Program-made: the position numbers and the translations under genes | In this document: positions 1 to 64,000 of the stretch, piece by piece | How positions within the stretch are numbered: position 1 is the stretch's first letter | How the letters are laid out: each line of letters starts with the position of its first letter | Virus record (IMG/VR): IMGVR_UViG_3300035070_002626 | Coordinates: 62,001-126,000 of that record | Strand: one strand, 5' to 3' | DNA length: 64,000 bases | Notes under the pieces: model-generated | What the model saw: the letters and a program-made list of their open reading frames with translations, nothing else | Databases searched by the model: none | Told to the model about the DNA's origin: nothing

Positions 1-110
1 ATGCCATTGTTGCCGACAAGCCCTTTGCGTTTAGCACAGTTATAACAGTATCTATACTTTGAATTAGTTCGATTACTGCAAAAAAACGCAGCACAAGTTT
101 TTTGACTCAT
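1..110 (-). CDS. Small Cys-rich (CxxxxC...CxxC) zinc-finger-like protein, runs off window start
   Basis: Manual translation MSQKTCAAFFCSNRTNSKYRYCYNCAKRKG...; TAGGAG RBS upstream; not in ORF track. Confidence 0.6.
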   Translation of the reverse strand, partial: MSQKTCAAFFCSNRTNSKYRYCYNCAKRKGLVGNNG

Positions 111-124
111 TAAAAACTCCTATT

Positions 125-1159
125 TTATAATCCGGCAAACCATGTATCAGAAAAGTCTCTAACTTTAGCAAGTTCGATTTGTGCTGGTTCGTATTCAGGG
201 TGCACAGGACTAAACACATGATGGAAGTTGTATTCCTCAAGCGACCAAGAGCCCCACATTTGCAATTTAGAATATTCCACTATGTCTACATCAAATTCCT
301 TGCAAAAATAGTAAAATGGTTCTATTTCTTGATAATTTTGCTGTTGTAAAATCATCCTGGTATGTAATTTAAAACCTAATTCATGTTTCTTGTTTTGTAA
401 AAAATGCATTGCTTGTAGTAACTTTGGCCATTTCCCACCGCGGCGTATTTTTTCGTATGTGTCGGCTTGTGATGCATCAATACTTACAGTTATTTTGTTA
501 ATGTTATTAACTTTGTTTCCGAATCGATGCCAGTTTTGTTCGCACAGCAACCCATTTGTACCAAAGTCAAATTCTACATTGGGAAATTTATCAATATCAA
601 TTGAGTTTACAAAATCCATTAACATAGGACTAGCAAACACTTCACCTGCCCCGCCAAGTTCTATTTTTATTTTTTTATCTGTTGCGTCAGCAAACAAGTT
701 GTTAGAAAGAGTTTCGCCTAGCTTGCGCTGTTCTTCTTGTTTTGATAATGGAGTTTTTATAATATGACGTCGGCAGCTAGGACAACTTAGATTACAAGTT
801 TGGTCCCCATTGAAACTAATATGATGAGGCATTTCAAATTTTGATGGATCGTCGAATAGTTCTCTTATGTTCGGCGGCACTGACTTGATCTTGTTTAGCC
901 CGTTGTTAGCAATTACAGCACACCAATCTGCATCACAATAAACATAAGATCCATCAATGATACTTTGTCTAATTTTTTGTGCCAGTTCAGACGACAACAA
1001 TTCCTTTAGTGTGTTTTCTTTTAAATTTCCAATGGTAGTTGGCATCCATCGGTTACATCCACACATTCGAACATCGCCCTCTAGGGTAACCTCGATCATA
1101 ACAAATGGTGACAAACAGTACTTCCCTTGGTACTGTTTAGCCGGAAACATTTCAATCAT
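125..1159 (-). CDS. Radical SAM protein with N-terminal SPASM/twitch-like Cys cluster
   Basis: CNLSCPSC (CxxxCxxC) motif, GGAGE motif, N-terminal C...CGC...CDADWC; start at MIEMF overlaps the upstream stop. Confidence 0.85.
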   Translation of the reverse strand: MIEMFPAKQYQGKYCLSPFVMIEVTLEGDVRMCGCNRWMPTTIGNLKENTLKELLSSELAQKIRQSIIDGSYVYCDADWCAVIANNGLNKIKSVPPNIRELFDDPSKFEMPHHISFNGDQTCNLSCPSCRRHIIKTPLSKQEEQRKLGETLSNNLFADATDKKIKIELGGAGEVFASPMLMDFVNSIDIDKFPNVEFDFGTNGLLCEQNWHRFGNKVNNINKITVSIDASQADTYEKIRRGGKWPKLLQAMHFLQNKKHELGFKLHTRMILQQQNYQEIEPFYYFCKEFDVDIVEYSKLQMWGSWSLEEYNFHHVFSPVHPEYEPAQIELAKVRDFSDTWFAGL

Positions 1160-1319
1160 ACTTAACAGCCCGTACTGTGTTGGCATATTTTCGTTTAATC
1201 TTTTTCACAGTGGGCTTGCTGCGAGAAATAACTGAACCTAATGGTGCCGAAACTGTGGCAATACTACCACTTGCTGTTCCGCCTGTACTTACATCTTCTA
1301 GTAACTCTCGAATCTTCAT
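1152..1319 (-). CDS. Small putative virion/head protein (MKIRELLE...)
   Basis: Manual translation, 55 aa; ATGA-type overlaps with neighbours; shares the N-terminal motif of the cluster. Confidence 0.65.
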   Translation of the reverse strand: MKIRELLEDVSTGGTASGSIATVSAPLGSVISRSKPTVKKIKRKYANTVRAVKYD

Positions 1320-1603
1320 GATGCTAATATCTCAAATGTTTCATTATCTATTATAGATACCAGTCCTTCGGTGCACTTTAATCCACGTATTTTAAATTTG
1401 CCTTTGTCAAGTTTTTTTATGCGTATCTTGTAAATACCAGCAGGGGCATCAAGTTGCAACATCTCTGTTAAGTATTGCGGCCCACTCCATATATAATTGC
1501 GCTCGGTAAACATCTCGTCATTGACATATACTCTATATGCAGGCGGATTGGTTTGCCAATCACAATATAAATCAAATTCAATTTTAGTAAAATCTGTTGT
1601 CAT
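1316..1603 (-). CDS. Hypothetical protein (beta-rich, 95 aa)
   Basis: ORF track 1316..1756; start trimmed to MTTDF to remove overlap with the upstream gene. Confidence 0.65.
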   Translation of the reverse strand: MTTDFTKIEFDLYCDWQTNPPAYRVYVNDEMFTERNYIWSGPQYLTEMLQLDAPAGIYKIRIKKLDKGKFKIRGLKCTEGLVSIIDNETFEILAS

Positions 1604-1604
1604 A

Positions 1605-1952
1605 TTAGTAACGTGATTTTCTAGGGTATTTGTCTGCAAGTTTATCACGTTTGAGATTGGCAGAACTAAATGGATCATCCCAAGACGGAGGAAAAAAAGT
1701 ATCAACAAAATTATCAAATACATCTTGTGCACTTGCTGGTCTAGTCCGAGTATCAAATTGTTTGATAAGCAATCCAGCTGCTTTGCCTACACCTGCTTGT
1801 CCCTCACGAGACAGTTTTGCAGCTTGGGCAATAACTTCATCAGATACTTCGCCTTGTGGATCAATCTTTTTAAGATCTTTAATAGCTCTTGCAATAGCAG
1901 GCATTATATCTTCGGGGCCTCGATCTTCGTTGATTACTTCAAACATTTTCAT
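1605..1952 (-). CDS. Hypothetical protein (MKMFEVINE...)
   Basis: ORF track; start trimmed to the ATG after an AAGGAA RBS. Confidence 0.65.
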   Translation of the reverse strand: MKMFEVINEDRGPEDIMPAIARAIKDLKKIDPQGEVSDEVIAQAAKLSREGQAGVGKAAGLLIKQFDTRTRPASAQDVFDNFVDTFFPPSWDDPFSSANLKRDKLADKYPRKSRY

Positions 1953-1963
1953 ACTGTATTCCT

Positions 1964-2152
1964 TTATCTGCCTTGTGCGTAACTGTAACAGCCTTCGGTA
2001 AAACTGTTTGATGCACCAATTGGGCATTCTGATGTTGACTGTATGTTACGAGCTGCTGCCCATGCATATCCAGCTTTGTGGCCTGAACAATCTATTGTAC
2101 AACGATATCCTTTGTATGTCAAGTCTTCATTTACTATGTCATTTATTTTCAT
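1964..2152 (-). CDS. Small Cys-rich protein (CTIDCSGHKAGYAWA...C...SNSFTEGC)
   Basis: ORF track, start trimmed to MKINDIVNE; four spaced Cys. Confidence 0.7.
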   Translation of the reverse strand: MKINDIVNEDLTYKGYRCTIDCSGHKAGYAWAAARNIQSTSECPIGASNSFTEGCYSYAQGR

Positions 2153-2261
2153 ATTTTTTAGCCTCTTGGTATTCTTTCCAATATGTATTACGCTCGTTAG
2201 TCGTTGCTCTACGTACTTCGTGTTCAAGCAGTTTTTTTACATAATGTTGTATGTCTACCAT
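2139..2261 (-). CDS. 40-aa hypothetical protein (MVDIQHYVKKLLEHEVRR...)
   Basis: Manual translation; directly downstream of a TAAATA late promoter. Confidence 0.55.
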   Translation of the reverse strand: MVDIQHYVKKLLEHEVRRATTNERNTYWKEYQEAKKYENK

Positions 2262-2290
2262 TTTTATTCACTTTTCTTCTATGTACGTAT

Positions 2291-2896
2291 TTATTTAACC
2301 CAAGCACCTATACGTCCGTGAACATCTGGATAGTCACGATAAGTGTACCCTTCGGGCGGTGTTGTATCCTCGCCTTCCCAAACAGGGATAAAATGATTGA
2401 TATTACCGTCAAAGTCTTCGTTGCGTCTTAGGTGTACTTCAATTAGCTTGTTGCCTATAAACTCACAGTTCACCCATGGGTGATGTTCTACTAGTTCAGT
2501 TAGCAGTGTAGGAAATGCAAATGATTTGTCGTCTCTGCGCCAGTCGATCCACTTGGTAAATGTATCTTCAGGCTTGCGTCCTTGTACACACAACATTTGC
2601 TTGCTTTCAAAATAGTCTATACTATAATGATCGCCTTCGAAAAACTCACACCAAAAATGTCCCACTGGGAGATGCATTGTTTCTTGATCAAGCCAGATTT
2701 TTTGTGTACCTAGTCCAAGTCCTTGCATGTTAACACAAGGGCGCACAATATAAAAACCCGGATGCGGAACATCAAGTCCGACCGGGCCACAGTTATAATT
2801 TAGTTTACGTGCTAGTATAAGTTTATCCATTGCCCATATGTGATCTGGATTTATGTTTTGCCAAACAAAATCTTCTGCACTGTTTGGCGTGTACAT
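2291..2896 (-). CDS. Putative ATP-grasp-like protein
   Basis: YIVRPCVNMQGLGLG loop and WCEFFEGDHYSID strand resemble ATP-grasp signatures; family call tentative. Confidence 0.5.
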   Translation of the reverse strand: MYTPNSAEDFVWQNINPDHIWAMDKLILARKLNYNCGPVGLDVPHPGFYIVRPCVNMQGLGLGTQKIWLDQETMHLPVGHFWCEFFEGDHYSIDYFESKQMLCVQGRKPEDTFTKWIDWRRDDKSFAFPTLLTELVEHHPWVNCEFIGNKLIEVHLRRNEDFDGNINHFIPVWEGEDTTPPEGYTYRDYPDVHGRIGAWVK

Positions 2897-2898
2897 TA

Positions 2899-3297
2899 TT
2901 ATTTTCCTTTGGTATTGCTTACATTCTTTGCTTTGCCTTTACGGTCTTTGTCAGGATCTTGCCTACGTTTTTTATTAACCGCGGTAGCTATAGCTTTCTT
3001 GCCGCCTTTAGCTCTTAGGCTTGCAGCTTTACTTTTACTGAGACACTTAGGCTTGCCCTCGCCTTCGCTGCTATCACCACATTTGCCAATACGTTCGCCT
3101 TTAGTATTGTAACGATCCCATCCGCCGCCTCCGGCTCCGCCTTTTTTACCTTTGCCAAACCACGCTTTGAGATCTTCTTCTACTTCTACTTCTTCGTTCT
3201 TAACACAGTTGGGCACACGTTTTCCAAACATGGTTTTCATACCATCTTTTTTGTAGCCTTTCCAACACTTCTCTGTGACAATTTCTTCTATAAGCAT
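2899..3297 (-). CDS. Basic mosaic protein with KCWKGY...KRVPNCV and KPKC motifs (T4-like cyanophage-type modules)
   Basis: ORF track; start trimmed to MLIEEIVTE. Confidence 0.7.
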   Translation of the reverse strand: MLIEEIVTEKCWKGYKKDGMKTMFGKRVPNCVKNEEVEVEEDLKAWFGKGKKGGAGGGGWDRYNTKGERIGKCGDSSEGEGKPKCLSKSKAASLRAKGGKKAIATAVNKKRRQDPDKDRKGKAKNVSNTKGK

Positions 3298-3298
3298 G

Positions 3299-3499
3299 TT
3301 ACTTCTTCTTACTATTACCCCAATTAGCGGCACCCTTTTTGCGGCACTGTACTAACGCACCCGATGCATATGCACTTGGCCATACTTTATAACGTGATTT
3401 TACTTTGTGATAGCAAGCATCTTTCTCGCCAGCGGCTTCATCAAACTGTGCTTCTGTCATCATTTCTGTTGATTCATTTAAAACGTCATTGATTTTCAT
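3299..3499 (-). CDS. Small basic protein with KVWPSAYASG motif (DUF5872-like)
   Basis: Motif CYHKVKSRYKVWPSAYASGALVQCRKKG recognised from memory; start MKINDVLNE. Confidence 0.65.
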   Translation of the reverse strand: MKINDVLNESTEMMTEAQFDEAAGEKDACYHKVKSRYKVWPSAYASGALVQCRKKGAANWGNSKKK

Positions 3500-3680
3500 T
3501 TAGTATATCCTTCATTACGCTGGTTGCTGTATCAGTAAAGAGGCGGGGCGCAACTGCATGTATAACAAGAGCGGGTACTAACAACTGTAGTCTTACAGCA
3601 ATTTTGAGTGCATGGCCCATATGTTCTAAGCCAGTTTTGCCTGTTTCTTCTAAATGTAGTTTGCATTGTTTACTAAACAT
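3486..3680 (-). CDS. Small membrane-associated hypothetical protein (DUF6356-like)
   Basis: HL...EH...A pattern plus hydrophobic helix; TAATG overlap with upstream gene. Confidence 0.55.
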   Translation of the reverse strand: MFSKQCKLHLEETGKTGLEHMGHALKIAVRLQLLVPALVIHAVAPRLFTDTATSVMKDILNENQ

Positions 3681-5830
3681 TATTTCTTTTTTCCACTCTT
3701 CATATTGGCACACCAGTGATACATCTTAGCTCGCTCGCCTGAATATTTCTTTGCACGAGCACGTAAATCAGTTACACTACCGTTGCAACTTGCACCTGCT
3801 GCTTTTACACGACCCGGTTTGCTTTTGCCTTTTACTTTACCGTCTGCAAAGTTTTCATCCATTTTGGCTAATTTTGCAGCAATAGCCATTTGTCTACGCT
3901 TTGCTTTACTTTTACCTTTGAATTGCGGAGCATCACTTTGGTAGAAATCATCAATAACATCACCCATTGGGGTACGCTTTGTAATCTTCTCATTAATGCT
4001 TTCTGTGAAAAATGGGCCACTAAGTTCTTGGTCATCCTGGCTTAACATTGCTTTGTTAATATCAGCAATAATGTCTGGAGTTAAATGTCTTGCACGGTTA
4101 ACAGTGTTACTGTTAAAAAATAAATGTACTTCAACAGGAATGTCGCCAAATACTTGTTGTATGGCAATCATTCTGCTGCGACCTTCATGCCCAATGATTT
4201 CTGCTGTACTGCCTTCTGTGTAACTAATAATAAGAAAAGGTGCTCCAATTGCACCACCATTTTTGATATGATCAACTACTTTATCAACTGCCGGAACACC
4301 ACGTCTGCTTTCTGCTAATTTCAAAAACACACTTGGTTTCATCTTAACACGCATGCCAAAATAGTCAACTTCTTGGTTGTTAGGAACAGCACCCCAACCT
4401 TCTTTGTTGTCTATATTTACATCTTCGTTAAATGCTGTATCTGTTGCAGTCTTTGCACTCTTACCGTCAGGATGCTTAGGATTGATACCTACAACTTCGC
4501 CATTGATTAAGTCTGAGATGTTTGATGCTTTGCCAATTCTATCTAATAGCTGATGTAGTTTGTCATTCGCATCGTAGTTACCACTTTCATAGCCACTCTT
4601 ACCACGAACTTCTGTACGCTTGCCAGTTGCGGTATCAGTAATGTTTAACACCATCATATCAGCATCACGTTCTAGTTGTAGCTTGTAACCTTCGTTAACA
4701 CTTTCATTAAGTTTGTATTCGTATGTATCAGTGCCTGTTTTTTCTAACCATTCAAACTTGTCGAAAAACTTCCGGTTAGTTACTTTATATACTGTCAACG
4801 GTAATTTGTTTTGATCTGCATATGATTTTATTGCATTCATAACTTTACCGCCTATGCCCGCACCTCGTTCTGACGTTGAGATTTGTGACATTAAGATTTT
4901 TTCTGGGCGATAACTCTTTGCTGCATCTAATAGTATATGTCCAAAGTCCCCTTTAAGCATATACGTGCCACCACCACCGATCATTTCTGTTGTTGACCAT
5001 GGGACCCCAACTTTACCCCAACTAGTCCAACTAGTTGCACCAATAGCTTTACCGATATGTTTGATTAATGGGTAATCATTATTTAATGGCCACCATTTCT
5101 TATCAAATTCGATATCTACGTATCCATTTCGGATAGCGTCAAATTCTTCTTTAGATACTTCGTTGACACTTTCATTAATGCTTTCTTCGTTTACGTTGCT
5201 AGATCTAATTGCATCATACTTTGCTTGTAAACTTTCTACTAACCCTAGATTATACGCCTTGTTAGCACTGGTGTTTTTAGCTGCTGTTGCATGCAGTAGT
5301 GGAGGACTGCCCTTTTTGTCAATCTTCATACCTAGTTTAGCAGCCTGGCGCTGTGTTTCACCTGGCTTAACGTCAACAGTGAGTGCACTACTAAATCGAG
5401 GATCTTTTGCTTGTGCTTTAGTTGGAATGTAGCCACTTGCTTCTTCAACTTTAGCTTTGGGAATATCGTTGCGATGTTCAAGTTCGCTAGCATCTACTAC
5501 AATTGCTGGCAAACTTTCAAGCCCAGCTTTTTTTGCAGCGGCAAATCTGTGGTGACCGTCAAGAATCATATAACCATCAGTGGTACGGGTTACAACAATA
5601 GGATCACCGTTCCACATGTTTGCTTTCATTTTAACAGCAATGCTTAAAACTTGATCTCCATGCTCTTTGGCATTCAACTTGTCTGTGGATTCAAATCCGT
5701 ATAACTGAGACAATGGTATATCTTTGTCAGCAGAACGCTTCATAAATTCATCAGGTATGTCGGCACCCCTGTAACCAGGGTTGTGCCATAATGTTATTTT
5801 TTCTTTAGATTCAAACCATGATGCTCGCAT
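3680..5830 (-). CDS. 716-aa mosaic protein: ParB/Srx-like domain, GNAT-like domain, second ParB-like domain, basic modules
   Basis: DPIVV...ILDGHHRFAAA (ParB/Srx); ERGAGIGGKVM (GNAT motif A); IIGHEGRSRM; late promoter just upstream. Confidence 0.75.
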   Translation of the reverse strand: MRASWFESKEKITLWHNPGYRGADIPDEFMKRSADKDIPLSQLYGFESTDKLNAKEHGDQVLSIAVKMKANMWNGDPIVVTRTTDGYMILDGHHRFAAAKKAGLESLPAIVVDASELEHRNDIPKAKVEEASGYIPTKAQAKDPRFSSALTVDVKPGETQRQAAKLGMKIDKKGSPPLLHATAAKNTSANKAYNLGLVESLQAKYDAIRSSNVNEESINESVNEVSKEEFDAIRNGYVDIEFDKKWWPLNNDYPLIKHIGKAIGATSWTSWGKVGVPWSTTEMIGGGGTYMLKGDFGHILLDAAKSYRPEKILMSQISTSERGAGIGGKVMNAIKSYADQNKLPLTVYKVTNRKFFDKFEWLEKTGTDTYEYKLNESVNEGYKLQLERDADMMVLNITDTATGKRTEVRGKSGYESGNYDANDKLHQLLDRIGKASNISDLINGEVVGINPKHPDGKSAKTATDTAFNEDVNIDNKEGWGAVPNNQEVDYFGMRVKMKPSVFLKLAESRRGVPAVDKVVDHIKNGGAIGAPFLIISYTEGSTAEIIGHEGRSRMIAIQQVFGDIPVEVHLFFNSNTVNRARHLTPDIIADINKAMLSQDDQELSGPFFTESINEKITKRTPMGDVIDDFYQSDAPQFKGKSKAKRRQMAIAAKLAKMDENFADGKVKGKSKPGRVKAAGASCNGSVTDLRARAKKYSGERAKMYHWCANMKSGKKK

Positions 5831-5845
5831 GTCAGTATTTATGCT

Positions 5846-6757
5846 TTAGCTAGCTTTCTTTTTTTGTTGGTTTTTAGCAAGAAGTCTAGCACCATTTGGT
5901 GCTGTTGGAGCTTGGCCTGGCAATTCGATAGTGCCTACGTCAGTAGCTTGTGCTTCCAATGGGCCATTGCGTTCTATCTCGGCTTGCAGTGCTTTAAAAA
6001 TGTTGCCTTGCTCGTTATGATCAAAAACAAAACTACCACTGTGTTGCAACAGCACACGCTTGTCGACCCACACTTCACCACCTAGATCACGCCAGTTTTC
6101 GCAGAATGTCCAGTCTTCGCTGTAGTAACGTCCTTCGCGAACATCAGTGTCAAAATAGGTTTTCATGTGTTTGTTTAGTGCAGGATCGAGGCCAATGTCA
6201 TTTTGAAAAGGAACAACTGACGGATGGTTGTCGAGTTTTTCAAACACATGACGCTTGATCAACAAAAAGCCTGTTCCTGTTTTACTTACTTCCTGAAGTC
6301 TTCCGTCATCTTCTGTTTTTGCACCTTCGAATCCATTCACGCACCATTTAACTGGTAGAGATTTAAGAGGATACATACCGCCAATAACATCTTTGTCTTG
6401 ATGCAACAACAGCAATAAGTGCCAAGGTTGCCAGCCAATGTCAGCATCAATAAACATCAAGTGTGTTGACTTTTCTGTATTGAGAAACTTTGCTGTCATG
6501 GTATTTCTGGCACGACTAATCAAACTTTCGTTTGTAAGTGTTTCAACAGTCCAATCTAGTCCAAGTTGCCTTGCTGTATTACTAAATCGAATAAAACTCA
6601 TAAAAGTAGATTCAGTTAGCATACCTCCATAACATGGCATACATATATGTACTTTTTGCTGCCGTAAAAAATCAATATTTACTTGCACTTTGTTGGGATC
6701 GACTGTTTCAACTTGAATATCGGTGTTGTTGTCTTCTACGTTGTTATCTTCGGCCAT
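5846..6757 (-). CDS. GT-A fold glycosyltransferase-like protein
   Basis: CMPCYGG, SLISRARN, THLMFIDADIGW (DxD), GTGFLLIKR, SEDWTFC motifs. Confidence 0.8.
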   Translation of the reverse strand: MAEDNNVEDNNTDIQVETVDPNKVQVNIDFLRQQKVHICMPCYGGMLTESTFMSFIRFSNTARQLGLDWTVETLTNESLISRARNTMTAKFLNTEKSTHLMFIDADIGWQPWHLLLLLHQDKDVIGGMYPLKSLPVKWCVNGFEGAKTEDDGRLQEVSKTGTGFLLIKRHVFEKLDNHPSVVPFQNDIGLDPALNKHMKTYFDTDVREGRYYSEDWTFCENWRDLGGEVWVDKRVLLQHSGSFVFDHNEQGNIFKALQAEIERNGPLEAQATDVGTIELPGQAPTAPNGARLLAKNQQKKKAS

Positions 6758-6816
6758 TGGTTCCTCATGGGTTATATTATATAGGTATTTAACGGAAGGT
6801 TGTAGGCAGTACTAAA

Positions 6817-8244
6817 TTAATCTTTGACAACAAGAGTAGTCTTAGGTCCATCTTTCATCAACATGTTAAACGTTTTAAGAAAGTGACGCTTTTGAGTAAT
6901 TCTTTTGTCAATGTCTTGTTGCACCTCTGGGCTTTGTCTAAGGAACAATGACATAAATTTTTCAGCGACTTTTGGAGTTACTTCAACTGTAGTACCATCA
7001 TCAAATTTAATTGGAAACGCTTGTTTGTCTTTTCTACTCGAAATGTTGTCTAGTACACGCAGCGGTTTGCTTTGATATACGTACTCTACGAGTTCTTCTT
7101 CTGGTAGATAATCTTCTACTGCCATTGCATCTAGTGCGTTTTTCTCATCGCCGGGAGAAACATATCCACTACCTGTTCTTGCAGATCCCACAGTGTGGCT
7201 TGATGATGGTGACTTGTCTGCTCCTGCGGCTTTCGCTATACCAGCTGCTACACCACTTAGTGCTGATCCAACCATGCCCGTGTTAGCAGGATTCATCTTA
7301 GATGCTATATGACCTGCGCCACGCAGAGCTGCATATGCAAGTGGATTTTCATCAACCTGCTGTTCTTCGTTTGAAATATCAATTTCAACATCTTGCTTAA
7401 CAGGGCGATTGCCTCTTTTGTCTTTAAAACGCTTGTACTGAGCAAGTGCTTCAATCATTGATTGCATTACACCACTTTGATAAATGTGATATTCAAGTTC
7501 TTCGTACTTGCCTGAATCCAACATGTCAGCTAGACTGCGTAGCTTGTTACCGAGATTATTTTGTAAACTAGTTTCACTGTGTGTACCCATCCCGCCTTTT
7601 GGCAAGATATCAACAGTGTCGCCTTTGTTAACAATAATTGTCTCGTCGACTGTTGCCAGCGTTTTATCGCCGAGTACTGTTGAAAAAATTTCTTTGGCTT
7701 TATTAACAATTGCTGGGCTTGAATCTCCATACAAGCTTTTAACAAGATTGGTTCTCTCACCGTCGCTCATAGTTGGCCATTTAGCACGTATCTCAGTAGC
7801 ACTACTCATGCCTGGGCCAAAGCTTACAGTTGGCAAGTAAGTCATAAACCCGTGTTGTGTCATTGGTTCTGGATTGCGTCTATTAAGTGGTTGCAAATAA
7901 GATCTGCTACCATCTTTCTTTACACCACCCGGGAGAGGTGTTACGCCGCTGTCTTTATCAGATCTAACAAAAATAAGTTGTGTATCTGCTGGATCATAAT
8001 GTTGTGTAATTTCTTGAGGACGAAAGGGCGATTTAACTTGAATAAATCTATGCTTTGGTATTCCAGCAATTTGCGCTAGCTGCTGTTTTAGCCTAAACGG
8101 AAAAGGTCTTGCAGCTTGATCATCAGTTGCAGCAATATACACATCAGCACGGGGAAACGCTTCAACGGCTGCATCGTACAGTGCTTTGTGCCCTGCGTGG
8201 AACGGATGAAACCCTCCTGGAATGACGACTAATTTTTTTAACAT
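6817..8244 (-). CDS. Cytidylyltransferase-like (HIGH motif) nucleotidyltransferase with C-terminal extension
   Basis: N-terminal VVIPGGFHPFHAGH and MSSATEIR motifs. Confidence 0.75.
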   Translation of the reverse strand: MLKKLVVIPGGFHPFHAGHKALYDAAVEAFPRADVYIAATDDQAARPFPFRLKQQLAQIAGIPKHRFIQVKSPFRPQEITQHYDPADTQLIFVRSDKDSGVTPLPGGVKKDGSRSYLQPLNRRNPEPMTQHGFMTYLPTVSFGPGMSSATEIRAKWPTMSDGERTNLVKSLYGDSSPAIVNKAKEIFSTVLGDKTLATVDETIIVNKGDTVDILPKGGMGTHSETSLQNNLGNKLRSLADMLDSGKYEELEYHIYQSGVMQSMIEALAQYKRFKDKRGNRPVKQDVEIDISNEEQQVDENPLAYAALRGAGHIASKMNPANTGMVGSALSGVAAGIAKAAGADKSPSSSHTVGSARTGSGYVSPGDEKNALDAMAVEDYLPEEELVEYVYQSKPLRVLDNISSRKDKQAFPIKFDDGTTVEVTPKVAEKFMSLFLRQSPEVQQDIDKRITQKRHFLKTFNMLMKDGPKTTLVVKD

Positions 8245-8260
8245 AGTATTCTTATTCTTC

Positions 8261-8620
8261 CTAATAACTTAGCGTGATAGGCCCAATTTCGCCATCAGTA
8301 AACTGACTAACAATTGCACGTAACCAAGTAAACTTCCCGTAAATTGTAATACTGTAATCTGTAGTAATCGCAGTTGATCCGTCAACAGCACTATCGCCGG
8401 GAAAGGTATACACATTAAACCATTCACTGTCCACCGTTGGGTCTGTGTCTAAACTTGCTTGTATAGTCACCAACCCAGGAAAATCGTCAGCAATAAATCT
8501 TACACTCTGACTGTTACCTTGTCCTTGATAATAGCCCACTGCTTTTTGTCGCTCTCCAGTTATAACTGAAGTGCCACTGTGGACTGTTTCTGGAATTAGT
8601 ACAAGGTTACTGGATTTCAT
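8261..8620 (-). CDS. Hypothetical (putative structural) protein
   Basis: ORF track; beta-rich, 119 aa. Confidence 0.65.
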   Translation of the reverse strand: MKSSNLVLIPETVHSGTSVITGERQKAVGYYQGQGNSQSVRFIADDFPGLVTIQASLDTDPTVDSEWFNVYTFPGDSAVDGSTAITTDYSITIYGKFTWLRAIVSQFTDGEIGPITLSY

Positions 8621-8621
8621 T

Positions 8622-8801
8622 TTATTCTGCTTTGATTACTTCTACTAGCACACCACTCTGCGAGTTTTCGTTTGCTAGTTGCGAAATTACTGCCTCGAGT
8701 TGTGCAATAATTTCATCATTGAGAAGTTCCGTAGCAGGTGAATCATCCTTGACTAGTTCGCTTACTGTGATTGCTATAGATGTTGAGTTTATCTTTGCCA
8801 T
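8622..8801 (-). CDS. 59-aa hypothetical protein (MAKINSTSIAITVSELVKD...)
   Basis: Manual translation; TAAATA late promoter 6 nt upstream; fills the gap exactly. Confidence 0.7.
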   Translation of the reverse strand: MAKINSTSIAITVSELVKDDSPATELLNDEIIAQLEAVISQLANENSQSGVLVEVIKAE

Positions 8802-8809
8802 AATGTTAT

Positions 8810-18139: not shown

Positions 18140-18175
18140 CATACTTTATAGCATATAAGAAATCAGTTGTCAACC
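18140..18175 (-). promoter_or_regulatory. Sigma70-like early promoter, copy 2 of the 36-bp perfect direct repeat
   Basis: CATACTTTATAGCATATAAGAAATCAGTTGTCAACC identical to 17866..17901. Confidence 0.85.
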
Positions 18176-18194
18176 GGTATTTTACAAAATTACA

Positions 18195-18350
18195 CTATTT
18201 ATTTTTACGAGATCGACGTGCTTTGGCGTATTCGTTTTCGAGCTTGGTAGTAACAGTTTCTTTTACTGCCTTACGTTTTGCACGGGCTGCTTCGCTCTTA
18301 CGAATACGTTCGGCTGCGGCTGCACTAGTTTCATTGGCTAAATTGCTCAT
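18195..18350 (-). CDS. Small basic helical protein (51 aa)
   Basis: Manual translation MSNLANETSAAAERIRK...; AAGGAA RBS. Confidence 0.65.
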   Translation of the reverse strand: MSNLANETSAAAAERIRKSEAARAKRKAVKETVTTKLENEYAKARRSRKNK

Positions 18351-18359
18351 AATAATTCC

Positions 18360-18749
18360 TTACAAGTTAAACATTGGGTGCAATATCAAGTCTTCTACAC
18401 GATCAAACTGCAATGTACCATTACTCACAATCCATTCATTGCCGTTCCACAAGTAGAATAATTCACAGTTTTGTTCTGACATCCTGGTAACAAATTCGTC
18501 GACATCGTCAAACGTTTTAGGTTCAATATCAGTTTCGCCGGTATCACGACCATAGTATACACTACTATCAATTTCTTTTCCTAAGCTACTCACGTCACCG
18601 AGTGCAATTAGTGCTTTGATCTTTTCAATGCTTTGATAGTTGAAAAACAAGATTTTACCGTTGTGTGCCAACCCACCGTCCCAGTGGCAATAGATAGCGT
18701 TAACTTCGCCTGATGCTGTTTTATAACCAATTGCTGAACGTGTTGCCAT
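18360..18749 (-). CDS. Conserved phage protein (TRSAIG...YCHWDG family)
   Basis: MATRSAIGY...AIYCHWDGG motif; AGGAG RBS. Confidence 0.75.
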   Translation of the reverse strand: MATRSAIGYKTASGEVNAIYCHWDGGLAHNGKILFFNYQSIEKIKALIALGDVSSLGKEIDSSVYYGRDTGETDIEPKTFDDVDEFVTRMSEQNCELFYLWNGNEWIVSNGTLQFDRVEDLILHPMFNL

Positions 18750-19027
18750 TATACATACTCCTTGTGATTGCGGATAAACCATTTCTCTATTACAGGCAAT
18801 CCATATTCGTCCTCGTCTACTACAATAGCTGCTACAGTTTTTCGAACATTAGCAAATCTCCAACCATTGTCATTAATCTGTGCTCCACCGACCCAGACCT
18901 TGTGCGGAAAGTCCTCGCCTAAGTGACTGTTCAAAGGTTCATCATTCACACTATATTCAAATGTGTTGCCTGCGCTTTTTTCAACAAACGCCCCGATTGG
19001 ATTTTTAGTGTAGGTGTAATATGCCAT
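18749..19027 (-). CDS. Hypothetical protein
   Basis: ORF track; GAGG RBS. Confidence 0.7.
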   Translation of the reverse strand: MAYYTYTKNPIGAFVEKSAGNTFEYSVNDEPLNSHLGEDFPHKVWVGGAQINDNGWRFANVRKTVAAIVVDEDEYGLPVIEKWFIRNHKEYV

Positions 19028-19030
19028 ACC

Positions 19031-19363
19031 TCACATGCTCCAATAAGTTTCGCTTGCAGGGCTCATATGAGCTGGAGTATTTACTGGTTGTGAGAACTTC
19101 TCACCGTTCATCATACTCTTTACTGTGCGTGACTTTTCAATGTCCTTGTGAAAGTATCCTGCTTCTGCAATACCATAACGGTACAATGGATCATTTACTG
19201 ACTCTAGCATGTCTGCACGATAACGTTTGCTCATACGTGTGAGCGCAGCTTTTGCAGCTGCCATAGTCTTGTATGAATGGTTATAATCTGGACGAACCAT
19301 ACCAGTCTCTTTATTAAGCTTGCCCATGATGTAAGTTGATGAACGTTCGTAAATGTAAAACAT
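19031..19363 (-). CDS. Early hypothetical protein
   Basis: ORF track; promoter TTGACA-17-TATAGT at 19396..19424. Confidence 0.7.
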   Translation of the reverse strand: MFYIYERSSTYIMGKLNKETGMVRPDYNHSYKTMAAAKAALTRMSKRYRADMLESVNDPLYRYGIAEAGYFHKDIEKSRTVKSMMNGEKFSQPVNTPAHMSPASETYWSM

Positions 19364-19420
19364 TGTAGCTCTCCGTTTGCTTAACTGTTACATATACTAT
19401 AACATCAGAGATTACTGTTG

Positions 19421-19738
19421 TCAACCGAATTCTGTGTTTTGGTGTAAATTAATTTGAACAGGAGCTTGTTTGGTGATATAGTACAGCTTTTTGATTACTG
19501 AATTAACTTCAACTGAAGTCATGTAAGGCCTAACATCATCCTCAGTGATCCCCGGGAGTCTTACAAATCCTCCAGGGTTCTCTAGTATTGCAATTTCAAA
19601 AAAATTGCGATCGCCACTAGCCATACATTCATTGTTGATTACGCTCAACTGGTATTTGCCAAAATCTAGTAAGATTTGCCCGTGAGTCCCAACTGTAGGT
19701 GGTACCATTGTAAAATTTTCAATTTTCATAGCAGTCAC
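19421..19738 (-). CDS. Hypothetical protein
   Basis: ORF track. Confidence 0.65.
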   Translation of the reverse strand: MTAMKIENFTMVPPTVGTHGQILLDFGKYQLSVINNECMASGDRNFFEIAILENPGGFVRLPGITEDDVRPYMTSVEVNSVIKKLYYITKQAPVQINLHQNTEFG

Positions 19739-19991
19739 TTGTTTCGATTACTTCCATGCCACTAAAGCCTTCTTGGTACCAGCCACGAGCTTGCGCATAA
19801 GATTCAACTATGTCAAACCAATCTACAAACTTGTGATCGCTGCTGTCCCAAATATCGTTATCCAGCGCCCAATCTCGCATATCTGATTGAACCATAGTAG
19901 ATTGTTCACCTTGTACAGTATCAGCATTGATGCGATCGACTTCTTTTTCAACAAAGATTACATCGTTCATTGTATCTATTAGATTCATCAT
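19719..19991 (-). CDS. Acidic hypothetical protein
   Basis: ORF track. Confidence 0.65.
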   Translation of the reverse strand: MMNLIDTMNDVIFVEKEVDRINADTVQGEQSTMVQSDMRDWALDNDIWDSSDHKFVDWFDIVESYAQARGWYQEGFSGMEVIETSDCYEN

Positions 19992-20002
19992 AATTTTACC
20001 TC

Positions 20003-20305
20003 TTACATTCCCAAGAAATCTGTTTTCAAAACTTCTACTTGCTCTACAGCATTTGGATAACGAGCAAGCAAATCGAAGTCCATCTCGAGTTGTGTTGCAG
20101 TTGACTTAGGAGTCATTTCTTTTGCAACTTGATCTGCAATTTCGTCAAATGCTTCGTAAAACTGCTCTTCGTCTTTCCAGAGATTGAAATTGGATGCATA
20201 CACCTCAGCATCTACAAAATTCCAATTAATAGTACCGTCTGTATTCATGTTTTCGGCTTTGAAAACTGCATCACGGATATCAATTTCAAGCATTGAGTAA
20301 ATCAT
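20003..20305 (-). CDS. Early hypothetical protein
   Basis: ORF track; promoter TTGACA-17-TATAAA at 20339..20367. Confidence 0.7.
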   Translation of the reverse strand: MIYSMLEIDIRDAVFKAENMNTDGTINWNFVDAEVYASNFNLWKDEEQFYEAFDEIADQVAKEMTPKSTATQLEMDFDLLARYPNAVEQVEVLKTDFLGM

Positions 20306-20378
20306 GTTGTGTACCTTCTTTGTTACTACCTATACATGTTTATAGCATGTAGTAATTTAAATGTCAACCACTATTTTA

Positions 20379-20795
20379 CTATTTTTGAAATTTAAGTGAA
20401 TATTTTTTGCCATCTGCATAAAATGTTACCACACTGTGGCTGTACACTTCACGACGGCGTTCTTCGTAACGTGTTTCGGTTTGGCATTGACGTTGTACAC
20501 CGGCTTGTTTGTTGGAATTGTTAGTAACAGCTTCGGCACCAACAATTGCACCAAGAACAGTCATTGCATCTTTTCCGCTGCCATTGCCGAGTTGATTGCC
20601 AATTGTTCCGCCAATAATTGCACCAAACAGCGTATCTGCTGCACTGGCACCGTTGCGCCTTACATCTTTGCACACCTCGACGCTGTAAGGAGTTTGATCG
20701 ATAACAGTTTTATAATGATCTCTAACTGTTTCTGCAAACGATGCATTTGCAAATAATGTAATTAGTGCTGTTACTGCTATAAGTTTCATTGGCAT
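20379..20795 (-). CDS. Secreted glycine-zipper 2TM protein (YcfJ-like)
   Basis: Signal peptide; GAIIGGTIGNQLGNGSG...GAIVGA glycine zipper. Confidence 0.8.
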   Translation of the reverse strand: MPMKLIAVTALITLFANASFAETVRDHYKTVIDQTPYSVEVCKDVRRNGASAADTLFGAIIGGTIGNQLGNGSGKDAMTVLGAIVGAEAVTNNSNKQAGVQRQCQTETRYEERRREVYSHSVVTFYADGKKYSLKFQK

Positions 20796-21589
20796 GCTTC
20801 CTTTATCACCCTGATGTTGTTACTTATCTGGGTGTTAAATTCTTCAGTGGTTTGATGTGCGTACAACCCTTCTGACAATGCTCTACTAAAACTAGCAGTT
20901 ACATTGTCATTGAGGCCAAGCTTATTACATGCTTCTGCTGTGCTGTATCCGCCACTTAGGAACACAACACGTTCTACATTAGGAAATACTGTAAGGTTAT
21001 GATACAAGTTGGGTACTTCCGGTGGTGTTAGTTTGAGAATACATTTGCCTGGAAACTCGTCTAAGAAATCTTGTAGATGAAACATAAGAGCATCTTCAAC
21101 TTCGCCTTTGATGGGATGGTCAATAGGCACTTCAGGTTCAATAATTGGTACAAGGCCATAGTCCCAAATAGTACGAGCAAGTGTAAATTGTTGTTTAAGC
21201 ACAGGATGAATCATACCTGTACCATGTACAATGCTACGCATCTTAGTGCCGTAGATTCGAGGACCAATACCATTTGTAGCAAACTCTAACATCTGCTTTA
21301 CTGGAAACTGTTTGAGTGTCCCGTCAGCATCGCAGCCACTGTCAATCTTTAGGAACGTGTCGATACCTTTTTCATCCAAGATGTTAACCATGCCACGTGT
21401 GACTGTGTCTTGGTAGAGGATTGCTGCCCAGATGTTTTTGTCGTTGAAGTCAGGACTGTTGACCATTCTAAGACGCATAGCATGCACTGTTTCCATTTTG
21501 TTGTGTTCGTTCCAAGGTGCCTTGTAGCGATCTAGTACACCTCCGGTTGAACCACCACTGTGATCCATTGCTGCAATAAATCTACTCAT
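20786..21589 (-). CDS. Class I fructose-bisphosphate aldolase
   Basis: FIAAMDHSGGST, GTKMRS, PIIEPEV, ILKLT, FLSGGYS, ASFSRAL motifs. Confidence 0.88.
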   Translation of the reverse strand: MSRFIAAMDHSGGSTGGVLDRYKAPWNEHNKMETVHAMRLRMVNSPDFNDKNIWAAILYQDTVTRGMVNILDEKGIDTFLKIDSGCDADGTLKQFPVKQMLEFATNGIGPRIYGTKMRSIVHGTGMIHPVLKQQFTLARTIWDYGLVPIIEPEVPIDHPIKGEVEDALMFHLQDFLDEFPGKCILKLTPPEVPNLYHNLTVFPNVERVVFLSGGYSTAEACNKLGLNDNVTASFSRALSEGLYAHQTTEEFNTQISNNIRVIKEACQ

Positions 21590-21878
21590 GTTCGCCGCCG
21601 GCGGCACGCCCGTTGTATTTGTTAAACAAATTTGGCTTACGTTTTGCTGTTTCGAATACTGCAACAGTTACTACAATTCCGGTAATCAAGGCTGTGTGTA
21701 CAATTGCATTAAGTCCTGCATATGCCCATGTGCCACTTGCAATAGTGAATACAATTACCCACATCCAGGCAAGAACTTGCATAATCATATGACGTACTGG
21801 CAGTGACGGAATGTTGCGCAACGGATTTCTAGTGTGATCCATAATCAAGTTCCATTGTTCTACAATAAATTCACTCAT
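21582..21878 (-). CDS. Small two-TM membrane protein
   Basis: Two hydrophobic helices. Confidence 0.7.
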   Translation of the reverse strand: MSEFIVEQWNLIMDHTRNPLRNIPSLPVRHMIMQVLAWMWVIVFTIASGTWAYAGLNAIVHTALITGIVVTVAVFETAKRKPNLFNKYNGRAAGGEHE

Positions 21879-21881
21879 TTT

Positions 21882-22382
21882 TTACTCGCTTAAATCGTAT
21901 TTAAAGTTTTGTGTTGTGCTGTTAATAGCAATTTGTTTAGCACCATTTCGAATGTGAAAGTGTGTGGCCATTGGAGTCAATGGCGATAGTGTCACTAGTG
22001 TCTTAATGTTGATAGAGTTTTTCATCATATCACCCACCTTGCCAATGATTTCCTTGCCTGCACCACGCTTGCGGCTCCACACTGTGTATGCTACTGCGGT
22101 ATCTGCATTTTTTTGTAAATGTGCATTTTGGCTCATCAAGTCTAGTTCTTTTAAACTTGAAGGAACATCATTGGTGTAAGCAATACAGATAATGCCTTCA
22201 ATCTCGTCTTCGTACTTTAATCCGTAGATTTTGCGTCCGTAACTTGTGCGCCATTCTACATCAAGTTCGGGACGCACAGGATCTTCGCTTACATCAATAT
22301 TGTCAAGTTCAACTAATTCAGTAACTTTAACCCAACCAAAAAAGTTGTCAATTTTACTCTTGAACTTTTGTACTTTACTCAT
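21882..22382 (-). CDS. Hypothetical protein, possibly GNAT-like
   Basis: AYTVWSRKRGAGKEII...TLVTLSP resembles a GNAT acyl-CoA-binding region; tentative. Confidence 0.55.
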   Translation of the reverse strand: MSKVQKFKSKIDNFFGWVKVTELVELDNIDVSEDPVRPELDVEWRTSYGRKIYGLKYEDEIEGIICIAYTNDVPSSLKELDLMSQNAHLQKNADTAVAYTVWSRKRGAGKEIIGKVGDMMKNSINIKTLVTLSPLTPMATHFHIRNGAKQIAINSTTQNFKYDLSE

Positions 22383-22383
22383 T

Positions 22384-22536
22384 TTATTCTAAGCCTAGGC
22401 AAGGAATAATAATAGATTGAGCACAATTATCTGGCCAAGCAATAGCTGCGGCTAAAATAGGAATACCCACCATGCCAATTGTAATGACAAGAAATGCAAC
22501 TGACAAATATTTAAAATCTTTATTCAACCTACTCAT
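22384..22536 (-). CDS. Small membrane protein
   Basis: Start trimmed to MSRLNKDF; one TM helix. Confidence 0.6.
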   Translation of the reverse strand: MSRLNKDFKYLSVAFLVITIGMVGIPILAAAIAWPDNCAQSIIIPCLGLE

Positions 22537-22867
22537 AACTTTCTCCTGTTTCTCTAAAGAAGTTTTCACTCCAAAATGCTTTGTCGTCAATCCAAATGTC
22601 GTAGTTTTCTTTTTCACCAACACTTAGTTCGTGATACTTGCATCCCCAAAAGTCTAATTGATTTTTGGTAAGGTCGTAATAATCCACGCCGCTAACACAC
22701 CCACGTGCTGTCATATATTTAATTGTATGCCCTGCATTATATAATGCATTTACTTTCGCAATGCGAGCTGGCAGTGGGATATGGTTGGCATAGTCTTTCT
22801 TTCCGCCGCTGTTGGGTATGATTACTTCTTGGCAGATAGTACCGTCAATGTCGATTACATATTTCAT
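22529..22867 (-). CDS. Minimal HAD-superfamily phosphatase
   Basis: YVIDIDGT motif I, MTARG motif II, WIDDK motif IV. Confidence 0.85.
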   Translation of the reverse strand: MKYVIDIDGTICQEVIIPNSGGKKDYANHIPLPARIAKVNALYNAGHTIKYMTARGCVSGVDYYDLTKNQLDFWGCKYHELSVGEKENYDIWIDDKAFWSENFFRETGESYE

Positions 22868-22885
22868 ATTCAGTTCCTTTGTTGA

Positions 22886-23101
22886 TTATCCACCGGGCAC
22901 AAACCCCTTGGGACGATACCAAACTTTTTGTTCATGTATGCGTCCTAGGAGTTCTTGTATCTCTCTCATCTCCTCGTGGAGTTGTGTTGATACAGTGCCT
23001 TCGGCAATGGCTAGACCTCTACGACCGGCCTTTGCTCTTAGTGCCGATTCGATGATTTCAACGTCTCTTATAGTGAGTTCAAAGTTATTATTAGGTTTCA
23101 T
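22886..23101 (-). CDS. Hypothetical protein
   Basis: ORF track. Confidence 0.65.
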   Translation of the reverse strand: MKPNNNFELTIRDVEIIESALRAKAGRRGLAIAEGTVSTQLHEEMREIQELLGRIHEQKVWYRPKGFVPGG

Positions 23102-23105
23102 TTTG

Positions 23106-23339
23106 TTACGACCATTTCAACAACATTATTAAGTATTCTTGTTTGGTATAAGTTAGCGGCCAACTTGACCCTTTGATAGGAGGCTTCCCGGTGTCATCGT
23201 ATAGTATGTGCACAATGTGATACTTTTTTAGCCATATACGTTTCTTGCTAAATGTGCTGTACACTGGAAGCCAAGCAAATTTTTCTTCATGTTTTTCTTG
23301 ATCGGCTAGTTTTGTACCGTAGTATCCATGCCCCATCAT
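23106..23339 (-). CDS. Hypothetical protein (FAWLPV motif)
   Basis: ORF track. Confidence 0.65.
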   Translation of the reverse strand: MMGHGYYGTKLADQEKHEEKFAWLPVYSTFSKKRIWLKKYHIVHILYDDTGKPPIKGSSWPLTYTKQEYLIMLLKWS

Positions 23340-23343
23340 GTGT

Positions 23344-23553
23344 TTAAGTGTTTACTCCGTTGATAATATCACGTCTACCTTCTGGACCAATTTGACCGTC
23401 GAGCATGGTTTTTACTCTATCCAACATGACACACGCCATCATTAGTACGTCTTCTCGACTGTCGCACATTAAAATTTGTTGTTCAATTGGTGCACACAAT
23501 TCCAACATACGTGCGTGTATTTTATCATTATCCACCAATATATTCACCCACAA
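23344..23553 (-). CDS. Hypothetical protein
   Basis: ORF track; true start uncertain. Confidence 0.55.
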   Translation of the reverse strand: MWVNILVDNDKIHARMLELCAPIEQQILMCDSREDVLMMACVMLDRVKTMLDGQIGPEGRRDIINGVNT

Positions 23554-24136
23554 TATGTTTGTATATTTCTTTCCAGTTGACTACTTTCTTCATACCATCT
23601 GGCACAACTTCGTTCATGTTCCAACCGTGTTCGATTAAGATTGGACGCATACCTACTTTCTGTCCTGCAACTGCATTTGAAAATTTGTCTTCGATCCAGT
23701 AGTAACCGGTATCGCGGTATTTCTCGAGTGCTTGTTCTTTGTCTGCACCTGTGTCTAGACACTCTAGTACTGGAAATGCTGTTGGACCAAACAACTTGTC
23801 CAAGTTCATTTGGCGCAGCTTCTTGGCATTAGGATCAAGACTCATACTAGTAACACAATGGAACACATAACCATGTTCTTCGTGTAAACGTTTGACATAA
23901 TAACGTGCATCACGCAGTGCTGGCAAGAACGCCATTGCTGCACTTTCGTTGAATATCACAACTTGCTTAACAGCTTCTTCTAATGTAACACCAAACCGTT
24001 TACCGATGTTGTATTCTTTATTGCCATTTTCAATTTCAGTGTAGCCATGTTGTGTCATCCAAGCACAAAATGCGTACTCCCAATTCAACAAAACGCCATC
24101 GCAGTCTGTTACAATAATTTTTTCATGGTTGGTCAA
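23528..24136 (-). CDS. HAD-family 5'(3')-deoxyribonucleotidase-like protein
   Basis: DCDGVLLNW, VTS, WIEDK motifs; TTG start with TAGGAG RBS; promoter at 24168..24196. Confidence 0.85.
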   Translation of the reverse strand: MTNHEKIIVTDCDGVLLNWEYAFCAWMTQHGYTEIENGNKEYNIGKRFGVTLEEAVKQVVIFNESAAMAFLPALRDARYYVKRLHEEHGYVFHCVTSMSLDPNAKKLRQMNLDKLFGPTAFPVLECLDTGADKEQALEKYRDTGYYWIEDKFSNAVAGQKVGMRPILIEHGWNMNEVVPDGMKKVVNWKEIYKHIVGEYIGG

Positions 24137-24309
24137 CTAATATGCTCCTATATTATTATTACGCTTTAATATAGCACAGGAAATAAAATAAGTCAACCGT
24201 TATATTATACCTATCCAATGTGTACAATCGTCGCAAGGGTCGTCGATCCATGTGGTTTGCCACTGGTGAATATCATCTAAGTCTTCCATTGATTACTTAT
24301 CAAAGAAAA

Positions 24310-25230
24310 CTATGAAATCTGCGCTAGTTCTACCATTGTTGCACTCAAATTAATTTCAGGATCTGCGACAAAACTATGGTTAACCAAGCCATTCTTGATA
24401 ATCACAATAGCACTATCTTGCCCTTGTACACTGTCGCTAAACAGTTCTAAATTGTCGTACATCCAACGGAATACATCTTCCATTTCTTCTGCTCGTACTG
24501 TGCTGCACATCAGCTTTCGTGCTTCGTGTATCTTACCTGCTTTAAACAATTCCACAGCATTAATACGCCACTCCTTAGTTGTGCCTTCATCGCCATTGGG
24601 ACTTGTAAGTTTACCATCCGAGCTGTTCATTTGACAAACGTTTAAGCACTTGCGCAAATCTGGATATGTGCTTCTCACATAAGTGTCCAGCGTGTCAAGA
24701 TCAAATTCAACGTCCTCTGTTACTAATACAGTTGCAACACGGGCAGTAAATTCAGTTAAATCTACTTTTTCAATGTGAAATCCTTGGCAACGACTATGTA
24801 GTGCCGGAATAACTCTGTTGGGATAGTTACAAGTTAAGATGAACCTTGCGCTTGCATGATATGTTTCCATTACGCCACGCAGTGCTGCTTGGCCATTTGG
24901 CGAAATATAATCAGCTTCATCTAACAACACTACTTTAAAGTCACCAAACGGCATAGTCTGTACAAATCCAGTGATCTTGTCTCGGATGGTATCAATACTG
25001 TTTTCGCGACTAGCGTTGATTTCTAGCACATCATACTCGTTAACATCTAGTTGGGCAATTAAGATCTTTGCTAATGTAGTTTTGCCAACACCTGGCGCAC
25101 CTGAAAACAGCAAATGCGGAATAGCTCCATCTTTGATCCAACTTTTCACTTGTGCTTTTTGGTCGTTGTCTCGGAACACATAGCCGTCAACATCTGCTGG
25201 CCGGTACTTTTCAGTCCATAGTTGCTTCAT
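24310..25230 (-). CDS. Sliding clamp loader subunit (RFC/gp44-like AAA+)
   Basis: WTEKYRP, GAPGVGKT, LLDEAD, SRC motifs. Confidence 0.92.
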   Translation of the reverse strand: MKQLWTEKYRPADVDGYVFRDNDQKAQVKSWIKDGAIPHLLFSGAPGVGKTTLAKILIAQLDVNEYDVLEINASRENSIDTIRDKITGFVQTMPFGDFKVVLLDEADYISPNGQAALRGVMETYHASARFILTCNYPNRVIPALHSRCQGFHIEKVDLTEFTARVATVLVTEDVEFDLDTLDTYVRSTYPDLRKCLNVCQMNSSDGKLTSPNGDEGTTKEWRINAVELFKAGKIHEARKLMCSTVRAEEMEDVFRWMYDNLELFSDSVQGQDSAIVIIKNGLVNHSFVADPEINLSATMVELAQIS

Positions 25231-25340
25231 TTATAATTTCCATCTATGTCATAATGATTGTTGTTATAATAGGCCCATGCCAAACTGTTCCACCAAGGGT
25301 GTCCTTGCTTTCTTAGTTTGCGATACCATGCCCAATACAT
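25227..25340 (-). CDS. 37-aa Trp-rich hypothetical protein
   Basis: Manual translation MYWAWYRKLRK...; ATGA overlap with the clamp loader. Confidence 0.5.
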   Translation of the reverse strand: MYWAWYRKLRKQGHPWWNSLAWAYYNNNHYDIDGNYK

Positions 25341-25383
25341 ATCTATAGTATACACGACTATATTTGATTTGTAAAGAAGTTAA

Positions 25384-25797
25384 TTAGCCTTTGTAGAATT
25401 TACTTGATTCAGGCATTGCATTTTCGGCAATGCTAGTAGCCATACTTTGAGTATCATCTTTTGGTTTTTCGTTGCTAACTAGTAGCATATCTTTGGGGTC
25501 AACCTTGCGGATTGTAGTTTGTTCTCCGTTAGCGTCCTCAATTAGATACCCACGACTCCAGCGCCCGTGGTCTACCATAATCCATTGTCCTTCTTCAACA
25601 TCAAGTTGCTTTGGGCCAACTGCGTAAATTTTCCCCCAACGTGGGCGGATGCCGTAACCTTTGCCATCATCATTGATTAGGATCAACCCGCCGCTTAGAC
25701 TACGTTCACCGAACTCCATTTCTTCTACTAGGACATCGTCGTGTAGTGCTTTAATTTTTTGGGCGACCTTGATTGCGTTAATATTTTGAGTGGCCAT
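25384..25797 (-). CDS. groES: GroES-like co-chaperonin
   Basis: IKALHDDVLV...SGGLIL mobile loop...GKIYAVGP. Confidence 0.85.
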   Translation of the reverse strand: MATQNINAIKVAQKIKALHDDVLVEEMEFGERSLSGGLILINDDGKGYGIRPRWGKIYAVGPKQLDVEEGQWIMVDHGRWSRGYLIEDANGEQTTIRKVDPKDMLLVSNEKPKDDTQSMATSIAENAMPESSKFYKG

Positions 25798-26417
25798 TAT
25801 ATTTTCCTTACTCCGGCTTTTTCTTGTGCAAGTTGACGTGGGGTTTTTGCTTGTTCTTGTTTAATAGATCTTGCACGTGCAATAGCATCTGCAAGTCCTC
25901 GAGGTGCAACCGGTGCAGGCTCAGCTTCTGCTACTGGTTCTGGCGTATCAACAGTTTCCTTAACTTCTATGTCAAGTACTGTTGGCGATACTTCCCTAAT
26001 CTTTGGTTCGGCTTTTTTAGCTGCTGGTTTTTTAGCTGCTGGTTTTTTAGCTGCTGGTTTTTTCTTGGTACTTGCTTTGGCTACTTTTGTAGCCTCTTTT
26101 TCGGCACTGCTTTTACGTGGTTTTGCTGTCTTTGCTGTTACAGGCACTTCTTCATTGACCACTGGATCAGGAACCAAGTCAGCAGCCGCTCGACGACTTG
26201 CAACCGGTAAATCATCAACAGGGCCAATTTGTTTATTATATTGCCTATTGGTTTGTTTTACTTTGCTATCAACAACTCCGCCGCGATTATCGATTCGATC
26301 TCCACGAGCATTTACACCCATGTTACCAACTGCTCTGGTGTTTTCGTTTTGCAATAACAAAGCACCTAAATCTACTGCCTTGCCTTGCGATGACCTGTAT
26401 GTACGTTTTCCTGCCAT
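25797..26417 (-). CDS. Hypothetical protein with histone H1-like PAAKK repeats
   Basis: ORF track; late promoter 26443..26448; RBS TAGGAG. Confidence 0.75.
   Translation of the reverse strand: MAGKRTYRSSQGKAVDLGALLLQNENTRAVGNMGVNARGDRIDNRGGVVDSKVKQTNRQYNKQIGPVDDLPVASRRAAADLVPDPVVNEEVPVTAKTAKPRKSSAEKEATKVAKASTKKKPAAKKPAAKKPAAKKAEPKIREVSPTVLDIEVKETVDTPEPVAEAEPAPVAPRGLADAIARARSIKQEQAKTPRQLAQEKAGVRKI
26013..26057 (-). repeat. 3 x 15-bp tandem repeat encoding PAAKK
   Basis: TTTTTTAGCTGCTGG x3 on + strand. Confidence 0.9.
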
Positions 26418-26445
26418 TGGTGGCTCCTATTAACTACGTATATAT

Positions 26446-26928
26446 TTATCTTAGAAATTCTTCAGGCGACAAATCATAGTACATACTGTTGACTCTATGC
26501 ACACCTAATAGGTATAGAACATAGCTAGCAACACTGGATCCACGGCCGACGCCCCATATGATATTATTGTCTTTTAATGTATCAACAAGATACTTGAGAT
26601 ATTTTAACAAATTAAACAAGTCACGTTCTTGATACAGCAATAATTCATGCCCAACTCTTTGTAACTCTTCGGGTGTTTTACAACACTCAATAACATGTTT
26701 TGCAATGTCTAAGTCGTGGTATTCATCTGGCATTAGCCATTTTTGTTGATTTGCACGATCGTATTCTTCAACGGTAATAGAGTTGTCAGTTGCATTTACA
26801 AACTCAACATCATCAGGATGATCCACAGTGTGGTCCACAGTAATACCTGAGATGTTTTGTTCACTCATAACAAGATCTACTACATCATCGATGTTATATA
26901 CCAGTTCACCAAATTTATTTTTTATCAT
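26446..26928 (-). CDS. Stand-alone fragment of DNA polymerase III alpha (DnaE-like)
   Basis: YLKYLVD...WGVGRGSSVASYVLYLLGVHRVN matches DnaE GPGRGSAAGSLVAY(C)LGIT. Confidence 0.8.
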   Translation of the reverse strand: MIKNKFGELVYNIDDVVDLVMSEQNISGITVDHTVDHPDDVEFVNATDNSITVEEYDRANQQKWLMPDEYHDLDIAKHVIECCKTPEELQRVGHELLLYQERDLFNLLKYLKYLVDTLKDNNIIWGVGRGSSVASYVLYLLGVHRVNSMYYDLSPEEFLR

Positions 26929-27568
26929 TGGGTTTAAATTCTACAACATTTTCGTTTGAAGGTGCAAGGTGTGTTACTTCTAGTACTTCGCCTTCGAATT
27001 CAATTTCGAACTCGTCGTCATCTTCATAATCTTCTTCTTCGTCTTCCCACTCCAGACCAAGTTTCTTCCATGTGGGTACCTTGAGGGTAACAACTTTGCT
27101 GTTAACTCCTAACGAGTGGCAGCTAGGATCATCATTATGCCACCAACCCTCATATTCACTCAGAGGCGATTCCTCTTCCTCGTTGTGTAAATAATTAACA
27201 CCGCCAACATCGCTGTGTATGTTAACATCGAGAATTTGTACAACAGGATCGACTACATTGTTTAATTTGTGGAATATCGAAAGACCAACTACTTGATCAA
27301 TTGGGTTTGTTGGGAATGTAATGCACTTAAAACCTGCTGTCTCTAATAATTCTTTTGCTTCTGTTTCTTTTTCGTTGATTAAAATGCTACTGTCAAATTC
27401 ATCATTTGCTATATACCTAATTCGTTCTACTGCAATATTATGGTCAAAAGAACTGTTGGTCATTGTCATCATCTGTATATCCACATAGTACCGATTCATT
27501 ACAATCCCGTGTGGTGTGTGTATGCCTGCATAAAATTGCGGACTAAGGCTTAAACGTGAGTAACTCAT
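26915..27568 (-). CDS. Hypothetical protein, acidic tail
   Basis: ORF track. Confidence 0.7.
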   Translation of the reverse strand: MSYSRLSLSPQFYAGIHTPHGIVMNRYYVDIQMMTMTNSSFDHNIAVERIRYIANDEFDSSILINEKETEAKELLETAGFKCITFPTNPIDQVVGLSIFHKLNNVVDPVVQILDVNIHSDVGGVNYLHNEEEESPLSEYEGWWHNDDPSCHSLGVNSKVVTLKVPTWKKLGLEWEDEEEDYEDDDEFEIEFEGEVLEVTHLAPSNENVVEFKPNDKK

Positions 27569-27789
27569 GATATATCTATTTTATCCTCAAAATTATTGTC
27601 AGGGTTCTGTTTTGTTTGTTTTTGTATTAGTTTGTTTCGATAGGTTTCAATCGCCATGCCAATTTGGTTGGTTAATTGGAAATTTCCCATGCTTGAACTA
27701 GCATAATATTTTTTGTTTAGTTCGGTAATTTTTTCAATTAACTCTGCTTCGGTTAGATGATCAATATTACTAATTAATGGATGTTCCAT
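27565..27789 (-). CDS. Hypothetical protein
   Basis: ORF track; AGGAG RBS; promoter TTGACA-17-TATAAT at 27810..27838. Confidence 0.75.
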   Translation of the reverse strand: MEHPLISNIDHLTEAELIEKITELNKKYYASSSMGNFQLTNQIGMAIETYRNKLIQKQTKQNPDNNFEDKIDIS

Positions 27790-27853
27790 TGAAAACTCCT
27801 CTACACTTAATTATAGCGCAGAGGAGTTGATATGTCAATTAATTGTTTGCCTA

Positions 27854-28762
27854 TTAGGCAAATGTTACGCCATTGATTCCAACTGCAAACCATTTGTCGT
27901 TTACATATTGCAAGGTGCATGCGTCACCAACATCATTAAATGTAATTGTGCCGTCGCCACTTGCTTTCCAACCGCAGTTAGTAACAGTTACTACCATATC
28001 GCCGCTGTCGGCTACCATCATAAGTGTTTTAATTTGGCCTTCGACACCAGCTGCAAGAGTTGCTGTTTCTGCACCACCTGTTGAGAAATAACTTGCAGTT
28101 ACTGCCAAACTAATTGCTGCTGCATCTGCTACGTCTTCGTTACCTGCTAAAATTAACGGGTTCATAAGTCTGTTGCGTGGGCGTGTTAGTTCACTTAGGT
28201 AAATTGTTGTACCACCATCATCTGTGTGGAACTCGAACTCATATGTGCCAGTTTCAGCGAATGTAATAACATTCGAACTAATTCCCTGGATGCCTGCTAC
28301 GCTTTGTGCTGAACCAGCTGAACCAACGGCTGCCGGAAGTGTTACGGTGTGTGCAACATTGGCAACAGTAATTCGTACATTAAACCAACTTGCATTACCG
28401 CTTGCTGGGATGTTAGTAAATGCTAATGAAATGCTGCCACTGGTTGTAACAGTATACCATTGTCCTGCGCTATAATCAATGGTTGCTGTACCAGTTGTTG
28501 CAGGTAATGCAATACGAGTGCCACGGAATGCTTGTGTCTTCATATTTTCTACTAGCGCACCGGCCATGTCGTTGTCTAGTGTAGTGCCTGTTAGTGCACT
28601 TTTGAAGATACCTTTTGCTTGTAAATCATCAATTTCAGTCTCTGCATATTCAAAGTTTGTTTTGATGTTTGTAAAGTTATCACGAAAGCCCTGACTGTCG
28701 TTATCCTGCCCAGCAATAGGGTAGGTGGTATCTATATTGTTGGGATTGATATTGCTTGTCAT
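27854..28762 (-). CDS. Putative virion structural (baseplate/tail) protein
   Basis: MTSNINPNNID...YPIAGQDNDSQGFRDNF N-terminus; Thr/Ala/Gly-rich beta body; in structural operon. Confidence 0.7.
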   Translation of the reverse strand: MTSNINPNNIDTTYPIAGQDNDSQGFRDNFTNIKTNFEYAETEIDDLQAKGIFKSALTGTTLDNDMAGALVENMKTQAFRGTRIALPATTGTATIDYSAGQWYTVTTSGSISLAFTNIPASGNASWFNVRITVANVAHTVTLPAAVGSAGSAQSVAGIQGISSNVITFAETGTYEFEFHTDDGGTTIYLSELTRPRNRLMNPLILAGNEDVADAAAISLAVTASYFSTGGAETATLAAGVEGQIKTLMMVADSGDMVVTVTNCGWKASGDGTITFNDVGDACTLQYVNDKWFAVGINGVTFA

Positions 28763-28772
28763 TTTTCTCTTC

Positions 28773-31700
28773 TTATCCTAAAATAGTTGTCTTCGGAAAT
28801 ACAAGATATTTATCGTATTTGTCCGTCTTACCGTACATATCTACGGGTGTAGTAAACCTCAAACTATTGCCATCGAATGTGGTTGCATTGTTAACTGCAC
28901 TAGTTGCAACATAACCTGCTTCTCCCTGATCGTTGTCTTGGAAGATGCTATTCAATGTAGCAAAGTTTGGTTTGCTCAGTACAGGTGCAAAGTACTTCTC
29001 AAACAGTGCATGCCCTAATGGGTTGTTTGCTAATATGCCAGATGGTGTTCTCATTAGATCGTTCCATTCCGGTGCTAGACTTTCGCCAGCCCAAAAAACA
29101 CTCATCTCCCACATGCCCCAATTTAGCAAATACATGTACTCTTTCATTAGTACACCTGCTTCCTGTGGGTCGTACGGGTCACTTGCGCCAGCATCATACA
29201 TACCATTGTCAATTGCTTGTTCCATTGCTTTAAATAACTCAGTGCCTGTGTATGTTCCTGGGTTATTTTCACTGTCCCAGTTGAGTTCAGTAACTGATCC
29301 TTGAACACCGCCACGTACACCATATAGATGTATTGTATGCATAATGTGTTCAAACACTTCTTCAATGTCTTTAGTTCCAGTGCCGTTCCAGCCGTTGTTG
29401 TTTTTATACCATACCATGTCGTTAACTGCATGCTGGTCTAAAAAATCTGTGTAACCAGCATAAGATGCTGCACCTATATCGGTTAGCCAGTTTGGAGAAT
29501 AAGAACTGCCGCCGCCATACCCAATTCGTTGTGCAGTTTGGTAGCCAGCATGCCAAGTTCCAGCTGCACCATTTAGTGTGCGGATCATTTGTTGTTGTGC
29601 TGTAGTATTGATTCCCGTTGCATCTTTGTCCATTAACAGTTGATAACTTCTACCAACCTTTTTGACCCAGGCATCAGGTACAGCCTCTTGCCCGCCAACT
29701 GCTCCTGCTGCAACAACTAGTATGCCGTTAACCGTTAAGCTTCTGTCAAAGATTTCACTATTAGTAGCGTCAGCAACCAACGATGTTGAAACATACAAAC
29801 CACTTATATTAAATTCAACATCAAACGTAGTGCCAAGTGGCGGTGATGGGTTCCATGCTCCACCGTCTGTTGAATCTTCGTTTGGTATCCAGTTTGCAGT
29901 AAGTTGGTTGTCTAGTATATATCTATCACTGATAAAGTCCACGCGATTTAGTATTTCACCAAACTGTGTGCGTATGTTATAACTAATTCTATCACTTTCA
30001 CCTGGATTGGTATAACAAATCACCCACGCTTTAGTAAAGCCTAATACTCTACCATCTGTTTGTTTTGTGGTCATCCACAATGGCAACACTGTGTTTTCTT
30101 GTCCAACAACATCGACAACTTGATTTCGCATGTTAACCAAACTATTCGGATACACAGTGCTAATGGTTTGATCAACTTCGCCTGTGGTTGGGTCGTATAC
30201 AAAAGAACTGTAATACAATATCAAGTTGTCAAAGTGTTGATCAATTGGCGCATAATAATTAGTTGGCCCAACAGGAAACTCACACTGATTCTCCACACCA
30301 TCTTCGTTTTTATTATTGTATGGATTCTGGGGATGTCTAAGTGCATACGAGTAACAACAACAGATTGAATGATTCTTTGATATGTCTTTTTTACCATTAG
30401 AGTCTGTATACAATGTATCAAACAAAACTTCTTGAGCAACTGGAATAAATCCCAATAATGGCCCAGGAAGTGTTGGTACGAGATCATTTTTATTTGTAAG
30501 CCTGTAAAAGTTATTGCCCAGCGTGTTACCGTCTTTGTCTTCAAGAGCATTAAAGTAATCAGCGTATATTTGGTTACCCACTGTTGGTGATGCGCTCACA
30601 TAACCTTCGACGCGGTTAAATTTGTTCAAACTTTGAGCATAGTTGGCAATCAATGTACTGATCGAACTTCCAAGACTGTGTCCTCCAATTTTGATTTTTG
30701 TTTTAGTGGTGTCGTTTAACACAGTGTACAAACTCTTACCTGGAACATCTGCTGCTCGAACTTCAAGAGGGTCAGGACCAAGACCTTTGTATGCCATAGT
30801 AAATCCATTTTGTGTTTTACCTTTACCAAAGCCGGCAATTGGATTTATAACTTTTCCACTCATAAAGTCTAACGTAAAATCATATGAAGTTTGTGTGCCA
30901 CGCATTGTGATGTATGCAGTATCACCTACTTCTATTAAAAAGCCAAACGGTGCAACACTGCGAACTACCTTAGGCGGATCTAGTTTTTGACCATTGGGAT
31001 CCTTGTTGATGGTTACTGTATAGTCACACCATATAATATCATCTGCTGTGAGTGCTTCGAGTGCTGACCTAAATTTCTCATATCGTAACGGTTCGTTGAT
31101 GTTTACCGGACATTGGTTACTTGGTGCTGGAGTAAAAGTATCGTTTGCTTTAGGATTTGGAATATATTTGTTACCATCCCAACGTTCTGCAGGATCTCCT
31201 GGTTGTCCTTGCCCAACCCAATCTCTAGCTAGTTGACTCATGACATTGGTTAGAAGGTTTAGATCTCTTGCTTCTTCTAAATATGCTTCGCTTACTTGAT
31301 TAAGTGCAGTTACATTCGGATCTCCAATGCTGCCATTGCTAAAGTTTTCATCAACTAATTCTCGAGCTTCGGTGGCTGCTTGATTCGGCACTGTAACAGG
31401 ATACGGCAGATTAATACTTTGCGGCGGCGATTCTCCGAGTTTGTTTACGCCAGTGTCAATTACGTCACTGTACACAACTTCGTATGCAACTGTTCCGTCA
31501 CTGTTTAATGCTTGTGCTGTTTTTATGTTGCCAAGTATTAACTTCTTTCGAAAGTGATTTTTGCTCAGTGCAACCAAATATTCGTCAAGTGTAGCAGTAT
31601 CCAAGCTATATGCATGTGTGTAAGTTACATTTTTTGCAATACCAAAATATGGGTCATCGGCTCTATACACTCTACTAGGCGGAATGATATCAGTATCTTG

Positions 31701-33266
31701 TAACAAACTGTCTACAAGATTCCTGTCTGCATGGTCAGGCATTGCTTTGATATACAATCCTTGGTATGGGCTGTTGTATTCTCTGTCAACAGTGATCCGA
31801 AAAGTCCTACTAACACTAATCAATCCATCTGAGCTGTATGCTACTACTGTGAAATCAAAATTCTTATCCCATGTAGTTTCGGTTGTTGTTAATCTAGTGC
31901 TTGCTTCTTTGTCAAACGTGGTTGTACCGCCGTCAAACGTAAATGTATTAAAGCTAACACGACCTGCAATATGCCCACTTTCAAGTAAACTTAATCCTTG
32001 CGGTAGCAAGTTGTACTGTCCTGGCGTTGAAGGATATGTACCTTGTTTTAACTTAAATTGCAACGACCTGTCACTTGGGTTGCTTGCCAAAACGGAAAAC
32101 ATACTGATTGCACCGTTGCTGATTTCGCCTAAACTGTATATAGGATCGTTAACATCTCTGCCTGGAATCAATGTACCAGTTAACCATGTGACACTACTTT
32201 CGATGTTACCGATGACAGTCATTGTGTATTCGTAAGGTTCACTTACAATGCTGTTGTTGTCTTTCTTGTAAATAGTAATAGCAAATGTGTATTGAAGTTC
32301 TGTTGCACCCTGATCTGGGAAGAATCCAGTTAACCATCCTGTGAATCGATCAAACGTTATGCCCGGGGGAATATCACTACTGTCGCCTTGTTCAATTTCA
32401 AACTCGAATAAATCACCGTCGAGATCCAATCCTTCGATTTGATATGCAAAGAAATTGTCGTGCCTAAACGTTCCTATAATGCCGTTATCCGGATAGTTAA
32501 TAATAAGAGGAGTACGGAATGGCGAAAGATCTGCTGTAAGTACATCAGAATCAGCTGTAAAGTCTGTTGTGTCTGCTGTTAAACTATCTCGGCTAACAAC
32601 ATACATCGAGAATGTTCTTAGGTTTTGATCTTTCCCATCGGTAATTTTTACTGTAAATTCGTATGTTTGGTTAATACTGCGAGTACTAAACGCAAATGGG
32701 TACAAATCAAATTCACTAGCATCGTACCCAACTTGGGCATCATTTGGCAAGTTACTAATTGGCAAAATGTATCCAGTGATGGCACCTGTGAGTGGATTTA
32801 AACTCAAGCCTGGCGGAAGAGTTCCAATGTCAACACTAATAGTCGCAACATCGCCTGGATCTTGATCATTAAAACCAATGGTAATGTTAACTGTATCTCC
32901 ATCAAAGAATGTGCCCAATGAACCAGATGGTGTAGTAAACTGTGGAATATCTTGGCCTGTAACAGTTAATGAAAATGTTCGATCATTAATCTGTCCATCA
33001 GTGCTTGTTGCACGAATTGCAAAAGTTGATGTTACATTTTCGGCAACTTCACTTGGTACACCTTTAACCATTGCTTGTGCTGTTGGCACACCTTCAACAA
33101 TTCCATTTGTTGTTACTTGTACACCTGCAGGCAATTGTCCAGCAATTAGTGAGTAAGTTACAGCACCGCCATCGGGATCAGTTGCCACAATTGGCTGGTG
33201 GAAAAATAGACTCTCGGCTATGGTTCCAAGATTGCCGGCAGGTGTTACCCAGACTGGTTGTGCCAT
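28773..33266 (-). CDS. 1497-aa putative baseplate wedge protein with Ig-like (He_PIG) repeats, inserted class 3 lipase and a second inserted domain
   Basis: LPAGV/LPPGLSL Ig-like repeats; MRGT, GHSLGSS, NDLVP, H lipase motifs; EHIMHTIH domain near the C-terminus. Confidence 0.75.
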   Translation of the reverse strand: MAQPVWVTPAGNLGTIAESLFFHQPIVATDPDGGAVTYSLIAGQLPAGVQVTTNGIVEGVPTAQAMVKGVPSEVAENVTSTFAIRATSTDGQINDRTFSLTVTGQDIPQFTTPSGSLGTFFDGDTVNITIGFNDQDPGDVATISVDIGTLPPGLSLNPLTGAITGYILPISNLPNDAQVGYDASEFDLYPFAFSTRSINQTYEFTVKITDGKDQNLRTFSMYVVSRDSLTADTTDFTADSDVLTADLSPFRTPLIINYPDNGIIGTFRHDNFFAYQIEGLDLDGDLFEFEIEQGDSSDIPPGITFDRFTGWLTGFFPDQGATELQYTFAITIYKKDNNSIVSEPYEYTMTVIGNIESSVTWLTGTLIPGRDVNDPIYSLGEISNGAISMFSVLASNPSDRSLQFKLKQGTYPSTPGQYNLLPQGLSLLESGHIAGRVSFNTFTFDGGTTTFDKEASTRLTTTETTWDKNFDFTVVAYSSDGLISVSRTFRITVDREYNSPYQGLYIKAMPDHADRNLVDSLLQDTDIIPPSRVYRADDPYFGIAKNVTYTHAYSLDTATLDEYLVALSKNHFRKKLILGNIKTAQALNSDGTVAYEVVYSDVIDTGVNKLGESPPQSINLPYPVTVPNQAATEARELVDENFSNGSIGDPNVTALNQVSEAYLEEARDLNLLTNVMSQLARDWVGQGQPGDPAERWDGNKYIPNPKANDTFTPAPSNQCPVNINEPLRYEKFRSALEALTADDIIWCDYTVTINKDPNGQKLDPPKVVRSVAPFGFLIEVGDTAYITMRGTQTSYDFTLDFMSGKVINPIAGFGKGKTQNGFTMAYKGLGPDPLEVRAADVPGKSLYTVLNDTTKTKIKIGGHSLGSSISTLIANYAQSLNKFNRVEGYVSASPTVGNQIYADYFNALEDKDGNTLGNNFYRLTNKNDLVPTLPGPLLGFIPVAQEVLFDTLYTDSNGKKDISKNHSICCCYSYALRHPQNPYNNKNEDGVENQCEFPVGPTNYYAPIDQHFDNLILYYSSFVYDPTTGEVDQTISTVYPNSLVNMRNQVVDVVGQENTVLPLWMTTKQTDGRVLGFTKAWVICYTNPGESDRISYNIRTQFGEILNRVDFISDRYILDNQLTANWIPNEDSTDGGAWNPSPPLGTTFDVEFNISGLYVSTSLVADATNSEIFDRSLTVNGILVVAAGAVGGQEAVPDAWVKKVGRSYQLLMDKDATGINTTAQQQMIRTLNGAAGTWHAGYQTAQRIGYGGGSSYSPNWLTDIGAASYAGYTDFLDQHAVNDMVWYKNNNGWNGTGTKDIEEVFEHIMHTIHLYGVRGGVQGSVTELNWDSENNPGTYTGTELFKAMEQAIDNGMYDAGASDPYDPQEAGVLMKEYMYLLNWGMWEMSVFWAGESLAPEWNDLMRTPSGILANNPLGHALFEKYFAPVLSKPNFATLNSIFQDNDQGEAGYVATSAVNNATTFDGNSLRFTTPVDMYGKTDKYDKYLVFPKTTILG

Positions 33267-35780
33267 TTAGAGCCTTCCTACTACTACTTCGATCGTTCCG
33301 TGAGTTCCGTCAAAATCTTCTAACGCTTTACCAATCACTGTGCCCATTGCTGGGTTAGCTTCGGCCCTTGCTTTACCAGTTGCAGTGGAAACCATCATGT
33401 CTCCTTTGCGAACTGGCCCAACAACATGAGTTGGTACTCTGCCTGTTAATGCAACAGCAACACCTATTGCATCACTGTTCATTAAATGTGCAGGATTAGT
33501 ACTAACTACACCTGCTACTCTCGGACTAGCGTCTTCGTTGCTTACTGTTACTTCAGCATCACCGCCAAACATCAAAACTGTACCCGGTTTATAATCTTCA
33601 TCACTTGAATACATTTCTGCTAAGTCGGCGTATTGGGCTGATGTAGCTTGTGCTGTCATTGTACTGGCACTAAAGTTACCGCTGCCATCACGTAATACGA
33701 TTGTGTTAAACGTGTTCGCACTTGCTGCTGCAATAGTTGCACTGTTTGACTGGCTTGTAATATTAGCAGCGGTAATTGAATATGTTCCACTTAGTCTAGC
33801 ACTTGGTACTGTGCCGCTTGCTAAGTTGCTTGCGTTTAGATTGGTGATTCCAGCGCCTGTGGCTGTAATTGCCCCTGCGCTAAATGCACCACTTCCGTCC
33901 CTTAGCACGATCTGGTTAGCAGTGTTTGTACTTGCTGCGGTAATAGTTGCACTATTTGATTGACTTGTAACGTTGGCCGCAGTGATCGAGTATGTCCCGC
34001 TTAGTCTAGCACTTGGTACTGTCCCTGTGGTTAATTGAGTTGCATTTAATGCAGTCAGGCTTGTACCTGAACCAGCTATTGAGTTAAATGTTGCGTCATA
34101 TGTGCTGTCTAATGAGAAGGTAACACCGGTTAAGTCAATACCGTTGCCTGCACTATAAATCTGTGCACTTGAAATTTGTACAAAAGTTATATCAGTAGTA
34201 CCGAATGTAATTGTACCTACTGTGTTCATTACATATGTTTCACCGGCACCCGCAGCACCTTCTTGCACAAAGAAAGCATCACCTTGTCCTAGTGAATCAG
34301 GATCACTTGGCGAATATGAATCAGCGTCTGCGGCACGTGTTAATACCCAGTTTGTACTAACACTACCAATATCGGTAACAGTGTACACACCGTTTTGACT
34401 AGCATCTGTTTGTTCATATACTAATACTCTGTCAGCAACAACCATTGTAACGCCATCAATAACAAGAGCTGCCTGTGTACCGGCATTGGTTAGTGTAGCA
34501 CCTACACCACTTGCGCCATTGTTGTACGTAGCATTTAAGTTGCCTTCTTGTTCAACTCTAACTGGATCGTGGTAGTGAATGCCTGCGGCTGCAATTGTGT
34601 CAACGTAGGTTTTAGTAGCAGCGTCTTGCGCAGCCGAAGGATCAGCGAGACCTGTAATGTAGTTGCTGCCCATTGCAATATTAGCAGATAATTCTAGTCC
34701 CGTACTTGCAACATTAAAGATTGTAGCACCACCTACATTGCCTTCGATGTTGCCACCGCTTGTAGTAACTTCGATACTGCTAGTGCCGTTTTGAATCTGT
34801 GTAGCATCAATGCCTGTTAGCTGACTACCATCGCCAAGAAGTGGAACTTGGAAATCTATAGTTGTGCCATTTGTTTCAAATACAAGTACACCGCCAGATG
34901 TTAGTTCAACATTACCGCCAGAACTACTAATACCGACAACACTTGTTCCATTTGCAATCTGTGTAACAGCAACGTTGGACGCAGCCGTTACGTTTGAAAG
35001 AAATCCGCCATCGCCAATAAAATACGCTCCAGTAATGTTTCCAGTAGCAGTAACATCAGAACTTGCTGATAATCCGCCAATTGTTAGGTTACCACCTTGT
35101 ATATTGCCGGTTGCTGTAATATTACCGGTTGCATCAATGTATCCTGTGATATTAGCACCAGCATCGCTTACTGTGAGTGTGTTTATTGCATTTGCAGTTA
35201 TTTGCACATCACCGTCAGTTGCTGGGATGGCAATCGACGATGTTCCATTGCTAATAGTAGGATTAATACTGCCGGGTGTAGTACCATCTGCGCCAAACAC
35301 ACTGAGCACATTGCCAGCACTTGCTTTTAATACAATGTCTCCGAGTACAATACTGCTACCACTTAGATATATGTCTTTCCATCTTGCACTGCTCGACCCT
35401 AAGTCTCTAGTGCTGTTGCCGTCTGGGATAAGATTACTACCTAGTGTTCCGTTGATAACAAGCTGGTCACCAACTGTTACATCTTGCGTAATTGTGAAAC
35501 TGTTACCAACTGCTAAATCGCCTGAGATATTAGCGTTCCCAGTAAACTCAGTTAAAGATCCTGAAAAGTTGACAACATTGGCACTGCCGGCAATACTAAT
35601 TGTAACATTAGCATTTTCAGCAACAGCTATATTTGATGTGCCGTTGATAATTTCAGTAGGTGTGGTTGTAGTGTTGTACAGTTCTTGAAAGTTATCATTA
35701 CACTTGATATAGGCGTTTCTAAGACCATCGCCTGTTCCATCATTGGCTGTTGCGCCTACATTGATAATCTGTCTTGCCAT
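33267..35780 (-). CDS. Tail fibre/baseplate-attached protein with C-terminal chaperone/autocleavage-like domain
   Basis: N-terminal INVGATANDGTGDGLR (gp9/gp10-like) motif; C-terminal AQYADLAEMY...PGTV...PAMGTVIGKALE. Confidence 0.75.
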   Translation of the reverse strand: MARQIINVGATANDGTGDGLRNAYIKCNDNFQELYNTTTTPTEIINGTSNIAVAENANVTISIAGSANVVNFSGSLTEFTGNANISGDLAVGNSFTITQDVTVGDQLVINGTLGSNLIPDGNSTRDLGSSSARWKDIYLSGSSIVLGDIVLKASAGNVLSVFGADGTTPGSINPTISNGTSSIAIPATDGDVQITANAINTLTVSDAGANITGYIDATGNITATGNIQGGNLTIGGLSASSDVTATGNITGAYFIGDGGFLSNVTAASNVAVTQIANGTSVVGISSSGGNVELTSGGVLVFETNGTTIDFQVPLLGDGSQLTGIDATQIQNGTSSIEVTTSGGNIEGNVGGATIFNVASTGLELSANIAMGSNYITGLADPSAAQDAATKTYVDTIAAAGIHYHDPVRVEQEGNLNATYNNGASGVGATLTNAGTQAALVIDGVTMVVADRVLVYEQTDASQNGVYTVTDIGSVSTNWVLTRAADADSYSPSDPDSLGQGDAFFVQEGAAGAGETYVMNTVGTITFGTTDITFVQISSAQIYSAGNGIDLTGVTFSLDSTYDATFNSIAGSGTSLTALNATQLTTGTVPSARLSGTYSITAANVTSQSNSATITAASTNTANQIVLRDGSGAFSAGAITATGAGITNLNASNLASGTVPSARLSGTYSITAANITSQSNSATIAAASANTFNTIVLRDGSGNFSASTMTAQATSAQYADLAEMYSSDEDYKPGTVLMFGGDAEVTVSNEDASPRVAGVVSTNPAHLMNSDAIGVAVALTGRVPTHVVGPVRKGDMMVSTATGKARAEANPAMGTVIGKALEDFDGTHGTIEVVVGRL
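33660..34070 (-). repeat. Internal 70-aa (210-bp) tandem duplication in the tail fibre
   Basis: GTVPSARLSGTYSITAAN..VLRDGSG twice; identical 23-mer at ~33790 and ~34000. Confidence 0.85.
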
Positions 35781-35832
35781 TGTAATCCTCTAACTTGCTG
35801 TTATGAGTATTTATGGCTTGGAGTAAGTTATA

Positions 35833-36288
35833 TTAGCTTATGTTGACCCAGGCACTGCCGTTGTAACCTTGAAATGTTGTTCCGGTAAGCACAATCATGC
35901 CTGCTGCAGGCGTAGTAATTGCTGCATCTCTTGCTGCGGTATCGGCATAAACAGGAAGTGTTAGTGGACCAGAACTAATAATGCCAGCACTGCCTGCATA
36001 TATGCCACGTGGGCGATTGGTTGCACTGCCGATGTAACGTAGATCGTTGGTATCGGGGATAACGTTATTAGTAATTTGAATAACACCGGTGCCATCTGTG
36101 GCTAGTGATATATTACCATTTGTGTTTGTGCTTGTGATTGAGTTGTTTGCGATGGTGATGTTTGATCCAACAGGACCAGCAGTGTAAACTTCTGTGAAGT
36201 TGTCGTTGGTTTTATCCATTGCGCTGCGAAGATTATCACCATCGCCTGCGTTTGCTGAAGTTCCTAAATTGATTATTTGTTGTGCCAT
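35833..36288 (-). CDS. Short structural protein with gp9/gp10-like N-terminal motif
   Basis: MAQQIINLGTSANAGDGDNLR...NDNFTEVY; late promoter 36312..36317. Confidence 0.75.
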   Translation of the reverse strand: MAQQIINLGTSANAGDGDNLRSAMDKTNDNFTEVYTAGPVGSNITIANNSITSTNTNGNISLATDGTGVIQITNNVIPDTNDLRYIGSATNRPRGIYAGSAGIISSGPLTLPVYADTAARDAAITTPAAGMIVLTGTTFQGYNGSAWVNIS

Positions 36289-36321
36289 CTAACGATCCTT
36301 TAATACTAGTGTATTTATGGA

Positions 36322-36606
36322 TCAAGCAGCAAAGCTTTCCCCGCAGCCGCAACTGGCTGTTGCATTTGGATTAGATACTTTTAAATAACTACCACCTAGT
36401 TCTTCAACATAATCTACTGTACAACCAAACACAAACATTTCTGCCATTGGGTCTAGCCATAGATGATCCACTGTTGCTTCCTTGTTAGTTACACCCCATT
36501 CGTATTGAAAGCCACTGCACCCACCACCTTTCACAGACAGCGATACATTTGGTTTGCCAACTTTTTTCATGTATTGTTTAGCGGATTCAGTAAGAGTTAT
36601 CACCAT
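36322..36606 (-). CDS. iscA: A-type Fe-S carrier (HesB/IscA family)
   Basis: GGGCSGFQY and C-terminal CGCGESF. Confidence 0.9.
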   Translation of the reverse strand: MVITLTESAKQYMKKVGKPNVSLSVKGGGCSGFQYEWGVTNKEATVDHLWLDPMAEMFVFGCTVDYVEELGGSYLKVSNPNATASCGCGESFAA

Positions 36607-36610
36607 GTTG

Positions 36611-37069
36611 TTATTTAAACTCCCAATTTGGTTCTAAAATAGTAATTTCATCTTCCCCGTATGGTAGGATGAATGTATCGATTAATACAGCATCTTCTTC
36701 GCCTAAGTTTGCCGCTGCCATTGGTGTATCTGCTGGCATATAATAACAAGTACCTGCTGGGTAATGCGATGGTTCACTACCTTCTACAAAATCAGTCATG
36801 ATTCCGCTAAGAACACAAGTATGACCTCCATACTTGTGTACATGGATACCAACTCTTGTTCCTGCTTTGCGTGTGCCTTTTATAACATGTAATCTATTGC
36901 CGTCGCTTGTTTTTGTTTCAAGCATTGTTACAGTATCTTGTAAAGGTAATAGTTCACCCGGAGGCACTTTGCTGTTAATTGTAGTAATTGGATCTGTCCA
37001 TTTAGGTTTAGCACTCAAACACCCGCTTAATAGTAAACTAATAGTTGCTGCTATTAATACTTTTTTCAT
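36611..37069 (-). CDS. Cupin-domain lipoprotein
   Basis: Lipobox LSGC; IHVHKYGGHTCVLSG and YYMPADTPM cupin motifs. Confidence 0.75.
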   Translation of the reverse strand: MKKVLIAATISLLLSGCLSAKPKWTDPITTINSKVPPGELLPLQDTVTMLETKTSDGNRLHVIKGTRKAGTRVGIHVHKYGGHTCVLSGIMTDFVEGSEPSHYPAGTCYYMPADTPMAAANLGEEDAVLIDTFILPYGEDEITILEPNWEFK

Positions 37070-37070
37070 A

Positions 37071-37238
37071 TTAGTCTTCTTTCTGCCAAATAGCCCAAGC
37101 ACCGTATGCAATAGCAGCATATGCAGCTAATTTAGCAAATGGCCCTGCAATCAAAATGACCAAGCCGACTCCGATTAGTACAGCACCATCCCAAGAAGTA
37201 CGCTCATCTACTCTACTTTTAATCCATCGTCTAATCAT
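37071..37238 (-). CDS. Small two-TM protein
   Basis: ERTSWDGAVLIG...; start trimmed to MIRRW. Confidence 0.65.
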   Translation of the reverse strand: MIRRWIKSRVDERTSWDGAVLIGVGLVILIAGPFAKLAAYAAIAYGAWAIWQKED

Positions 37239-37801
37239 TATAATCTCCCGTTGATTGCATTCCAATTGATGATCTTCATCATATTGTTTATATACTTTTT
37301 CTTAGCGTCTTTGGCAGGCACATAATCCATAAACGAATGCTCCCACATGTCGATTGGTAATAGTATATCTGTTTTGTATGATTGGTTAGGCGTAGTTTTA
37401 ATCTTGCCATTCTTAGCAAGGTACACCCAGCCGCTGCCTTGAAGTGTCATTGCAACACGCAACATTTCTTTTTTAAAATTGTCGTAGTCTTCGTGGTGTG
37501 CGTCGATAAATTCTTTAATTGTCCCGGTAGGTCTGTTTGCGCCTTTGGGTGCTTGTAACTGTTGCCAAAATAAGTTGTGAAGTTTTGCTCCACCGTAATT
37601 AAATTTAGGATCGCCTTCGTTGTTGTTGTAACGATTTACATATCCTTTGGTCAACACATTGTAATGGTAGTCAACATTTTCTTTAGAAAGCACAGGAGCT
37701 AATGCACCACTGTCGTACGGCAGTGCATCGGCTGCTAATTTCTCTTCTTGTTTGTCTTCGGTTAGTTGAATGTATTTTCTAATTTCTTGTTGCATGTACA
37801 T
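37238..37801 (-). CDS. Fe/Mn superoxide dismutase
   Basis: DYHY, LHNLFW, GSGWVYL, DMWEH motifs (all four metal ligands present). Confidence 0.88.
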   Translation of the reverse strand: MYMQQEIRKYIQLTEDKQEEKLAADALPYDSGALAPVLSKENVDYHYNVLTKGYVNRYNNNEGDPKFNYGGAKLHNLFWQQLQAPKGANRPTGTIKEFIDAHHEDYDNFKKEMLRVAMTLQGSGWVYLAKNGKIKTTPNQSYKTDILLPIDMWEHSFMDYVPAKDAKKKYINNMMKIINWNAINGRL

Positions 37802-37817
37802 ATTTATTGATATTGTG

Positions 37818-38510
37818 TTATGAAGGCATGTTTGCTAGAGCCTGTCTATAAACATCAATCCATAAGTCGCATGCAGCATTATGAGCATCTTCAAGAGGAT
37901 GTAACCATGGTTGGGTAACTTCAAATTTATTGGTGTAACTCCAATCTAAGAAACTTTCACCTTCAAATGTTTGTAATGGTTCTTTGGTAAGGTCTTGCAG
38001 TGTACGAATATAGTCCGGTGCATGCCATTTTGTATCCCAAATTTCAGAGTCCATGTATGTTTGCACACTAGGTATGTTGTGTAATTTTAGAAATTGTTGA
38101 GTTGAATGAATAGTTTGCAGTGATCTAAACTTGTCCCATAGTGTGCTATGTCCTGGATACTTGTTGTAAAACTCGAGTATCTTTGTTGCTTCTTCGAGTC
38201 CTACTAATGGTGCTAGTTTACTAGGCACACACGATAAACCTAATGTGGTCCATTGTTCTTTCCCTGGAACATAAAAATCCCATCGAGCTCCCCACGTCCA
38301 GTTAATAACTGCCAGAGTGTTCTTTTTTGGGTTATTTGCAAAATATGTTAATATTTGCATCGAAATGTTTTCGTTGCCGCAGCCAGGTACACTGGTTGTT
38401 TCGTAACCTACTTCGAGTTTTTCTGCACATTGTGAAACCCAGCTATGACCTTCACGCTGTAATTCAGAACCATACACAAAGCTATCGCCGAATCCTACTA
38501 TTTTTTTCAT
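37818..38510 (-). CDS. SGNH/GDSL-like hydrolase (paralogue 2)
   Basis: GDSFVYG, GCGN, HPLEDAH. Confidence 0.75.
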   Translation of the reverse strand: MKKIVGFGDSFVYGSELQREGHSWVSQCAEKLEVGYETTSVPGCGNENISMQILTYFANNPKKNTLAVINWTWGARWDFYVPGKEQWTTLGLSCVPSKLAPLVGLEEATKILEFYNKYPGHSTLWDKFRSLQTIHSTQQFLKLHNIPSVQTYMDSEIWDTKWHAPDYIRTLQDLTKEPLQTFEGESFLDWSYTNKFEVTQPWLHPLEDAHNAACDLWIDVYRQALANMPS

Positions 38511-38536
38511 GTTTGTAATTTGTTGCATAGCAGTAT

Positions 38537-38749
38537 TTACTCTGATTGTTTCTGCACACTATTAATAATATCATCTAGTGCAGCAATAGTAACTATGTGG
38601 TGTAAAGTTTCTTCTCCCCATGTTTTGCAGTATTCTTTACCTGCTATGTCGGCAAGTTCTTTACTACTGTACACGCCGTGAAACCGATTGCAACCTTGTT
38701 TAATTTTGTTATATGTATGCACGATATACATGTTGGTTGTGGTATTCAT
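38537..38749 (-). CDS. Hypothetical protein
   Basis: GVYSSKELA motif; ATGA overlap. Confidence 0.6.
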   Translation of the reverse strand: MNTTTNMYIVHTYNKIKQGCNRFHGVYSSKELADIAGKEYCKTWGEETLHHIVTIAALDDIINSVQKQSE

Positions 38750-39024
38750 GTGGTTGTTGATATCTCTTGCAGCCGGTCCCATCGAAAGCTTCTCCAACCC
38801 GCAGCGTCAACATCCCATATTACGCAAACTTCTGGATTGACTTTGCGCACTGCCTTGGTACTAAGTGGATCTTCTTTGTTTGCTTTAGGAACAACGTTTT
38901 CATTTAATGTTGCATTCATCTTGCGAGTTGTGCCATCTGATTTAAGAAAGTTGATTTCTACAATTCCATCAACTAGTTGAGCTTTTACGCTGTCTTGTAC
39001 AGTTTGTTCTAAATACTTGGTCAT
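38746..39024 (-). CDS. SH3-like/WYL-like small protein (DUF2693-like)
   Basis: VEINFLKSDGTTRKMNATL...WDVDAAGWRSFR. Confidence 0.75.
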   Translation of the reverse strand: MTKYLEQTVQDSVKAQLVDGIVEINFLKSDGTTRKMNATLNENVVPKANKEDPLSTKAVRKVNPEVCVIWDVDAAGWRSFRWDRLQEISTTT

Positions 39025-39027
39025 ATT

Positions 39028-39411
39028 TTATCTCCTCATACTTGCAATATCTTTAGCATCTTCTTTTTTATCAGCAAAAATAGGTACCATATTACTTTTG
39101 TGCATAGTTGCAATACCTAACAGTTGGCGCTCGCCGCTGTATGTGTGACTTTCTTTGCGCACGCCATGCCCTGCAATTTTATCACTTGTCATACGTGGGC
39201 CGGTATCGTAGTCTGGCCGCTCATTAACACTCTTGCGTTTGCCATACTTGTCATACAGCTTTCCCTCAAGTTGTTCTTGGCTTACCCCCATCTTACGCAT
39301 AAACTTTTCGTGCTCAGCTTCTGCCTGAAGCAACTTTTGTGTTTTCTTTTTAGCTTTACGCTTCTTGTAGTTTGTTGTGGTCATATAAGGACCAACAAGT
39401 TGCATAGTCAT
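39028..39411 (-). CDS. Conserved hypothetical phage protein
   Basis: GIATMHKSNMVP motif; promoter TTGACA-17-TATACT at 39443..39471. Confidence 0.75.
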   Translation of the reverse strand: MTMQLVGPYMTTTNYKKRKAKKKTQKLLQAEAEHEKFMRKMGVSQEQLEGKLYDKYGKRKSVNERPDYDTGPRMTSDKIAGHGVRKESHTYSGERQLLGIATMHKSNMVPIFADKKEDAKDIASMRR

Positions 39412-39483
39412 TAAAAAACTCCTGCTTGGTTAACTTAAAACAAGTATAGCAGGAGTTTCAATGAATGTCAAGTATTTTTTATA

Positions 39484-39840
39484 TTATTTTACAAACTGTG
39501 CAAGTTCTGGAGCCTTCCATCCTTCTGGTTTTAATACTTTGCCGTCTTCACGTTTGCGTACTTTGCCTGTGACTGGATCAATCTTAGCAAAGTTTGTGTC
39601 CATTACTTCTTTCCAAGCCGCTTCGCCATCCCAGCCTGCGGCACGAATAGCACCCATAGTAACAACCAGAATGTCTACTAGTGCATCGAGTTGTTCTACT
39701 TTGTCTTGTGCTACTACAGCATCTAACAGTTCATCATATTCTTCGTCAATGAGACTAAGATACATTTTGTAGTTTTCTTCACTAGGTTCTTGATCACACG
39801 CTGTACCAAATTCATCAATGTCTTTGAATGGGTTTGTCAT
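39484..39840 (-). CDS. MazG-like NTP pyrophosphohydrolase
   Basis: LIDEEYDEL...DALVDILVV, KVLKPEGW; start may extend to 39897. Confidence 0.8.
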   Translation of the reverse strand: MTNPFKDIDEFGTACDQEPSEENYKMYLSLIDEEYDELLDAVVAQDKVEQLDALVDILVVTMGAIRAAGWDGEAAWKEVMDTNFAKIDPVTGKVRKREDGKVLKPEGWKAPELAQFVK

Positions 39841-39899
39841 TCTATATTCCTTAATTCTTCGTAACATATATTCATGATAACGTTCTTGCATTTTCAACT

Positions 39900-40061
39900 T
39901 TATACTCTATATTCTTGGTTTAATCTATAGTTACAATACGCACTCCATCCATATTCGTATGCAGCATATGCAACTATGAATCCAACATAAGGCAGAAACA
40001 GCACAGTCCATATCAAATCTGCAAACGCAAATGCTATAGCATAATCATACCAGCGTATCAT
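39900..40061 (-). CDS. Small membrane protein
   Basis: Manual translation [13 protein letters not shown]... Confidence 0.55.
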
Positions 40062-40378
40062 CGTATTAGTAGCTCAATCTTATTTGGAACGCCTTTCCAT
40101 TCAGCAGCGTCTGCTGGCGATTCTCCAACTTCGGTAATCTGATTGTCTTTCCATGCTTCTGCAAGTTCGGCATTTAAATTGATCCAGAATGGTGTGCTTT
40201 CGTCGTCGGCTACAATCGCATCAACTGGGCACTCAGGTACGCACACTGCACAATCAATGCACTCATCAGGATTAATTACCAGCATGTTTTCGCCTTCGTA
40301 AAAACAGTCTACTGGGCATACTGCTACACAATCTTGGTGTTTGCATTTGATACATTCTTCTTCTACAACATATGTCAT
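40058..40378 (-). CDS. fdxA: 7Fe (3Fe-4S/4Fe-4S) ferredoxin
   Basis: [21 protein letters not shown]...[12 protein letters not shown]. Confidence 0.92.
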
Positions 40379-40617
40379 TTGTTTAGTAATTCCCAGGCTA
40401 GTTTTTTTTCGATTAACTGCTTTTCCAGCTTTATGTACTCACGCCGAATAGCAGCCAGTTCCGCACTTTCTTGTTCCAATGCTGGATTGGGCACAAGTAT
40501 AGCTAGTTTTTCGTTGATAGCAGCGAGTGTGTCGCTGAGGCTAACGCCATTAATTTCGATGTCTGCATGATCGCCGGTTAGTGAAAGTCTACCGTCAATC
40601 CCTGTTTGATTCATCAT
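40375..40617 (-). CDS. Hypothetical protein
   Basis: ORF track. Confidence 0.6.
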
Positions 40618-40774
40618 TTTTTGTTAGTGTCCAGGCACCGTTGACTGTTTCGTTCCATTGTAGTGTATCGCCGACCTTCCAATCTTGTGATTCGAGTAGT
40701 GAATCAGGCAATTGCAGTAACAACTCATCTGGGTTGTTGGGGTCGGCGATAACAGAAAGTTCAACAGTTGGCAT
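40595..40774 (-). CDS. AbrB/MazE-like small protein
   Basis: LLLQLPDSLLESQDWKVGDTLQW pattern. Confidence 0.6.
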   Translation of the reverse strand: MPTVELSVIADPNNPDELLLQLPDSLLESQDWKVGDTLQWNETVNGAWTLTKNDESNRD

Positions 40775-40775
40775 A

Positions 40776-40952
40776 TTAAAGTGAATTTTTCTTTTCAATG
40801 ATTTCTTTGCGGCGCTCTTTGACTGCTCCACCAATTGCTTGTAGTGCAGCACGAGCTCGTGTTGCAGAGGCTTTTACACCCTTTTCTTCAAATTTAGCAT
40901 GTTCTAACAAGTATGTTTCAAATTGTTCAACAAGTGTATCATGGGCTGACAT
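40776..40952 (-). CDS. Histone H1-like (Hc1-family) small basic protein
   Basis: Manual translation MSAHDTLVEQF...KFEEKGVKASATRARAAL...RRKEI; TAGGAG RBS. Confidence 0.7.
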   Translation of the reverse strand: MSAHDTLVEQFETYLLEHAKFEEKGVKASATRARAALQAIGGAVKERRKEIIEKKNSL

Positions 40953-40968
40953 AAATTTTATCTCCTAA

Positions 40969-41238
40969 TTAATGTACGGTAGCTGAAGCAGGCACAAAGC
41001 TTTCTAACTCTGTTTCCATTTCTTCTAATTGTTCGTAAAAGTTATCTGGTAACTCTATTGCTTCTTCGTCATGTTCGCAAGCCACATCATTGGGTACTCC
41101 CAGCATTCTCATGAGCCCACCAATGTGTACTAGTTTCACACCGTTGTCAAACATTGCTGCACACAACGACAGTACCATTCCAGCAACTGCGTCATCTTTG
41201 CCAAATATCTCTTCGAGTTTATCGTAGCTTTTAAACAT
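40969..41238 (-). CDS. Hypothetical protein
   Basis: ORF track; late promoter 41247..41252. Confidence 0.7.
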   Translation of the reverse strand: MFKSYDKLEEIFGKDDAVAGMVLSLCAAMFDNGVKLVHIGGLMRMLGVPNDVACEHDEEAIELPDNFYEQLEEMETELESFVPASATVH

Positions 41239-41276
41239 TACAGTGATATTTAGCCACAGATTGTCCTAGTACGAAG

Positions 41277-41888
41277 TTATTCATTTTTTTTGTACCTTAC
41301 TACAGCTCTGTTTGTTCTGATATATACTTCACTTTCGATGGTATATTCTTTTCCTAAGAAATTGTTAATATCTGCTAGTGAGATCTCATGGTCGGTGTGT
41401 GTGTCTATCACCAAGTGAGTACAGTTAAGATTTTTGTATATTTCAAATTGATCGTCCACATAATGATTCACACTTAACAAAAATATTGTTTCAGCAGTTA
41501 GATCAAAATCTTCTGCTCTAGAGGTTGCACAATGAGTTTTGGTTGTTGTTGTTCTGCCAATTAGGTCACTAACATAATTTGCAATAGTAAAGTGTGATTT
41601 GTCTGGATCTATACATATCAACTCGCTTGGTTGCAGTTTAGCAAACCAAGGTATTTTAGTGCCGTATTCGCAGCCAATGTCTAGGACTTTTTTATTATTA
41701 ATAATGTCTTTGTTATCAACAAAAATAGTTTTGAACATCAATTCTAGTTCTTGAGGAAATTCCCAAGGTGTGTACACCGGTCGTTGGATATATTCTTCCC
41801 ACGGTAAGTTTGCAGGATCTATATCTTCAAAGTGTAGATGATTGATATACTCAAACATTCTTTTGTCGAGTTCAGACAGTGTTGTCAT
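41277..41888 (-). CDS. Class I SAM-dependent methyltransferase
   Basis: KVLDIGCEYG motif I, CIDPD. Confidence 0.75.
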   Translation of the reverse strand: MTTLSELDKRMFEYINHLHFEDIDPANLPWEEYIQRPVYTPWEFPQELELMFKTIFVDNKDIINNKKVLDIGCEYGTKIPWFAKLQPSELICIDPDKSHFTIANYVSDLIGRTTTTKTHCATSRAEDFDLTAETIFLLSVNHYVDDQFEIYKNLNCTHLVIDTHTDHEISLADINNFLGKEYTIESEVYIRTNRAVVRYKKNE

Positions 41889-42262
41889 TCCAATTCAAGC
41901 TCCGAAACATCAACGTCCATGAATCCAGTTTGTTGCAAAATCTCAATAGGAGATACATCTACTTTACGTGAACGAATTTCACTTAGTGAAAACTCTTTTT
42001 TGAATTCGCCTTTTTTGGCTTCCTTCATAATTTCATAAAGCTTGCTGGTAACAGCATAGCCGTCATCACCAGGCCAGTCGAGGCTTTCCAAATGCTTTAG
42101 TGCTTCAAGTTTAGTCATTGGCTCTGGCAGCTCAATCAAATTAATTGGATCACAGCCGTTTTTTAGAAGAATTTTATATCGGCTTACAAAATCATTGGCA
42201 AAGCGAACTTTAGTAATACCGTGCTGTGTTGCTGTACCAGCAACTGTGAATGTTTTTTCCAT
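41885..42262 (-). CDS. Conserved hypothetical phage protein
   Basis: ORF track; TKVRFAND motif. Confidence 0.7.
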   Translation of the reverse strand: MEKTFTVAGTATQHGITKVRFANDFVSRYKILLKNGCDPINLIELPEPMTKLEALKHLESLDWPGDDGYAVTSKLYEIMKEAKKGEFKKEFSLSEIRSRKVDVSPIEILQQTGFMDVDVSELELE

Positions 42263-42921
42263 TACATTGTTTCCTTGATCTTTACTCTATTTAAAATAGT
42301 TACGTTTTCCGCATGTTTTTTAACAGTGCCGCGGATTTCCACTGTAGTACCCGGTGTGTATTCTTTGCTGTTATAAAAGCTGGTTTTGTGTCCTTCTTTT
42401 GTAATAGCAACATACCGAAACTTTTCATACTGTTGGATATAGTAGCAGGATGCTACTGTGACTTGTGTGTCAACACGCATGCCAACTTCGCTAACATAGC
42501 CCCACACAGAATGTTGTGTTAATGACTCTTCTTGAACTTGGCGTTGATAACTTGCAATTTGGCTGTTAACAACACCAATTTTACTTCTGTCCTGTGGCAC
42601 AATAAACTCTTCCAAAGATATTGTACTAGCCAGCACACTTTCAAAGTCTGACAATCGACCAGACAATGCTTTCATTGCCAAGCGACTGGACAAGTATTGT
42701 TGTGCTTCTTTGCCTGTTTGGCGATCTTGCTCAGTAACAACACCATCAGCAAGAGCTTGTTTTGCAACATCTCGATTGGGTATTTTAACCACAATATGCG
42801 TATCATTTTCGTCAATTGCATATTGTGGCATTTTAATATAGCCGCCATTAACATTGGTTGCATGCACTGCGGCGCCCCATATGTCAGCTGCTGAATACGC
42901 CACTGGATCTGTTTTAGGCAT
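42262..42921 (-). CDS. Hypothetical protein with C-terminal OB-fold-like region
   Basis: ORF track, start trimmed to MPKTD; VEIRGTVKKH...TILNRVK. Confidence 0.65.
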   Translation of the reverse strand: MPKTDPVAYSAADIWGAAVHATNVNGGYIKMPQYAIDENDTHIVVKIPNRDVAKQALADGVVTEQDRQTGKEAQQYLSSRLAMKALSGRLSDFESVLASTISLEEFIVPQDRSKIGVVNSQIASYQRQVQEESLTQHSVWGYVSEVGMRVDTQVTVASCYYIQQYEKFRYVAITKEGHKTSFYNSKEYTPGTTVEIRGTVKKHAENVTILNRVKIKETM

Positions 42922-43273
42922 TTTCACGCTCCACGACTTTAAAGCCAAACACTGCACATTTGTAAACAACACCGTCTACAACAAAGCGGTCACCCATCAT
43001 GCTTGAACGTTGACCCATTCCATCTGGGCGTGTGTAAAGCACAGTAACGTCTTCGTTGTAGTCACCGTTTTCCAGACCGTCTTCGAAAGTTTTTTGTTTA
43101 ATACTCCAGGAGCCCAATACATTGTTTGTCCAACGATAAGCATACTCAAGGCAATCAGTTGTAGTACCAAATGCCGAAATTTCTTCCGGAACACTAACTA
43201 TTGCTACATCACGGAAGCCTTCTACATTACCTGTGTTACGATCTGTTTTTGCGTGTTGTACAAGAATTTGCAT
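42914..43273 (-). CDS. Early hypothetical protein (RSSMMGD motif)
   Basis: Start MQILV with AGGAG RBS; promoter 43299..43327. Confidence 0.7.
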   Translation of the reverse strand: MQILVQHAKTDRNTGNVEGFRDVAIVSVPEEISAFGTTTDCLEYAYRWTNNVLGSWSIKQKTFEDGLENGDYNEDVTVLYTRPDGMGQRSSMMGDRFVVDGVVYKCAVFGFKVVERENA

Positions 43274-43350
43274 GGTATTTCTCCTAACTGTTACATACAG
43301 TATAACCGAAATGTAATAAAAGGTCAACCTTTATTTTGCATATTTGAGAA

Positions 43351-43548
43351 TTAATTTAGTCCTAACGTAGCAATGTATATTTTTGCTTTTGTCAGCTCAT
43401 TAACTTGTTGTGTTACAGTGTGTGCCGCCGAACCAGTTGAACCAAACATAGTATCGTGTTGTATTGTTTGAACAGCATAGTATCCCAGTACTATGCTTAT
43501 GATTGTGATCATTACAAGACCAATAGTGTTATCTGTTGTATCGTGCAT
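43351..43548 (-). CDS. Early small membrane protein
   Basis: One TM helix; GGAG RBS; promoter 43596..43624. Confidence 0.65.
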   Translation of the reverse strand: MHDTTDNTIGLVMITIISIVLGYYAVQTIQHDTMFGSTGSAAHTVTQQVNELTKAKIYIATLGLN

Positions 43549-43639
43549 TATATTTCTCCGATGATAAGGCAGTGGATTGCCGTTCTAGTATATACAGTAT
43601 AGCCGATCTTGATAAAAAGGTCAACCTAAATCGTATCAA

Positions 43640-43819
43640 TTAATCAAAAAAGTTTCCTTCAATCCAGCAGAATTTCGTTGGGCCATCACTCCAGGCGCCC
43701 TGTTTGTATTGCTTATTTCCCCATAGTAATTCACGATTTGCATCTTCCATTACAGACAGTGCAGTCTTGCCTTGTACTTTAAAAGTTTTACCATACGCTT
43801 CAAAAGTAAATGTTTGCAT
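43640..43819 (-). CDS. 59-aa hypothetical protein
   Basis: Manual translation MQTFTFEAYGK...; TAATG overlap. Confidence 0.6.
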   Translation of the reverse strand: MQTFTFEAYGKTFKVQGKTALSVMEDANRELLWGNKQYKQGAWSDGPTKFCWIEGNFFD

Positions 43820-44001
43820 TACACTGTCTCCTGCATGTTGCTTTCGATGCGGGCTTCATTTTTAATAAGATCTTCGATGATCATATCAAGTTCAACTTGG
43901 ATGTCTGACTTGGACATATCAAATGTGTTGGAGCGACGAAGCAACCCAGACAGTTTGTTTTTCATTGTAATTGTGTCTTGGATGTCATTTACGATAAGCA
44001 T
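43819..44001 (-). CDS. Early hypothetical protein
   Basis: ORF track; promoter 44026..44054. Confidence 0.7.
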   Translation of the reverse strand: MLIVNDIQDTITMKNKLSGLLRRSNTFDMSKSDIQVELDMIIEDLIKNEARIESNMQETV

Positions 44002-44076
44002 GTTTTTCTCCTAGCTGTTACATATAGTATAGCCTAAAACAATAAAAAGGTCAACCTGTATTTTGCATTAATCGTA

Positions 44077-44106
44077 AAAAAAAGCCACCCTAGGGCAGCT
44101 TTTTTA
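44077..44106. terminator. Intrinsic terminator hairpin
   Basis: A-tract/AGC..CCCTAGGG..GCT/T-tract just after the wHTH gene. Confidence 0.6.
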
Positions 44107-44130
44107 GTTGTAAATTTAAACTGTTAAAGT

Positions 44131-44409
44131 TTAGGCTGCGGCACGTGATGCAGCCGCAAGTGCTTTGTAACCAGCAGCAACAACAGCACGAGATGGGCGA
44201 CCCAAGCGATACTTGATTTTCACACGACCCTTAGTGTCTGTTGACTCGTTAGCATAGATAGCAAAGCCTTTCATGCGCAATGCTGATACAGTTGCACGAG
44301 CATTACCTACGCCGAAGCGTGCTGAAATTTGCTTGCCTGTGAGTTGCTCACCAGCCATAAGTGCATTAAGTACTTTATCTTGCTTTGTTGTGGTAGTTGT
44401 GGTTGTCAT
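44131..44409 (-). CDS. Winged-helix DNA-binding protein
   Basis: KVLNALMAGEQLTGKQISARFGVGNARATVSALR; promoter 44464..44492. Confidence 0.75.
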   Translation of the reverse strand: MTTTTTTTKQDKVLNALMAGEQLTGKQISARFGVGNARATVSALRMKGFAIYANESTDTKGRVKIKYRLGRPSRAVVAAGYKALAAASRAAA

Positions 44410-44522
44410 ATTAATTTGTCTCCAATTGTGATTTCGCTGTTAGTTTTCTAACAACATGCAAACAGTGTAGCATCAAACGACCAAGTTGTCAAACCCAACA
44501 TTGTCCGTTTTGATGATTTCGG

Positions 44523-45212
44523 TTAGAACAATAATTTAAAACCAAACTCGGTGGTAGTGTTTTGCGGTTCATACAATCCGTTGTTAACAGATGAATCGGC
44601 AATGTTCCAGTGCGTGGCAAACACACCATAGTTGTGATTGGGCAACCATTCTAATTCAACTCCATAGCCACTGTCTTGGGTATTAGTTGTTTGAGAATAG
44701 CCTGCTTGGGTTATGTAACTAGTTTGGTTACCACTGATTAGATAGTTAACTTGATATTTGAAATACCCACCACGGTTGTTGTATATTATATTGCCAAGCG
44801 GTGCGTATAGATACTGCGACCTTCTGTTGTATGTGAAGTGTCCAGTAGATGATTGTTTGCCGCCCCAACGATCATTTAGCTGCCGAAAGCCTAGCCCGAT
44901 ATAAAAAGAATTATATTTGTATGATATTTCGCCCGACAGACCTGTTGTGAGGTCATTTTTAGTTTTGCCAGTATTACTCGACGTATAGTCTGTTGTGCCG
45001 ACAAAATACTTTGCATTGCCAACAAATCCGTTTTGATATCGAGACTTGTAATCTTGATATCCAATGCCAGCAAATCCGTATGACGAAGCCTTGGACATTA
45101 AACCCGGCTCGGTATACTTGTAATCGTATAGTTCAACAAAGTACTGCGAAGTATCAGCCGCGGTACTCGGTGTGCCAAACGCTAGTGCAACGGCTGTTAA
45201 GTGCGATTTCAT
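44523..45212 (-). CDS. Outer-membrane beta-barrel protein
   Basis: N-terminal signal-like segment; alternating aromatic beta strands; C-terminal ...EFGFKLLF beta-signal. Confidence 0.7.
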   Translation of the reverse strand: MKSHLTAVALAFGTPSTAADTSQYFVELYDYKYTEPGLMSKASSYGFAGIGYQDYKSRYQNGFVGNAKYFVGTTDYTSSNTGKTKNDLTTGLSGEISYKYNSFYIGLGFRQLNDRWGGKQSSTGHFTYNRRSQYLYAPLGNIIYNNRGGYFKYQVNYLISGNQTSYITQAGYSQTTNTQDSGYGVELEWLPNHNYGVFATHWNIADSSVNNGLYEPQNTTTEFGFKLLF

Positions 45213-45676
45213 TTGCGTTTTTTCTCTCTATAAAACAAGTGGTCATCAATTTGCCCAACAAAGTTAAAGTCTGGGCGCCAGTTTGGTTTGACATTCTTGG
45301 CATGATACCACATGGACCCATCTGTGCCATCGTATCCTTGCTGGTGTAATACCAATGCTTCTGATGCCAACACTTGTGCAGCTTCCCATGCTTCTTGATC
45401 TTTAGGAGCATCACTAAGTCCATCGCAATACCAACTAAACTGGCACATATGGCGTTTCATTGATCCGTCTTTGTTTTTTACACCTTGGTACACCACGCCG
45501 CAAATTGTATCTGGAAAACGCTTGCTGTTGACACGATTAAACACCACATGTGATACTGCTACTTTTCCTGCCACGCTTTGGTTACGTGCTTCAAAGTAAA
45601 TATTCTTGGCAAGACACTCGTGCTCTGCTGGGCTGCTAAAGGCTACTGTTAAACTTATGATTGCTTCTGCTAACAT
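45209..45676 (-). CDS. SleB-like cell wall hydrolase (Hydrolase_2)
   Basis: CLAKNIYFEARNQ, VVFNRV, CQFSWYCDG, HLFY. Confidence 0.9.
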   Translation of the reverse strand: MLAEAIISLTVAFSSPAEHECLAKNIYFEARNQSVAGKVAVSHVVFNRVNSKRFPDTICGVVYQGVKNKDGSMKRHMCQFSWYCDGLSDAPKDQEAWEAAQVLASEALVLHQQGYDGTDGSMWYHAKNVKPNWRPDFNFVGQIDDHLFYREKKRK

Positions 45677-45797
45677 TGTTTGCTCCTGTTTTTTATTCTC
45701 TTTGTAGTTATACTATAACCGAAACTAAAGAAAAGGTCAACCTCTAAATGCCAAAAAGTTTATTTTTCTTGAGTATATTTTACAGATAATTAAATGT

Positions 45798-46343
45798 ATG
45801 ACAACATCTTTACCCAAGTATGAGTTTTTCACAGGTGTGCCCGGCAGTCGCTGGAGTGGAATAGCACAAGAAATCAAACTAAATCCAGAATACAACACAT
45901 CAGACAGGGCACCACATCGTGTGTACACACATGGTGACTTTTCTGGACACAAGGATGCATACTTTGGCACGGGCATGGAATTCAATACCGACTTAGATGA
46001 GTATAACTTGGATGCACCATTTTCAAAAGCCGGCGGCATTAAGTTATTAATGAGCCACGAATGGCCTTATTATTTCGACGAGATTGTTGAACGCTACCCG
46101 GATGCTTGGATAACACTTGTGTATCGGCCAGGTCCTGCTAGCATGCAATGGTGGTTACAAGCCGGCGGATTTGATATCACATACCCAAACTATGATTGGT
46201 ACCAAAATGAATCAACTATGGCTGTTCAGATTCATCAACAGAACAAATTAATACTTGACTTTGCTCGCCAACATAAGTTACAATGGGCACAACATAAAAA
46301 ACACAGCGACATCCTCATGACCACGCTAAAAGGCATTCAATGA
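45798..46343 (+). CDS. Hypothetical protein with P-loop/sulfotransferase-like N-terminal motif
   Basis: FFTGVPGSRWSG resembles a phosphate-binding loop; tentative. Confidence 0.55.
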   Translation: MTTSLPKYEFFTGVPGSRWSGIAQEIKLNPEYNTSDRAPHRVYTHGDFSGHKDAYFGTGMEFNTDLDEYNLDAPFSKAGGIKLLMSHEWPYYFDEIVERYPDAWITLVYRPGPASMQWWLQAGGFDITYPNYDWYQNESTMAVQIHQQNKLILDFARQHKLQWAQHKKHSDILMTTLKGIQ

Positions 46344-47020
46344 ATCATAAAATCTTAAATAAACTGGAGCAAATGCTGCATACTAGTCCGCAGTTGTTGC
46401 GCAACAAAAACACACTGCATCAGGCTATCCAGGGTACATTCAATGTTTCACTCGACAGTGTAGATTATAATAATATCGGCGAGCTGGTTGATCGAATTGA
46501 CGACAAAGTGCTGGACGAATACTTTAGAAATCACTGGCAAGGCGAAATGTCAAAATATAAGTACAGCGGCCCAGCATTAATTGACGAAGTTAACAAACTA
46601 AAACCACGCAAAGTACTAGACATCGGATGTGGCTATCACGAGTTCAAACACAAGATTGATAATATTATAGGTATTGACCCCTACAATGATGCTGCTGATT
46701 TGACTGTTAAATTGCTGGATCATCACCCGCAAGAAAAATATGATGTAGTGCTAGCACTGGGATCAATCAACTTTGGCAGCACAGATAAAGTTTTTGCAGA
46801 ACTAGAACATGCAGTAAACTTGTGCAACCCAGGTGCGATTATGTTCTTTAGAGCAAACCCTGGCTTGCCGCACCACAAGGATGAATCAAACTGGATATCA
46901 TTTTATCCATGGGATAGCAACTTTGTAGTTAACTGTGCTACACAATTAAACGTTGATATTCTTGATTTAAGAACCGATAGTCATAAAAATCGACTGTACT
47001 TTGTCTGGCGTACTAAATAA
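46340..47020 (+). CDS. Class I SAM-dependent methyltransferase
   Basis: KVLDIGCG, GIDP, YDVVLALGS. Confidence 0.8.
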   Translation: MNHKILNKLEQMLHTSPQLLRNKNTLHQAIQGTFNVSLDSVDYNNIGELVDRIDDKVLDEYFRNHWQGEMSKYKYSGPALIDEVNKLKPRKVLDIGCGYHEFKHKIDNIIGIDPYNDAADLTVKLLDHHPQEKYDVVLALGSINFGSTDKVFAELEHAVNLCNPGAIMFFRANPGLPHHKDESNWISFYPWDSNFVVNCATQLNVDILDLRTDSHKNRLYFVWRTK

Positions 47021-47160
47021 ATTTAACAAGAAAAGCTAACGCTCGAATGTAAAGAAGTTCAGCTTTTTCTATCCCAATAATTTTTAACTCGGGCGAGTAA
47101 TCGTCTGTCTCTGACTAGTCTCATTGAGATTAGCCAGATTTTTCCTATGAAGGCTGCACT

Positions 47161-48699
47161 ATGTATTTTCTTGACTTATATATTATAGTATTAATGTTAG
47201 GAGTGTTCTATGGATTTTTTGTAGGATTAATACCAGTTGCTGGTGCAACCACAGGGCTGATTGCTGTGTACAGTTTTGTTACGTATTTCCATGATCCTTA
47301 CATGCTAGTAGTGTTTACAACCGCAGTAGTTGTTACTAGCAGCATCGGTGATACATTTTGCGGTGTTGTAATGAACGTTCCGGGAGCAGGTGGCGCAGCG
47401 GCTACTATGGTGGATGGATTTCCAATGAGTAGACGGGGACAAGCGGCACGAGCACTTAGTGCAGCAATTAGTACAAGTTGGGTAAACGGTTTGATTTGGG
47501 GATTGCTGGTATTTTTGTTTCTACCATATTATACTAAAATTGTACTGTATTTTGGCACTACTGAAATGTTTGCATTTTTGTTGTTTGCAATGACATGTGT
47601 TATTTTTATTAGCAGCAAATACTGGATCCGTGGCATCTTTGCGCTTGTAGCGGGGGTTGTGTTAGGACTAGTGGGTATGGACCCAGACACCGCAGCACAG
47701 CGTTGGATTACAGTAATACCAAACTTTGACTTTGACACATGGCGTGTTTACTTTACTGACTGGGACTATATCGAAAATGGAATTCAAATGATTCCAGTGA
47801 TGGCAGGTGTACTAGCATTTCCAGAACTAGTAAGTGCATACAGAATGAAAGCCACAAAGGTTAGTTTAACTAAAGGTGATATTCTCAACCAGTTGTGGCA
47901 AGGTATCAAGGACACTTGGAAATATCGTTGGGACGGACTGCGTGGTGGATTCATCGGCGGTTTTGTAGGACTAGTGCCTGGCATCGGCGGCAACATTGCA
48001 GATTGGTTTGCATATAGTCAAACAGTTGCACTGTCACGCAAAAAAACAAAAGGTGAGGTTGACGATTACAATGGCGAAGGGTACCCAGTAGGACAAGGTA
48101 ATGTACAAGGTGTAATTGGATGCGAAGGTGCCAACAATGCACAAAAGGCTACCAGTTATGTTCCTACTATTTTGTTTGGTATTCCGGGTGCACCGTTTGA
48201 AGTTATTGTAATGGGCTTGCTTATGTATGTTGGGCTTGAATTAGGTAGCCCAGCAGTGCTAGCAGACGGCGTGTTCTTTGACCACTTACTGAGCAGTTAT
48301 CTGTGGAGCTTGATAATTATTCTGCCAATTAGTTACGGATTCATTCGTTATGCAGTTTACATTACCAATATTCCATTCAAATATTACTTCTGGCCTATTA
48401 TGGCAAGTCTAGTATGGACTACATCACAGTACACAGGATTCATTGATGATTATCTTATGTTTGCTATGTGTTGCGTGGCTGGACTAGGTATGAAGTATTT
48501 TAAATTCAGTCGTATAAGTTTCCTAATTGGATTTATCTTATCACATAGACTTGAAGCAAGTTGGGTACAATTCAACACATTCGGTTACGGATGGGAAGAT
48601 TTATTACTTGAACCCTTCCCAGCAGCATTTATTGCACTAGCAATAGCGGCTGCAATATGGGGAATATTTTTTAACAAAGCAAAAATTGATTTCGTATAG
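47161..48699 (+). CDS. tctA: Tripartite tricarboxylate transporter large permease (TctA family)
   Basis: ~12 TM helices; GLIPVAG, NVPGAGGAAATMVDGFPM, PGIGG, CEGANNA, GIPG motifs. Confidence 0.85.
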   Translation: MYFLDLYIIVLMLGVFYGFFVGLIPVAGATTGLIAVYSFVTYFHDPYMLVVFTTAVVVTSSIGDTFCGVVMNVPGAGGAAATMVDGFPMSRRGQAARALSAAISTSWVNGLIWGLLVFLFLPYYTKIVLYFGTTEMFAFLLFAMTCVIFISSKYWIRGIFALVAGVVLGLVGMDPDTAAQRWITVIPNFDFDTWRVYFTDWDYIENGIQMIPVMAGVLAFPELVSAYRMKATKVSLTKGDILNQLWQGIKDTWKYRWDGLRGGFIGGFVGLVPGIGGNIADWFAYSQTVALSRKKTKGEVDDYNGEGYPVGQGNVQGVIGCEGANNAQKATSYVPTILFGIPGAPFEVIVMGLLMYVGLELGSPAVLADGVFFDHLLSSYLWSLIIILPISYGFIRYAVYITNIPFKYYFWPIMASLVWTTSQYTGFIDDYLMFAMCCVAGLGMKYFKFSRISFLIGFILSHRLEASWVQFNTFGYGWEDLLLEPFPAAFIALAIAAAIWGIFFNKAKIDFV

Positions 48700-48708
48700 G
48701 AGAAAAAC

Positions 48709-49761
48709 ATGCCAATTAAAACACTACTAGCAGGCGCAGTATTTGCACTTGCAGCAACCACAGCAACAGCTGATATTACAGTGGTAAACCCGCAAAAACC
48801 AGGCGGTGGCACAACTGTTTGGACTGAAATCATTATGAAAGAGCTTTCAAAGCATCTAGGTGAGCGTATTGTTCTTCGCAACATTCCGGGCGCACGAGAC
48901 ATTCCGGGTATCAATGCTTGGCATAACGATCTACGTTTTGACGAAAACACAATTGTTGTTACGCATGGCGGTAACGGTGTAAGCTTCTTGCAAGAAGAAG
49001 TTGACTACAACTATGCCGACTATGATTCAATTGGTCTTATGAACTTGAACATTATCATGGGCAAAGTTAAAGGCGCAGACATGGATAAAGCAATCTTTGC
49101 TGGCACAAGTGGTGCTGTCCCAGAAGCATTTGCTATGGCAATGATGACATGTGGCCCAGATAAATCCGTTGATGAGTATATTACTTGCTTTGGTGAAAAC
49201 TTTAAATGGGTTAAAGGTATGAGTGGCGGAGAACGCCGTCTTGCATTTAAACGTGGCGACTTAACAGGTTCACGTGAAAATCCGGCTACATACCAAATCC
49301 ACATTGCACCAGACGAAAATGCAGAACTTTGGTTTCACCATGGTTTGCTTGATCCAGCTACAGGCAAGCACGTAGATGATCCAAACTTCCCAGGTTACCA
49401 ATTTGAAATCAAGTTTAAAGAGCGTTGGGGCGTAGAAGCAAGCGGCGAGTTTTACGATGCGTATGTATTAGTTAAATCATTCCGTGATGGTCTACAAAAA
49501 GCAATTTGGGTCAACAAAGGTAATCCAGAATTGCGTGATCGCTTGGTAGCAGCAATGAACAAAATGGCAAACGACCCAGAGTCAATGGCAGTTATTGAAG
49601 CTAAAAACGGCAAGTACGAATGGTTTATTGGTGAGCGTGGCGACCAAATGCGTGACACACTAATGACATTTATCACAGAAGATGCACTACGCAACTTGGT
49701 AAAATTCAACAAAGAAGCATTGGGACTTAACTCAATACTCAAAGAAAATCTATTTCCGTAA
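48709..49761 (+). CDS. tctC: Tripartite tricarboxylate transporter periplasmic binding protein (TctC/Bug family)
   Basis: Signal peptide; VVNPQKPGGGT, NIPGA motifs; adjacent to tctA. Confidence 0.78.
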   Translation: MPIKTLLAGAVFALAATTATADITVVNPQKPGGGTTVWTEIIMKELSKHLGERIVLRNIPGARDIPGINAWHNDLRFDENTIVVTHGGNGVSFLQEEVDYNYADYDSIGLMNLNIIMGKVKGADMDKAIFAGTSGAVPEAFAMAMMTCGPDKSVDEYITCFGENFKWVKGMSGGERRLAFKRGDLTGSRENPATYQIHIAPDENAELWFHHGLLDPATGKHVDDPNFPGYQFEIKFKERWGVEASGEFYDAYVLVKSFRDGLQKAIWVNKGNPELRDRLVAAMNKMANDPESMAVIEAKNGKYEWFIGERGDQMRDTLMTFITEDALRNLVKFNKEALGLNSILKENLFP

Positions 49762-49846
49762 AGCTATTAATAAGTAGATGACTAATGTGTGGAAGGGTAT
49801 TTGGCTCTTCCACACACACACACATTTTTAAAAGGAATAAACAGCA

Positions 49847-50518
49847 ATGGAAAGCAATTGGGAAAAAACTGCTCCACGCAACAACTATCACTATGATGCA
49901 TTTAAGCATGACCCTGCTTATGACAGTATGCGCTATGTGGGCAAGTTCACAGGTGATTGGAAAGAAGCACTGGATAGAACAGTTGAAAAAAGTAACGACA
50001 TTACTTGGCGCACACGCAATCCAATTGATAATCCAAACGGCAGTGAAGACATTGAAGCAGAAGAACTAGATTTGATCAATACTGGTGCGCCTGCTGACTT
50101 GGTTTTAACCAAACTAGACTATGCAATTGAACCTGTTTTCCAGCGTATGACTGATGCGCTACACTTACTACCAGGCGATGATAGAGATGTACAGCGCCGA
50201 GTCCATGTGCAGATGCCCGGACAAGTGTGGAACTTGCATGTTGATAAATTAGAAAAATGGAATAAAGCAGATCCTAAGAGTGTTTATCGATTTATGGTTA
50301 TGTTAAACGATTGGGAACCCGGTCACTTCTTACAGTACGGCAACCAAGTTCACACAGGGTATCGTGCAGGCGAGATTTACAGTTTTGATTGGTTTAATTC
50401 GCCACATTGTACAGCAAACGCAGGCAGAAGTCCACGTTGTACCTTACTAGTAACAGGTGTAGCAACAACAGAAATGCACATGCTGTTCTCGCACTATGAT
50501 CTTCAAATTGAGGTATGA
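49847..50518 (+). CDS. Cupin/2OG-Fe(II) dioxygenase-like protein
   Basis: HVQMPGQVWNLHVD (HxD) and distal PHCTAN His. Confidence 0.7.
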   Translation: MESNWEKTAPRNNYHYDAFKHDPAYDSMRYVGKFTGDWKEALDRTVEKSNDITWRTRNPIDNPNGSEDIEAEELDLINTGAPADLVLTKLDYAIEPVFQRMTDALHLLPGDDRDVQRRVHVQMPGQVWNLHVDKLEKWNKADPKSVYRFMVMLNDWEPGHFLQYGNQVHTGYRAGEIYSFDWFNSPHCTANAGRSPRCTLLVTGVATTEMHMLFSHYDLQIEV

Positions 50519-50671
50519 AACAACTAACAATAGCAGTTGGGCCACAGGGTAGCGGCAACCACTTATATGCTAAAATATTTGGAAGCAATCCAAATGTATA
50601 TGCATTATGTAGAGCACACTGAGTTAGATGATCTTATTAAACTAGCTAGCTCACACAGGGGTGCACTATGA
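50515..50671 (+). pseudogene. Internally deleted P-loop/sulfotransferase-like gene remnant
   Basis: MKQLTIAVGPQGSGNHLYAKIF stops after 35 codons; another frame continues HYVEHTELDDLIKLASSHRGAL* to an ATGA overlap with the next gene. Confidence 0.55.
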
Positions 50672-50892
50672 ATCATATAGTTTTTGTAAAGTATGCTAGC
50701 GCCGTAACTATATTGTGTGCTATGGTGTTGCATGTAGCAGGCATCACGCCTTGGAACAGTTTATTACAGATGGTGGGTGCCACAGGATGGATCTATGTTG
50801 GATATAGATGGAAGGAGAAAGCTCTTATACTGAACTTTCTCCCTCAATTTGCAATTATAATACCGATGCTAGTTGCTATGTATTGGTTGTAA
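50668..50892 (+). CDS. Small three-TM membrane protein
   Basis: Hydrophobic helices, ITPWN motif. Confidence 0.7.
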   Translation: MNHIVFVKYASAVTILCAMVLHVAGITPWNSLLQMVGATGWIYVGYRWKEKALILNFLPQFAIIIPMLVAMYWL

Positions 50893-51208
50893 CATCAACT
50901 TCATTTATAACATTTTCGTAAGTGTTGTCAACTTCCCATTCTAACCATTGTATTATTTGATCAGTGTTGATGTCTTCACGTATCCATTCGTACTTGCCAG
51001 TGGTAGTGTAGAACAAGTGATCCCAAAATTCGCTTTTAATACGATCTTCTAAGTCTTCGATGTGATTGCTAGGACCTGCATATAGTTTTGTCCAGTTAAC
51101 TTCAAAGCCTGTGTGCCCTTCGTACTTGCGTTTGCGATTGTCGGGATTACTTGTAATACCAAAACACGTGCGTCCCAAATGATTTGACCATATGTACAAG
51201 TAACGCAT
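50876..51208 (-). CDS. GIY-YIG-like small nuclease
   Basis: YLYIW...CFGITSNPDNRKRKY...EDLE...YEW pattern. Confidence 0.55.
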   Translation of the reverse strand: MRYLYIWSNHLGRTCFGITSNPDNRKRKYEGHTGFEVNWTKLYAGPSNHIEDLEDRIKSEFWDHLFYTTTGKYEWIREDINTDQIIQWLEWEVDNTYENVINEVDVTTNT

Positions 51209-51209
51209 C

Positions 51210-52376
51210 TTAAATACCGTTGTACTTGTTGATGTGTTGATCTGGCAAGATTGGAAAGTCCAAGTCGTTTGCATCACAGTACGCATAGAAGTCTAAGATC
51301 AAAATGCTCAACAAACAATTGTCACTCCAACCACCTGGCAAGTCATGTGAACGATTAAACTTTTCCAAACGATTCTTTGCTTGTTTATGAAACTTGCTTG
51401 GACTTGCATATGTAGTTTTAAAGAACTGCATCAGTGCATCCTGCCACTCACGTGTGATAGTTGTTTTGTTTTTACGTGCAAGTTTAGCATAGCGACCTAG
51501 TGCTAGGATAAAGCCACCGTCGACACCTTTTTCATTTGCAAAATAACGATCGTGCAAGCTCAATGCAAATTCAAGATCGTGGATTGCGCTATCAAAGTTC
51601 TCACCTTCCATTTCGGCAACTCGGTTGAGACCTGAAATGTATGTCACCATGCCTGGCTTTGCGCCGTGCCCACGTGCTTCGACTGCTGGGCGTGTGTACA
51701 TATTTGCCTGTTCAACCACAGCCTGGATACGCTCGGCGTGCAAGTCTTCTGTAAGTGTGCTACCATAATTGCGTACACCACTTACACGGCTTTTGTGCAT
51801 AAAGTAAGGTTCAACAGCTTTACGACCTTTATAGTTGATCAAACGGAACAAGAAGTTGCCAAATGCTTCGCCCTTGGTATTGCTGCCCGGAACTACTGCA
51901 AGAGCATCAATTACCTTACATGCAACTGTGAAATCTTTTTCAATCATGCCGGCTTTCCACAGGATGTACAGTGCCACGGCTGTGTGCTGACCCTCTGGGA
52001 TACTGTAACGCCCATTGGGCAACTTGATGGTGTTTACAACTTGCACTGCTCGAGGATCAAACGATTCAATGATGTGTGCTACGTGATCCCAATCAACATC
52101 ACGTTGGTTGTCAATGTTGATATCCAGCAATTCAAATGCTACAAACTCAACGCCGCCAAAGTCTTTAGTTGCATAAGTGCCATTGCAACGATTACGCAGA
52201 CTATTGATTGCATCTGAGATAAGTTTTTGTGTTGGAAGGGTTTTTGTTGGATCAATGCGTGTTTCAAGATCTTCATACAAATCTTTATCTTGGCTACGTT
52301 CCATCAAGTTTTGAATTTTGGCAACGCTAAAAGGGTTGCGCTTGGGCATTGCCCGTGTTTCAAGTTTAACTGTCAT
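51210..52376 (-). CDS. ParB-like N-terminal domain protein (DUF6551/DGQHR-like)
   Basis: LDINIDNQRDVD...IIESFDPRAVQVV...YSIPEGQHT; own promoter 52439..52467. Confidence 0.6.
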   Translation of the reverse strand: MTVKLETRAMPKRNPFSVAKIQNLMERSQDKDLYEDLETRIDPTKTLPTQKLISDAINSLRNRCNGTYATKDFGGVEFVAFELLDINIDNQRDVDWDHVAHIIESFDPRAVQVVNTIKLPNGRYSIPEGQHTAVALYILWKAGMIEKDFTVACKVIDALAVVPGSNTKGEAFGNFLFRLINYKGRKAVEPYFMHKSRVSGVRNYGSTLTEDLHAERIQAVVEQANMYTRPAVEARGHGAKPGMVTYISGLNRVAEMEGENFDSAIHDLEFALSLHDRYFANEKGVDGGFILALGRYAKLARKNKTTITREWQDALMQFFKTTYASPSKFHKQAKNRLEKFNRSHDLPGGWSDNCLLSILILDFYAYCDANDLDFPILPDQHINKYNGI

Positions 52377-52463
52377 TTTGTTTCTCCATTTTGATTCAGT
52401 TAAGAATAGTGTAGGGCTGTTATGCTTCCTACTATTAAGTTATAGCATAGTTAAATGCTGTTG

Positions 52464-52676
52464 TCAACCATATTTTAACACAAATGCCATATAATCAGCA
52501 TTATTATTTAGAAAAAAAGTATAGCTTCCAGGAGTAGTTGGGGTACTAAAACAATTGATATGCCAGCGCCAGCCGTCTTCAAAGTTCAGCTTGCACCATT
52601 GAACTATACCATCAATGTCGCCAGCTGGTCGTTCAATGTTAACACTGTAATTAAAGGTGGTGGCCAATTCGTGCAT
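52464..52676 (-). CDS. Hypothetical protein
   Basis: ORF track; WC...GWRW, F.LKYG motif. Confidence 0.65.
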   Translation of the reverse strand: MHELATTFNYSVNIERPAGDIDGIVQWCKLNFEDGWRWHINCFSTPTTPGSYTFFLNNNADYMAFVLKYG

Positions 52677-52678
52677 CT

Positions 52679-53308
52679 TTACAATATATCTTTAATTTGT
52701 TTATACATGTGTTCGGCAACTTGTTTGTGCCCTTGTTCTAAGAAGTGCCCGTTTGGTCCAAGAGGAGAACCGTGGCTCCACTTAATAAAATCATCTCCGG
52801 GCCAACCAATAAAACAATCTGTGTTTAAAAAACCCAACATTTTTTTAAAATGAGGACTATTTTTGTTTTTATCTATTATATCATTGATACCCGACGAAAA
52901 GGCATGCACAAATCGATACGGAATTCTTTGGTTTTCTAAAAAATTTTGCAGTAGTATTGCTTGACATATCCATTCTAAGAATTTTCCAGTGGAGTTGTGA
53001 TACTCGCTGTATAACTGTTTTACAAAAGGATTATTGGTACTATCATTAATATTAATACACAAGCTATTATTATTTTCATCAAAGAATTCGTAGCGGTCTG
53101 GTGTAGTCCAAGCAATAATGGCCAATTCTGGCTTGTGTTCTAAACATTTTTGTATTACTTTGTTGCATACCCAGCTGTTGCTAGCACCTGGTTTAGCAAT
53201 GCTAACTACAATATGGTCAGTCATTTGATTTAGCACACCCGGCCATGCATCGTTCCGGTCTGCAAGCTCGTCACCAAACGTAAAACTGTCACCAAAACAA
53301 TAAATCAT
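52679..53308 (-). CDS. SGNH/GDSL-like hydrolase (paralogue 3)
   Basis: FGDSFTFG, PGASN, GHFLEQGH. Confidence 0.75.
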   Translation of the reverse strand: MIYCFGDSFTFGDELADRNDAWPGVLNQMTDHIVVSIAKPGASNSWVCNKVIQKCLEHKPELAIIAWTTPDRYEFFDENNNSLCININDSTNNPFVKQLYSEYHNSTGKFLEWICQAILLQNFLENQRIPYRFVHAFSSGINDIIDKNKNSPHFKKMLGFLNTDCFIGWPGDDFIKWSHGSPLGPNGHFLEQGHKQVAEHMYKQIKDIL

Positions 53309-53311
53309 ATA

Positions 53312-53464
53312 TTAGTTCTCGATTGACTTAATAAACTGTTCTATTTTTGCAACCTTCTTTTCTAACATGGCAATACGGTCTTCAGATTGCTCTGCAAGTT
53401 TAGCATCCTCTTCTCGCAATTTGCGACCTATGTAGTTGTGGTAACGTTCTTGATGTTCTTTCAT
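53312..53464 (-). CDS. 50-aa coiled-coil protein
   Basis: Manual translation MKEHQERYHNY...; ATGA overlap. Confidence 0.6.
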   Translation of the reverse strand: MKEHQERYHNYIGRKLREEDAKLAEQSEDRIAMLEKKVAKIEQFIKSIEN

Positions 53465-53697
53465 TGATTTACAAACTCCGGCCATTGCTGTGCAAATAGA
53501 TCAGCATGTTCGTTCAATTCAAAAAAGAATGTATGTTCATACACATCAGTCCACGTATCCATCTTCCATTGGTGCCGCTCTAAGTTACGTCTACACCATG
53601 TTTTACCTTGTGTGTCAAGATCGCTGTGTAGACGAACTGAATGAGGATTGTTACTCATCCATCGCATTTTGTATTCACTTATTTCTAAAGGTGTCAT
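53461..53697 (-). CDS. Hypothetical protein
   Basis: ORF track. Confidence 0.7.
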   Translation of the reverse strand: MTPLEISEYKMRWMSNNPHSVRLHSDLDTQGKTWCRRNLERHQWKMDTWTDVYEHTFFFELNEHADLFAQQWPEFVNQ

Positions 53698-53954
53698 TAA
53701 ATATACTCGTAAAATCTAAGTAAGCCAACAACAGTAATGAGGCACATAACACCGTTGGTAATAATTAGTGCACGTTCCTGCCACCGAACCGCAACTATCA
53801 ACCAGACAAATCCGCCACAAAACAGCACCAGTGGGCCAAGCGGATATGACATTGGGTGTGCACTCACAATGTAGCTACCTACACATAATATCGATGTTGC
53901 AATCCATTTTAAAATAGTATCAACTGTTTGAGATGTCATATGCATATTTAACAT
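53697..53954 (-). CDS. Small three-TM membrane protein
   Basis: Hydrophobic helices; similar architecture to 50668..50892. Confidence 0.7.
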   Translation of the reverse strand: MLNMHMTSQTVDTILKWIATSILCVGSYIVSAHPMSYPLGPLVLFCGGFVWLIVAVRWQERALIITNGVMCLITVVGLLRFYEYI

Positions 53955-54109
53955 CCGGATCCTCTATTGTTGCGTGTGTCCAACATGTCTCTCAGACAGT
54001 TGTTAAACAATTCTTTTGCACCGTGTGCATTTTGTACACCGTGATACCCTGGCACGTTGGAACAAGCACCTAATAATAGCACCATTGTAACAATCAATAC
54101 TGGTTTCAT
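53948..54109 (-). CDS. Small lipoprotein
   Basis: Manual translation; lipobox LGAC. Confidence 0.6.
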   Translation of the reverse strand: MKPVLIVTMVLLLGACSNVPGYHGVQNAHGAKELFNNCLRDMLDTRNNRGSGC

Positions 54110-54402
54110 TCTTCGTCTCCGTCGTTTTTAATCAGCAAATTTTTATTGTTTGCTATCAAGTTATCCTGGACATCGTACACTTGTTCGTGCTTAATCATCT
54201 TGATAATTGTATTAGTGAGATCAACTTCTGTGCGCAAGTATCCAATCTTTCGATTTAATTCTTCAAGCTCTTTGAGGTAATACTCAAGTTCTTGCTCTTT
54301 GCGTAGACGTTGCTCAATAAAGTCTGTGATTAAGATAAGCCTTTTCTCTGCGTCACTCATAATCGGTACATTCGACTCCAACTCGTTGATCTTGAAAGTC
54401 AA
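54106..54402 (-). CDS. Coiled-coil hypothetical protein
   Basis: ORF track; real start probably MSDAE. Confidence 0.65.
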   Translation of the reverse strand: MTFKINELESNVPIMSDAEKRLILITDFIEQRLRKEQELEYYLKELEELNRKIGYLRTEVDLTNTIIKMIKHEQVYDVQDNLIANNKNLLIKNDGDEE

Positions 54403-54586
54403 TGATTTTTAGTTCTTTTCCTGTAAAGTGAAGGCATGCAGCATTGTATTCAGCAAAGTCAACAATCGGAATAACTGCACGAATTGGATCTTTCCAATTT
54501 TTTAAATCGTATGTTAAGTCATTAAACAACTGTTTTTTCATGCTACAATTGAGTGTAGTATTGTTGTCAATCAACATTTCTTTCAT
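54353..54586 (-). CDS. Early hypothetical protein
   Basis: AGGAG RBS; promoter 54616..54643. Confidence 0.65.
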   Translation of the reverse strand: MKEMLIDNNTTLNCSMKKQLFNDLTYDLKNWKDPIRAVIPIVDFAEYNAACLHFTGKELKIIDFQDQRVGVECTDYE

Positions 54587-54730
54587 CGTTGCTCTCCTAA
54601 TTAACTTATAATACTATTATAACATCAACTGCACACTTGTCAACCTGAAAAGATCTAAAAGCATTGCATGTATTGCATATCGAGTATGCGCTATAAACAG
54701 TTGTTTTTAGCAAATTTCTGTATTATACTT

Positions 54731-54738
54731 TATAAATA
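54731..54738 (+). promoter_or_regulatory. T4-type late promoter TATAAATA for the DUF1127 block
   Basis: Exact octamer followed by a hairpin leader and GAGGA RBS. Confidence 0.75.
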
Positions 54739-54814
54739 AATGTGTTGCAACGCAGCATAGGGTTGGTTGCAATATACATTTTTTAACACATACACATACT
54801 TGAGGATACGAACA

Positions 54815-55069
54815 ATGACTACAGTAGTAGCAAACACATTTAACCAGGCTGGCATTGCTAGCGTTTTTAACTGGATCAAAAAAGCAATCAATGAGCATCA
54901 AAGACGCAAATTGATCCGTTTCACAATCAAAGAACTTAATCAACTATCAAATCGCGAACTAAACGACATTGGTCTCACTCGCTGCGACATTTGGCACATT
55001 GCTAATTCGTCATATCCAAAAGGCACAACAGTTTCTAGCGTTACACGCAATGTGAGAGGTTGGGCATAA
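54815..55069 (+). CDS. DUF1127-family small protein
   Basis: RRKLIRFTIKELNQLSNRELNDIGLTRCDI. Confidence 0.85.
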   Translation: MTTVVANTFNQAGIASVFNWIKKAINEHQRRKLIRFTIKELNQLSNRELNDIGLTRCDIWHIANSSYPKGTTVSSVTRNVRGWA

Positions 55070-55257
55070 TGGAAGTAGTAGGAAACCTACCAGTACAAGC
55101 GCCCAAGTTTATCAAAACACTTGGCAAGTATGCAGTAGCATTTGCAATGGGCGTATGGGCCATTGGTGAATCAGCAGGCAGAGCAAGAGCAGCTGCTGAA
55201 CTACACCGTTTGGGTTACACAGAAGAAGCAAAAGCACTTATGTTGGAGAGCAAATAA
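55069..55257 (+). CDS. Small protein (GRARAAAEL motif)
   Basis: TAATG coupling to the DUF1127 gene. Confidence 0.7.
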   Translation: MEVVGNLPVQAPKFIKTLGKYAVAFAMGVWAIGESAGRARAAAELHRLGYTEEAKALMLESK

Positions 55258-55391
55258 TGTTTAAACGTTTTATCAAAGCAATGGAATATCGCTCATACTG
55301 CATGGCAATTAGAGAACTACGCAACAAAGGTTTGTACAGCGAAGCAAACCGTATCAGCGAATACAAACATGCAATGTACCCAACTTTCTAA
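55257..55391 (+). CDS. 44-aa small protein
   Basis: Manual translation MFKRFIKAMEYRSYCMAIREL...; TAATG coupling. Confidence 0.65.
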   Translation: MFKRFIKAMEYRSYCMAIRELRNKGLYSEANRISEYKHAMYPTF

Positions 55392-55485
55392 TCAAGTAGC
55401 ATACATAATAAGAATATCCTAGCACCACAAATTTCTGTTAAATACTATAAATTACCAGTTTGTACATTATAAAATAGGAAAACAA

Positions 55486-55848
55486 ATGAAAAACGTATTA
55501 TTAACACTTGCAATCGCAGCAACATTTTCTACACCTGCTATAGCCGACAAGGCATTTAAAAAATGTGTCTCTTGTCACAGTATCGAAGAAGGTGGCAAAA
55601 ATAAAGTTGGGCCAAACCTTTGGAATATCATGAATCGCGGCACCGGAACTGCTGACTTTAAATACAGCAAAAAGTTTGCTACCTGGGCCGAAGAGAATCC
55701 ACAGTGGACCCCGGAGCTCATGGATGCGTGGCTAACTAACTCTAAGAAATTAGTTAAAGGCACCAAGATGAACTTCAAGGAGCGCAAAGAAGCCAAACGT
55801 GCTGACATTATTGATTATCTGACATCTATGGGTGAACAAGTTGATTAA
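55486..55848 (+). CDS. Cytochrome c2-type class I cytochrome c
   Basis: Signal peptide; CVSCH haem site; KVGPNL; GTKMNF axial Met. Confidence 0.92.
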   Translation: MKNVLLTLAIAATFSTPAIADKAFKKCVSCHSIEEGGKNKVGPNLWNIMNRGTGTADFKYSKKFATWAEENPQWTPELMDAWLTNSKKLVKGTKMNFKERKEAKRADIIDYLTSMGEQVD

Positions 55849-56245
55849 AACACTTGTCAATAAAATCCCAGAGTTCTGTATGTCACATTGGTTGCTGAGG
55901 ATCCCCTTGGCAATCATTTTTATTCAACAAGGCTTAGACAAGATCCCAGTTGACATAGAAGTAGCAGAAGCATACGACCTACCTTATCTTGTGTGGTGGA
56001 CTGTTGCCTATGGTGAACTCGGTGCTGGAGTAGGGTTACTTGTTAGCGGAGCACTTATAAAGTATCTTAAAGAAATCAGCGATCTGTTAACACGATTTGC
56101 TGGCATCACTATTGCTAGTATTATGACTGGTGTTATTTGGATGGCAGAACCCGAAAGCGTGTCGGAAGTGCTACTAAATGACCATTTCCACGTTCTACTT
56201 TGGGTAGGTGGTATGTTCTTTGCACTTAGAGGCAACAGAACTTGA
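55832..56245 (+). CDS. DoxX-family membrane protein
   Basis: LLRIPLAIIFIQQGLDK...VAYGEL; four TM helices. Confidence 0.8.
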   Translation: MNKLIKTLVNKIPEFCMSHWLLRIPLAIIFIQQGLDKIPVDIEVAEAYDLPYLVWWTVAYGELGAGVGLLVSGALIKYLKEISDLLTRFAGITIASIMTGVIWMAEPESVSEVLLNDHFHVLLWVGGMFFALRGNRT

Positions 56246-56640
56246 ACAAAATTCAACAATGGGCAGACGAGTTGTCAATCTTCGACGATGTAATGGATCA
56301 GTATCAGTTGTTGATTGACATGGCCAAAAAACCTACATCACTGCCTGCGGAACTGAGAACAGATGATAAACTTGTAAGCGGGTGTATCAGCAGTATTTGG
56401 GTAGATGTAGGCACAGTTGATAATAAAACTAAAATTTATTACGACAGTGATGCTATGATTACAAAAGGTGTGACACATGTTGTCTGTGATTGTTTCAATG
56501 ATTTGCCACTAGACGAAGCCAAAAAGATTCAGCGTGGTGACTTTGAAGCATTATCATTAGAAGGCATCCTAAGCAGCAACAGACGCAACGGACTTGCAAG
56601 TTTGATTAGCACATTACAAACAAAGGTAGCAGCATTATAA
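56242..56640 (+). CDS. sufE: SufE-family sulfur acceptor
   Basis: YQLLID, VSGCISSIW, DSDAMITKG, SSNRRNG. Confidence 0.88.
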   Translation: MNKIQQWADELSIFDDVMDQYQLLIDMAKKPTSLPAELRTDDKLVSGCISSIWVDVGTVDNKTKIYYDSDAMITKGVTHVVCDCFNDLPLDEAKKIQRGDFEALSLEGILSSNRRNGLASLISTLQTKVAAL

Positions 56641-57779
56641 TGAATGACAAAATTTATCAAATCTTAAATAGAGAAGCAGCACGACAAGAATCGACAATAG
56701 AACTTATTGCAAGTGAAAACTTTGCTAGTCAAGCAGTTATGGATTTAGCAGGCAGTGTATTTACAAACAAGTATGCAGAAGGATATCCAGGCAAGCGTTA
56801 CTACAACGGTTGCGAGCATATGGATGAGATTGAAACACTTGCGATTGACACATTGTGTAACCTGTACGGAGCAAAGTTTGCAAACGTACAGCCACACTCA
56901 GGTGCTAATGCTAACACAGCAGTATATCAAGCACTAATGAAACCAGGTGATAAGATCCTTGGTATGGACCTAGCAAGCGGCGGCCATTTGTCGCACGGTG
57001 CTCCTGTTAATATTTCAGGTAAAGTTTATGAAGCTCATTCGTATGGCGTAAACAAAGAAGGTTGGTTAGATTATGAAAATATTCGTGATATAGCCGAGCG
57101 TGTTAAACCAAAAATGATTGTTGCCGGTGCTAGTGCTTATCCACGTGAAGTTGACTGGGCACAAATGCGCTATATTGCAAACGCTGTGGGTGCTTATCTA
57201 TTGGTTGACATGGCACATTATTCAGGATTGATTGCAGGCGGAGTGTATCCAAATCCAGTGCCCTATGCTGATGTAGTGACTAGTACAACACATAAAACAC
57301 TGCGTGGTCCACGTGGCGGTATTATCTTATGGAACAACGAAGAACTTACACGTAAGATTAATAGTGCTATCTTCCCTGGCACACAAGGTGGCCCGCTTAT
57401 GCACATCATTGCTGCCAAGGCACAGTGCTTTATTGAAGCAGACACACAAGACTATAAAAACTACGCACAGGCGGTTGTACGCAATGCTAAGGCTATGTGT
57501 GATGTGTTTAGACAGCGTGATTTGCCAGTACAAACAGGCGGCACTGACAGTCATATTATTCTTATGGATCTAAGTAACAGCAAGTATAGTGGCAGACAAG
57601 CCGCAGACTTACTAGAAGAAAATGGTATCACAGTAAACAAGAACGGTATACCAAATGATCCACGTAGCTTTGTAGAAACAAGTGGCATTCGTATTGGCAC
57701 AGCTGCCGAAACTACTCGTGGGCATGATGAAACGTGGTTTAGAAAATTAGCACATAAGATTGCAGATATACTAGAATGA
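56640..57779 (+). CDS. glyA: Serine hydroxymethyltransferase
   Basis: LIASEN, NKYAEGYPG, GGHLSHG, DMAH, TTHKTLRGPRGG (PLP Lys). Confidence 0.95.
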   Translation: MNDKIYQILNREAARQESTIELIASENFASQAVMDLAGSVFTNKYAEGYPGKRYYNGCEHMDEIETLAIDTLCNLYGAKFANVQPHSGANANTAVYQALMKPGDKILGMDLASGGHLSHGAPVNISGKVYEAHSYGVNKEGWLDYENIRDIAERVKPKMIVAGASAYPREVDWAQMRYIANAVGAYLLVDMAHYSGLIAGGVYPNPVPYADVVTSTTHKTLRGPRGGIILWNNEELTRKINSAIFPGTQGGPLMHIIAAKAQCFIEADTQDYKNYAQAVVRNAKAMCDVFRQRDLPVQTGGTDSHIILMDLSNSKYSGRQAADLLEENGITVNKNGIPNDPRSFVETSGIRIGTAAETTRGHDETWFRKLAHKIADILE

Positions 57780-57849
57780 GCAAAACACAAAAAGACACCA
57801 AGCCCGACGATGAATTTAACGGCTGGCCGTTTAAAGGCCGTGAAAGTAA

Positions 57850-58059
57850 ATGAGCGGGCAACGGCGTTTTTTAAAAATGTGGGCAAGAACAGTCGGAATG
57901 CCAATAGGCATAACCGATGATGATAAACCAGAGTTTTTGCCTATTACACAAACTGATGTAAGGCGTGCATTAGCATTTAGAACCTTTTGGATTGTGTTAC
58001 ATGTTGTTACTTGTTGTGCTATTATAGCAGGTAATGGCCGAGCATTAGGATTGTGGTAG
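57850..58059 (+). CDS. Small membrane protein
   Basis: ORF track. Confidence 0.6.
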   Translation: MSGQRRFLKMWARTVGMPIGITDDDKPEFLPITQTDVRRALAFRTFWIVLHVVTCCAIIAGNGRALGLW

Positions 58060-58094
58060 TGACGGAGCTGATCTGAACAAAAGCTCCGTCACTT
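58058..58094. terminator. Hairpin terminator between convergent genes
   Basis: GTGACGGAGCT...AGCTCCGTCAC 11-bp stem followed by TTTCTT. Confidence 0.7.
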
Positions 58095-58104
58095 TCTTAT
58101 AGTA

Positions 58105-58338
58105 TTATCGCTTAGTATAGATTGAGTAAAGTACCCACACAGCAACTAGACCAACTAGTCCTTGCGCAGAAAATCCTGCTATGATACTTTGAACGTTTCC
58201 GATAACGTTGATATCTGGCCAGAACGGTACATTTGCGCCGCCTACTAGTACTTCAAGTACAATGCCTAGTGCAAGCAAGCTCACCGCTGCTTCAGTTAAG
58301 CCATTTGCCCAGCCTTTTACTTTATTTAAGATATCCAA
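58105..58338 (-). CDS. Two-TM membrane protein
   Basis: AAGGAG RBS; two hydrophobic helices. Confidence 0.75.
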   Translation of the reverse strand: MDILNKVKGWANGLTEAAVSLLALGIVLEVLVGGANVPFWPDINVIGNVQSIIAGFSAQGLVGLVAVWVLYSIYTKR

Positions 58339-58478
58339 TGTTTATCTCCTTTCTGTTTATACTAACTAACCATACTTGTATAACTTTTTTTTGATTAGCA
58401 AGCTATTTAGGTCCGAAAATATGTACATTATAACGAGTATTTGATAAGTAATACAAAGCTAACAGAATTGGACATTTT

Positions 58479-60017
58479 ATGCGAGAATATTTAGATATTA
58501 TCACCGAAGGGGTGGGCCTAGCGAACCGTAAACCGGGAGAAAAATTTGCAAATCCTCAGGGAGATATATTAACGTTCCAAAGTTTAGACTTTTTTCCTGG
58601 AAAAGACTCATATGAGGATGAAGAAACAACCAACACTGCACTACTAGATTTGGGCGCACAGTTGGGAATTGACCCTCAAGAAATACAATGGGCAAATGCA
58701 CAAGGATCAAACAAAGCGTTTGGTATAGCAAGGTTTGTAGACGGTGCAGGCAAGGACTACTTAGTAGGTAGATGGTTTCAAAAAATTAATGCTAACAAAA
58801 CATTAAACAGATTTCCAAATGATTTGCCAGGCGGTTTTAAATATCAAAGTAAAGCGGCTGTTAAAGAAAATTCTGGATACAAACCTACCGAAATTCTTAC
58901 ACAATTACAGAATCAGACACCTGCTAGCATCGTAAAACAAATTGTTGCAAAATTTGGCGCAGACTCAGACGAAGTACGTGCTACTAATGCATTCATGGAA
59001 CAAGATTTTCCAATGAACATTCCACGTGGCGAAATGAATGCCGAAGCATTTACAAATTACTTTTGTGAAATACTACAGCCAATGGCACTTATTATGGGCA
59101 AAAATGTAGGCGGAAATGCAGACGAAGCAGAACAGATTTTCTTTGGTGGATCTGGATACAGTGATTGCACAATTAGTTTTAATGCAGGAACCACAGATGG
59201 ATTATTTGATAGCTTGTTAGTCAACCCTCAAGGCAAACAAATTAAGATATCAAGTAAAGCCGCTGCCGGGGCAAATGCTAGTATTGTTAACTTGCTGAAA
59301 AGTGTACAAGACATGCGCACTGCACCTGCTGGACAGAAATTGTTAAAACAATATGCTGAAGCAGTTAGTATTATGGAAATTATCAAGAACGGCGGACACA
59401 CAGATGGATGCCTAAATCTTGCCATTGCACTAGACTTTATCTCGCCAGAAGAAAAGCAACAAGTAAAATCATTAGCCGGTATGGGACCAGATGACGATGT
59501 AATGAGTGTGATTACCAGCGATAAACTACAAGGTCTATACAATGGTCGTAATGCTCGCGACATGAGCCGCATTATTCCAATCGAACACATGTTGGCTTCT
59601 ATTGCATACCCAATTGCTGAAATTGTAAACACCGAAACAGACTTTGGCGAAGCAGCAAGTGCAATATTAAATCATAGTGCATTGGTACAGATGTACACAC
59701 TGAGTAGTAATAGCGACGACACTATTAACGTCAATGATTTCCAATGTGTGTATCCAAGTAACACAGTTACTGGTGTGCTTATGAGAGCTGATAAAACATA
59801 TATGAGTACACAAGGCAAGGGAAACTTTGTGTTTAAAATTCTCAAAAATGGTGCCAGTGATGCTGAAACAGAAATTGCTGATGTTAGCACAGATATTCCA
59901 AATACACAGCCAGTAAAGAAAAAGGCTGCGCCTGGACAAACTACTAGTAATGTCAAAGCACAGCCTCGGGGAGGGGACCTGGATAACAAGTCCCTAGGGC
60001 GTGAACGTAGAACTTAG
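58479..60017 (+). CDS. 512-aa hypothetical (putative virion) protein
   Basis: Long ORF; MREYLDIITE N-terminus resembles the shared head-protein motif. Confidence 0.75.
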   Translation: MREYLDIITEGVGLANRKPGEKFANPQGDILTFQSLDFFPGKDSYEDEETTNTALLDLGAQLGIDPQEIQWANAQGSNKAFGIARFVDGAGKDYLVGRWFQKINANKTLNRFPNDLPGGFKYQSKAAVKENSGYKPTEILTQLQNQTPASIVKQIVAKFGADSDEVRATNAFMEQDFPMNIPRGEMNAEAFTNYFCEILQPMALIMGKNVGGNADEAEQIFFGGSGYSDCTISFNAGTTDGLFDSLLVNPQGKQIKISSKAAAGANASIVNLLKSVQDMRTAPAGQKLLKQYAEAVSIMEIIKNGGHTDGCLNLAIALDFISPEEKQQVKSLAGMGPDDDVMSVITSDKLQGLYNGRNARDMSRIIPIEHMLASIAYPIAEIVNTETDFGEAASAILNHSALVQMYTLSSNSDDTINVNDFQCVYPSNTVTGVLMRADKTYMSTQGKGNFVFKILKNGASDAETEIADVSTDIPNTQPVKKKAAPGQTTSNVKAQPRGGDLDNKSLGRERRT

Positions 60018-61072
60018 AGGCATTGTTTCTGGTTCACAACCTGTAGTTTTGGATTTCCTAAATTGTTGAGTTGATCGGCACTAACTGTGACAGCAATGCT
60101 AGATTGTAATTCTAGCCAACTGTTGATTACAACTCCTTGGCCAGTTGGCTGAATCATTTTAGTAGCGGGCATATTGGTACCTTGGGTGAGTCCACTCAAT
60201 TCGGGTATGTTGTAACACCCAGCAGTAAGATTTCCAAATGTTAGCAACAATTGTGGCCCTGGCGATGTTAACCCTTGCACAAGACGCTGACCACGTATGT
60301 TGTCAAATCTATGATAAGTTCCGTTTTTGTTGCTGGATCTAGTTTTTAACTGTGCCCAGTATGTTGCATTTGTTGTATTTCTACCGGTGGTTTCTAATAC
60401 TTCTGCGATAGCAGCAACATAGTCTTTGTTCCACTTAACAGAAAAATTTACATTTAATATCATATTTCGATCAGCATCAACATTGTAGCCTGCTTTGCCT
60501 ATTGCAACATCAAATGCTCGTTGAGGATATGCTCTTAATATCAGATCGATTAACTTGTCACCGGCTGCATTTTCTTCTTGATAACTTTCAAACATAGTAG
60601 AAATTCGATTGCCGTCAAGCTCTCCAGTGCTGCGAGATTTTCCAAACGCACGATCAGCAACAGCATTACCTTGTACACTAACATTCATAGTCAGTTGTGT
60701 GCTGTTTGTTGTATTTTCTTTGCTTGTTATCTCATAGTCGTGTATCCAACCTGAGCTGTAATTAAGCAGTTCATGATAGCTAAGATCTCTATCTTTGCCA
60801 GTGCCAGATGTTTCGCTATCACTGACAACAATTGATCCAACTGCGTCATTGATTGCTTTTGCAAAACAATTGTTACGAGCAGCTTGTTCGTCAACACCAG
60901 TGCATTGCACACGCACCTTGTATACTTTTTCACGTTTTGTTGTTAGCCATCTACCTGCAACAAGTATAATTGCAGCAGGGCTTGGTTGCAGCAGGATTGA
61001 AACACTATTAGCAGTCACTGGGGTGGTAAAAATACACCCCAGTAATGCCATTGTGGTTAACACACGTTGCAC
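60014..61072 (-). CDS. Exported protein with FlgT-N/LPP20-like domain
   Basis: Signal peptide; GVDEQAARNNCFAKAINDAVG...SGWIHDYEI. Confidence 0.6.
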   Translation of the reverse strand: MQRVLTTMALLGCIFTTPVTANSVSILLQPSPAAIILVAGRWLTTKREKVYKVRVQCTGVDEQAARNNCFAKAINDAVGSIVVSDSETSGTGKDRDLSYHELLNYSSGWIHDYEITSKENTTNSTQLTMNVSVQGNAVADRAFGKSRSTGELDGNRISTMFESYQEENAAGDKLIDLILRAYPQRAFDVAIGKAGYNVDADRNMILNVNFSVKWNKDYVAAIAEVLETTGRNTTNATYWAQLKTRSSNKNGTYHRFDNIRGQRLVQGLTSPGPQLLLTFGNLTAGCYNIPELSGLTQGTNMPATKMIQPTGQGVVINSWLELQSSIAVTVSADQLNNLGNPKLQVVNQKQCL

Positions 61073-61710
61073 TAGTACAATGCCATAGTTTTACGAATGT
61101 CCGCTGCTATTTCAGCGTCATCTTCACTCCAAACATACTTGGCAACATACAAGCGCCCATCGTCGATGACTTTATCACTTTTTTTGCGTACACCAACTAA
61201 ACGTCCAGATGCTACAATAGTAGTAATTGTATCAGCAACAGTTTCATCTAGTCGTGTAGCAATACGTCGACTTGTGTTGTCTTCTTTAGTGCCGTGTGCT
61301 TCATCATCTTGTACTTCGGCTGTTAGTTGTTCGCTGGTAAAATTATTTTCGATACCATTAAGTGCATTGTCTCGAGAGTTTTCAATACTCTTAGCAAGAA
61401 TCTTTACACTTCGATTGCTGTCAATTTGTTCGCCAAACACAAACTTAACCAACTTTTCTTTAGCATCTGCTTCAGCAAGTACAGCTGGATTTGATTTCCA
61501 AGCCGCTGCGACTCCATACACTTCGATGCTTTTTAAATTGCCGAATACTGTGTAGTTCAACACAACACCCTGGTCTTTGTATTCTGTTGTGATCACTTGA
61601 TCTGCAACAGGTGTTTCGTTGCCTTGAGCTTGTCTCATGCCCAATGGACTTGATGAACAGGCACTTAACAATGTACCTGCCAACATCATAGTAATTAATG
61701 TGCGCTTCAT
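61072..61710 (-). CDS. Lipoprotein (LPP20-like)
   Basis: Lipobox LSAC; AEADAKEKLVKFV...G.LVGVRK. Confidence 0.65.
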   Translation of the reverse strand: MKRTLITMMLAGTLLSACSSSPLGMRQAQGNETPVADQVITTEYKDQGVVLNYTVFGNLKSIEVYGVAAAWKSNPAVLAEADAKEKLVKFVFGEQIDSNRSVKILAKSIENSRDNALNGIENNFTSEQLTAEVQDDEAHGTKEDNTSRRIATRLDETVADTITTIVASGRLVGVRKKSDKVIDDGRLYVAKYVWSEDDAEIAADIRKTMALY

Positions 61711-61874
61711 GATTTGCCTCCAAATTCTTGACGCTTATCCCAACTGCGCACTAAAGCCCACTCGCCACTGTTACTAAGTTTAGCGTGGCGAGCACGTGAC
61801 TCTTCTTCTGTCAATCCTGACATGTAAAAGTAGTCTTTGTTCTCACCGTAGTTTCTTGCTTCAATTGCCCACAT
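61707..61874 (-). CDS. 55-aa early hypothetical protein
   Basis: Manual translation MWAIEARNY...; AAGGA RBS; promoter 61904..61932. Confidence 0.6.
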   Translation of the reverse strand: MWAIEARNYGENKDYFYMSGLTEEESRARHAKLSNSGEWALVRSWDKRQEFGGKS

Positions 61875-61928
61875 GGGATATCCTTTCGTTTAACTTACAA
61901 TACAATATAACACAACTGTATTCAAGTG

Positions 61929-62177
61929 TCAACCGTTTTTATCGATCTGGCTGCATGACACGCTGTTTAGTTCAACTGTATACTCATCTTTGAGCATGCC
62001 TTGAAATGTGCGCAGACCTTTTCCTCGAATCAATGCTCCATAGTTTTTAAGGAAACGGTTGCATTTTGCTTCAGTTGAGAAGCTCCTACTGTATACGTTA
62101 ACGACTTCGTCGAGCTGTGCTCCGTCGGGTGCTGTAATAGAAAGACTAAACAACAACATGAATGTAGCGGTTGACAT
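61929..62177 (-). CDS. Small exported hypothetical protein
   Basis: GGAGG RBS; promoter 62210..62237. Confidence 0.65.
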   Translation of the reverse strand: MSTATFMLLFSLSITAPDGAQLDEVVNVYSRSFSTEAKCNRFLKNYGALIRGKGLRTFQGMLKDEYTVELNSVSCSQIDKNG

Positions 62178-62309
62178 GATTACCTCCTGATTATATTAAC
62201 TACACCACTAATATAGCATATATCAAAATATTGTCAACCGAATTATGTCTTATGGATGTTACTGAAAGGTATACGATAAATAATATAATAACAATATAGG
62301 AGTTTTATT

Positions 62310-63104
62310 TTGAGTACCCCATCGAGTATTAATGCATTGCATTGCAAACAACGTAGTTTGTTAATGGCTAAGTTGTCTCGTATTTCTTACTTTGATGTAA
62401 AAACAGCAACCAAGGAAGCAAGAAAATTGGGGTTTACTACAGTAGAGTTTTACGATAAAGACGGAGCACAAGCATATCGCTTTATGAATAAAACGGACCT
62501 GGTTATTGCATGCCGAGGTACACAACCCAGCGAGTTTAATGATATCAAAGCAGACTTAAAAGCAATGCCGGTTCTTGCAGAAACAGTTAGCAGGGTGCAC
62601 AGAGGATTTAAAAAGGAAGTCGACGACCTTTGGCCAATGATACAAGAAGATTTGTTGCGCAAAACAAATTTAGACAAAACTCTTTGGTTCTGTGGACATA
62701 GTTTGGGAGCAGCAATGGCTACTATCATGGCTAGCCGTTGTGTGCACAATATAGAACTAAATGATCCAGCCGAACTACACACATTTGGTAGCCCGCGAGT
62801 AGGCTGGCGCAAGTATGTTAAGAGTCTAGGTGTAGTACATCATCGCTGGAAGAACAATAATGACATTGTCACTACTGTTCCTCTTGCTATTATGGGATAT
62901 GTGCATCATGGTAATCTATATTATCTCAATGCCTACGGACGAGTGCGTACACCCACTGGATGGCAATTAATCAAAGACAAATGGCGTGGCATTTGCATGG
63001 GTCTAAAACAAGGTAAAATAGACAACTTTAGTGATCATTCGATTGATGAGTACGTCAAATACATACAACGCCATATTGAATGGTTACCAAATAAAAATGA
63101 TTAA
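62310..63104 (+). CDS. Class 3 lipase (alpha/beta hydrolase)
   Basis: ACRGT, VHRGF, GHSLGAA, TFGSPRVG, NNDIV, DHS; TAAATA at 62277. Confidence 0.9.
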   Translation: MSTPSSINALHCKQRSLLMAKLSRISYFDVKTATKEARKLGFTTVEFYDKDGAQAYRFMNKTDLVIACRGTQPSEFNDIKADLKAMPVLAETVSRVHRGFKKEVDDLWPMIQEDLLRKTNLDKTLWFCGHSLGAAMATIMASRCVHNIELNDPAELHTFGSPRVGWRKYVKSLGVVHHRWKNNNDIVTTVPLAIMGYVHHGNLYYLNAYGRVRTPTGWQLIKDKWRGICMGLKQGKIDNFSDHSIDEYVKYIQRHIEWLPNKND

Positions 63105-63280
63105 GATTCAGCTTTAACTGCTAACTTTGCAATTCTGTAACTCAGTCTAGCAGCATTACGGCGAGCAGATCGATATTCTTCTGCAGGACGGATACCACCT
63201 TTTGACCGTGCATACCCGTGCATAAAATCTCCTACTTTAGTAAATTTATCTTTGTGAATGTGTCCAGTACCTTTGTACAT
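63101..63280 (-). CDS. 59-aa basic protein
   Basis: Manual translation MYKGTGHIHK...; AAGGAG RBS. Confidence 0.6.
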   Translation of the reverse strand: MYKGTGHIHKDKFTKVGDFMHGYARSKGGIRPAEEYRSARRNAARLSYRIAKLAVKAES

Positions 63281-63302
63281 GTTAGTCTCCTTTGATTAAA
63301 TT

Positions 63303-64000
63303 TTAAGCAACTAGTTTTTCTTCGTTGTTGCTGTAATAATGTTGTAACAACATTGCGCTTGCTAGATTTTTGCACTTTGCTTCTACCATAATGTCTGCCC
63401 AGTGCCAGTGTGACAATACATAATCATTCAATGCATCATTAGGAAGGTAATCACTATGTGCTCGTAGCTTACCTCGGGCAATACCACTTTCCATCAGTGC
63501 TGCACGATCAGGGCGTGTGTGGGTATCAAGTGGCAGTAAGATTTGTTCTTGGCTTTGGCTGTAATGCATGGCTGGTCGCTCGCCACGCCAGCTGTCTACA
63601 ATGCGTTTAATACGGTCATCGTTGGCTTCAATGTACGAACCTTCACGTACCCAATGGTGATGTACATCTAGCACCAAAGCGAGATCGTTTGCAAGCTCAA
63701 GACTGTCGTCGATTCCCCATCTGTTTTCGTCGTTTTCGATTGTAATAGTGTTTCTGGCTTCCGGCGTGAAGCGTTTAATTGCGTCTTTGATACCGGCTGG
63801 ACCTTGTCGGCCTGAGATGTGTACGTTGCACTTGAAGTCTTGGAACTTCTTGCCGTAACCCATCCACCGTATGAGAGTGGCGTGATATTCAAATTCTTCT
63901 ATGCTCCGTTCTACAATTTCAGGATTATCACTTGCAAGCACAACAAATTGTCCTGGGTGCATGGATAGTCTAACATCAAGTGCTCGTGCTGTGTCACCTA
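63303..64000 (-). CDS. uvsE: UV-damage endonuclease (5' part outside the window)
   Basis: RLSMHPGQF, ITIENDE, LVLDVHHH, HYSQS, AHSD, DIMVEAKCKNLA. Confidence 0.9.
   Translation of the reverse strand, partial: GDTARALDVRLSMHPGQFVVLASDNPEIVERSIEEFEYHATLIRWMGYGKKFQDFKCNVHISGRQGPAGIKDAIKRFTPEARNTITIENDENRWGIDDSLELANDLALVLDVHHHWVREGSYIEANDDRIKRIVDSWRGERPAMHYSQSQEQILLPLDTHTRPDRAALMESGIARGKLRAHSDYLPNDALNDYVLSHWHWADIMVEAKCKNLASAMLLQHYYSNNEEKLVA

What the first reader, a model, noticed from the sequence alone, without database searches (positions are those of the whole stretch)
1152..3499. Family of late small proteins sharing an N-terminal MK(I/M)xE/D(I/L/V)xxE tag: candidate capsid-targeting sequence
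Seen: otherwise unrelated proteins start MKIRELLE (1319), MKMFEVINE (1952), MKINDIVNE (2152), MLIEEIVTE (3297) and MKINDVLNE (3499). Distant genes start similarly: SOD (MQQEIRKYIQLTE) and 58479 (MREYLDIITE). Known: T4 internal proteins carry a ~10-aa capsid-targeting sequence ending in E, removed by the prohead protease at (I/L)-x-E. Inference: these are a large cargo of internal head proteins injected with the DNA.
Basis: partly seen in the sequence, partly recalled or inferred. Interest (0 to 1): 0.68.

Follow-up and report, generated by a model that had tools for sequence, protein, structure and literature searches.

The report
Capsid-targeting leader on phage cargo proteins
A marine jumbo T4-like phage puts the same 9-residue N-terminal tag (close to phage T4's capsid-targeting sequence) on many unrelated small proteins, so these are most likely proteins loaded into the phage head and trimmed by its head protease: a known trick, seen here in a new phage group.

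Summary
Five minus-strand genes at 1152-3499 begin MKIRELLE, MKMFEVINE, MKINDIVNE, MLIEEIVTE and MKINDVLNE, and are otherwise unrelated.

- **Not chance.** A scoring matrix built only from leaders in other contigs puts these genes, plus MRAEEFITE and MRAIEFLQE elsewhere in the genome, at the top of 373 N-termini (7 observed, 0.18 expected).
- **The phage.** It is a 300-kb marine T4-like jumbo phage (Rak2/PA5oct group). It has a gp21-type (S77) prohead protease and a gp23-type capsid protein.
- **Match to T4.** The consensus M-[KR]-[IA]-N-[ED]-[IF]-[IL]-x-E matches T4's MKTYQEFIAE (IPII/IPIII) and MAKINELLRE (gp24).
- **Same motif as linker.** It recurs at module borders in the adjacent 716-aa ParB protein (INESVNE, LNESVNE, TESINE) and in the scaffold protein.
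- **Separate from the cargo fold.** Homologues of one cargo domain carry a Sec signal peptide in place of the leader in phages where no S77 protease was found. AlphaFold leaves the leader unfolded.
- **Virion links.** Two cargo modules are fused in a cyanophage protein found in virions by mass spectrometry. PA5oct virion protein gp150 starts MKINDIITE.

Best reading (about 0.7): a T4-type capsid-targeting, protease-cleaved propeptide. Packaging, cleavage and late expression are not shown. This is a new member of a known kind.

The parts
1152..1319 (-). Gene A, 55 aa. Leader MKIRELLE(D); the mature part is basic (pI 10.5).
   Evidence: Weak match to phrog_17311. In the relative L008 the ortholog keeps the leader (MKIKELLED) while the next ~30 aa are only about half identical.
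1605..1952 (-). Gene B, 115 aa. Leader MKMFEVINE. No known family.
   Evidence: Relatives were found only in two near-identical contigs.
1964..2152 (-). Gene C, 62 aa. Leader MKINDIVNE, followed by a small Cys-containing domain (CT.DCSGHKAGY.W).
   Evidence: 44 related IMG/VR loci. Stand-alone copies carry the leader, internal copies follow ..E|LSF junctions, and three non-T4-like records carry a signal peptide instead. AF2 gives pLDDT 49 for the leader and 78-92 for the domain. No PDB fold match.
2899..3297 (-). Gene D, 132 aa. Leader MLIEEIVTE, then two basic modules: a CW.GY module and a WFGKGKKGG module, joined by ..EVEVEE|D.
   Evidence: Both modules match parts of phrog_727, phrog_9737 and others, and cyanophage polyproteins. 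In relative L008 the first module is replaced by a different one behind the leader MRIRDIISE, and joined to the second by EDFLNE|D.
3299..3499 (-). Gene E, 66 aa. Leader MKINDVLNE, then a DUF5872-like basic module.
   Evidence: Weak Pfam DUF5872 match; phrog_727 at 5e-25. 366 cyanophage records hold the module inside a large protein.
3680..5830 (-). 716-aa multi-module protein with a ParB_N domain at aa 76-118. Leader-like doubled junctions lie at its module borders.
   Evidence: It has 7 [ILVMF]NE against 0.7 expected, the highest in the genome. ParB_N from Pfam. Pieces of it are separate leader-bearing genes in other phages.
5159..5194 (-). Junction 1 of the 716-aa protein: VNE-ESINE-SVNE (aa 213-224).
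4691..4711 (-). Junction 2: LNE-SVNE (aa 374-380).
   Evidence: In relative L008 the same border reads SIDE-ALNE.
4424..4432 (-). Junction 3: FNE (aa 467-469).
3989..4009 (-). Junction 4: FTE-SINE (aa 608-614).
58479..60017 (+). 512-aa protein with the 10-residue leader variant MREYLDIITE. This has the same spacing as T4's MKTYQEFIAE (Y4, hydrophobic 7 and 8, E10).
   Evidence: No Pfam or PHROG family.
3486..3515 (-). The 3' end of the DUF6356 gene reads ..MKDILNENQ*. This is a leader-like remnant, out of frame with E's start and overlapping it.
   Evidence: The whole DUF6356 gene is absent in relatives.
2291..2896 (-). 201-aa gene without a leader (phrog_3577; weak ATP-grasp lead). It is a variable insert in the cluster, not part of the leader family.
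   Evidence: It is absent from relatives' contigs, which join 2165 to 2910.
125..1186 (-). Radical-SAM/SPASM-like gene next to the cluster. It was considered as a possible RiPP maturase and rejected.
   Evidence: Pfam. A homologue lies next to leader genes only in near-identical relatives, and in none of about 40 other leader loci.

Best explanation
The shared N-terminus is a T4-type capsid-targeting propeptide.

**The motif.** It is a 9-residue (sometimes 10-residue) amphipathic leader, M-[KR]-[IA]-N-[ED]-[IF]-[IL]-x-E.

**Proposed mechanism (inferred).**
1. The hydrophobic positions 3, 6 and 7 dock the protein onto the scaffold core of the prohead.
2. The aliphatic-x-Glu end is cut by the phage's gp21-type serine protease during head maturation.
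3. This frees small, mostly basic proteins inside the head, to leave with the DNA at infection.

**Second use of the motif.** The same motif, often doubled (INESVNE), serves as the linker and cut site between modules of the adjacent 716-aa ParB-containing protein.

**How the family evolves.** The cargo modules form a shuffled pool. They are separate leader-bearing genes here, and are fused into polyproteins in related jumbo phages and in T4-like cyanophages.

**Shown:** the motif, its N-terminal specificity, its match to T4, the protease gene, and the modular exchange.
**Inferred:** docking, cleavage, packaging and ejection.
For: 1. **The machinery is present.** There is a Peptidase_S77 hit at 8e-27 that aligns to T4 gp21 (5JBL) with His (GEVDHP) and Ser (GVSSRG) in place. 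There is a Gp23 capsid hit at 3e-100. The head module has the T4 gene order: portal, small core proteins, protease, scaffold, capsid.

2. **The motif matches experimentally defined T4 signals.** These were read from the T4 record: IPII/IPIII MKTYQEFIAE|A, gp24 MAKINELLRE|S, gp22 MLKEQLIAE|A. According to PMC9026906, T4 residues 4 and 7 target and residues 8 and 10 direct processing. The 40 distinct leaders here are invariant or hydrophobic at the equivalent positions 3, 6, 7 and 9, and MREYLDIITE matches with no shift.

3. **N-terminal specificity.**
   - 7 of 373 N-termini score as leaders against 0.18 expected.
   - In the earlier test with the protein-C-homologue matrix, 0 of 1846 internal Met positions do.
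   - The result is replicated in a 518-kb relative, with 11 against 0.43 expected.

4. **Known protease substrates carry the motif.** The scaffold starts ..DSDLVNE|D and ranks second in the genome for [ILVMF]NE. The capsid protein has HLAE|NATAG at the column equivalent to T4's LTE|AEIGG, conserved as FLVE|NASAG and QLME|SATNG in PA5oct and a Vibrio phage.

5. **The leader is not part of the cargo fold.**
   - AF2 pLDDT is 49 for residues 1-10 and 78-92 for the domain.
   - In L011 and L017 a 15-25-aa basic spacer separates leader and domain.
   - Homologues in a 63-kb phage and two proviruses in which no S77 gene was found carry a Sec signal peptide at the same place.
   - All three large leader-bearing records in which the search could find it encode S77.

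6. **Unrelated proteins of 51-388 aa in about 12 other contigs carry the leader**.

7. **Virion links.**
   - Modules of D and E are fused in S-SCSM1_29, found in CsCl-purified virions by mass spectrometry (PMC9602691).
   - In 120 cyanophage homologues every module is preceded by ..x-x-E.
   - PA5oct gp150, which sits next to the portal gene and is annotated as an MS-detected structural protein, starts MKINDIITE.

8. **Cargo is basic, like T4 internal proteins.** pI is 9.4-11.4 for 4 of 7 small cargo proteins, against a genome median of 5.3.

9. **Cassette behaviour.** The relative L008 swaps a module behind a retained leader. Insertions and deletions fall exactly at gene borders.
Against: - There is no direct evidence of packaging, cleavage or ejection for any protein of this uncultivated phage.
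- No canonical TATAAATA late promoter lies in or just upstream of the cluster. The neighbours are metabolic genes, not structural ones.
- The 716-aa protein and the cyanophage polyproteins lack a clear N-terminal leader, so targeting of those must work some other way, or through internal motifs.
- Cultured relatives use the leader sparingly. PA5oct has two clear cases, and one of them (EST35_0271) was not detected in virions. Vibrio phage 2.275.O has none by the strict pattern.
- Many cyanophage junctions (V-T-N-E) have the hydrophobic residue at P4 rather than P3.
- The protease-substrate fold test gave no verdict.
Confidence: 0.7

Rival explanations
1. The motif is only a protease recognition or linker sequence, a processing signal inherited from polyprotein ancestors. 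It does not itself direct proteins into the capsid. Packaging, if any, would depend on the basic modules binding DNA or the core.
For: - The same motif is internal in the 716-aa protein and in polyproteins of relatives.
- Cyanophage polyproteins are virion proteins yet have no N-terminal leader.
- The cargo is basic.
Against: - The full 9-residue pattern, including Met-Lys/Arg and hydrophobic position 3, is strongly N-terminal-specific.
- It matches the T4 positions shown by mutagenesis to target rather than to process (PMC9026906).
- A bare cut site would need only the last three residues.
Confidence: 0.13
2. The small genes are precursors of ribosomally made, post-translationally modified peptides (RiPPs). 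On this reading the shared N-terminus is a leader recognised by the neighbouring radical-SAM/SPASM enzyme or by the ATP-grasp-like 201-aa protein.
For: - A radical-SAM/SPASM-like gene abuts the cluster.
- The 201-aa gene has a weak ATP-grasp lead.
- Several cargo proteins are small and contain Cys.
Against: - The radical-SAM gene is next to leader genes only in near-identical relatives, and in none of about 40 other leader loci.
- The 201-aa gene is absent from close relatives that keep the leader genes.
- The leader also sits on proteins of 250-512 aa, and at the prohead-core protein of PA5oct.
- Nine residues is short for a RiPP leader.
- The cargo domains are folded and conserved.
Confidence: 0.03
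3. The likeness has no protein function. It would be either a translation-start bias (A/U-rich early codons) or a DNA cassette border retained because recombination between leader-coding stretches shuffles genes.
For: - Lys, Ile and Asn codons are A/U-rich.
- Module swaps and insertions/deletions end at leader borders, and a leader-like remnant overlaps E's start.
Against: - Only about 2% of genes have the motif, so it is not a general start bias.
- Conserved residues use different codons.
- The invariant Glu9 and hydrophobic positions 6 and 7 are kept across contigs that differ throughout at the DNA level.
- A recombination role is compatible with the CTS function, and has been proposed alongside it in T-even phages.
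Confidence: 0.05

Closest known systems
Phage T4 capsid-targeting sequence (CTS) of internal proteins IPI/IPII/IPIII, and the gp21-cleaved N-terminal propeptides of gp24, gp22, gp67, gp68 and Alt
   Same: - A short N-terminal leader on otherwise unrelated, mostly basic small proteins.
- The pattern Met-Lys..acidic-hydrophobic-hydrophobic-x-Glu.
- A gp21/S77 protease is encoded in a T4-order head module.
- The genes sit in a variable, cassette-like locus.
   Different: - The leader is one residue shorter (9 aa) in most cases, with Asn often at P2.
- The cargo families are unrelated to T4 internal proteins.
- The same motif is doubled as an inter-module linker in large multi-domain proteins.
- The host phage belongs to the distant Rak2/PA5oct-like jumbo group and is uncultivated.
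- There is no experimental proof here.
Proteolytically processed ejection proteins of giant phages phiKZ, 201phi2-1 and SPN3US
   Same: Many head-internal proteins are cut after Glu by a gp21-related prohead protease, including multi-site processing of large proteins (PMC5694885, PMC7411985, PMC10052503, PMC9026906).
   Different: In those phages the published motif has a small residue at P3, according to my recollection of those papers (not re-read here). Their propeptides are long and not a shared 9-mer. They belong to a different phage lineage.
Polyvalent proteins of phages and conjugative elements (Iyer et al. 2017, PMC5512222)
   Same: - Large proteins that string together unrelated modules (ParB here; ligase-like and NMNAT-like modules in L043).
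- They are predicted to be packaged and injected.
- Processing into pieces is predicted.
   Different: That work proposes mainly zincin-like metallopeptidase or assemblin-like domains carried in the protein itself. Here the cutter would be the separate prohead protease, and the linker motif doubles as the leader of stand-alone genes. The text terms I searched found no cyanophage or T4-like examples there.
Cyanophage DUF6321 'gp114' virion proteins (S-CAM22, S-RIM8, S-SCSM1_29)
   Same: They contain the D and E modules at up to 80-90% identity. Each module is preceded by ..x-x-Glu. One member was detected in virions by mass spectrometry.
   Different: The modules are fused in one 450-720-aa protein that has no N-terminal leader. 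Here they are split into single genes, each with its own leader.

Membership tests
T4-type capsid-targeting propeptide (CTS) | The phage encodes a gp21-type (Peptidase_S77) prohead protease with catalytic His and Ser. | tested here: met
   PF03420 hit at 8.4e-27. Alignment to T4 gp21 5JBL at 3e-14, with GEVDHP and GVSSRG conserved.
T4-type capsid-targeting propeptide (CTS) | An N-terminal leader of about 10 residues that ends aliphatic-x-Glu. | tested here: met
   The five window genes plus at least three more in the genome. 36 of 40 distinct leaders end in Glu, with I/L/F/V at positions 6 and 7.
T4-type capsid-targeting propeptide (CTS) | Hydrophobic or aromatic residues at the targeting positions (T4 IPIII residues 4 and 7). 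| tested here: met
   Positions 3 and 6 are I/A/L and I/F/L. The 10-residue variant MREYLDIITE has Y4 and I7. The T4 positions are taken from PMC9026906. The equivalence is by alignment only.
T4-type capsid-targeting propeptide (CTS) | The leader is shared by proteins that are otherwise unrelated. | tested here: met
   No common family among A-E. Twelve further unrelated proteins in other contigs carry it.
T4-type capsid-targeting propeptide (CTS) | The proteins are present in virions with the leader removed. | not testable with these tools
   Indirect evidence only: S-SCSM1_29 (D and E modules) and PA5oct gp150 (MKINDIITE) are MS-detected virion proteins. No cleavage data.
T4-type capsid-targeting propeptide (CTS) | The leader alone is enough to package a foreign protein. 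| not testable with these tools
   This needs a cultured phage or a prohead assembly system.
T4-type capsid-targeting propeptide (CTS) | Expression together with head genes (late). | tested here: inconclusive
   TATAAATA marks structural genes in this genome but is absent from the cluster. The nearest one upstream on the same strand is at 14244. Contigs from RNA libraries cover the genes but cannot show timing.
T4 internal proteins IPI/IPII/IPIII (sequence families) | Sequence homology of the mature protein to T4 internal proteins. | tested here: not met
   Pfam and PHROG scans give no internal-protein family. The cargo is of different families.
Polyvalent proteins (Iyer et al. 2017) | Several domains of disparate activity in one polypeptide of a phage, predicted to be packaged. 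| tested here: inconclusive
   Only ParB_N is recognised by Pfam in the 716-aa protein. A GNAT-like motif and a second ParB-like stretch are seen by eye only. L043 has ligase-like and NMNAT-like motifs by eye.
RiPP precursor peptides | Conserved genomic linkage of leader-bearing precursors with the modifying enzyme. | tested here: not met
   A radical-SAM homologue is found only in near-identical relatives, and in none of about 40 other loci. The 201-aa gene is dispensable in relatives.

The most novel reading that the evidence does not exclude
Leader and linker may be one and the same signal in a modular 'injectome' system shared by marine T4-like phages.

- Small basic modules would move freely between stand-alone leader-tagged genes and protease-processed polyproteins.
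- The abundant cyanophage DUF6321 virion proteins (more than 7,900 relatives) would then be precursors cut by the prohead protease into internal-protein-like peptides.
- If so, the packaged and injected protein set of thousands of uncultivated marine phages could be read from sequence by scanning for this motif.
Probability: 0.4. Interest if true: 0.65.

Novelty: new member of a known kind. Interest (0 to 1): 0.5.

Why it matters
**A sequence-only handle on packaged proteins.** Proteins that a phage packs into its head and injects are its first weapons against host defences, but they are hard to predict from sequence. A recognisable leader gives a cheap way to list candidates in uncultivated marine jumbo phages.

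**An uncharacterised family gets a hypothesis.** The result suggests that a very abundant cyanophage virion protein family (DUF6321) is a protease-processed polyprotein.

**A possible tool.** It offers a natural 9-residue tag that might be used to load foreign proteins into capsids of this phage group, as the T4 CTS is used.

**Reach of the T4 principle.** The principle itself has been known from T4 for about 30 years. The gain is its reach, to the Rak2/PA5oct-like group and marine metagenomes, and the leader-equals-linker observation. It is not a new mechanism.

Tried and rejected
- **Protease-substrate fold test.** Complex prediction with the protease and protein E returned 'no answer' (score 0.00, controls not run). 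It counts neither for nor against.
- **Fold of the C domain.** Foldseek against the PDB found no match with E of 0.001 or better, so the cargo's function stays unknown.
- **Near-identity DNA search.** A megablast of the region against 50,697 phage records found nothing.
- **Late-promoter check.** There is no TATAAATA in the cluster. Sigma-70-like and terminator-like sites occur at chance level.
- **RiPP idea.** Rejected on lack of conserved linkage.
- **General [ILVMF]-x-E near N-termini.** Too common to be informative: 79 ATG sites match a loose regex.
- **SOD as a leader protein.** It has an N-terminal extension ending LTE but does not score with the leader matrix. Left open.
- **Internal high-scoring matrix hits.** They are scattered over ordinary proteins with no pattern.
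- **PA5oct paper.** No cleavage or N-terminal data for gp150.
- **Polyvalent-protein paper.** The terms I searched there found no cyanophage or T4-like cases.
- **Vibrio phage 2.275.O.** No strict-pattern leader anywhere in the record.
- **Limits of my gene calls.** They are a crude home-made codon-usage caller and some starts are wrong (D, for example).
- **Operator rules.** No other genetic code was used. Read laying was given 4,801 letters.

Full report
**What is there.**
- The window lies at 62,001-126,000 of a 299,910-bp linear IMG/VR virus record, estimated 86% complete.

| Gene | Coordinates | Length | N-terminus |
|---|---|---|---|
| A | 1152-1319 | 55 aa | MKIRELLED |
| B | 1605-1952 | 115 aa | MKMFEVINE |
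| C | 1964-2152 | 62 aa | MKINDIVNE |
| D | 2899-3297 | 132 aa | MLIEEIVTE |
| E | 3299-3499 | 66 aa | MKINDVLNE |

- Past residue 9 they share no family.
- Conserved residues are written with different codons, so this is protein-level conservation and not a DNA repeat.
- Interleaved with them are genes without the motif:
  - a 106-aa ORF;
  - a 201-aa phrog_3577 protein;
  - a DUF6356 protein;
  - upstream, a 716-aa protein with a ParB_N domain;
  - downstream, a radical-SAM/SPASM-like gene.

**Is it more than chance?**
- A regex fitted to the five finds only these five among all ATGs of the genome, but that is circular.
- I therefore built a position matrix only from leaders seen in other contigs and scored the N-termini of 373 crudely called genes.
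- Seven score 8 or more, against 0.18 expected from internal 8-mers.
- In the earlier test, whose matrix came only from leaders of protein-C homologues, no internal Met among 1846 scores 6 or more.
- The list contains A, B, C and E (D was mis-started by my caller). It also contains two basic 125-aa proteins elsewhere in the genome (MRAEEFITE at G000 219505-219882, MRAIEFLQE at 207145-207522) and a 71-aa protein of the head module (MKLFEFFEA).
- A 10-residue variant, MREYLDIITE, heads the 512-aa protein at 58479-60017.
- In an independent complete 518,643-bp relative the same matrix finds 11 N-termini against 0.43 expected.

**What phage is this?**
- It has a Peptidase_S77 (T4 gp21) gene and a Gp23-type capsid gene.
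- These sit in a T4-order head module: portal, small core proteins, protease, scaffold, capsid.
- The protease aligns to the T4 gp21 structure 5JBL with His and Ser conserved.
- By capsid protein, the nearest cultured phages (64-66% identity) are PA5oct, Vibrio phage 2.275.O and Sinorhizobium phage Phosso, that is, the Rak2-like jumbo group.
- The DNA occurs in marine, seawater and estuary metagenomes of at least ten studies.

**Comparison with T4.**
- Read from the T4 record, IPII and IPIII start MKTYQEFIAE|A, gp24 MAKINELLRE|S, gp22 MLKEQLIAE|A, and gp23 is cut at ..LTE|AEIGG.
- The review PMC9026906 states three relevant points:
  - the first 10 residues of IPIII are sufficient for head incorporation;
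  - residues 4 and 7 carry targeting, while residues 8 and 10 carry processing;
  - CTS-like leaders sit on diverse basic proteins of T-even phages.
- PMC3012670 says the same of the T-even internal proteins.
- Forty distinct leaders collected here give M-[RK]-[IA]-N-[ED]-[IF]-[IL]-[TNS]-E. This is the T4 pattern shortened by one residue.
- MREYLDIITE matches T4 with no shift.

**The motif on known protease substrates.**
- The phage's own scaffold protein starts ..DSDLVNE|D. It is second in the genome for [ILVMF]NE density (4 against 0.36 expected).
- First in the genome is the 716-aa protein next to the cluster (7 against 0.7 expected).
- The capsid protein has HLAE|NATAG at the position that aligns with the T4 cut. 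This is conserved as FLVE|NASAG in PA5oct and QLME|SATNG in the Vibrio phage.

**Leader equals linker.**
- In the 716-aa protein the motif marks module borders and is doubled: VNE-ESINE-SVNE, LNE-SVNE, FTE-SINE. Compare INDIVNE in the leaders.
- Related contigs hold polyproteins in which the C domain follows ..EIIAE|LSF..PLDE|LTF or ..SIEE|LSF. One is a 933-aa protein that also carries ligase-like and NMNAT-like stretches and the D-type CW module.
- Modules of D and E are fused in the cyanophage DUF6321 proteins (S-CAM22 gp114; S-SCSM1_29).
- S-SCSM1_29 was found in CsCl-purified virions by mass spectrometry.
- In 120 homologues, out of more than 7,900, each module is preceded by ..LTE..FQE..FGE or ..TNE.

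**The leader is a separable unit.**
- Protein C has 44 related loci.
- Stand-alone copies begin with the leader.
- In L011 and L017 a 15-25-residue basic spacer lies between leader and domain.
- In a complete 63-kb phage and two proviruses a Sec-type signal peptide occupies the leader's place, ending just before the same TF.G..CT start.
- In those three records the search found no S77 protease gene. The three largest leader-bearing records with a hit (518, 162 and 157 kb) have one. A fourth record of 158 kb, 30% complete, showed none.
- AlphaFold2 on the family alignment folds residues 11-62 confidently (pLDDT 78-92) and leaves residues 1-10 at 49.

**Cassette behaviour.**
- In an 85-97% identical relative (L008), D's first module is replaced by a different one behind the leader MRIRDIISE. 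It is joined to the same second module through EDFLNE|D, where the window has EVEVEE|D.
- A's leader is kept while the next ~30 residues are only about half identical.
- The DUF6356 gene is missing there.
- Contigs from four metatranscriptome libraries (relatives at 90-97% identity) join 2165 to 2910, which removes the 201-aa gene, and 3497 to 3682, which removes DUF6356. These are contigs and may include DNA, so they prove neither transcription nor timing.
- The DUF6356 ORF ends ..MKDILNENQ*, a leader-like remnant overlapping E's start.

**Cultured-relative test.**
- In PA5oct the best matrix hit in the whole genome is gp150: MKINDIITE, 73 aa, next to the portal gene, annotated as a structural protein by ESI-MS/MS.
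- Its homologues in G000 and in the Vibrio phage start MKLFEFFEA and MKLVELFEA.
- The second PA5oct hit (EST35_0271, MKIKEIILE) was not detected in virions.
- The Vibrio phage has no strict-pattern leader.
- So the leader is tied to the prohead core in this group, but the expansion onto many cargo proteins is a feature of the marine clade.

**Rivals.**
- *RiPP leader.* Rejected because the radical-SAM gene is linked only in near-identical relatives, the 201-aa gene is dispensable, and the leader sits on proteins up to 512 aa.
- *Start-codon bias or a pure recombination signal.* This does not explain an invariant Glu9 and hydrophobic positions 6 and 7 written with varied codons on about 2% of genes.
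- *A processing signal without targeting.* This remains possible (about 0.13), because the polyproteins lack an N-terminal leader.

**What is not shown.**
- Packaging, cleavage, ejection and late timing are not shown.
- TATAAATA is under-represented in the genome (16 against 39 expected) and marks structural genes (9 of 16 lie within 60 nt of a start). None is in the cluster.
- The protease-substrate fold test gave no verdict.
- The C domain has no PDB fold match.

**Verdict.**
- It is a new member of a known kind: a T4-type capsid-targeting, protease-cleaved propeptide.
- The added point is that the leader is the same signal as the inter-module linker of polyproteins in marine T4-like phages.

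Noticed in passing
window 125-1186 (-) and G000 246949-247971 (-): There are two radical-SAM genes. The second (340 aa, CNLHCPQC) sits inside the head module, between the portal gene and the small core proteins, which is an odd place for such an enzyme. The first has its SPASM-like Cys box N-terminal to the radical-SAM core.
   Followed up: partly
window 3486-3515 (-): The DUF6356 gene ends ..SVMKDILNENQ*. This is a leader-like remnant in another frame, overlapping the start of gene E. The whole gene is absent in relatives, which suggests insertion by recombination at leader-coding DNA.
   Followed up: partly
window 2166-2909 and 3498-3681: Presence/absence polymorphisms fall exactly at gene borders in relatives. 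The 201-aa phrog_3577 gene plus a 40-aa ORF are missing in contigs of runs X18 and X19. DUF6356 is missing in L008 and X20.
   Followed up: yes
window 37238-37801 (-): The Fe/Mn-SOD-like protein has an N-terminal extension of about 25 residues (MYMQQEIRKYIQLTE|D..) ahead of the usual SOD start. It ends in an L-T-E site like T4 gp23's, but does not score as a leader.
   Followed up: partly
window 6817-8244, 9480-11765, 11789-12604 (-): The phage encodes an NMNAT-like protein (475 aa), a ClpA/B-like protein (761 aa) and a DnaJ-like protein (271 aa), judged by eye from N-terminal motifs. NMNAT was reported in S-SCSM1 virions, and an NMNAT-like stretch is part of the 933-aa polyprotein in L043.
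   Followed up: no
whole genome G000; e.g. window 14244 (-): TATAAATA is under-represented (16 against 39 expected). Nine of the 16 lie within 60 nt upstream of gene starts, including a tail-sheath-like gene, which suggests T4-type late promoters.
   Followed up: partly
L013-L016, L020, L021 (IMG/VR loci): The CT.DCSGHKAGY.W domain of protein C also occurs with Sec signal peptides in a 63-kb phage and two proviruses, so it is a secreted protein there. Its fold has no PDB match.
   Followed up: partly
L079 (PA5oct) 7230-7862 and 7875-8981: In the PA5oct record the S77 protease homologue is annotated as 'prohead assembly (scaffolding) protein'. The true scaffold homologue (EST35_0153) is 'hypothetical' and was not detected by mass spectrometry, as expected if it is degraded.
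   Followed up: no
window 3680-5830 (-), N-terminus: The 716-aa protein starts MRASWFESKE, which ranks 9th of 373 with the leader matrix. It resembles MRASEFIVE of a 276-aa protein in the 518-kb relative, and may be a degenerate leader.
   Followed up: no

Follow-up and report, generated by a model that had tools for sequence, protein, structure and literature searches.

The minus-strand open reading frame at 3680..5830 of the window (the whole 64,000-nt stretch of viral DNA analysed here) encodes a 716-residue protein that we read, with moderate confidence and from its sequence features, as the polyprotein from which internal head (cargo) proteins of a marine T4-like myovirus arise. Cutting inside the phage head is probable because each module of the protein ends in a motif of the T4-type head protease. 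The reading frame starts with ATG, has its stop codon at 3680-3682 and codes for a chain of 79 kDa; its position agrees with a preliminary description of this DNA, in which the strand was not stated. The source is an uncultured marine T4-like myovirus of roughly 350 kb, and the genome record analysed (G000) comprised 299,910 bp. A nucleotide search of phage records returned no match, the protein is absent from cultured phages, and literature searches gave nothing specific on earlier descriptions, DUF names or polyprotein cargo.

Module architecture and shuffling

The 716-residue protein consists of seven modules, A to G, with the following arrangement:

5810..5830, minus: possible short leader or propeptide MRASWFE, residues 1-7, ending in Glu, a loose match to the family leader
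5441..5809, minus: module A, residues 8-130, ParB/Srx N-terminal domain (DGHHR), ends KVEE; matches in PF02195 and PHROG
5234..5440, minus: module B, residues 131-199, small, basic, pI 9.9, ends NLGLVE; C-side Glu in 37/38 contexts
5159..5233, minus: spacer, residues 200-224, three tandem sites (VNE, INE, VNE)
4691..5158, minus: module C, residues 225-380, GNAT-like (RGAGIGGKVM), ends LNESVNE
4424..4690, minus: module D, residues 381-469, conserved, 89 aa, ends AFNE; AF2 pLDDT 90
3989..4423, minus: module E, residues 470-614, ParB/Srx-like fold (GHEGRSR), ends ESINE
3854..3988, minus: module F, residues 615-659, small, basic, pI 9.9, ends KMDE; common to cyanomyovirus proteins
3683..3853, minus: module G, residues 660-716, basic C-terminal module, pI 10.4

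The ParB/Srx-like domain recognized earlier by its DGHHR motif was confirmed in module A, where residues 76-118 matched ParB_N (PF02195) with 28.2 bits against a Pfam cut-off of 26.3; the module also matched 12 PHROG ParB-like families. The second ParB-like domain proposed in the preliminary description (GHEGRSR, module E) was supported at the level of fold only, as the top Foldseek and VIA matches of its AF2 model (pLDDT 83) were all sulfiredoxin, ParB, Noc, PadC or Osa, with weak scores (Foldseek E 1.6e-2, TM 0.38-0.5; VIA Z 5.4), but not by profile-profile comparison, in which hhalign aligned GHEGRxR to the DGHHR of module A without significance. The proposed GNAT-like domain, module C, was weakly supported by a PDB profile match over motif A to phosphinothricin acetyltransferase (E 0.065), by atlas neighbours that were viral GNAT clusters at about 0.9, and by a homologue in one relative (P0058) that matched PF13508 below the cut-off (22.3 vs 27 bits), whereas the query module itself had no GNAT match in Pfam at E up to 1. 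The assignments to NTPase and acetyltransferase are weak, resting on fold or motif matches. Searches of the PDB, BFVD and a wide VIA set with the model of module D gave nothing above Z 3.8, and the predicted structure may represent a new fold, with no detectable fold match; the module was present in 241 representative clusters. Modules B, F and G were basic (pI 9.9-10.4), as previously noted. Module G was last in every case, and its junction always read x-x-E/NFADGK, with the Glu standing before the module (here and below, a slash within a sequence marks the putative cut). DUF6321 was absent among its Pfam matches at E up to 1, and residues 607-716 gave a 44% BLAST match to part of a DUF6321-annotated protein of phage Sf-CH8.

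Comparison with about 360 relatives revealed the same modules in at least 80 orders (80 orders among 227 proteins), with exchange exactly at the linkers; the relatives are therefore shuffled and not colinear single proteins, an outcome on which the preliminary description had made its polyprotein reading depend. In P0009, for example, module C was replaced by another GNAT exactly between NE sites, and in the query a 19-nt direct repeat, AATGAAAGTGTNAACGAAG, flanks module C on both sides. Metagenome contigs stopped matching at junction codons E659, 470 and E376, with break-points in the window at 4423 and 4705 (module D) and at 3856 (codon E659, module G), and the cassettes G/F and D reached 4-80 times the depth of the remaining gene. 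The module repertoire of the relatives included SOD, CCA-adding enzyme, NT5C, a Pol I fragment and cytidylyltransferase; the first four are unusual for injected effectors and count against the cargo reading.

Glutamate-ending junctions

A hydrophobic-x-Glu sequence was present at every module junction of the 716-residue protein. The linker strings reported earlier were all found in the translation, at residues 213-224 (VNEESINESVNE), 373-380 (KLNESVNE), 466-470 (AFNED), 608-614 (FTESINE) and 657-660 (MDEN). Two junctions of the same type, KVEE/A (127-131) and GLVE/S (196-200), and the possible 7-residue leader MRASWFE/S were missing from that list. The protein contained six copies of [ILV]NE, the maximum for all ORFs of the 299,910-bp record, with about 0.5-0.7 expected, and 11 of its 15 [ILVMFYW]xE motifs lay at junctions or the leader. 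Within the query modules the motif was depleted (3 observed vs 9.1 expected from shuffles, P = 0.0085), the interior observed/expected ratio being 0.33, whereas the median for the genome was 1.18. Module interiors across the family yielded observed/expected counts of 0/7.1 (A), 0/3.6 (B), 4/11.4 (D) and 7/19.9 (E).

Glu occupied a fixed offset before module D in 68 of 71 distinct contexts (P3 hydrophobic in 60/68), preceded module G in all 56 contexts (P3 hydrophobic in 49/56), and closed the C-terminal end of module B in all but one of 38. An independent set drawn from a library of 1.84 billion proteins contained 134 module D contexts, with Glu in 114 (P3 hydrophobic in 111/114) and the motif shifted by 4-6 residues in the other 20. 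Hydrophobic residues made up 88-97% of P3 positions at junctions compared with a background frequency of 32%, in counts that are not fully independent because the Glu and the residues preceding it are partly conserved as the module end. The Glu directly preceded the next module whichever neighbour stood there, and the pattern comprised an invariable Glu at P1, a free P2 (N, S, T, A, K, V, Q, E and others) and any hydrophobic residue at P3. Counting against cutting, some junctions carried K or T at P3 (KNE, TNE), and the FNE of module D lay at a helix end in the AF2 model, with no floppy linker.

The helix-end position bears on a reading that we consider unlikely though worth weighing, namely an uncut multidomain protein of the polyvalent type that functions in one piece, whether or not it is packaged, with the hydrophobic-x-Glu ends as structural module caps or remnants of recombination joints. 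The modules abut with almost no linker between them, the position of FNE at the end of a predicted helix would suit a cap, and recombination alone could keep the joints similar because the linker-coding DNA is repeated, as in the 19 nt around module C. A protease-linker complex prediction gave no support for binding and is uninformative either way. Recombination scars, however, would conserve DNA and not a degenerate protein pattern with free P2, hydrophobic P3 and Glu at P1. Furthermore, the depletion of the motif in module interiors, its identical register in the N-terminal leader, its fit to the specificity of the resident protease and its enrichment in the scaffold all argue for processing at the junctions.

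Prohead protease, leaders and neighbouring genes

T4 gp21 has the specificity L/I-X-E and cleaves after Glu (PMC9026906, section 2.5), in agreement with the earlier statement that T4-like prohead proteases cut after E, and at the sequence level the junction motif of the 716-residue protein is the T4 gp21 motif. A Peptidase_S77 prohead protease (PF03420, E 8e-27) is encoded at 245158-245784 of the genome record, between Portal_T4 and the Gp23 capsid gene, and the scaffold-position protein beside it contained 27 motifs vs 13.1 expected (z = 5), the strongest excess in the genome. S77 was found in all four cultured phages with module homologues, each of them T4-like, and in 4/5 IMG/VR contigs of at least 41% completeness. 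The T4 Gp23 propeptide gave no alignment to the N-terminus of the phage capsid protein, the BLAST match spanning residues 160-374 only, and the candidate capsid cut site HLAE/N therefore rests on inspection. In PHROG, the scaffold-position protein, an acidic 279-aa protein and the leader ORFs matched only families of unknown function or nothing. An adjoining ClpA-like "ATP-dependent protease" was rejected as the processing enzyme, being an AAA+ unfoldase and not a site-specific protease.

Most relatives carried an 8-residue leader with the consensus M-[KR]-phi-x-[DE]-phi-x-E, directly preceding first modules of various kinds, with a register identical to that of the internal junctions. T4 IPII and IPIII start with MKTYQEFIAE, the T4 capsid-targeting sequence, with which the family leader had no demonstrable homology. 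A stand-alone module E homologue in RsoM2USA starts with MQTFKQFLSE and is encoded 3.7 kb from the S77 protease of that phage. The query N-terminus (7 residues, W at P3) only loosely matched the family leader, and the adjoining 475-aa protein had none. Small leader-bearing ORFs cluster beside the gene, and one sits between portal and protease. The features surrounding the gene in the window are:

6817..8244, minus: 475-aa multi-module neighbour, cytidylyltransferase-like N-terminus and modules common to the family
5836..5843, minus: late-promoter-like motif CATAAATA, 5 nt before the ATG
3299..3499, minus: 66-aa ORF, leader MKINDVLNE/, basic WPSAYASG module, weak DUF5872 match
2899..3297, minus: 132-aa basic ORF, start MLIEE/IVTE/KCW..., two small modules also in cyanomyovirus proteins
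1964-2152, minus: small leader ORF, MKINDIVNE/
1605-1952, minus: small leader ORF, MKMFEVINE/
1152-1319, minus: small leader ORF, MKIRELLE/

Cyanophage P-TIM68 and the S-SCSM1 virion protein likewise contain the WPSAYASG module. A late promoter had been placed 6 nt upstream of the gene. A promoter-like motif is indeed present, but the gap is 5 nt, CATAAATA differs from the canonical late promoter TATAAATA, and the motif is not conserved as a family feature, being found upstream of 6/110 family genes elsewhere. The ATAAATA core was promoter-like in its distribution, with 28 of 55 genome copies no more than 40 nt upstream of same-strand starts, including those of portal and tail genes.

Cutting at the junctions could alternatively yield a cytoplasmic set of auxiliary enzymes instead of head cargo, with S77 acting outside the head, a host glutamyl endopeptidase, or help from ClpA, ClpP and DnaJ. 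Metabolic modules in relatives (SOD, NT5C, CCA-adding enzyme, cytidylyltransferase) are consistent with this, as are ClpA and DnaJ genes adjoining the family locus in 44/80 and 34/80 loci, respectively, a ClpP that is also encoded by the phage, and the lack of a clean leader in the query and its 475-aa neighbour. We nevertheless judge it improbable. ClpAP is a processive protease that makes no site-specific cuts. T4 gp21 acts on proteins once they have been built into the prohead core (PMC9026906). The leader carried by most family members, and the near-copy of the T4 capsid-targeting sequence on module E of RsoM2USA, likewise point to the head, as do the virion-protein label of a related cyanophage protein and the NMNAT/cytidylyltransferase-like enzymes reported repeatedly from purified cyanophage virions (PMC9602691).

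A chimeric ORF stitched during assembly from repeats common to different phages is very hard to credit: although the samples contain cassettes G/F and D in many contexts side by side, a chimera-prone situation, and some relatives may be chimeric (e.g. P0107, which includes a Pol I fragment and lies on a 5.8-kb contig), four separate contigs (P0001-P0004), the longest of 137.5 kb, encode the identical protein, and further contigs (P0005, P0006) encode colinear versions of 88% identity. The gene was also found in no fewer than 14 marine DNA runs, contributed by 12 or more studies, and is tiled with few differences by overlapping contigs of three independent studies.

Relation to known systems and proposed role

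The 716-residue protein is a new variant on the themes of T4 internal proteins and polyvalent proteins. With T4 IPI, IPII, IPIII and Alt its family shares a T4-type phage with Peptidase_S77, Gp23 capsid and T4 portal, a short N-terminal leader ending in hydrophobic-x-Glu, and a diverse, fast-evolving, partly basic character at a variable locus; Alt is an enzyme cut at both ends. Each T4 internal protein, however, is small and unchained and sheds nothing but a propeptide, while the present family chains up to seven or more modules with internal sites, and the family leader has 8 residues vs 10 in T4, that of the query being atypical. MuF-type polymorphic toxins of temperate phages similarly combine a constant head-targeting part with interchangeable cargo domains, but have one cargo domain per protein, no chain delimited by protease sites and a different targeting domain. 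The motif of phiKZ-like giant phages is S/A/G-x-E. Many head-internal proteins of these phages (201phi2-1, phiKZ gp175 and SPN3US gp245 substrates) are cut after Glu at a short motif by a gp21-related protease, with instances of redundant neighbouring sites comparable to the VNE-INE-VNE spacer (PMC9026906). Cleavage there mostly removes propeptides, the phage lineage is different, and module shuffling of the present kind is not described for their ejection or inner-body proteins.

For the polyvalent proteins of phages and conjugative elements (Iyer et al. 2017, PMC5512222), an embedded zincin-like metallopeptidase has been proposed as the processing enzyme. They likewise unite many unrelated enzymatic domains, ParB-like and GNAT ones among them, in a single polypeptide and in highly variable order, and both delivery with the DNA and processing into units have been proposed for them; against their range of 2-15 unrelated domains in variable architectures, the query has seven modules and its 227 relatives 80 orders. 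The kinship drawn in the preliminary description nonetheless holds by analogy only: no peptidase domain was found in the query (Pfam at E up to 1, PHROGs) or in nine relatives, the hallmark MuF, DarA-N, N4 vRNAP, ART, helicase and methylase domains are absent, and the units are set off by prohead-protease motifs, unlike those of polyvalent proteins. The lysine-rich proteins of cyanomyoviruses (S-SCSM1 ORF29, Sf-CH8 gp72 and a 1006-aa protein of P-TIM68) share with the family, at 44-80% identity, modules F and G along with those that make up the small ORFs of the window. Several of their junctions also follow hydrophobic-x-Glu and their genes lie beside terminase or structural genes, but they are without modules A-E and the MK leader and consist mostly of small basic modules, not enzymes. 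S-SCSM1 ORF29 is built of modules common to the small ORFs of the window; "virion protein" is its depositors' GenBank label, and the same authors ran virion mass spectrometry.

As a precursor of head cargo, the protein would be made as a single 79-kDa chain and then taken into the prohead core, where a gp21-type Peptidase_S77 would cut behind the Glu at every hydrophobic-x-Glu junction. The products would be some seven pieces of 5-18 kDa, two of them ParB/Srx-fold proteins, one GNAT-like, one module D and three small and basic, which by analogy with T4 IPI-III and Alt would remain with the DNA and probably be delivered into the host. Any module order would give the same mature products because each module brings its own C-terminal cut site, and the repeated short linker-coding DNA may offer micro-homology for recombination; together these would explain free shuffling among related phages. 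More tentatively, a combinatorial cargo-cassette system may be common to the ~350-kb clade and the cyanomyoviruses, with a protease site of its own for each module and the linker as recombination joint.

In such a system, a polyprotein could take up any enzyme, which would then be packaged in the head, released by cutting and injected. ParB/Srx, GNAT, NMNAT-like, NT5C, SOD and CCA-adding enzymes would then be particle cargo and not early-expressed proteins, forming whole sets of metabolic and anti-defence enzymes. If the head-cargo reading is right, abundant ocean phages would supply ready-made enzymes on infecting the host, and the T4 internal-protein paradigm, now one of single small proteins, would come to include shuffled polyproteins of several enzymes. 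Under a simple sequence rule of a leader followed by modules each ending in hydrophobic-x-Glu, the virion cargo of uncultured phages would be readable straight from metagenomes, and a role would be provided for hundreds of uncharacterised protein clusters (241 for module D alone). The arrangement also points to a natural way of loading T4-type capsids with several proteins from one gene.

Reading frame and head genes of the phage

The simplest reading of the 716-codon query (window 3680..5830, minus strand) is that of a head-cargo polyprotein cut by the prohead protease. The source record, in which the window spans positions 62001-126000, is a 299,910-bp IMG/VR virus with a CheckV completeness of 86%, and related IMG/VR contigs gave a genome of ~355 kb by extrapolation from CheckV completeness. 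An identical copy of the protein was predicted on four separate contigs, the largest of 137.5 kb, and colinear versions with 88% identity were found on further contigs. Of the DNA runs from marine, seawater or estuary samples, at least 14, belonging to no fewer than 12 studies, contained most 31-mers of the gene, and overlapping contigs from three studies tiled it with few differences. Because of these copies, runs and tiling contigs, an assembly artefact was ruled out.

Head genes follow the T4 order:

Head gene cluster
T4-type portal protein (PF07230)
71-aa protein, after the portal
acidic 279-aa protein, after the 71-aa protein
Peptidase_S77 prohead protease (PF03420, E 8e-27)
363-aa scaffold-position protein, adjoining the protease
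Gp23-type capsid protein (PF07068)

The capsid protein was 61-66% identical to those of T4-related jumbo phages of 285-470 kb, including Vibrio phage 2.275.O, PA5oct, the RaK2/121Q group and Sinorhizobium phage Phosso. Inside the head cluster, a 340-aa protein bearing the radical-SAM-like signature CxxxCxxC (CNLHCPQC; whole-record positions 246949-247971, minus strand) is encoded between the portal region and the 71-aa core-like gene; a second radical SAM/SPASM protein stands at the start of the window (125-1186). A 1497-aa ORF without PHROG match (window 28773-33266, minus strand) adjoins an 837-aa baseplate/tail-fibre-like protein, and a 4506-aa ORF occupies record positions 273839-287359 (plus strand).

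Modules, junctions and leaders

Parts of the query were defined by BLAST break-points against 116 relatives and by profile searches.

Parts of the query protein, by residue
1-7, possible leader, MRASWFE, ends at E7
8-130, module A, ParB_N above the Pfam cut-off, DGHHR, ends KVEE
131-199, module B, basic (pI 9.9), ends NLGLVE
200-224, spacer, three tandem sites VNE, INE, VNE
225-380, module C, GNAT-like, ends LNESVNE
381-469, module D, no fold match found, ends AFNE
470-614, module E, ParB/Srx-like fold, ends ESINE
615-659, module F, basic (pI 9.9), ends KMDE
660-716, module G, basic (pI 10.4), always last, without a site at its end

All linker strings quoted in the preliminary description were found in the query. 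The second ParB-like domain named there, module E (model pLDDT 83), is tentatively supported at the level of fold only, since the top Foldseek and VIA matches were all sulfiredoxin, ParB, Noc, PadC and Osa, though weak (E 1.6e-2 and Z 5.4, respectively); profile comparison with module A gave no significant match. Module C is tentatively a GNAT from its motif A, with only weak matches beyond that. The model of module D was confident (pLDDT 90), and its fold had no match in PDB or BFVD.

The query contains six [ILV]NE motifs versus ~0.5-0.7 expected, the highest of all ORFs in the genome. Module profiles were trimmed of linker residues before flanks were read at every module instance in 116 database relatives and the ORFs of 80 IMG/VR loci, with each differing neighbour context counted once. 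Junctions carried hydrophobic-x-Glu (P3-P2-P1, with the proposed cut after P1), against background frequencies of 32% for hydrophobic residues and 6.5% for Glu.

Glu at a fixed offset, and hydrophobic P3 among these
Before module D: 68/71; 60/68
Before module G: 56/56; 49/56
End of module B: 37/38; 37/37
End of module D: 64/68; 58/64

P2 was free, with N the commonest, and P1' was G, A, S, N or D. An independent set of 241 clusters, obtained by searching 1.84 billion representatives with the module D profile, gave Glu before D in 114 of 134 contexts (P3 hydrophobic in 111 of 114), the other 20 having the motif 4-6 residues further upstream, and Glu at the end of D in 111 of 117. Conversely, 11 of the 15 hydrophobic-x-Glu motifs of the query stand at junctions, and module interiors contain three versus 9.1 in shuffles (P = 0.0085), an observed/expected ratio of 0.33 against a genome median of 1.18. 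Family-wide, the motif falls to 0-0.35 of expectation in the interiors of A, B, D and E. The main rival explanation, an uncut multidomain protein, leaves unexplained both this avoidance and the constant P1 Glu and hydrophobic P3 amid varying P2 and neighbours.

Most proteins built of query-type modules start with an 8-residue leader, M-[KR]-phi-x-[DE]-phi-x-E (MKISDLTE/DGRIVKG, MKFKDIKE/APKT, MRIRDITE/GVGR), and the first module follows in a register identical to that after an internal junction. In the independent set, the strict pattern was matched by 67 of 131 proteins, and in 103 of 131 a motif ended at or before residue 15. The query N-terminus, MRASWFE, is Glu-terminated but a poor match to the consensus. 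T4 IPII and IPIII begin MKTYQEFIAE, the processing of which is governed by residues 8 and 10 (PMC9026906), and IPI begins MKTFKEF. Furthermore, the sole module E homologue in a cultured non-marine phage, the stand-alone 165-aa RsoM2USA_385, begins MQTFKQFLSE/D and is encoded 3.7 kb from the S77 protease of phage RsoM2USA.

A strict leader search of the present genome returned nine ORFs, of which five lie within 8 kb of the query (window -2388..3499) and another is the 71-aa gene, encoded between portal and protease. A cluster of small ORFs (55-242 aa; window 1152-3499 and record positions 59612-60340), each starting M[KR]-phi-x-[DE]-phi-x(x)-E, has the appearance of a hyperplastic internal-protein locus, and three further ORFs of this kind are dispersed, at record positions 160800, 207145 and 219505.

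Module exchange and the surrounding locus

Exchange at the xNE linkers, proposed earlier as a check, was borne out among relatives: 227 module-bearing proteins displayed 80 module orders. Further modules in relatives comprise a second GNAT, NT5C, cytidylyltransferase-like, Cu/Zn SOD, a poly(A)/CCA polymerase head domain, GH19, amidoligase and DUF5661. Relative P0009, otherwise colinear with the query and with flanks >90% identical, has a different GNAT in place of module C, swapped exactly between ESINE and ESVNE. Module C DNA is flanked by a 19-nt direct repeat with one mismatch, and the ES(I/V)NE codons recur.

Metagenome contig depth over modules G and F was 110-400 in the two largest DNA runs (X1, X2) versus 5-13 for single-copy sequence, and 67-92 versus ~4 in a further run (X7); over module D it was 36-56 in X1. 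Contig matches end at 3856 (codon E659), 4423 (first base of codon 470) and 4705 (codon E376). These depths and break-points indicate that cassettes occur in many contexts in the same water samples, with ends at the junction codons.

The locus frame is conserved, consisting of DnaJ, ClpA, a variable island, small leader ORFs and a phrog_3577 gene; ClpA lies upstream of the island in 44 of 80 loci and DnaJ flanks it in 34 of 80.

Genes near the query
Window 3486-3680, minus strand, 64-aa DUF6356 ORF
Window 9480-11765, minus strand, full-length ClpA/ClpB-type double AAA+ unfoldase (Clp_N, two AAA domains, D2-small)
Window 11789-12604, minus strand, DnaJ (J domain and C-terminal domain)
Window 13340-14209, minus strand, 289-aa GH19-like lysozyme, ATAAATA 27 nt upstream

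A ClpP protease is encoded 27 kb away (record positions 44562-45137). The DUF6356 ORF adjoins family genes in 7 of 80 loci, and its ATG (3678-3680) shares one base with the query stop codon (3680-3682), which suggests translational coupling. The C-terminal segment of the lysozyme resembles, by eye only, a peptidoglycan-binding repeat, and a homologous GH19 module is fused into family polyprotein P0081. In loci L021-L024 and similar ones, the upstream gene has AFNLGLVK at its end, and within an A-rich overlap, GTAAAATG, the following family gene begins in another frame; the arrangement may reflect family genes in tandem or a single polyprotein split by a frameshift.

Expression, processing and packaging

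The late promoter of the preliminary description corresponds to CATAAATA (window 5836-5843), 5 nt ahead of the query ATG. Its ATAAATA core is plausibly a late promoter, since it is rarer than expected in the genome (55 copies) and 28 of the 55 are found no more than 40 nt ahead of a start on the same strand, among them the starts of portal, tail and ClpA genes (24 nt for ClpA). At other loci, the core stood within 45 nt upstream of only 6 of 110 family ORFs, and most family genes touch or overlap the gene before them, so late timing is plausible for the query and not a demonstrated family property. Spacings to the start fall into two groups, the majority ~16-36 nt. Only 1-5 nt separate the end of the motif from the ATG in eight genes, which would make their late mRNAs leaderless or almost so, or imply a second role of the motif; sites across the genome include the query site and record positions 140530, 203361, 211360, 217483, 246952, 252402 and 269988.

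T4 gp21 cleaves after Glu in L/I-X-E, fragmenting the scaffold and cutting N-terminal propeptides of 7-65 residues from proteins kept in the head (PMC9026906). Here, the scaffold-position protein has the greatest motif excess in the genome (27 vs 13.1 expected, z = 5), the S77 protease is likewise enriched, and four motifs fall in the 44-residue stretch of the capsid protein ahead of its Gp23 profile match, a region for which no alignment to the T4 propeptide was obtained. From motif identity with gp21, the junctions would be cleaved by the prohead protease. The neighbouring ClpA, acting with ClpP, is an unlikely processing enzyme, since this machine lacks site specificity.

Cyanomyoviruses also carry S77 and encode long lysine-rich proteins in which module F and part of G recur, together with modules of two small ORFs of the window (66 and 132 aa). 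One of these, S-SCSM1 ORF29, adjoins the large terminase gene and is labelled "virion protein" in the depositors' GenBank record; BLAST matched hypothetical proteins only, so the label cannot derive from homology. NMNAT/cytidylyltransferase-like enzymes are repeatedly found in cyanophage virions (PMC9602691), and such a domain also forms the N-terminus of the protein encoded next to the query (window 6817..8244), which contains modules common to the family. Together with the leaders and the RsoM2USA protein, the cyanophage virion data point to packaging.

Literature searches of incomplete coverage found no description of shuffled polyproteins delimited by protease sites. Polyvalent proteins (PMC5512222) are likewise multi-enzyme phage polypeptides, but their embedded peptidase and hallmark domains are absent from the query. 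The query is proposed to work like the T4 internal-protein/capsid-targeting sequence (CTS) system, from which it differs in that many cargoes are chained in one precursor; by analogy with T4 internal proteins and Alt, these cargoes may be injected and act as effectors.

What the first reader, a model, noticed from the sequence alone, without database searches (positions are those of the whole stretch)
30180..31390. Class 3 lipase domain inserted in-frame into a putative baseplate protein
Seen: within the 1497-aa structural ORF, YITMRGT, GGHSLGSS (nucleophile, ~30669-30683), SPTVGN, NDLVP and a downstream His form a complete lipase_3 signature. It sits between segments (…LPYPV / TVYPNSLVNMR…) that read like a continuous structural scaffold. 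A second free lipase_3 is at 62310. Inference: a virion-borne lipase/phospholipase for breaching the outer membrane or lipid-rich surface.
Basis: partly seen in the sequence, partly recalled or inferred. Interest (0 to 1): 0.65.

Follow-up and report, generated by a model that had tools for sequence, protein, structure and literature searches.

The report
Swappable lipase cassette in phage tail-cluster protein
A giant marine T4-type phage carries a complete, probably active class-3 lipase as a plug-in domain in a loop of a conserved late-gene protein beside its baseplate-fibre genes, and related phages swap this cassette in and out, which suggests (but does not prove) a virion enzyme that attacks host surface lipids.

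Summary

The insertion claim is strongly supported. In 76 of 107 family members the same site is an 8-11-residue loop. Sister proteins with 97-100% identical scaffolds differ only by the ~410-aa insert, and 97%-identical inserts sit in 55%-identical scaffolds. A second site (residues 1151-1459) swaps other modules, here one shared with a cyanophage baseplate gene.

"Baseplate protein" is inferred from context only:
- the gene abuts the genome's only two gp9/gp10-N-domain genes;
- it lies behind conserved T4-late-promoter-like ATAAATA motifs;
- its scaffold (about five Ig/cadherin-like domains plus an unknown core) matches no known baseplate family.

Virion location and substrate are untested. 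Free-standing phage lipases are known, one of them in XacN1 virions. I rate this a new variant of a known kind (virion-associated enzymes) and moderately interesting.

The parts
28773..33266 (-). 1,497-aa carrier ORF (P0001): conserved scaffold interrupted by two cassette sites
31392..33266 (-). N-terminal scaffold, residues 1-625: about five Ig/cadherin-like (He_PIG) domains plus the start of an alpha/beta core. Conserved across the family.
   Evidence: Pfam He_PIG; invariant columns 1-613; fold of orthologue P0049 and its cadherin-type matches
30168..31391 (-). Cassette A, residues ~626-1033: the class-3 lipase insert with its N-terminal helical extension. Lipase-free orthologues have an 8-11-aa loop here.
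30462..30914 (-). Pfam Lipase_3 (PF01764) match, residues 785-935
   Evidence: E 1.5e-18; 72.6 bits in the own-genome scan
30675..30677 (-). Codon of S864, the nucleophile in GGHSLG (residues 861-866)
   Evidence: aligned to GHSLG of FaeA and Lip2
30483..30485 (-). Codon of D928, the triad Asp in NKNDLVPTLP
   Evidence: aligned to the SND-G-IP / RGD-I-VP motif of solved lipases; invariant
30369..30371 (-). Codon of H966, the probable triad His in NHSICCCYSYAL
   Evidence: invariant in all lipase-bearing homologues; lies inside the structurally aligned range, model residue 352 of 31-391; geometry not measured
29817..30167 (-). Middle scaffold, residues 1034-1150 (TVYPNSLVNMR...): conserved in all family members
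28890..29816 (-). Cassette B, residues 1151-1459: a second exchangeable module of unknown function with a conserved E-H-x-x-H-T-x-H motif. It is 40% identical to an internal part of cyanophage Syn33_094 (baseplate wedge subunit).
28776..28889 (-). C-terminal scaffold, residues 1460-1497 (TTFDG..RF..P.D.YG.TD.YDKYLVFPK.NILG)
33267..35780 (-). Upstream 837-aa ORF with a T4 gp9/gp10-type N-terminal domain and tail-fibre-like C-terminal parts. Its stop abuts the P0001 start codon.
35833..36288 (-). 151-aa ORF with a gp9/gp10-type N-terminal domain
35808..35814 (-). ATAAATA late-promoter-like motif (context CCATAAATAC), 27 nt upstream of the 837-aa ORF that heads the transcription unit containing P0001
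   Evidence: conserved in L017 and L019
36312..36318 (-). ATAAATA late-promoter-like motif, 23 nt upstream of the 151-aa ORF
27854..28762 (-). Conserved downstream 302-aa ORF of unknown function, starting 10 nt after the P0001 stop. It is syntenic in relatives (296-305 aa in L004, L005 and L017; L019 has 95- and 163-aa ORFs at that position).
62310..63104 (+). Separate free-standing Lipase_3 ORF (264 aa; GHSLG at residues 129-133), preceded by ATAAATA at 62276-62282

Best explanation
The segment is a genuine, very probably catalytically competent class-3 (Lipase_3, alpha/beta-hydrolase) lipase/esterase domain of about 410 aa. It sits as an in-frame, exchangeable cassette at a fixed site (modelled, at low confidence, as a turn) in a conserved scaffold protein of a ~330-kb marine T4-type jumbo phage lineage.

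The scaffold has about five N-terminal Ig/cadherin-like domains, an uncharacterised core and a conserved C-terminal end. It offers two sockets:
- Site A takes either nothing or one of several divergent lipase alleles.
- Site B takes nothing or one of several other modules.
Cassettes move between divergent scaffolds, most simply by homologous recombination in the conserved flanks.

Shown here: the domain, its fold, conservation of the catalytic residues, the insertion, and cassette mobility.

Inferred: the gene is transcribed late together with the only gp9/gp10-type baseplate-fibre genes of the genome. The protein is therefore most likely a peripheral virion (baseplate- or fibre-associated) component that displays the lipase on the outside of the particle.

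Inferred mechanism: on contact with the host, the tethered enzyme hydrolyses ester-linked acyl chains of envelope lipids (PLA1-type attack on outer-membrane phospho- or glycolipids or lipid-anchored surface material). This locally loosens the barrier or exposes the receptor before tail contraction. Allele swapping tracks differences in host surface chemistry.
For: Domain
- Pfam Lipase_3 E 1.5e-18.
- PDB sequence hits to feruloyl esterase A and fungal lipases run through the GHSLG Ser and the D-x-V/I-P Asp.

Fold
- AF2 model pLDDT 87.4, pTM 0.88.
- Foldseek top hits are plant PLA1 at E ~1e-10.

Activity plausible
- RG(T/S) 789-791, HSLG 863-866, D928, P931 and H966 are invariant in 31-38 homologues.
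- This holds although the alleles are only 32-46% identical on 78-100% identical scaffolds.

Insertion and mobility
- Site A is 8-11 aa in 76 of 107 members and 382-477 aa in 31.
- P0021 and P0081 scaffolds are 97-100% identical, with and without the insert.
- The P0021 insert is 97% identical to that of P0007, while their scaffolds are 55% identical.
- At least 6 state changes are needed on the scaffold tree, at least 5 forced by well-supported branches.

Structural and late context
- The only two gp9/10_N genes of the 300-kb record are directly upstream. The upstream stop abuts the P0001 start.
- ATAAATA lies 23-28 nt upstream of 7 gene starts, including the endolysin and these ORFs, against 0-3 for 20 permuted heptamers. 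The motif is conserved in relatives.
- Module B is shared with cyanophage phrog_708 baseplate wedge subunit.
- He_PIG-domain relatives sit in tail-fibre modules of pelagiphage HTVC200P and Melnitz.

Precedent
- A XacN1 jumbo-phage lipase was found in virions by proteomics (PMC5852040).
- Virion lipases have been predicted in other phages (PMC5380687).
Against: - No direct evidence that the protein is in the virion.
- The scaffold has no detectable similarity to any baseplate or fibre family: Pfam, PHROG, PDB sequence, Foldseek PDB and BFVD all give only generic Ig-domain matches.
- The scaffold model is poor around the insertion site (pLDDT <60).
- The major structural genes are far away: gp23 lies ~150 kb off and Pfam finds no Baseplate_J in the record.
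- Immediately downstream lie replication genes.
- Triad geometry could not be measured because model coordinates are not exposed.
- The host is unknown.
- The outer leaflet of a typical Gram-negative outer membrane is LPS rather than phospholipid, so the physiological substrate is not obvious.
Confidence: 0.5

Rival explanations
1. The domain is virion-displayed but acts as a carbohydrate or other small-ester esterase. It would strip ester-linked substituents (acetyl, acyl or phenolic groups) from a surface polysaccharide or glycoconjugate. That would make it a receptor-modifying or receptor-destroying enzyme, like the deacetylating tailspikes, rather than a membrane-lipid hydrolase.
For: - Deacetylating tailspikes are established virion enzymes (PMC5380687).
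- Fast allele turnover fits variable surface glycans.
Against: - The best and longest structural matches (280 aligned residues, including the N-terminal helical extension) are phospholipases A1.
- Known phage deacetylases are SGNH-type, not Lipase_3, and no SGNH family hit was found.
Confidence: 0.2
2. The protein is a late, non-virion product. It would be an egress or lysis accessory that attacks the outer membrane or envelope lipids from within at the end of infection (functionally like mycobacteriophage LysB), or it would be released at lysis to act on neighbouring cells or vesicles.
For: - The late-promoter-like motif also precedes the endolysin, so late timing cannot separate lysis from structure.
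- The scaffold has no recognisable virion-anchoring domain.
- The locus is flanked downstream by non-structural genes.
Against: - A 1,497-aa protein with about five Ig-like domains and two cassette sockets is atypical for lysis proteins.
- It is translationally adjacent to gp9/gp10-N-domain fibre-type genes.
- Module B is shared with a cyanophage baseplate gene.
- No signal peptide or transmembrane segment is evident at the conserved N-terminus MAQPVW..., judged from the sequence itself and not tested with a predictor.
- Cassette mosaicism is the hallmark of host-recognition proteins.
Confidence: 0.12
3. The lipase fold is kept only as a binding or structural module (a pseudoenzyme) that recognises a lipidic or glycan receptor without hydrolysing it.
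Against: Ser, Asp, His, the GxSxG elbow and the RG(T/S) strand are invariant across alleles that have otherwise diverged to 32-46% identity. That is the opposite of what is seen in pseudoenzymes.
Confidence: 0.04
4. The fusion is an assembly or annotation artefact: a separate lipase gene wrongly joined to a structural gene.
For: The window comes from a metagenome-assembled virus record.
Against: - The frame is open and continuous over 4,494 nt.
- The same architecture appears in dozens of independently assembled ENA, JGI and Logan contigs at 57-93% identity and in 9 IMG/VR loci.
- GC and GC3 of the insert equal those of the scaffold.
Confidence: 0.01

Closest known systems
Class-3 lipases (Pfam PF01764): plant DAD1-like phospholipases A1 (PDB 2yij, 7x0c, 7x0d), fungal lipases (4tgl, 1tib) and Aspergillus feruloyl esterase A (1uwc)
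   Same: - GHSLG nucleophile elbow.
- D-x-(V/I)-P Asp motif.
- H-x-I/L-x-x-x-Y His motif.
- An N-terminal helical extension as in the plant PLA1s.
   Different: - Only 16-22% sequence identity.
- Here the enzyme is not a free secreted or cytosolic protein but a domain inserted into a loop of a large phage protein.
- Substrate is unknown.
Free-standing phage class-3 lipases: XacN1 ORF279 (found in virions), P-SSM2/P-SSM5 'lipase', Cylindrospermopsis phage 'class 3 lipase', phrog_21992
   Same: - Phage-encoded Lipase_3. XacN1's lipase is packed in virions (PMC5852040).
- The window's own second lipase (62310) belongs to this group.
- A 233-member cluster of ~348-aa free Lipase_3 proteins, commonest phylum Uroviricota, is the nearest Atlas structure to the insert.
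   Different: - The inserted lipase has no tblastn hit in 50,697 phage records and no PHROG hit.
- It is only 30% identical over 81 aa to the free copy.
- It is covalently built into a scaffold instead of being a separate protein.
Virion-associated enzymes in tail, baseplate or receptor-binding proteins: depolymerase tailspikes, deacetylases, and the phi11 Gp44 Tal with a lipase/esterase C-terminus
   Same: An enzymatic domain carried on a tail-associated protein to get through host surface layers. Domain mosaicism between related phages (PMC5380687).
   Different: - Those enzymes are usually C-terminal modules on an N-terminal anchor, and mostly act on glycans or peptidoglycan.
- Here the enzyme is internal, nested in a loop, with a second internal socket in the same protein.
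- The fold is Lipase_3.
- Virion lipases were noted as lacking experimental validation in that 2017 review.
T6SS Tle2 phospholipase effectors (e.g. V. cholerae TseL)
   Same: A class-3 lipase (PF01764) domain delivered by a contractile, phage-tail-related machine to attack a target cell's membrane lipids (PMC9846239).
   Different: - Tle2 proteins are separate cargo bound to VgrG and come with an immunity protein. No VgrG or immunity context is seen here.
- The phage domain is part of a structural-type protein.
- No specific sequence relationship was tested.

Membership tests
Lipase_3 / class-3 lipase (PF01764) | Profile match above the curated cutoff | tested here: met
   67.5 bits against a cutoff of 22, E 1.5e-18, residues 785-935; 72.6 bits in the six-frame own-genome scan
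Lipase_3 / class-3 lipase (PF01764) | GxSxG nucleophile elbow | tested here: met
   G862-H-S864-L-G866, invariant in 31-38 homologues and aligned to GHSLG of FaeA and Lip2
Lipase_3 / class-3 lipase (PF01764) | Catalytic Asp in the conserved D-x-(V/I)-P motif | tested here: met
   D928 in NKNDLVPTLP aligns with THSNDGIPNLP of FaeA and HRGDIVPQVP of Lip2. Invariant.
Lipase_3 / class-3 lipase (PF01764) | Catalytic His positioned to complete the Ser-Asp-His triad | tested here: inconclusive
   H966 is invariant and lies within the structurally aligned range.
Lipase_3 / class-3 lipase (PF01764) | Alpha/beta-hydrolase fold of the class-3 type | tested here: met
   [not shown]
Lipase_3 / class-3 lipase (PF01764) | Hydrolytic activity on acyl esters | not testable with these tools
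   Needs expression and an enzyme assay with an S864A control
T4-type baseplate / baseplate-fibre proteins (gp9, gp10, gp11, gp12, wedge) | Sequence or fold similarity of the carrier scaffold to a known baseplate family | tested here: not met
   No Pfam, PHROG or PDB hit for the scaffold. Fold searches return only cadherin/Ig arrays and generic Ig-rich phage proteins. The insert-bearing core could not be searched alone.
T4-type baseplate / baseplate-fibre proteins (gp9, gp10, gp11, gp12, wedge) | Gene located in the baseplate gene cluster | tested here: met
   Directly downstream of, and abutting, the only two T4_gp9_10_N genes in the 300-kb record. The synteny is conserved in relatives.
T4-type baseplate / baseplate-fibre proteins (gp9, gp10, gp11, gp12, wedge) | Late (virion-gene) expression signal | tested here: met
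   Positioned ATAAATA motif upstream of the operon's first ORFs, enriched against controls and conserved. That it functions as a promoter is inferred from T4 knowledge.
T4-type baseplate / baseplate-fibre proteins (gp9, gp10, gp11, gp12, wedge) | Physical presence in the baseplate of the virion | not testable with these tools
   Needs virion proteomics or cryo-EM of an isolate
Cyanophage 'baseplate wedge subunit' phrog_708 (Syn33_094) | Homology over the protein's length | tested here: not met
   Only module B (residues ~1170-1453) matches, 40% identity, E 7e-69. The rest shows no similarity, and P0001 does not hit phrog_708.
SGNH/GDSL esterase domains of tailspikes | SGNH-hydrolase profile match | tested here: not met
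   No such Pfam family at E <= 0.01. The fold is Lipase_3.
T6SS Tle2 effectors | Lipase_3 domain together with VgrG/adaptor linkage and a cognate immunity gene | not tested
   The domain type is shared. No VgrG or Tli context was looked for, as it is not expected in a phage. Cited as a functional analogue only.

The most novel reading that the evidence does not exclude
A widespread lineage of ~330-kb marine T4-type jumbo phages uses one baseplate-peripheral protein as a two-socket plug-in platform. It swaps enzyme cassettes: several PLA1-like lipase alleles at one site, and a putative metallohydrolase-like module and others at the second.

On this reading the lipase is a true virion enzyme that hydrolyses host outer-membrane or surface lipids as an obligatory early infection step. 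That would be a membrane-lipid-attacking entry enzyme in a tailed phage, analogous to T6SS Tle2 lipases and to the capsid PLA2 of parvoviruses. Cassette identity would help set host range.
Probability: 0.3. Interest if true: 0.75.

Novelty: new variant of a known kind. Interest (0 to 1): 0.55.

Why it matters
Tailed phages are known to carry glycan- and peptidoglycan-degrading enzymes on their tails. Lipid-directed virion enzymes are so far only predicted, or seen once as a free packaged protein (XacN1).

Here a conserved, probably active lipase is built into a tail-cluster protein of an abundant, uncultured marine jumbo-phage lineage. Nature supplies near-isogenic pairs with and without it, and with different alleles. 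That makes two questions directly testable: whether phages use lipases to get through host envelopes, and whether cassette identity tracks host surface chemistry.

The two fixed internal sockets are also a natural blueprint for displaying foreign domains on a phage protein, and an example of domain-level mosaicism away from the usual C-terminal swap.

Tried and rejected
- Scaffold identification failed by every route:
  - Pfam on pieces and on all 45 insert-free members gave only He_PIG.
  - PHROGs at E 0.1 gave nothing significant.
  - A profile search against PDB sequences gave nothing.
  - Foldseek PDB and BFVD on the 888-aa orthologue model returned only cadherin/Ig arrays and generic Ig-rich phage proteins.
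- Exact TATAAATA is not enriched. The shorter ATAAATA is the positioned element.
- No flanking direct or inverted repeats beyond chance at the cassette borders, so there is no transposon-like signature.
- No compositional difference between insert and scaffold.
- Word search for free-standing close relatives of the insert found five hits, all Lipase_3-bearing or unannotated and most on short contigs. The IMG/VR scan found the cassette only in this family.
- Module B has no Pfam or PDB sequence match. The Atlas feature search pointed weakly (0.77-0.81) to zinc-peptidase clusters, which is a lead only.
- psbA and Baseplate_J were not found in the record. The host was not identified.
- The large profile search (search of protein representatives) was deliberately not run.
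Full report
**1. What is in the sequence**

The window is bases 62001-126000 of a 299,910-bp linear IMG/VR virus record that CheckV rates 86% complete. It encodes a T4-type major capsid protein (Pfam Gp23, E 2.8e-100). Within the window it also encodes a clamp loader, an endolysin and a MazG-like pyrophosphatase. It is therefore a T4-type jumbo myovirus.

Its nearest database relatives at the protein-segment level are marine: cyanophages, pelagiphages and the OM43 phage Melnitz. No isolate phage matches at the DNA level.

Pfam Lipase_3 matches residues 785-935 with E 1.5e-18, 67.5 bits against a cutoff of 22. Three He_PIG Ig-type repeats lie in the N-terminal part. P0001 has no PHROG match.

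**2. The lipase domain is complete and looks active**

The nucleophile is S864, in G-G-H-S-L-G at residues 861-866.

- *Sequence.* Searches of solved structures align this motif and D928 (in NKNDLVPTLP) to the catalytic Ser and Asp motifs of Aspergillus feruloyl esterase A and Yarrowia Lip2.
- *Fold.* An AlphaFold2 model of residues 615-1047, built on 33 homologous inserts, has mean pLDDT 87.4 and pTM 0.88. Only the two short scaffold-junction ends are unconfident.
- *The His.* H966 (in NHSICCCYSYAL) lies inside that aligned range.
- *Conservation.* In all 31-38 lipase-bearing homologues, R789-G790-(T/S)791, H863-S864-L865-G866, D928, P931 and H966 are invariant. Some of these alleles are only 32-46% identical to each other.

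I could not measure triad distances, because model coordinates are not exposed to scripts.

**3. It is an insertion, and a mobile one**

A word-based search found 802 relatives on metagenomic contigs of up to 539 kb. Alignment shows a scaffold conserved at P0001 residues 1-624, 1037-1150 and 1460-1497, broken by two variable sites.

Among 107 apparently complete members:
- Site A is 8-11 residues in 76 and 382-477 residues (always Lipase_3) in 31.
- Site B ranges from 1 to 520 residues in several length classes.
- Filled and empty states of the two sites occur in all four combinations.

On a tree built from the 775 scaffold-only columns, lipase presence needs at least 6 changes, at least 5 of them forced by well-supported branches. 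Site-B class needs at least 20.

Pairwise numbers make the point:
- P0021 (lipase) and P0081 (no lipase) have scaffolds 97%, 97% and 100% identical in the three scaffold segments.
- The P0021 insert is 97% identical to the P0007 insert, although their N-terminal scaffolds are only 55% identical.
- P0009 (lipase, empty B) and P0012 (no lipase, module B) share 98-100% identical scaffolds.
- P0009 and P0024 share a scaffold but carry lipase alleles only 45% identical to each other.

From the sister junctions (LPYPVT | ... | QTITTVYPNSL), the cassette in P0001 is about residues 626-1033, window 30168-31391.

No flanking repeats and no compositional shift mark the borders. Homologous recombination in the conserved flanks is the simplest mechanism; this is an inference.

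An assembly artefact is excluded by the many independent assemblies.

One 539-kb long-read contig holds two syntenic copies of the locus 327 kb apart. Their scaffolds are 78-92% identical but their lipase alleles only 32% identical. This gives the approximate genome length and shows allele-level variation within one sample.

**4. What the carrier is**

This is the weak link.

*Against a recognisable baseplate protein.*
- The scaffold of an insert-free orthologue (P0049, 888 aa) models only moderately (pLDDT 68, pTM 0.38). It shows about five beta-sandwich domains followed by an alpha/beta region. Site A is modelled, at low confidence, as a turn between two short strands.
- Structure searches return cadherin/Ig arrays and generic Ig-rich phage proteins.
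- Sequence-profile searches of the scaffold find no baseplate, fibre or other family.

*For a virion role.*
- (a) The two ORFs immediately upstream (151 aa and 837 aa) are the only genes in the 300-kb record with the T4 gp9/gp10 N-terminal domain. The 837-aa ORF's stop abuts the P0001 start.
- (b) The synteny is conserved in relatives with and without the lipase.
- (c) ATAAATA, the core of the T4 late promoter (established knowledge for T4), lies 23-28 nt upstream of seven same-strand start codons out of 13 occurrences. Each of 20 same-composition control heptamers gives 0-3. The seven genes include both gp9/10-like ORFs, the endolysin and the free lipase. The same GCCATAAATACTCA context is conserved in two relatives.
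- (d) Module B is 40% identical (E 7e-69) to an internal part of cyanophage Syn33_094, a 1,721-aa 'baseplate wedge subunit' (phrog_708) located between gp9 and gp8.
- (e) Genes sharing the N-terminal Ig-type domains lie in the tail-fibre modules of pelagiphage HTVC200P and of Melnitz.
- (f) Cassette mosaicism is typical of host-recognition proteins (general knowledge).

Together these make a peripheral virion protein likely, but baseplate location is not shown. A fibre-, whisker- or capsid-decorating position is not excluded.

**5. Mechanism**

My preferred reading (confidence about 0.5 for the whole chain) is as follows. The protein is assembled late into the tail periphery and holds the lipase on flexible junctions. 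On host contact the enzyme cleaves ester-linked acyl chains of envelope lipids or lipid-anchored surface material, easing access to the membrane or receptor. The alleles diversify with host surface chemistry.

Steps shown: domain, fold, conserved catalytic residues, insertion, mobility. Steps inferred: late expression, virion display, lipid substrate, role in entry.

Rivals:
- a carbohydrate or small-ester esterase acting as a receptor-modifying enzyme (0.2);
- a non-virion late egress or lysis accessory (0.12);
- a pseudoenzyme binding module (0.04);
- an artefact (0.01).

**6. Comparison with what is known**

*Membership.* Membership in Lipase_3 is met on profile, motifs and fold, with the His geometry untested. 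Membership in any baseplate protein family is not met for the scaffold.

*Functional comparators.*
- Free phage class-3 lipases. The window's own second lipase (62310-63104) has relatives annotated as lipase in XacN1 (28% identity, E 2e-8), P-SSM2/P-SSM5 and Cylindrospermopsis phages. XacN1's lipase ORF279 was detected in virions (PMC5852040).
- Virion-associated enzymes in general. [quoted passage not shown]
- T6SS Tle2 effectors, which are PF01764 lipases delivered by a contractile machine (PMC9846239).

*How the insert differs.* It has no tblastn hit in 50,697 phage records. Structurally, its nearest Atlas cluster is a 233-member family of free ~348-aa Lipase_3 proteins whose commonest known phylum is Uroviricota (TM 0.81 by target). 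A stand-alone phage lipase is therefore a plausible ancestor.

**7. Verdict**

The insertion claim is strongly supported and extended: the insert is an exchangeable cassette, and the protein has a second socket. The baseplate and virion role is plausible but unproven, and substrate and host are unknown. I rate it a new variant of a known kind, with interest 0.55.

The costly exhaustive protein search was not used.

Noticed in passing
window 28890-29816 (-), P0001 residues 1151-1459: A second exchangeable cassette (module B) in the same protein. It is 40% identical to an internal segment of cyanophage Syn33_094 'baseplate wedge subunit' and carries a conserved E-H-x-x-H-T-x-H motif. It has no Pfam or PDB sequence match. 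The Atlas feature search points only weakly (0.77-0.81) to zinc-peptidase clusters. It may be a second enzymatic module.
   Followed up: partly
window 62310-63104 (+), motif at 62276-62282: Free-standing 264-aa Lipase_3 (GHSLG at residues 129-133; DHSIDEY His motif), preceded by the late-promoter-like ATAAATA 27 nt upstream. Its relatives are annotated as lipases in XacN1 (whose lipase ORF279 was found in virions), P-SSM2/P-SSM5 and Cylindrospermopsis phages. It is only distantly related to the inserted lipase.
   Followed up: partly
window, gene starts at 11765, 14209, 26417, 35780, 36288 (-) and 54767, 62310 (+): ATAAATA lies 23-28 nt upstream of seven start codons (7 of its 13 copies), against 0-3 for each of 20 same-composition heptamers. 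It is probably this lineage's T4-type late promoter core. Exact TATAAATA is not enriched.
   Followed up: yes
orthologues P0017, P0019, P0020, P0023, P0027-P0032, P0038 (poly-Ser/Gly/Tyr); P0046-P0054, P0061, P0063 (poly-Pro): Some family members have 155-204-aa Ser/Gly/Tyr-rich low-complexity tails, or 14-15-aa proline-rich tails, after the conserved ...FPK-NILG C-terminus. This is a third variable position in the protein.
   Followed up: no
L017 and L019 (ENA contig ctg49515_10x_l, 539,231 bp): The contig holds two syntenic copies of the locus 327 kb apart. Their scaffolds are 78-92% identical but their lipase alleles only 32% identical. It is about 1.65 genome units: a concatemer, or a merge of two co-occurring strains.
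   Followed up: partly
window 26446-26928 (-); also L004, L017, L019: A small (157-173 aa) ORF matching only a fragment of DNA polymerase III alpha (phrog_11127 / PF07733), conserved in position across relatives. It may be a split or degenerate polymerase module.
   Followed up: no
L017 1330-3096 and L019 2245-3438: Peptidase_S8 genes lie just upstream of the gp9/gp10-like cluster in two relatives but not at that position in the window. He_PIG-domain S8 proteases also appeared among weak phage hits (Sinorhizobium phage Phosso, Atu_ph07).
   Followed up: no
window 9480-11765 (-): A 761-aa ATP-dependent-protease-like gene (phrog_4871, E 1.4e-228), preceded by the late-promoter-like motif.
   Followed up: no

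What the first reader, a model, noticed from the sequence alone, without database searches (positions are those of the whole stretch)
45798..50892. Phage operon coupling a TctA/TctC importer to methyltransferase, dioxygenase and P-loop/sulfotransferase-like enzymes
Seen: a + strand island against the - strand background: P-loop-like ORF, SAM methyltransferase, TctA (512 aa), TctC (350 aa), HxD...H dioxygenase, deleted GPQGSGN gene and a three-TM protein. No tctB is visible unless the three-TM gene substitutes. Known: TTT systems import carboxylates or sulfonates. Inference: a complete phage-encoded 'import and tailor' pathway for a small organic acid/sulfonate, yielding a modified metabolite or a DNA/virion modification. 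I know of no characterised system with this layout.
Basis: partly seen in the sequence, partly recalled or inferred. Interest (0 to 1): 0.78.

Follow-up and report, generated by a model that had tools for sequence, protein, structure and literature searches.

The report
Phage solute-uptake and tailoring gene cassette
A large marine phage carries a conserved cassette that pairs its own nutrient-type membrane importer with a methyltransferase, a sulfotransferase-like protein and an oxygenase; the cassette recurs in hundreds of uncultivated ocean phages, so infected cells probably take up and chemically modify a still unknown small organic acid.

Summary
Window 45798-50892 is a + strand block in a - strand phage background. 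It holds:
- A, a sulfotransferase-like P-loop protein
- B, a class I SAM methyltransferase
- C, a full-length TctA
- D, a secreted 350-aa protein that Pfam misses but that is a divergent TctC/Bug binding protein by fold and by profile comparison
- E, a 2OG/Fe(II) oxygenase
- the stump of a deleted second P-loop gene (f5)
- F, a small DUF6552 membrane protein

No tctB is present.

The set is not a recent host operon. It occurs only on viral contigs or misbinned phage contigs. D is about 26% and TctA about 30% identical to the nearest bacterial relatives. dN/dS is 0.04-0.09.

Among 45 non-redundant loci, TctA accompanies D in 45, B in 42, a sulfotransferase-like paralogue in 41 and E in 29. The window's other neighbours appear in 1-3. 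At least five gene orders keep the set together. Where TctA is absent, the enzymes sit beside an orphan canonical TctC (9 loci) or a sodium:solute symporter (1 locus).

The cassette is therefore a real functional unit, best read as uptake coupled to tailoring. Substrate, product and benefit to the phage remain unknown. The main rival is hydroxylation followed by sulfation of a protein or glycan.

The parts
45798..46343 (+). A: sulfotransferase-like P-loop protein (181 aa), cytoplasmic
   Evidence: The window protein has no Pfam hit. Five of 12 family members give weak Sulfotransfer_3/_4 hits, best 1.4e-4. Atlas feature neighbours and the structure of a close family member point to sulfotransferase families at TM 0.54-0.61. 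Invariant residues are G13, P15, G16, S17, W19, S20, H87 and nearly invariant R110. The stop overlaps the start of B (ATGA).
46340..47020 (+). B: class I SAM-dependent methyltransferase (226 aa)
   Evidence: Methyltransf_23, 2.2e-6, 27.9 bits against a cutoff of 27. Invariant D94-x-G96-C97-G98 motif I. A profile against PDB sequences hits small-molecule methyltransferases, with TehB best at 9e-4. It lies near D in 42 of 45 loci.
47161..48699 (+). C: TctA, the large membrane subunit of a tripartite tricarboxylate transporter (512 aa)
   Evidence: PF01970, 2.2e-79, full-length match. About 30% identical to bacterial TctA proteins that sit next to D-like binding proteins. dN/dS 0.04-0.06.
48709..49761 (+). 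D: secreted, highly divergent TctC/Bug-family solute-binding protein (350 aa)
   Evidence: AF2 model with pLDDT 91. The top 17 PDB Foldseek hits are all Bug/TctC proteins at TM 0.54-0.70. The top 8 Swiss-Prot AFDB hits are UPF0065/Bug. hhalign against canonical viral PF03401 TctC gives probability 94.5%, E 8e-8. No Pfam hit for any of 22 members. It starts 9 nt after the TctA stop.
49847..50518 (+). E: 2-oxoglutarate/Fe(II) oxygenase of the Asp/Asn-beta-hydroxylase-like kind (223 aa)
   Evidence: AF2 model with pLDDT 82. VIA Z 12 to SnoN, proline 3-hydroxylase, PHD2 and PiuC. Foldseek hits L-proline cis-4-hydroxylase and AspH. The nearest cellular Atlas clusters carry PF05118. Invariant H131, D133, H187 and R197.
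50515..50622 (+). Stump of f5, a second P-loop (GPQGSGNH) sulfotransferase-like gene, inactivated by an internal deletion of about 470 bp
   Evidence: A 35-codon ORF read from the sequence. blastn against L021, L006 and L003 shows the missing segment, and full-length f5 is 206-236 aa. f5 aligns weakly with the A family: hhalign E 3e-4, probability 40%.
50668..50892 (+). F: small DUF6552 membrane protein (74 aa, 2-3 TM), an occasional companion of the cassette
   Evidence: PF20189, 2.8e-10. Near D in 13 of 45 loci. It also lies next to A in TctA-less loci such as L226 and L228. A paralogue lies at window 53697-53954.

Best explanation
This is a viral auxiliary cassette that gives the infected cell a new uptake route and processes what comes in.

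Shown: D is exported to the periplasm of a Gram-negative host and has the two-lobed Bug/TctC fold. C is a full-length TctA permease. The two genes are always adjacent.

Inferred: D binds an anionic organic solute, most likely a carboxylate, and delivers it to TctA, which imports it using the membrane ion gradient. TctB is either supplied by the host or not needed. In the cytoplasm the solute, or a molecule built from it, is tailored by the co-encoded enzymes. E hydroxylates it (2OG/Fe(II)). B methylates it (SAM). A, and in relatives its paralogues f5 and f10, add sulfate from PAPS to a hydroxyl group. Some versions of the cassette add adenylate-forming ligases.

The product and its use to the phage are unknown.
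For: - Identities of C, D, B, E and A.
- Co-occurrence around D in 45 non-redundant loci with at least 6 kb on each side: TctA 45, B 42, any sulfotransferase-like paralogue 41, E 29. The window's other neighbours score 1-3.
- The same result comes from independent anchors. From A: B 34/35, C and D 27/35. From E: A 30/35, C and D 29/35. From B: TctA in 54/68.
- At least five gene orders (ABCDE, BACD, CDAEB, CEBDA, BDCE) keep the set together, and enzymes sometimes lie between C and D.
- Nine TctA-less loci place A, B or E beside an orphan canonical TctC (PF03401, 3e-18 to 2e-36). One locus places B and f5 either side of an SSF symporter.
- AMP-binding enzymes, which act on carboxylates, flank C-D in another variant.
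- An APS-kinase-like gene (32.9 bits, cutoff 21.1) lies nearby in 8 of 45 loci. This fits PAPS use.
- dN/dS is 0.04-0.09.
- Start/stop overlaps and short gaps in the window suggest co-translation.
- Bacterial fusions of Sulfotransfer_3 with Asp_Arg_Hydrox (618 members) tie A-type and E-type enzymes to one pathway.
Against: - No substrate, product or activity is shown for any part.
- A is sulfotransferase-like only by weak sequence hits and by the structure of relatives. Its loop lacks the usual basic residue, and I could not model it.
- TctB, a defining third TTT subunit, was not found.
- Some loci carry the enzymes with no transporter within 8 kb (L220, L225, L230, L268-271), so the enzymes do not strictly need a phage-encoded importer.
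- In this phage f5 is deleted, so the set is dispensable in part.
- The single SSF replacement resembles urea/polyamine and choline carriers rather than carboxylate carriers.
- The hydroxylase + sulfotransferase + methyltransferase triad has been predicted elsewhere to act on proteins (PMC2938197).
Confidence: 0.5

Rival explanations
1. The enzymes form a macromolecule-modifying system. E hydroxylates, and A and B then sulfate and methylate, a phage structural protein (tail fibre, collar or collagen-like) or a host envelope glycan. The TTT pair is a co-regulated supplier of a precursor, or simply a nutrient-uptake gene kept alongside.
For: Iyer et al. 2010 (PMC2938197) described bacterial neighbourhoods that combine beta-hydroxylases, methyltransferase fusions, sulfotransferases and PAPS synthetases with tail-collar or collagen-like proteins. 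They predicted hydroxylation followed by sulfation. E's nearest cellular clusters are PF05118, often fused to sulfotransferase or TPR domains. Virion structural genes (f26, f27) follow the cassette in several loci. Carbamoyltransferase, glycosyltransferase and radical-SAM genes are frequent neighbours. The enzymes occur without any transporter in some loci.
Against: No candidate substrate protein is conserved with the cassette, whereas uptake parts are: 45/45 TctA with D, plus the orphan TctC and SSF replacements. Enzyme genes are interleaved between tctA and the binding-protein gene in some orders. E's fold does not distinguish protein hydroxylases from small-molecule hydroxylases.
Confidence: 0.28
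2. C and D are a plain nutrient-acquisition auxiliary gene pair, analogous to cyanophage PstS, that boosts uptake of a carbon, nitrogen or energy source. The neighbouring enzymes are unrelated cargo of a hypervariable island.
For: tctA has been listed before as a putative viral auxiliary gene (PMC4164917). Known Bug/TctC ligands are common metabolites such as citrate, Asp, Glu, malate and nicotinate/quinolinate (PMC5812351; titles). The surrounding regions are rich in assorted metabolic genes.
Against: Linkage to B and a sulfotransferase-like gene is near-universal (39/45 have both), while true flanking genes are not conserved (1-3/45). The linkage survives rearrangement and replacement of the transporter.
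Confidence: 0.15
3. The imported compound is appended to phage DNA or nucleotides, as a hypermodification.
For: The window encodes SHMT and ParB-N-domain proteins. One distant T4-like relative has QueC next to TctA.
Against: No DNA-modifying enzyme is conserved in the cassette: no DNA kinase with a Walker A lysine, no glycosyl or amino-acid transferase, no nucleotide-binding partner. QueC adjacency is seen in a single lineage.
Confidence: 0.04
4. It is a host operon picked up recently, or a bacterial contig misassigned as viral.
For: Three hits lie in GTDB genome bins.
Against: Those three contigs carry the same cassette, and L071 also has virion, endolysin, spanin and phrog_4871 genes. The bins are taxonomically discordant: Polynucleobacter, Weeksellaceae, Legionellales. 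D is 26% and TctA 30% identical to the nearest bacterial systems, which have the order SBP-TctA-TctB. GC content matches the phage. Relatives number in the hundreds on IMG/VR contigs of up to 383 kb.
Confidence: 0.02

Closest known systems
TctCBA citrate transporter of Salmonella and the wider TTT family (TC 2.A.80), including Bug binding proteins of Bordetella (PMC5812351)
   Same: A PF01970 TctA permease paired with a secreted binding protein of the Bug/TctC fold, encoded side by side. The N-terminal glycine-rich loop (PGGGT) and the second SG loop align with those of canonical TctC.
   Different: No TctB. The gene order is TctA then binding protein. The binding protein is too diverged for Pfam (10-16% identity to solved Bug proteins, about 30-50 residues longer). 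It is carried by phages and tied to tailoring enzymes rather than to catabolic genes and a TctDE regulator.
Distant bacterial relatives of D (P0175, P0160, P0178) with the order SBP-TctA-TctB, the same order as the sulfolactate system SlcHFG described in PMC5812351
   Same: They are the nearest cellular homologues of D, next to a TctA.
   Different: They have a TctB. One sits among FAD-dehydrogenase, PrpF, Iso_dh and 2-Hacid_dh genes, which is catabolic context. Identity to the phage proteins is only 25-30%. Whether any binds a sulfonate was not tested.
tctA reported as a putative auxiliary metabolic gene on SUP05 viral contigs (Roux et al. 2014, PMC4164917; review PMC6359870)
   Same: A TctA domain on marine viral contigs.
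   Different: That report was a domain hit only, with the role stated as unknown. No binding protein, no enzyme partners and no conservation analysis were given. I did not test whether those contigs carry this cassette.
Predicted bacterial beta-hydroxylase / methyltransferase / sulfotransferase / PAPS-synthetase neighbourhoods (Iyer, Abhiman, de Souza, Aravind 2010, PMC2938197)
   Same: The same three enzyme types, with a proposed order of hydroxylation followed by sulfation or methylation. An occasional APS-kinase-like partner is seen here too.
   Different: Those neighbourhoods carry tail-collar or collagen-like substrate proteins and no transporter. Here the constant partner is an uptake system.
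Phage-encoded periplasmic phosphate-binding protein PstS of cyanophages, and sialic-acid import for surface decoration via the TRAP system SiaPQM in Haemophilus (both from my own knowledge, not tested here)
   Same: PstS is a virus supplying a binding protein to raise uptake in the infected cell. SiaPQM is a binding-protein-dependent secondary importer feeding a modification pathway rather than catabolism.
   Different: PstS plugs into the host ABC transporter and has no tailoring enzymes. SiaPQM is cellular and belongs to the unrelated TRAP family.

Membership tests
Tripartite tricarboxylate transporter (TTT, TC 2.A.80) | Large membrane subunit TctA (PF01970, about 12 TM) | tested here: met
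   PF01970, 2.2e-79, profile positions 1-422 of 423. At least 9 strongly hydrophobic segments by a crude scan.
Tripartite tricarboxylate transporter (TTT, TC 2.A.80) | Periplasmic binding protein of the TctC/Bug family: Pfam PF03401 at its threshold | tested here: not met
   No PF03401 hit at E<=1 for D or for any of the 22 family members.
Tripartite tricarboxylate transporter (TTT, TC 2.A.80) | Periplasmic binding protein of the TctC/Bug family: fold, remote homology, signal peptide, adjacency to tctA | tested here: met
   The top 17 PDB hits and top 8 Swiss-Prot AFDB hits are Bug/TctC. hhalign against canonical viral TctC gives probability 94.5%, E 8e-8. A profile against PDB sequences puts BugD on top at E 0.017. 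The signal peptide ends ATA|D. D is adjacent to TctA in 45/45 loci.
Tripartite tricarboxylate transporter (TTT, TC 2.A.80) | Small 4-5 TM subunit TctB (PF07331) | tested here: not met
   tblastn with two bacterial TctB sequences found nothing in the window. No 4-5 TM ORF of 120-170 aa is present. The 4-TM family f23 that follows D in a few loci does not hit PF07331. TctB is poorly conserved (PMC5812351), and the rest of the 300-kb genome was not available, so its absence is not proven.
Tripartite tricarboxylate transporter (TTT, TC 2.A.80) | Binding-protein-dependent uptake of a carboxylate | not testable with these tools
   Needs ligand binding and transport assays.
PAPS-dependent sulfotransferases (PF00685 / PF13469 / PF17784) | Family profile match | tested here: inconclusive
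   The window protein has no hit. Three of 12 relatives hit Sulfotransfer_3 (best 0.03) and 2 of 12 hit Sulfotransfer_4 (best 1.4e-4).
PAPS-dependent sulfotransferases (PF00685 / PF13469 / PF17784) | Sulfotransferase fold with 5'-phosphosulfate loop, 3'-phosphate motif and catalytic base | tested here: inconclusive
   The model of a close family member, not of A itself, aligns to sulfotransferase clusters at TM 0.54-0.61. The invariant GxPGSxWS loop, H87 and the R110-P-D motif are compatible with the fold, and this reading is by eye.
Class I SAM-dependent methyltransferases | Rossmann-type methyltransferase domain with glycine-rich motif I | tested here: met
   Methyltransf_23, 27.9 bits against a cutoff of 27. 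Invariant D-x-G-C-G. PDB profile hits to TehB and other methyltransferases.
2-oxoglutarate/Fe(II)-dependent oxygenases (Asp/Asn beta-hydroxylase-like, PF05118) | Double-stranded beta-helix fold with an HxD...H iron triad and a basic residue for 2OG | tested here: met
   Z 12 to many 2OG oxygenases. Invariant H131, D133, H187 and R197. That these residues form the triad is inferred from their spacing, not from superposition.
2-oxoglutarate/Fe(II)-dependent oxygenases (Asp/Asn beta-hydroxylase-like, PF05118) | Pfam profile match | tested here: not met
   No PF05118 hit. One of 12 members hits 2OG-FeII_Oxy_3 at 0.13. Assignment to the PF05118 neighbourhood rests on Atlas structure matches at TM 0.60.
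Viral auxiliary metabolic gene | Encoded on a bona fide viral genome, flanked by viral genes, and conserved among viruses | tested here: met
   Phage hallmark genes lie on both sides. Relatives number in the hundreds on IMG/VR contigs. Purifying selection.

The most novel reading that the evidence does not exclude
Ocean jumbo and T4-like phages carry a self-contained 'import, hydroxylate, sulfate and methylate' pathway. It is built on a TctB-independent TTT transporter with a new, virus-specific branch of TctC binding proteins. It turns a dissolved organic acid into a sulfated or methylated metabolite inside infected cells. That would be a virus-driven route of marine organic carbon and sulfur transformation not described so far.
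Probability: 0.3. Interest if true: 0.8.

Novelty: new variant of a known kind. Interest (0 to 1): 0.62.

Why it matters
TTT transporters are among the least understood bacterial uptake systems, and the role of TctB is unknown. A widespread natural TctA + TctC pair without TctB offers a test of whether TctB is needed.

For marine virology, the D family has at least 1,412 relatives in public data. Every one of the ten clusters I looked up is labelled hypothetical. The family is a virus-specific binding protein whose ligand would show which dissolved compound infected cells are made to take up.

The fixed partnership with a methyltransferase, sulfotransferase-like proteins and an oxygenase suggests that phages transform the compound rather than only acquire it. 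Auxiliary metabolic genes are not usually viewed in that way.

Tried and rejected
- DNA similarity to 50,697 phage records found no match. Protein searches of that collection with D found nothing, and with TctA found only 25-34% hits to unannotated fragments. No cultured phage carries the cassette.
- PHROGs gave no family for A-F.
- Pfam run on every member of the A, D and E alignments gave weak results only.
- Profiles of A, E and f5 against PDB sequences gave nothing significant.
- F (DUF6552) as a TctB substitute is rejected. It is near D in only 13/45 loci, also occurs in TctA-less loci, and has 2-3 TM. The 4-TM family f23 is not TctB by Pfam.
- The promoter and terminator scan found no more than chance. 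No flanking repeats mark a mobile cassette. There are no tRNAs.
- Trying to read the substrate from relatives failed. The orphan viral TctC hits all solved Bug proteins about equally. E matches protein and small-molecule hydroxylases alike. The single SSF replacement resembles DUR3 and choline carriers.
- Literature searches found only domain-level mentions of viral tctA.
- I considered specific ligands (trans-aconitate, betaines, pimelate, NAD precursors, sugar acids) but have no evidence that favours any of them.

Full report
**What is in the window**

Window 45798-50892 holds six intact + strand ORFs and one stump. The neighbouring genes run on the - strand: an endolysin at 45209-45676 and a weak DUF6551 match at 51210-52376. 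GC skew flips sign over the block, while GC content stays at the phage's 0.41.

The window is phage DNA. It has a clamp loader that is 57% identical to that of Pseudomonas jumbo phage PA5oct, baseplate-wedge-like and ClpA-like (phrog_4871) proteins, and an endolysin. It is identical to part of a 299,910-bp IMG/VR contig.

**Identity of the parts**

- C is a full-length TctA (PF01970, 2.2e-79).
- D has a cleavable signal peptide and no Pfam hit, either alone or for 21 relatives.
  - Its AF2 model (pLDDT 91) matches Bug/TctC proteins in the first 17 PDB ranks: BugE, MatC, BugD, Polaromonas TctC, Bug27, AdpC and TphC/TBP, at TM 0.54-0.70. Other class II binding proteins appear only below that.
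  - The first eight Swiss-Prot AFDB hits are UPF0065/Bug proteins.
  - A profile of the D family aligns with canonical PF03401 TctC proteins from other phages at 94.5% probability, E 8e-8.
  - I therefore read D as a true but very divergent TctC.
- B is a class I SAM methyltransferase.
- E has the double-stranded beta-helix fold of 2OG/Fe(II) oxygenases, Z about 12 to proline 3-hydroxylase, SnoN, PHD2 and PiuC.
  - It has invariant H131-x-D133...H187 and R197.
  - Its closest cellular structural neighbours carry PF05118.
- A is sulfotransferase-like on weaker grounds:
  - marginal Sulfotransfer_3/_4 hits for 5 of 12 relatives;
  - sulfotransferase clusters as the feature and structure neighbours of a close relative;
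  - compatible conserved motifs.
- Right after E, a 35-codon ORF (50515-50622) is the N-terminus of f5, a 206-236-aa 'GPQGSGNH' protein that is intact in relatives. About 470 bp is missing here. f5 is a probable distant paralogue of A.
- F is a DUF6552 membrane protein, and a paralogue lies 3 kb away.
- I found no TctB.

**Is the set conserved together?**

Scans of IMG/VR were anchored separately on C, D, B, A and E.

Among 45 non-redundant D-bearing loci with at least 6 kb on each side:

| Gene near D | Loci (of 45) |
|---|---|
| TctA | 45 |
| B | 42 |
| Any sulfotransferase-like paralogue (A, f5 or f10) | 41 |
| B plus such a paralogue | 39 |
| E | 29 |
| The window's real flanking genes | 1-3 each |

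The other anchors agree:
- Anchored on A: B in 34/35, C and D in 27/35.
- Anchored on E: A in 30/35, C and D in 29/35.

The order varies: ABCDE, BACD, CDAEB, CEBDA and BDCE, with B sometimes inverted. The linkage is therefore maintained by selection and is not just inherited synteny.

Binding-protein clades co-vary with enzyme content. One clade is 'B C D f5' without A.

Where the window-type TctA/D pair is missing, the enzymes sit next to a canonical orphan TctC without TctA in nine loci. In one locus B and f5 flank a sodium:solute symporter.

Another variant adds two adenylate-forming enzymes around C-D. An APS-kinase-like gene is a frequent neighbour.

**Is it a host operon?**

No.
- The only three hits in 185,579 species genomes are short contigs in taxonomically discordant bins. 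They carry the same cassette, and one also carries virion, endolysin and spanin genes.
- The nearest bacterial relatives of D are 25-28% identical. They sit in SBP-TctA-TctB operons, one of them in catabolic context.
- A further divergent branch lies in a T4-like phage next to gp13/14/15 homologues.
- dN/dS against three relatives is 0.04-0.09 for B, C, D and E.
- All ten D-family clusters that I looked up are labelled hypothetical.

**Mechanism**

Shown: a phage-encoded TctA and a secreted TctC-fold protein, always paired, under purifying selection, and genetically coupled to a methyltransferase, sulfotransferase-like proteins and, in two thirds of loci, a 2OG oxygenase.

Inferred:
- D captures an anionic solute in the periplasm and TctA imports it.
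- TctB comes from the host or is dispensable. The orphan-TctC phages imply hosts that have TctA(B).
- The enzymes hydroxylate, sulfate and methylate the imported compound or a derivative of it.

The recurrent swapping of the uptake part next to the same enzymes is the strongest argument that uptake and chemistry belong together.

The main rival comes from Iyer et al. 2010. They predicted that the same enzyme triad hydroxylates and then sulfates collagen-like or tail-collar proteins. Some loci have the enzymes without any transporter, and virion genes often lie nearby. I cannot exclude that the enzymes act on a macromolecule and that the transporter supplies a precursor.

A DNA-modification role has no support in the conserved gene set.

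**Comparison and novelty**

The transporter works like a TTT system and meets two of the three subunit criteria. It fails the TctB criterion, and its binding protein fails the curated Pfam threshold.

Viral tctA has been noted before only as a domain hit of unknown role. I found no description of the binding-protein family or of the cassette.

I rate it a new variant of a known kind. It is a TctB-less, virus-specific TTT branch fixed in a tailoring cassette that is widespread in uncultivated marine jumbo and T4-like phages.

**Limits**

- Model coordinates could not be inspected, so no pocket analysis was done.
- Only 64 kb of the 300-kb genome was searched for TctB.
- The locus sets returned by the scans are capped at the best 80 and are biased towards relatives of the window's proteins.

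Noticed in passing
window 24165-24198, 43296-43329, 43593-43626, 44023-44056, 45709-45742 (all - strand): A 34-nt promoter-like motif, GGTTGACCTTTT-N11-GNTATANTATA, occurs five times on the - strand against 0 expected by chance. It lies upstream of - strand genes, including the endolysin. No copy precedes the + strand cassette, so the cassette is probably in a different expression class.
   Followed up: partly
window 50668-50892 (+) and 53697-53954 (-); loci L226, L228, L220, L225, L230: There are two DUF6552 small membrane protein paralogues. The family is very well conserved (70-88% identity across phages) and often lies directly beside A or an SGNH/GDSL-like hydrolase (window 52679-53308), even in loci without TctA. 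Its function is unknown.
   Followed up: partly
window 44523-45212 (-): A 229-aa secreted protein with no Pfam or PHROG hit ends in ...FGFKLLF, which reads like an outer-membrane beta-barrel terminus. Its end overlaps the start of the endolysin gene. It is not conserved with the cassette (1/45 loci).
   Followed up: no
window 56640-57779 (+), 37238-37801 (-), 36611-37120 (-), 9480-11765 (-), 63303-63962 (-): Other metabolic or stress genes lie on the same phage: serine hydroxymethyltransferase (7e-152), Fe/Mn superoxide dismutase, a Cupin_2 protein, a ClpA-like ATPase (phrog_4871) and a UvdE UV endonuclease.
   Followed up: no
window 28773-33266 (-) and 62310-63104 (+): A 1,497-aa protein combines He_PIG Ig-like domains with a class 3 lipase domain, next to a baseplate/tail-fibre-like gene. 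A second stand-alone Lipase_3 gene lies further on.
   Followed up: no
L157:1108-8149 (ENA contig, T4-like phage): A very divergent binding protein + TctA pair (26% and 36% identity to the window's) sits directly upstream of QueC and of T4 gp13/gp14/gp15 homologues. This shows that TTT pairs occur in more than one phage backbone.
   Followed up: partly
L211, L220, L225, L226, L228, L230 (ORFs of 220-320 aa near A): Further multi-copy paralogues with a 'GGSGG(F/D)FL' glycine loop cluster around A, B and f5. They may be yet more P-loop or sulfotransferase-like enzymes. Two that I tested had no Pfam hit.
   Followed up: partly
L046/L047/L050 (about 1176-2225 and equivalents); L015:11509-11694; L056:3504-4370: Cassette neighbourhoods in other phages carry additional auxiliary genes, judged by eye from their sequences: a second lipoprotein-type amino-acid-binding-like SBP, a rubredoxin-like ORF between tctA and D, and Hsp20-like and IscU-like genes.
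   Followed up: no
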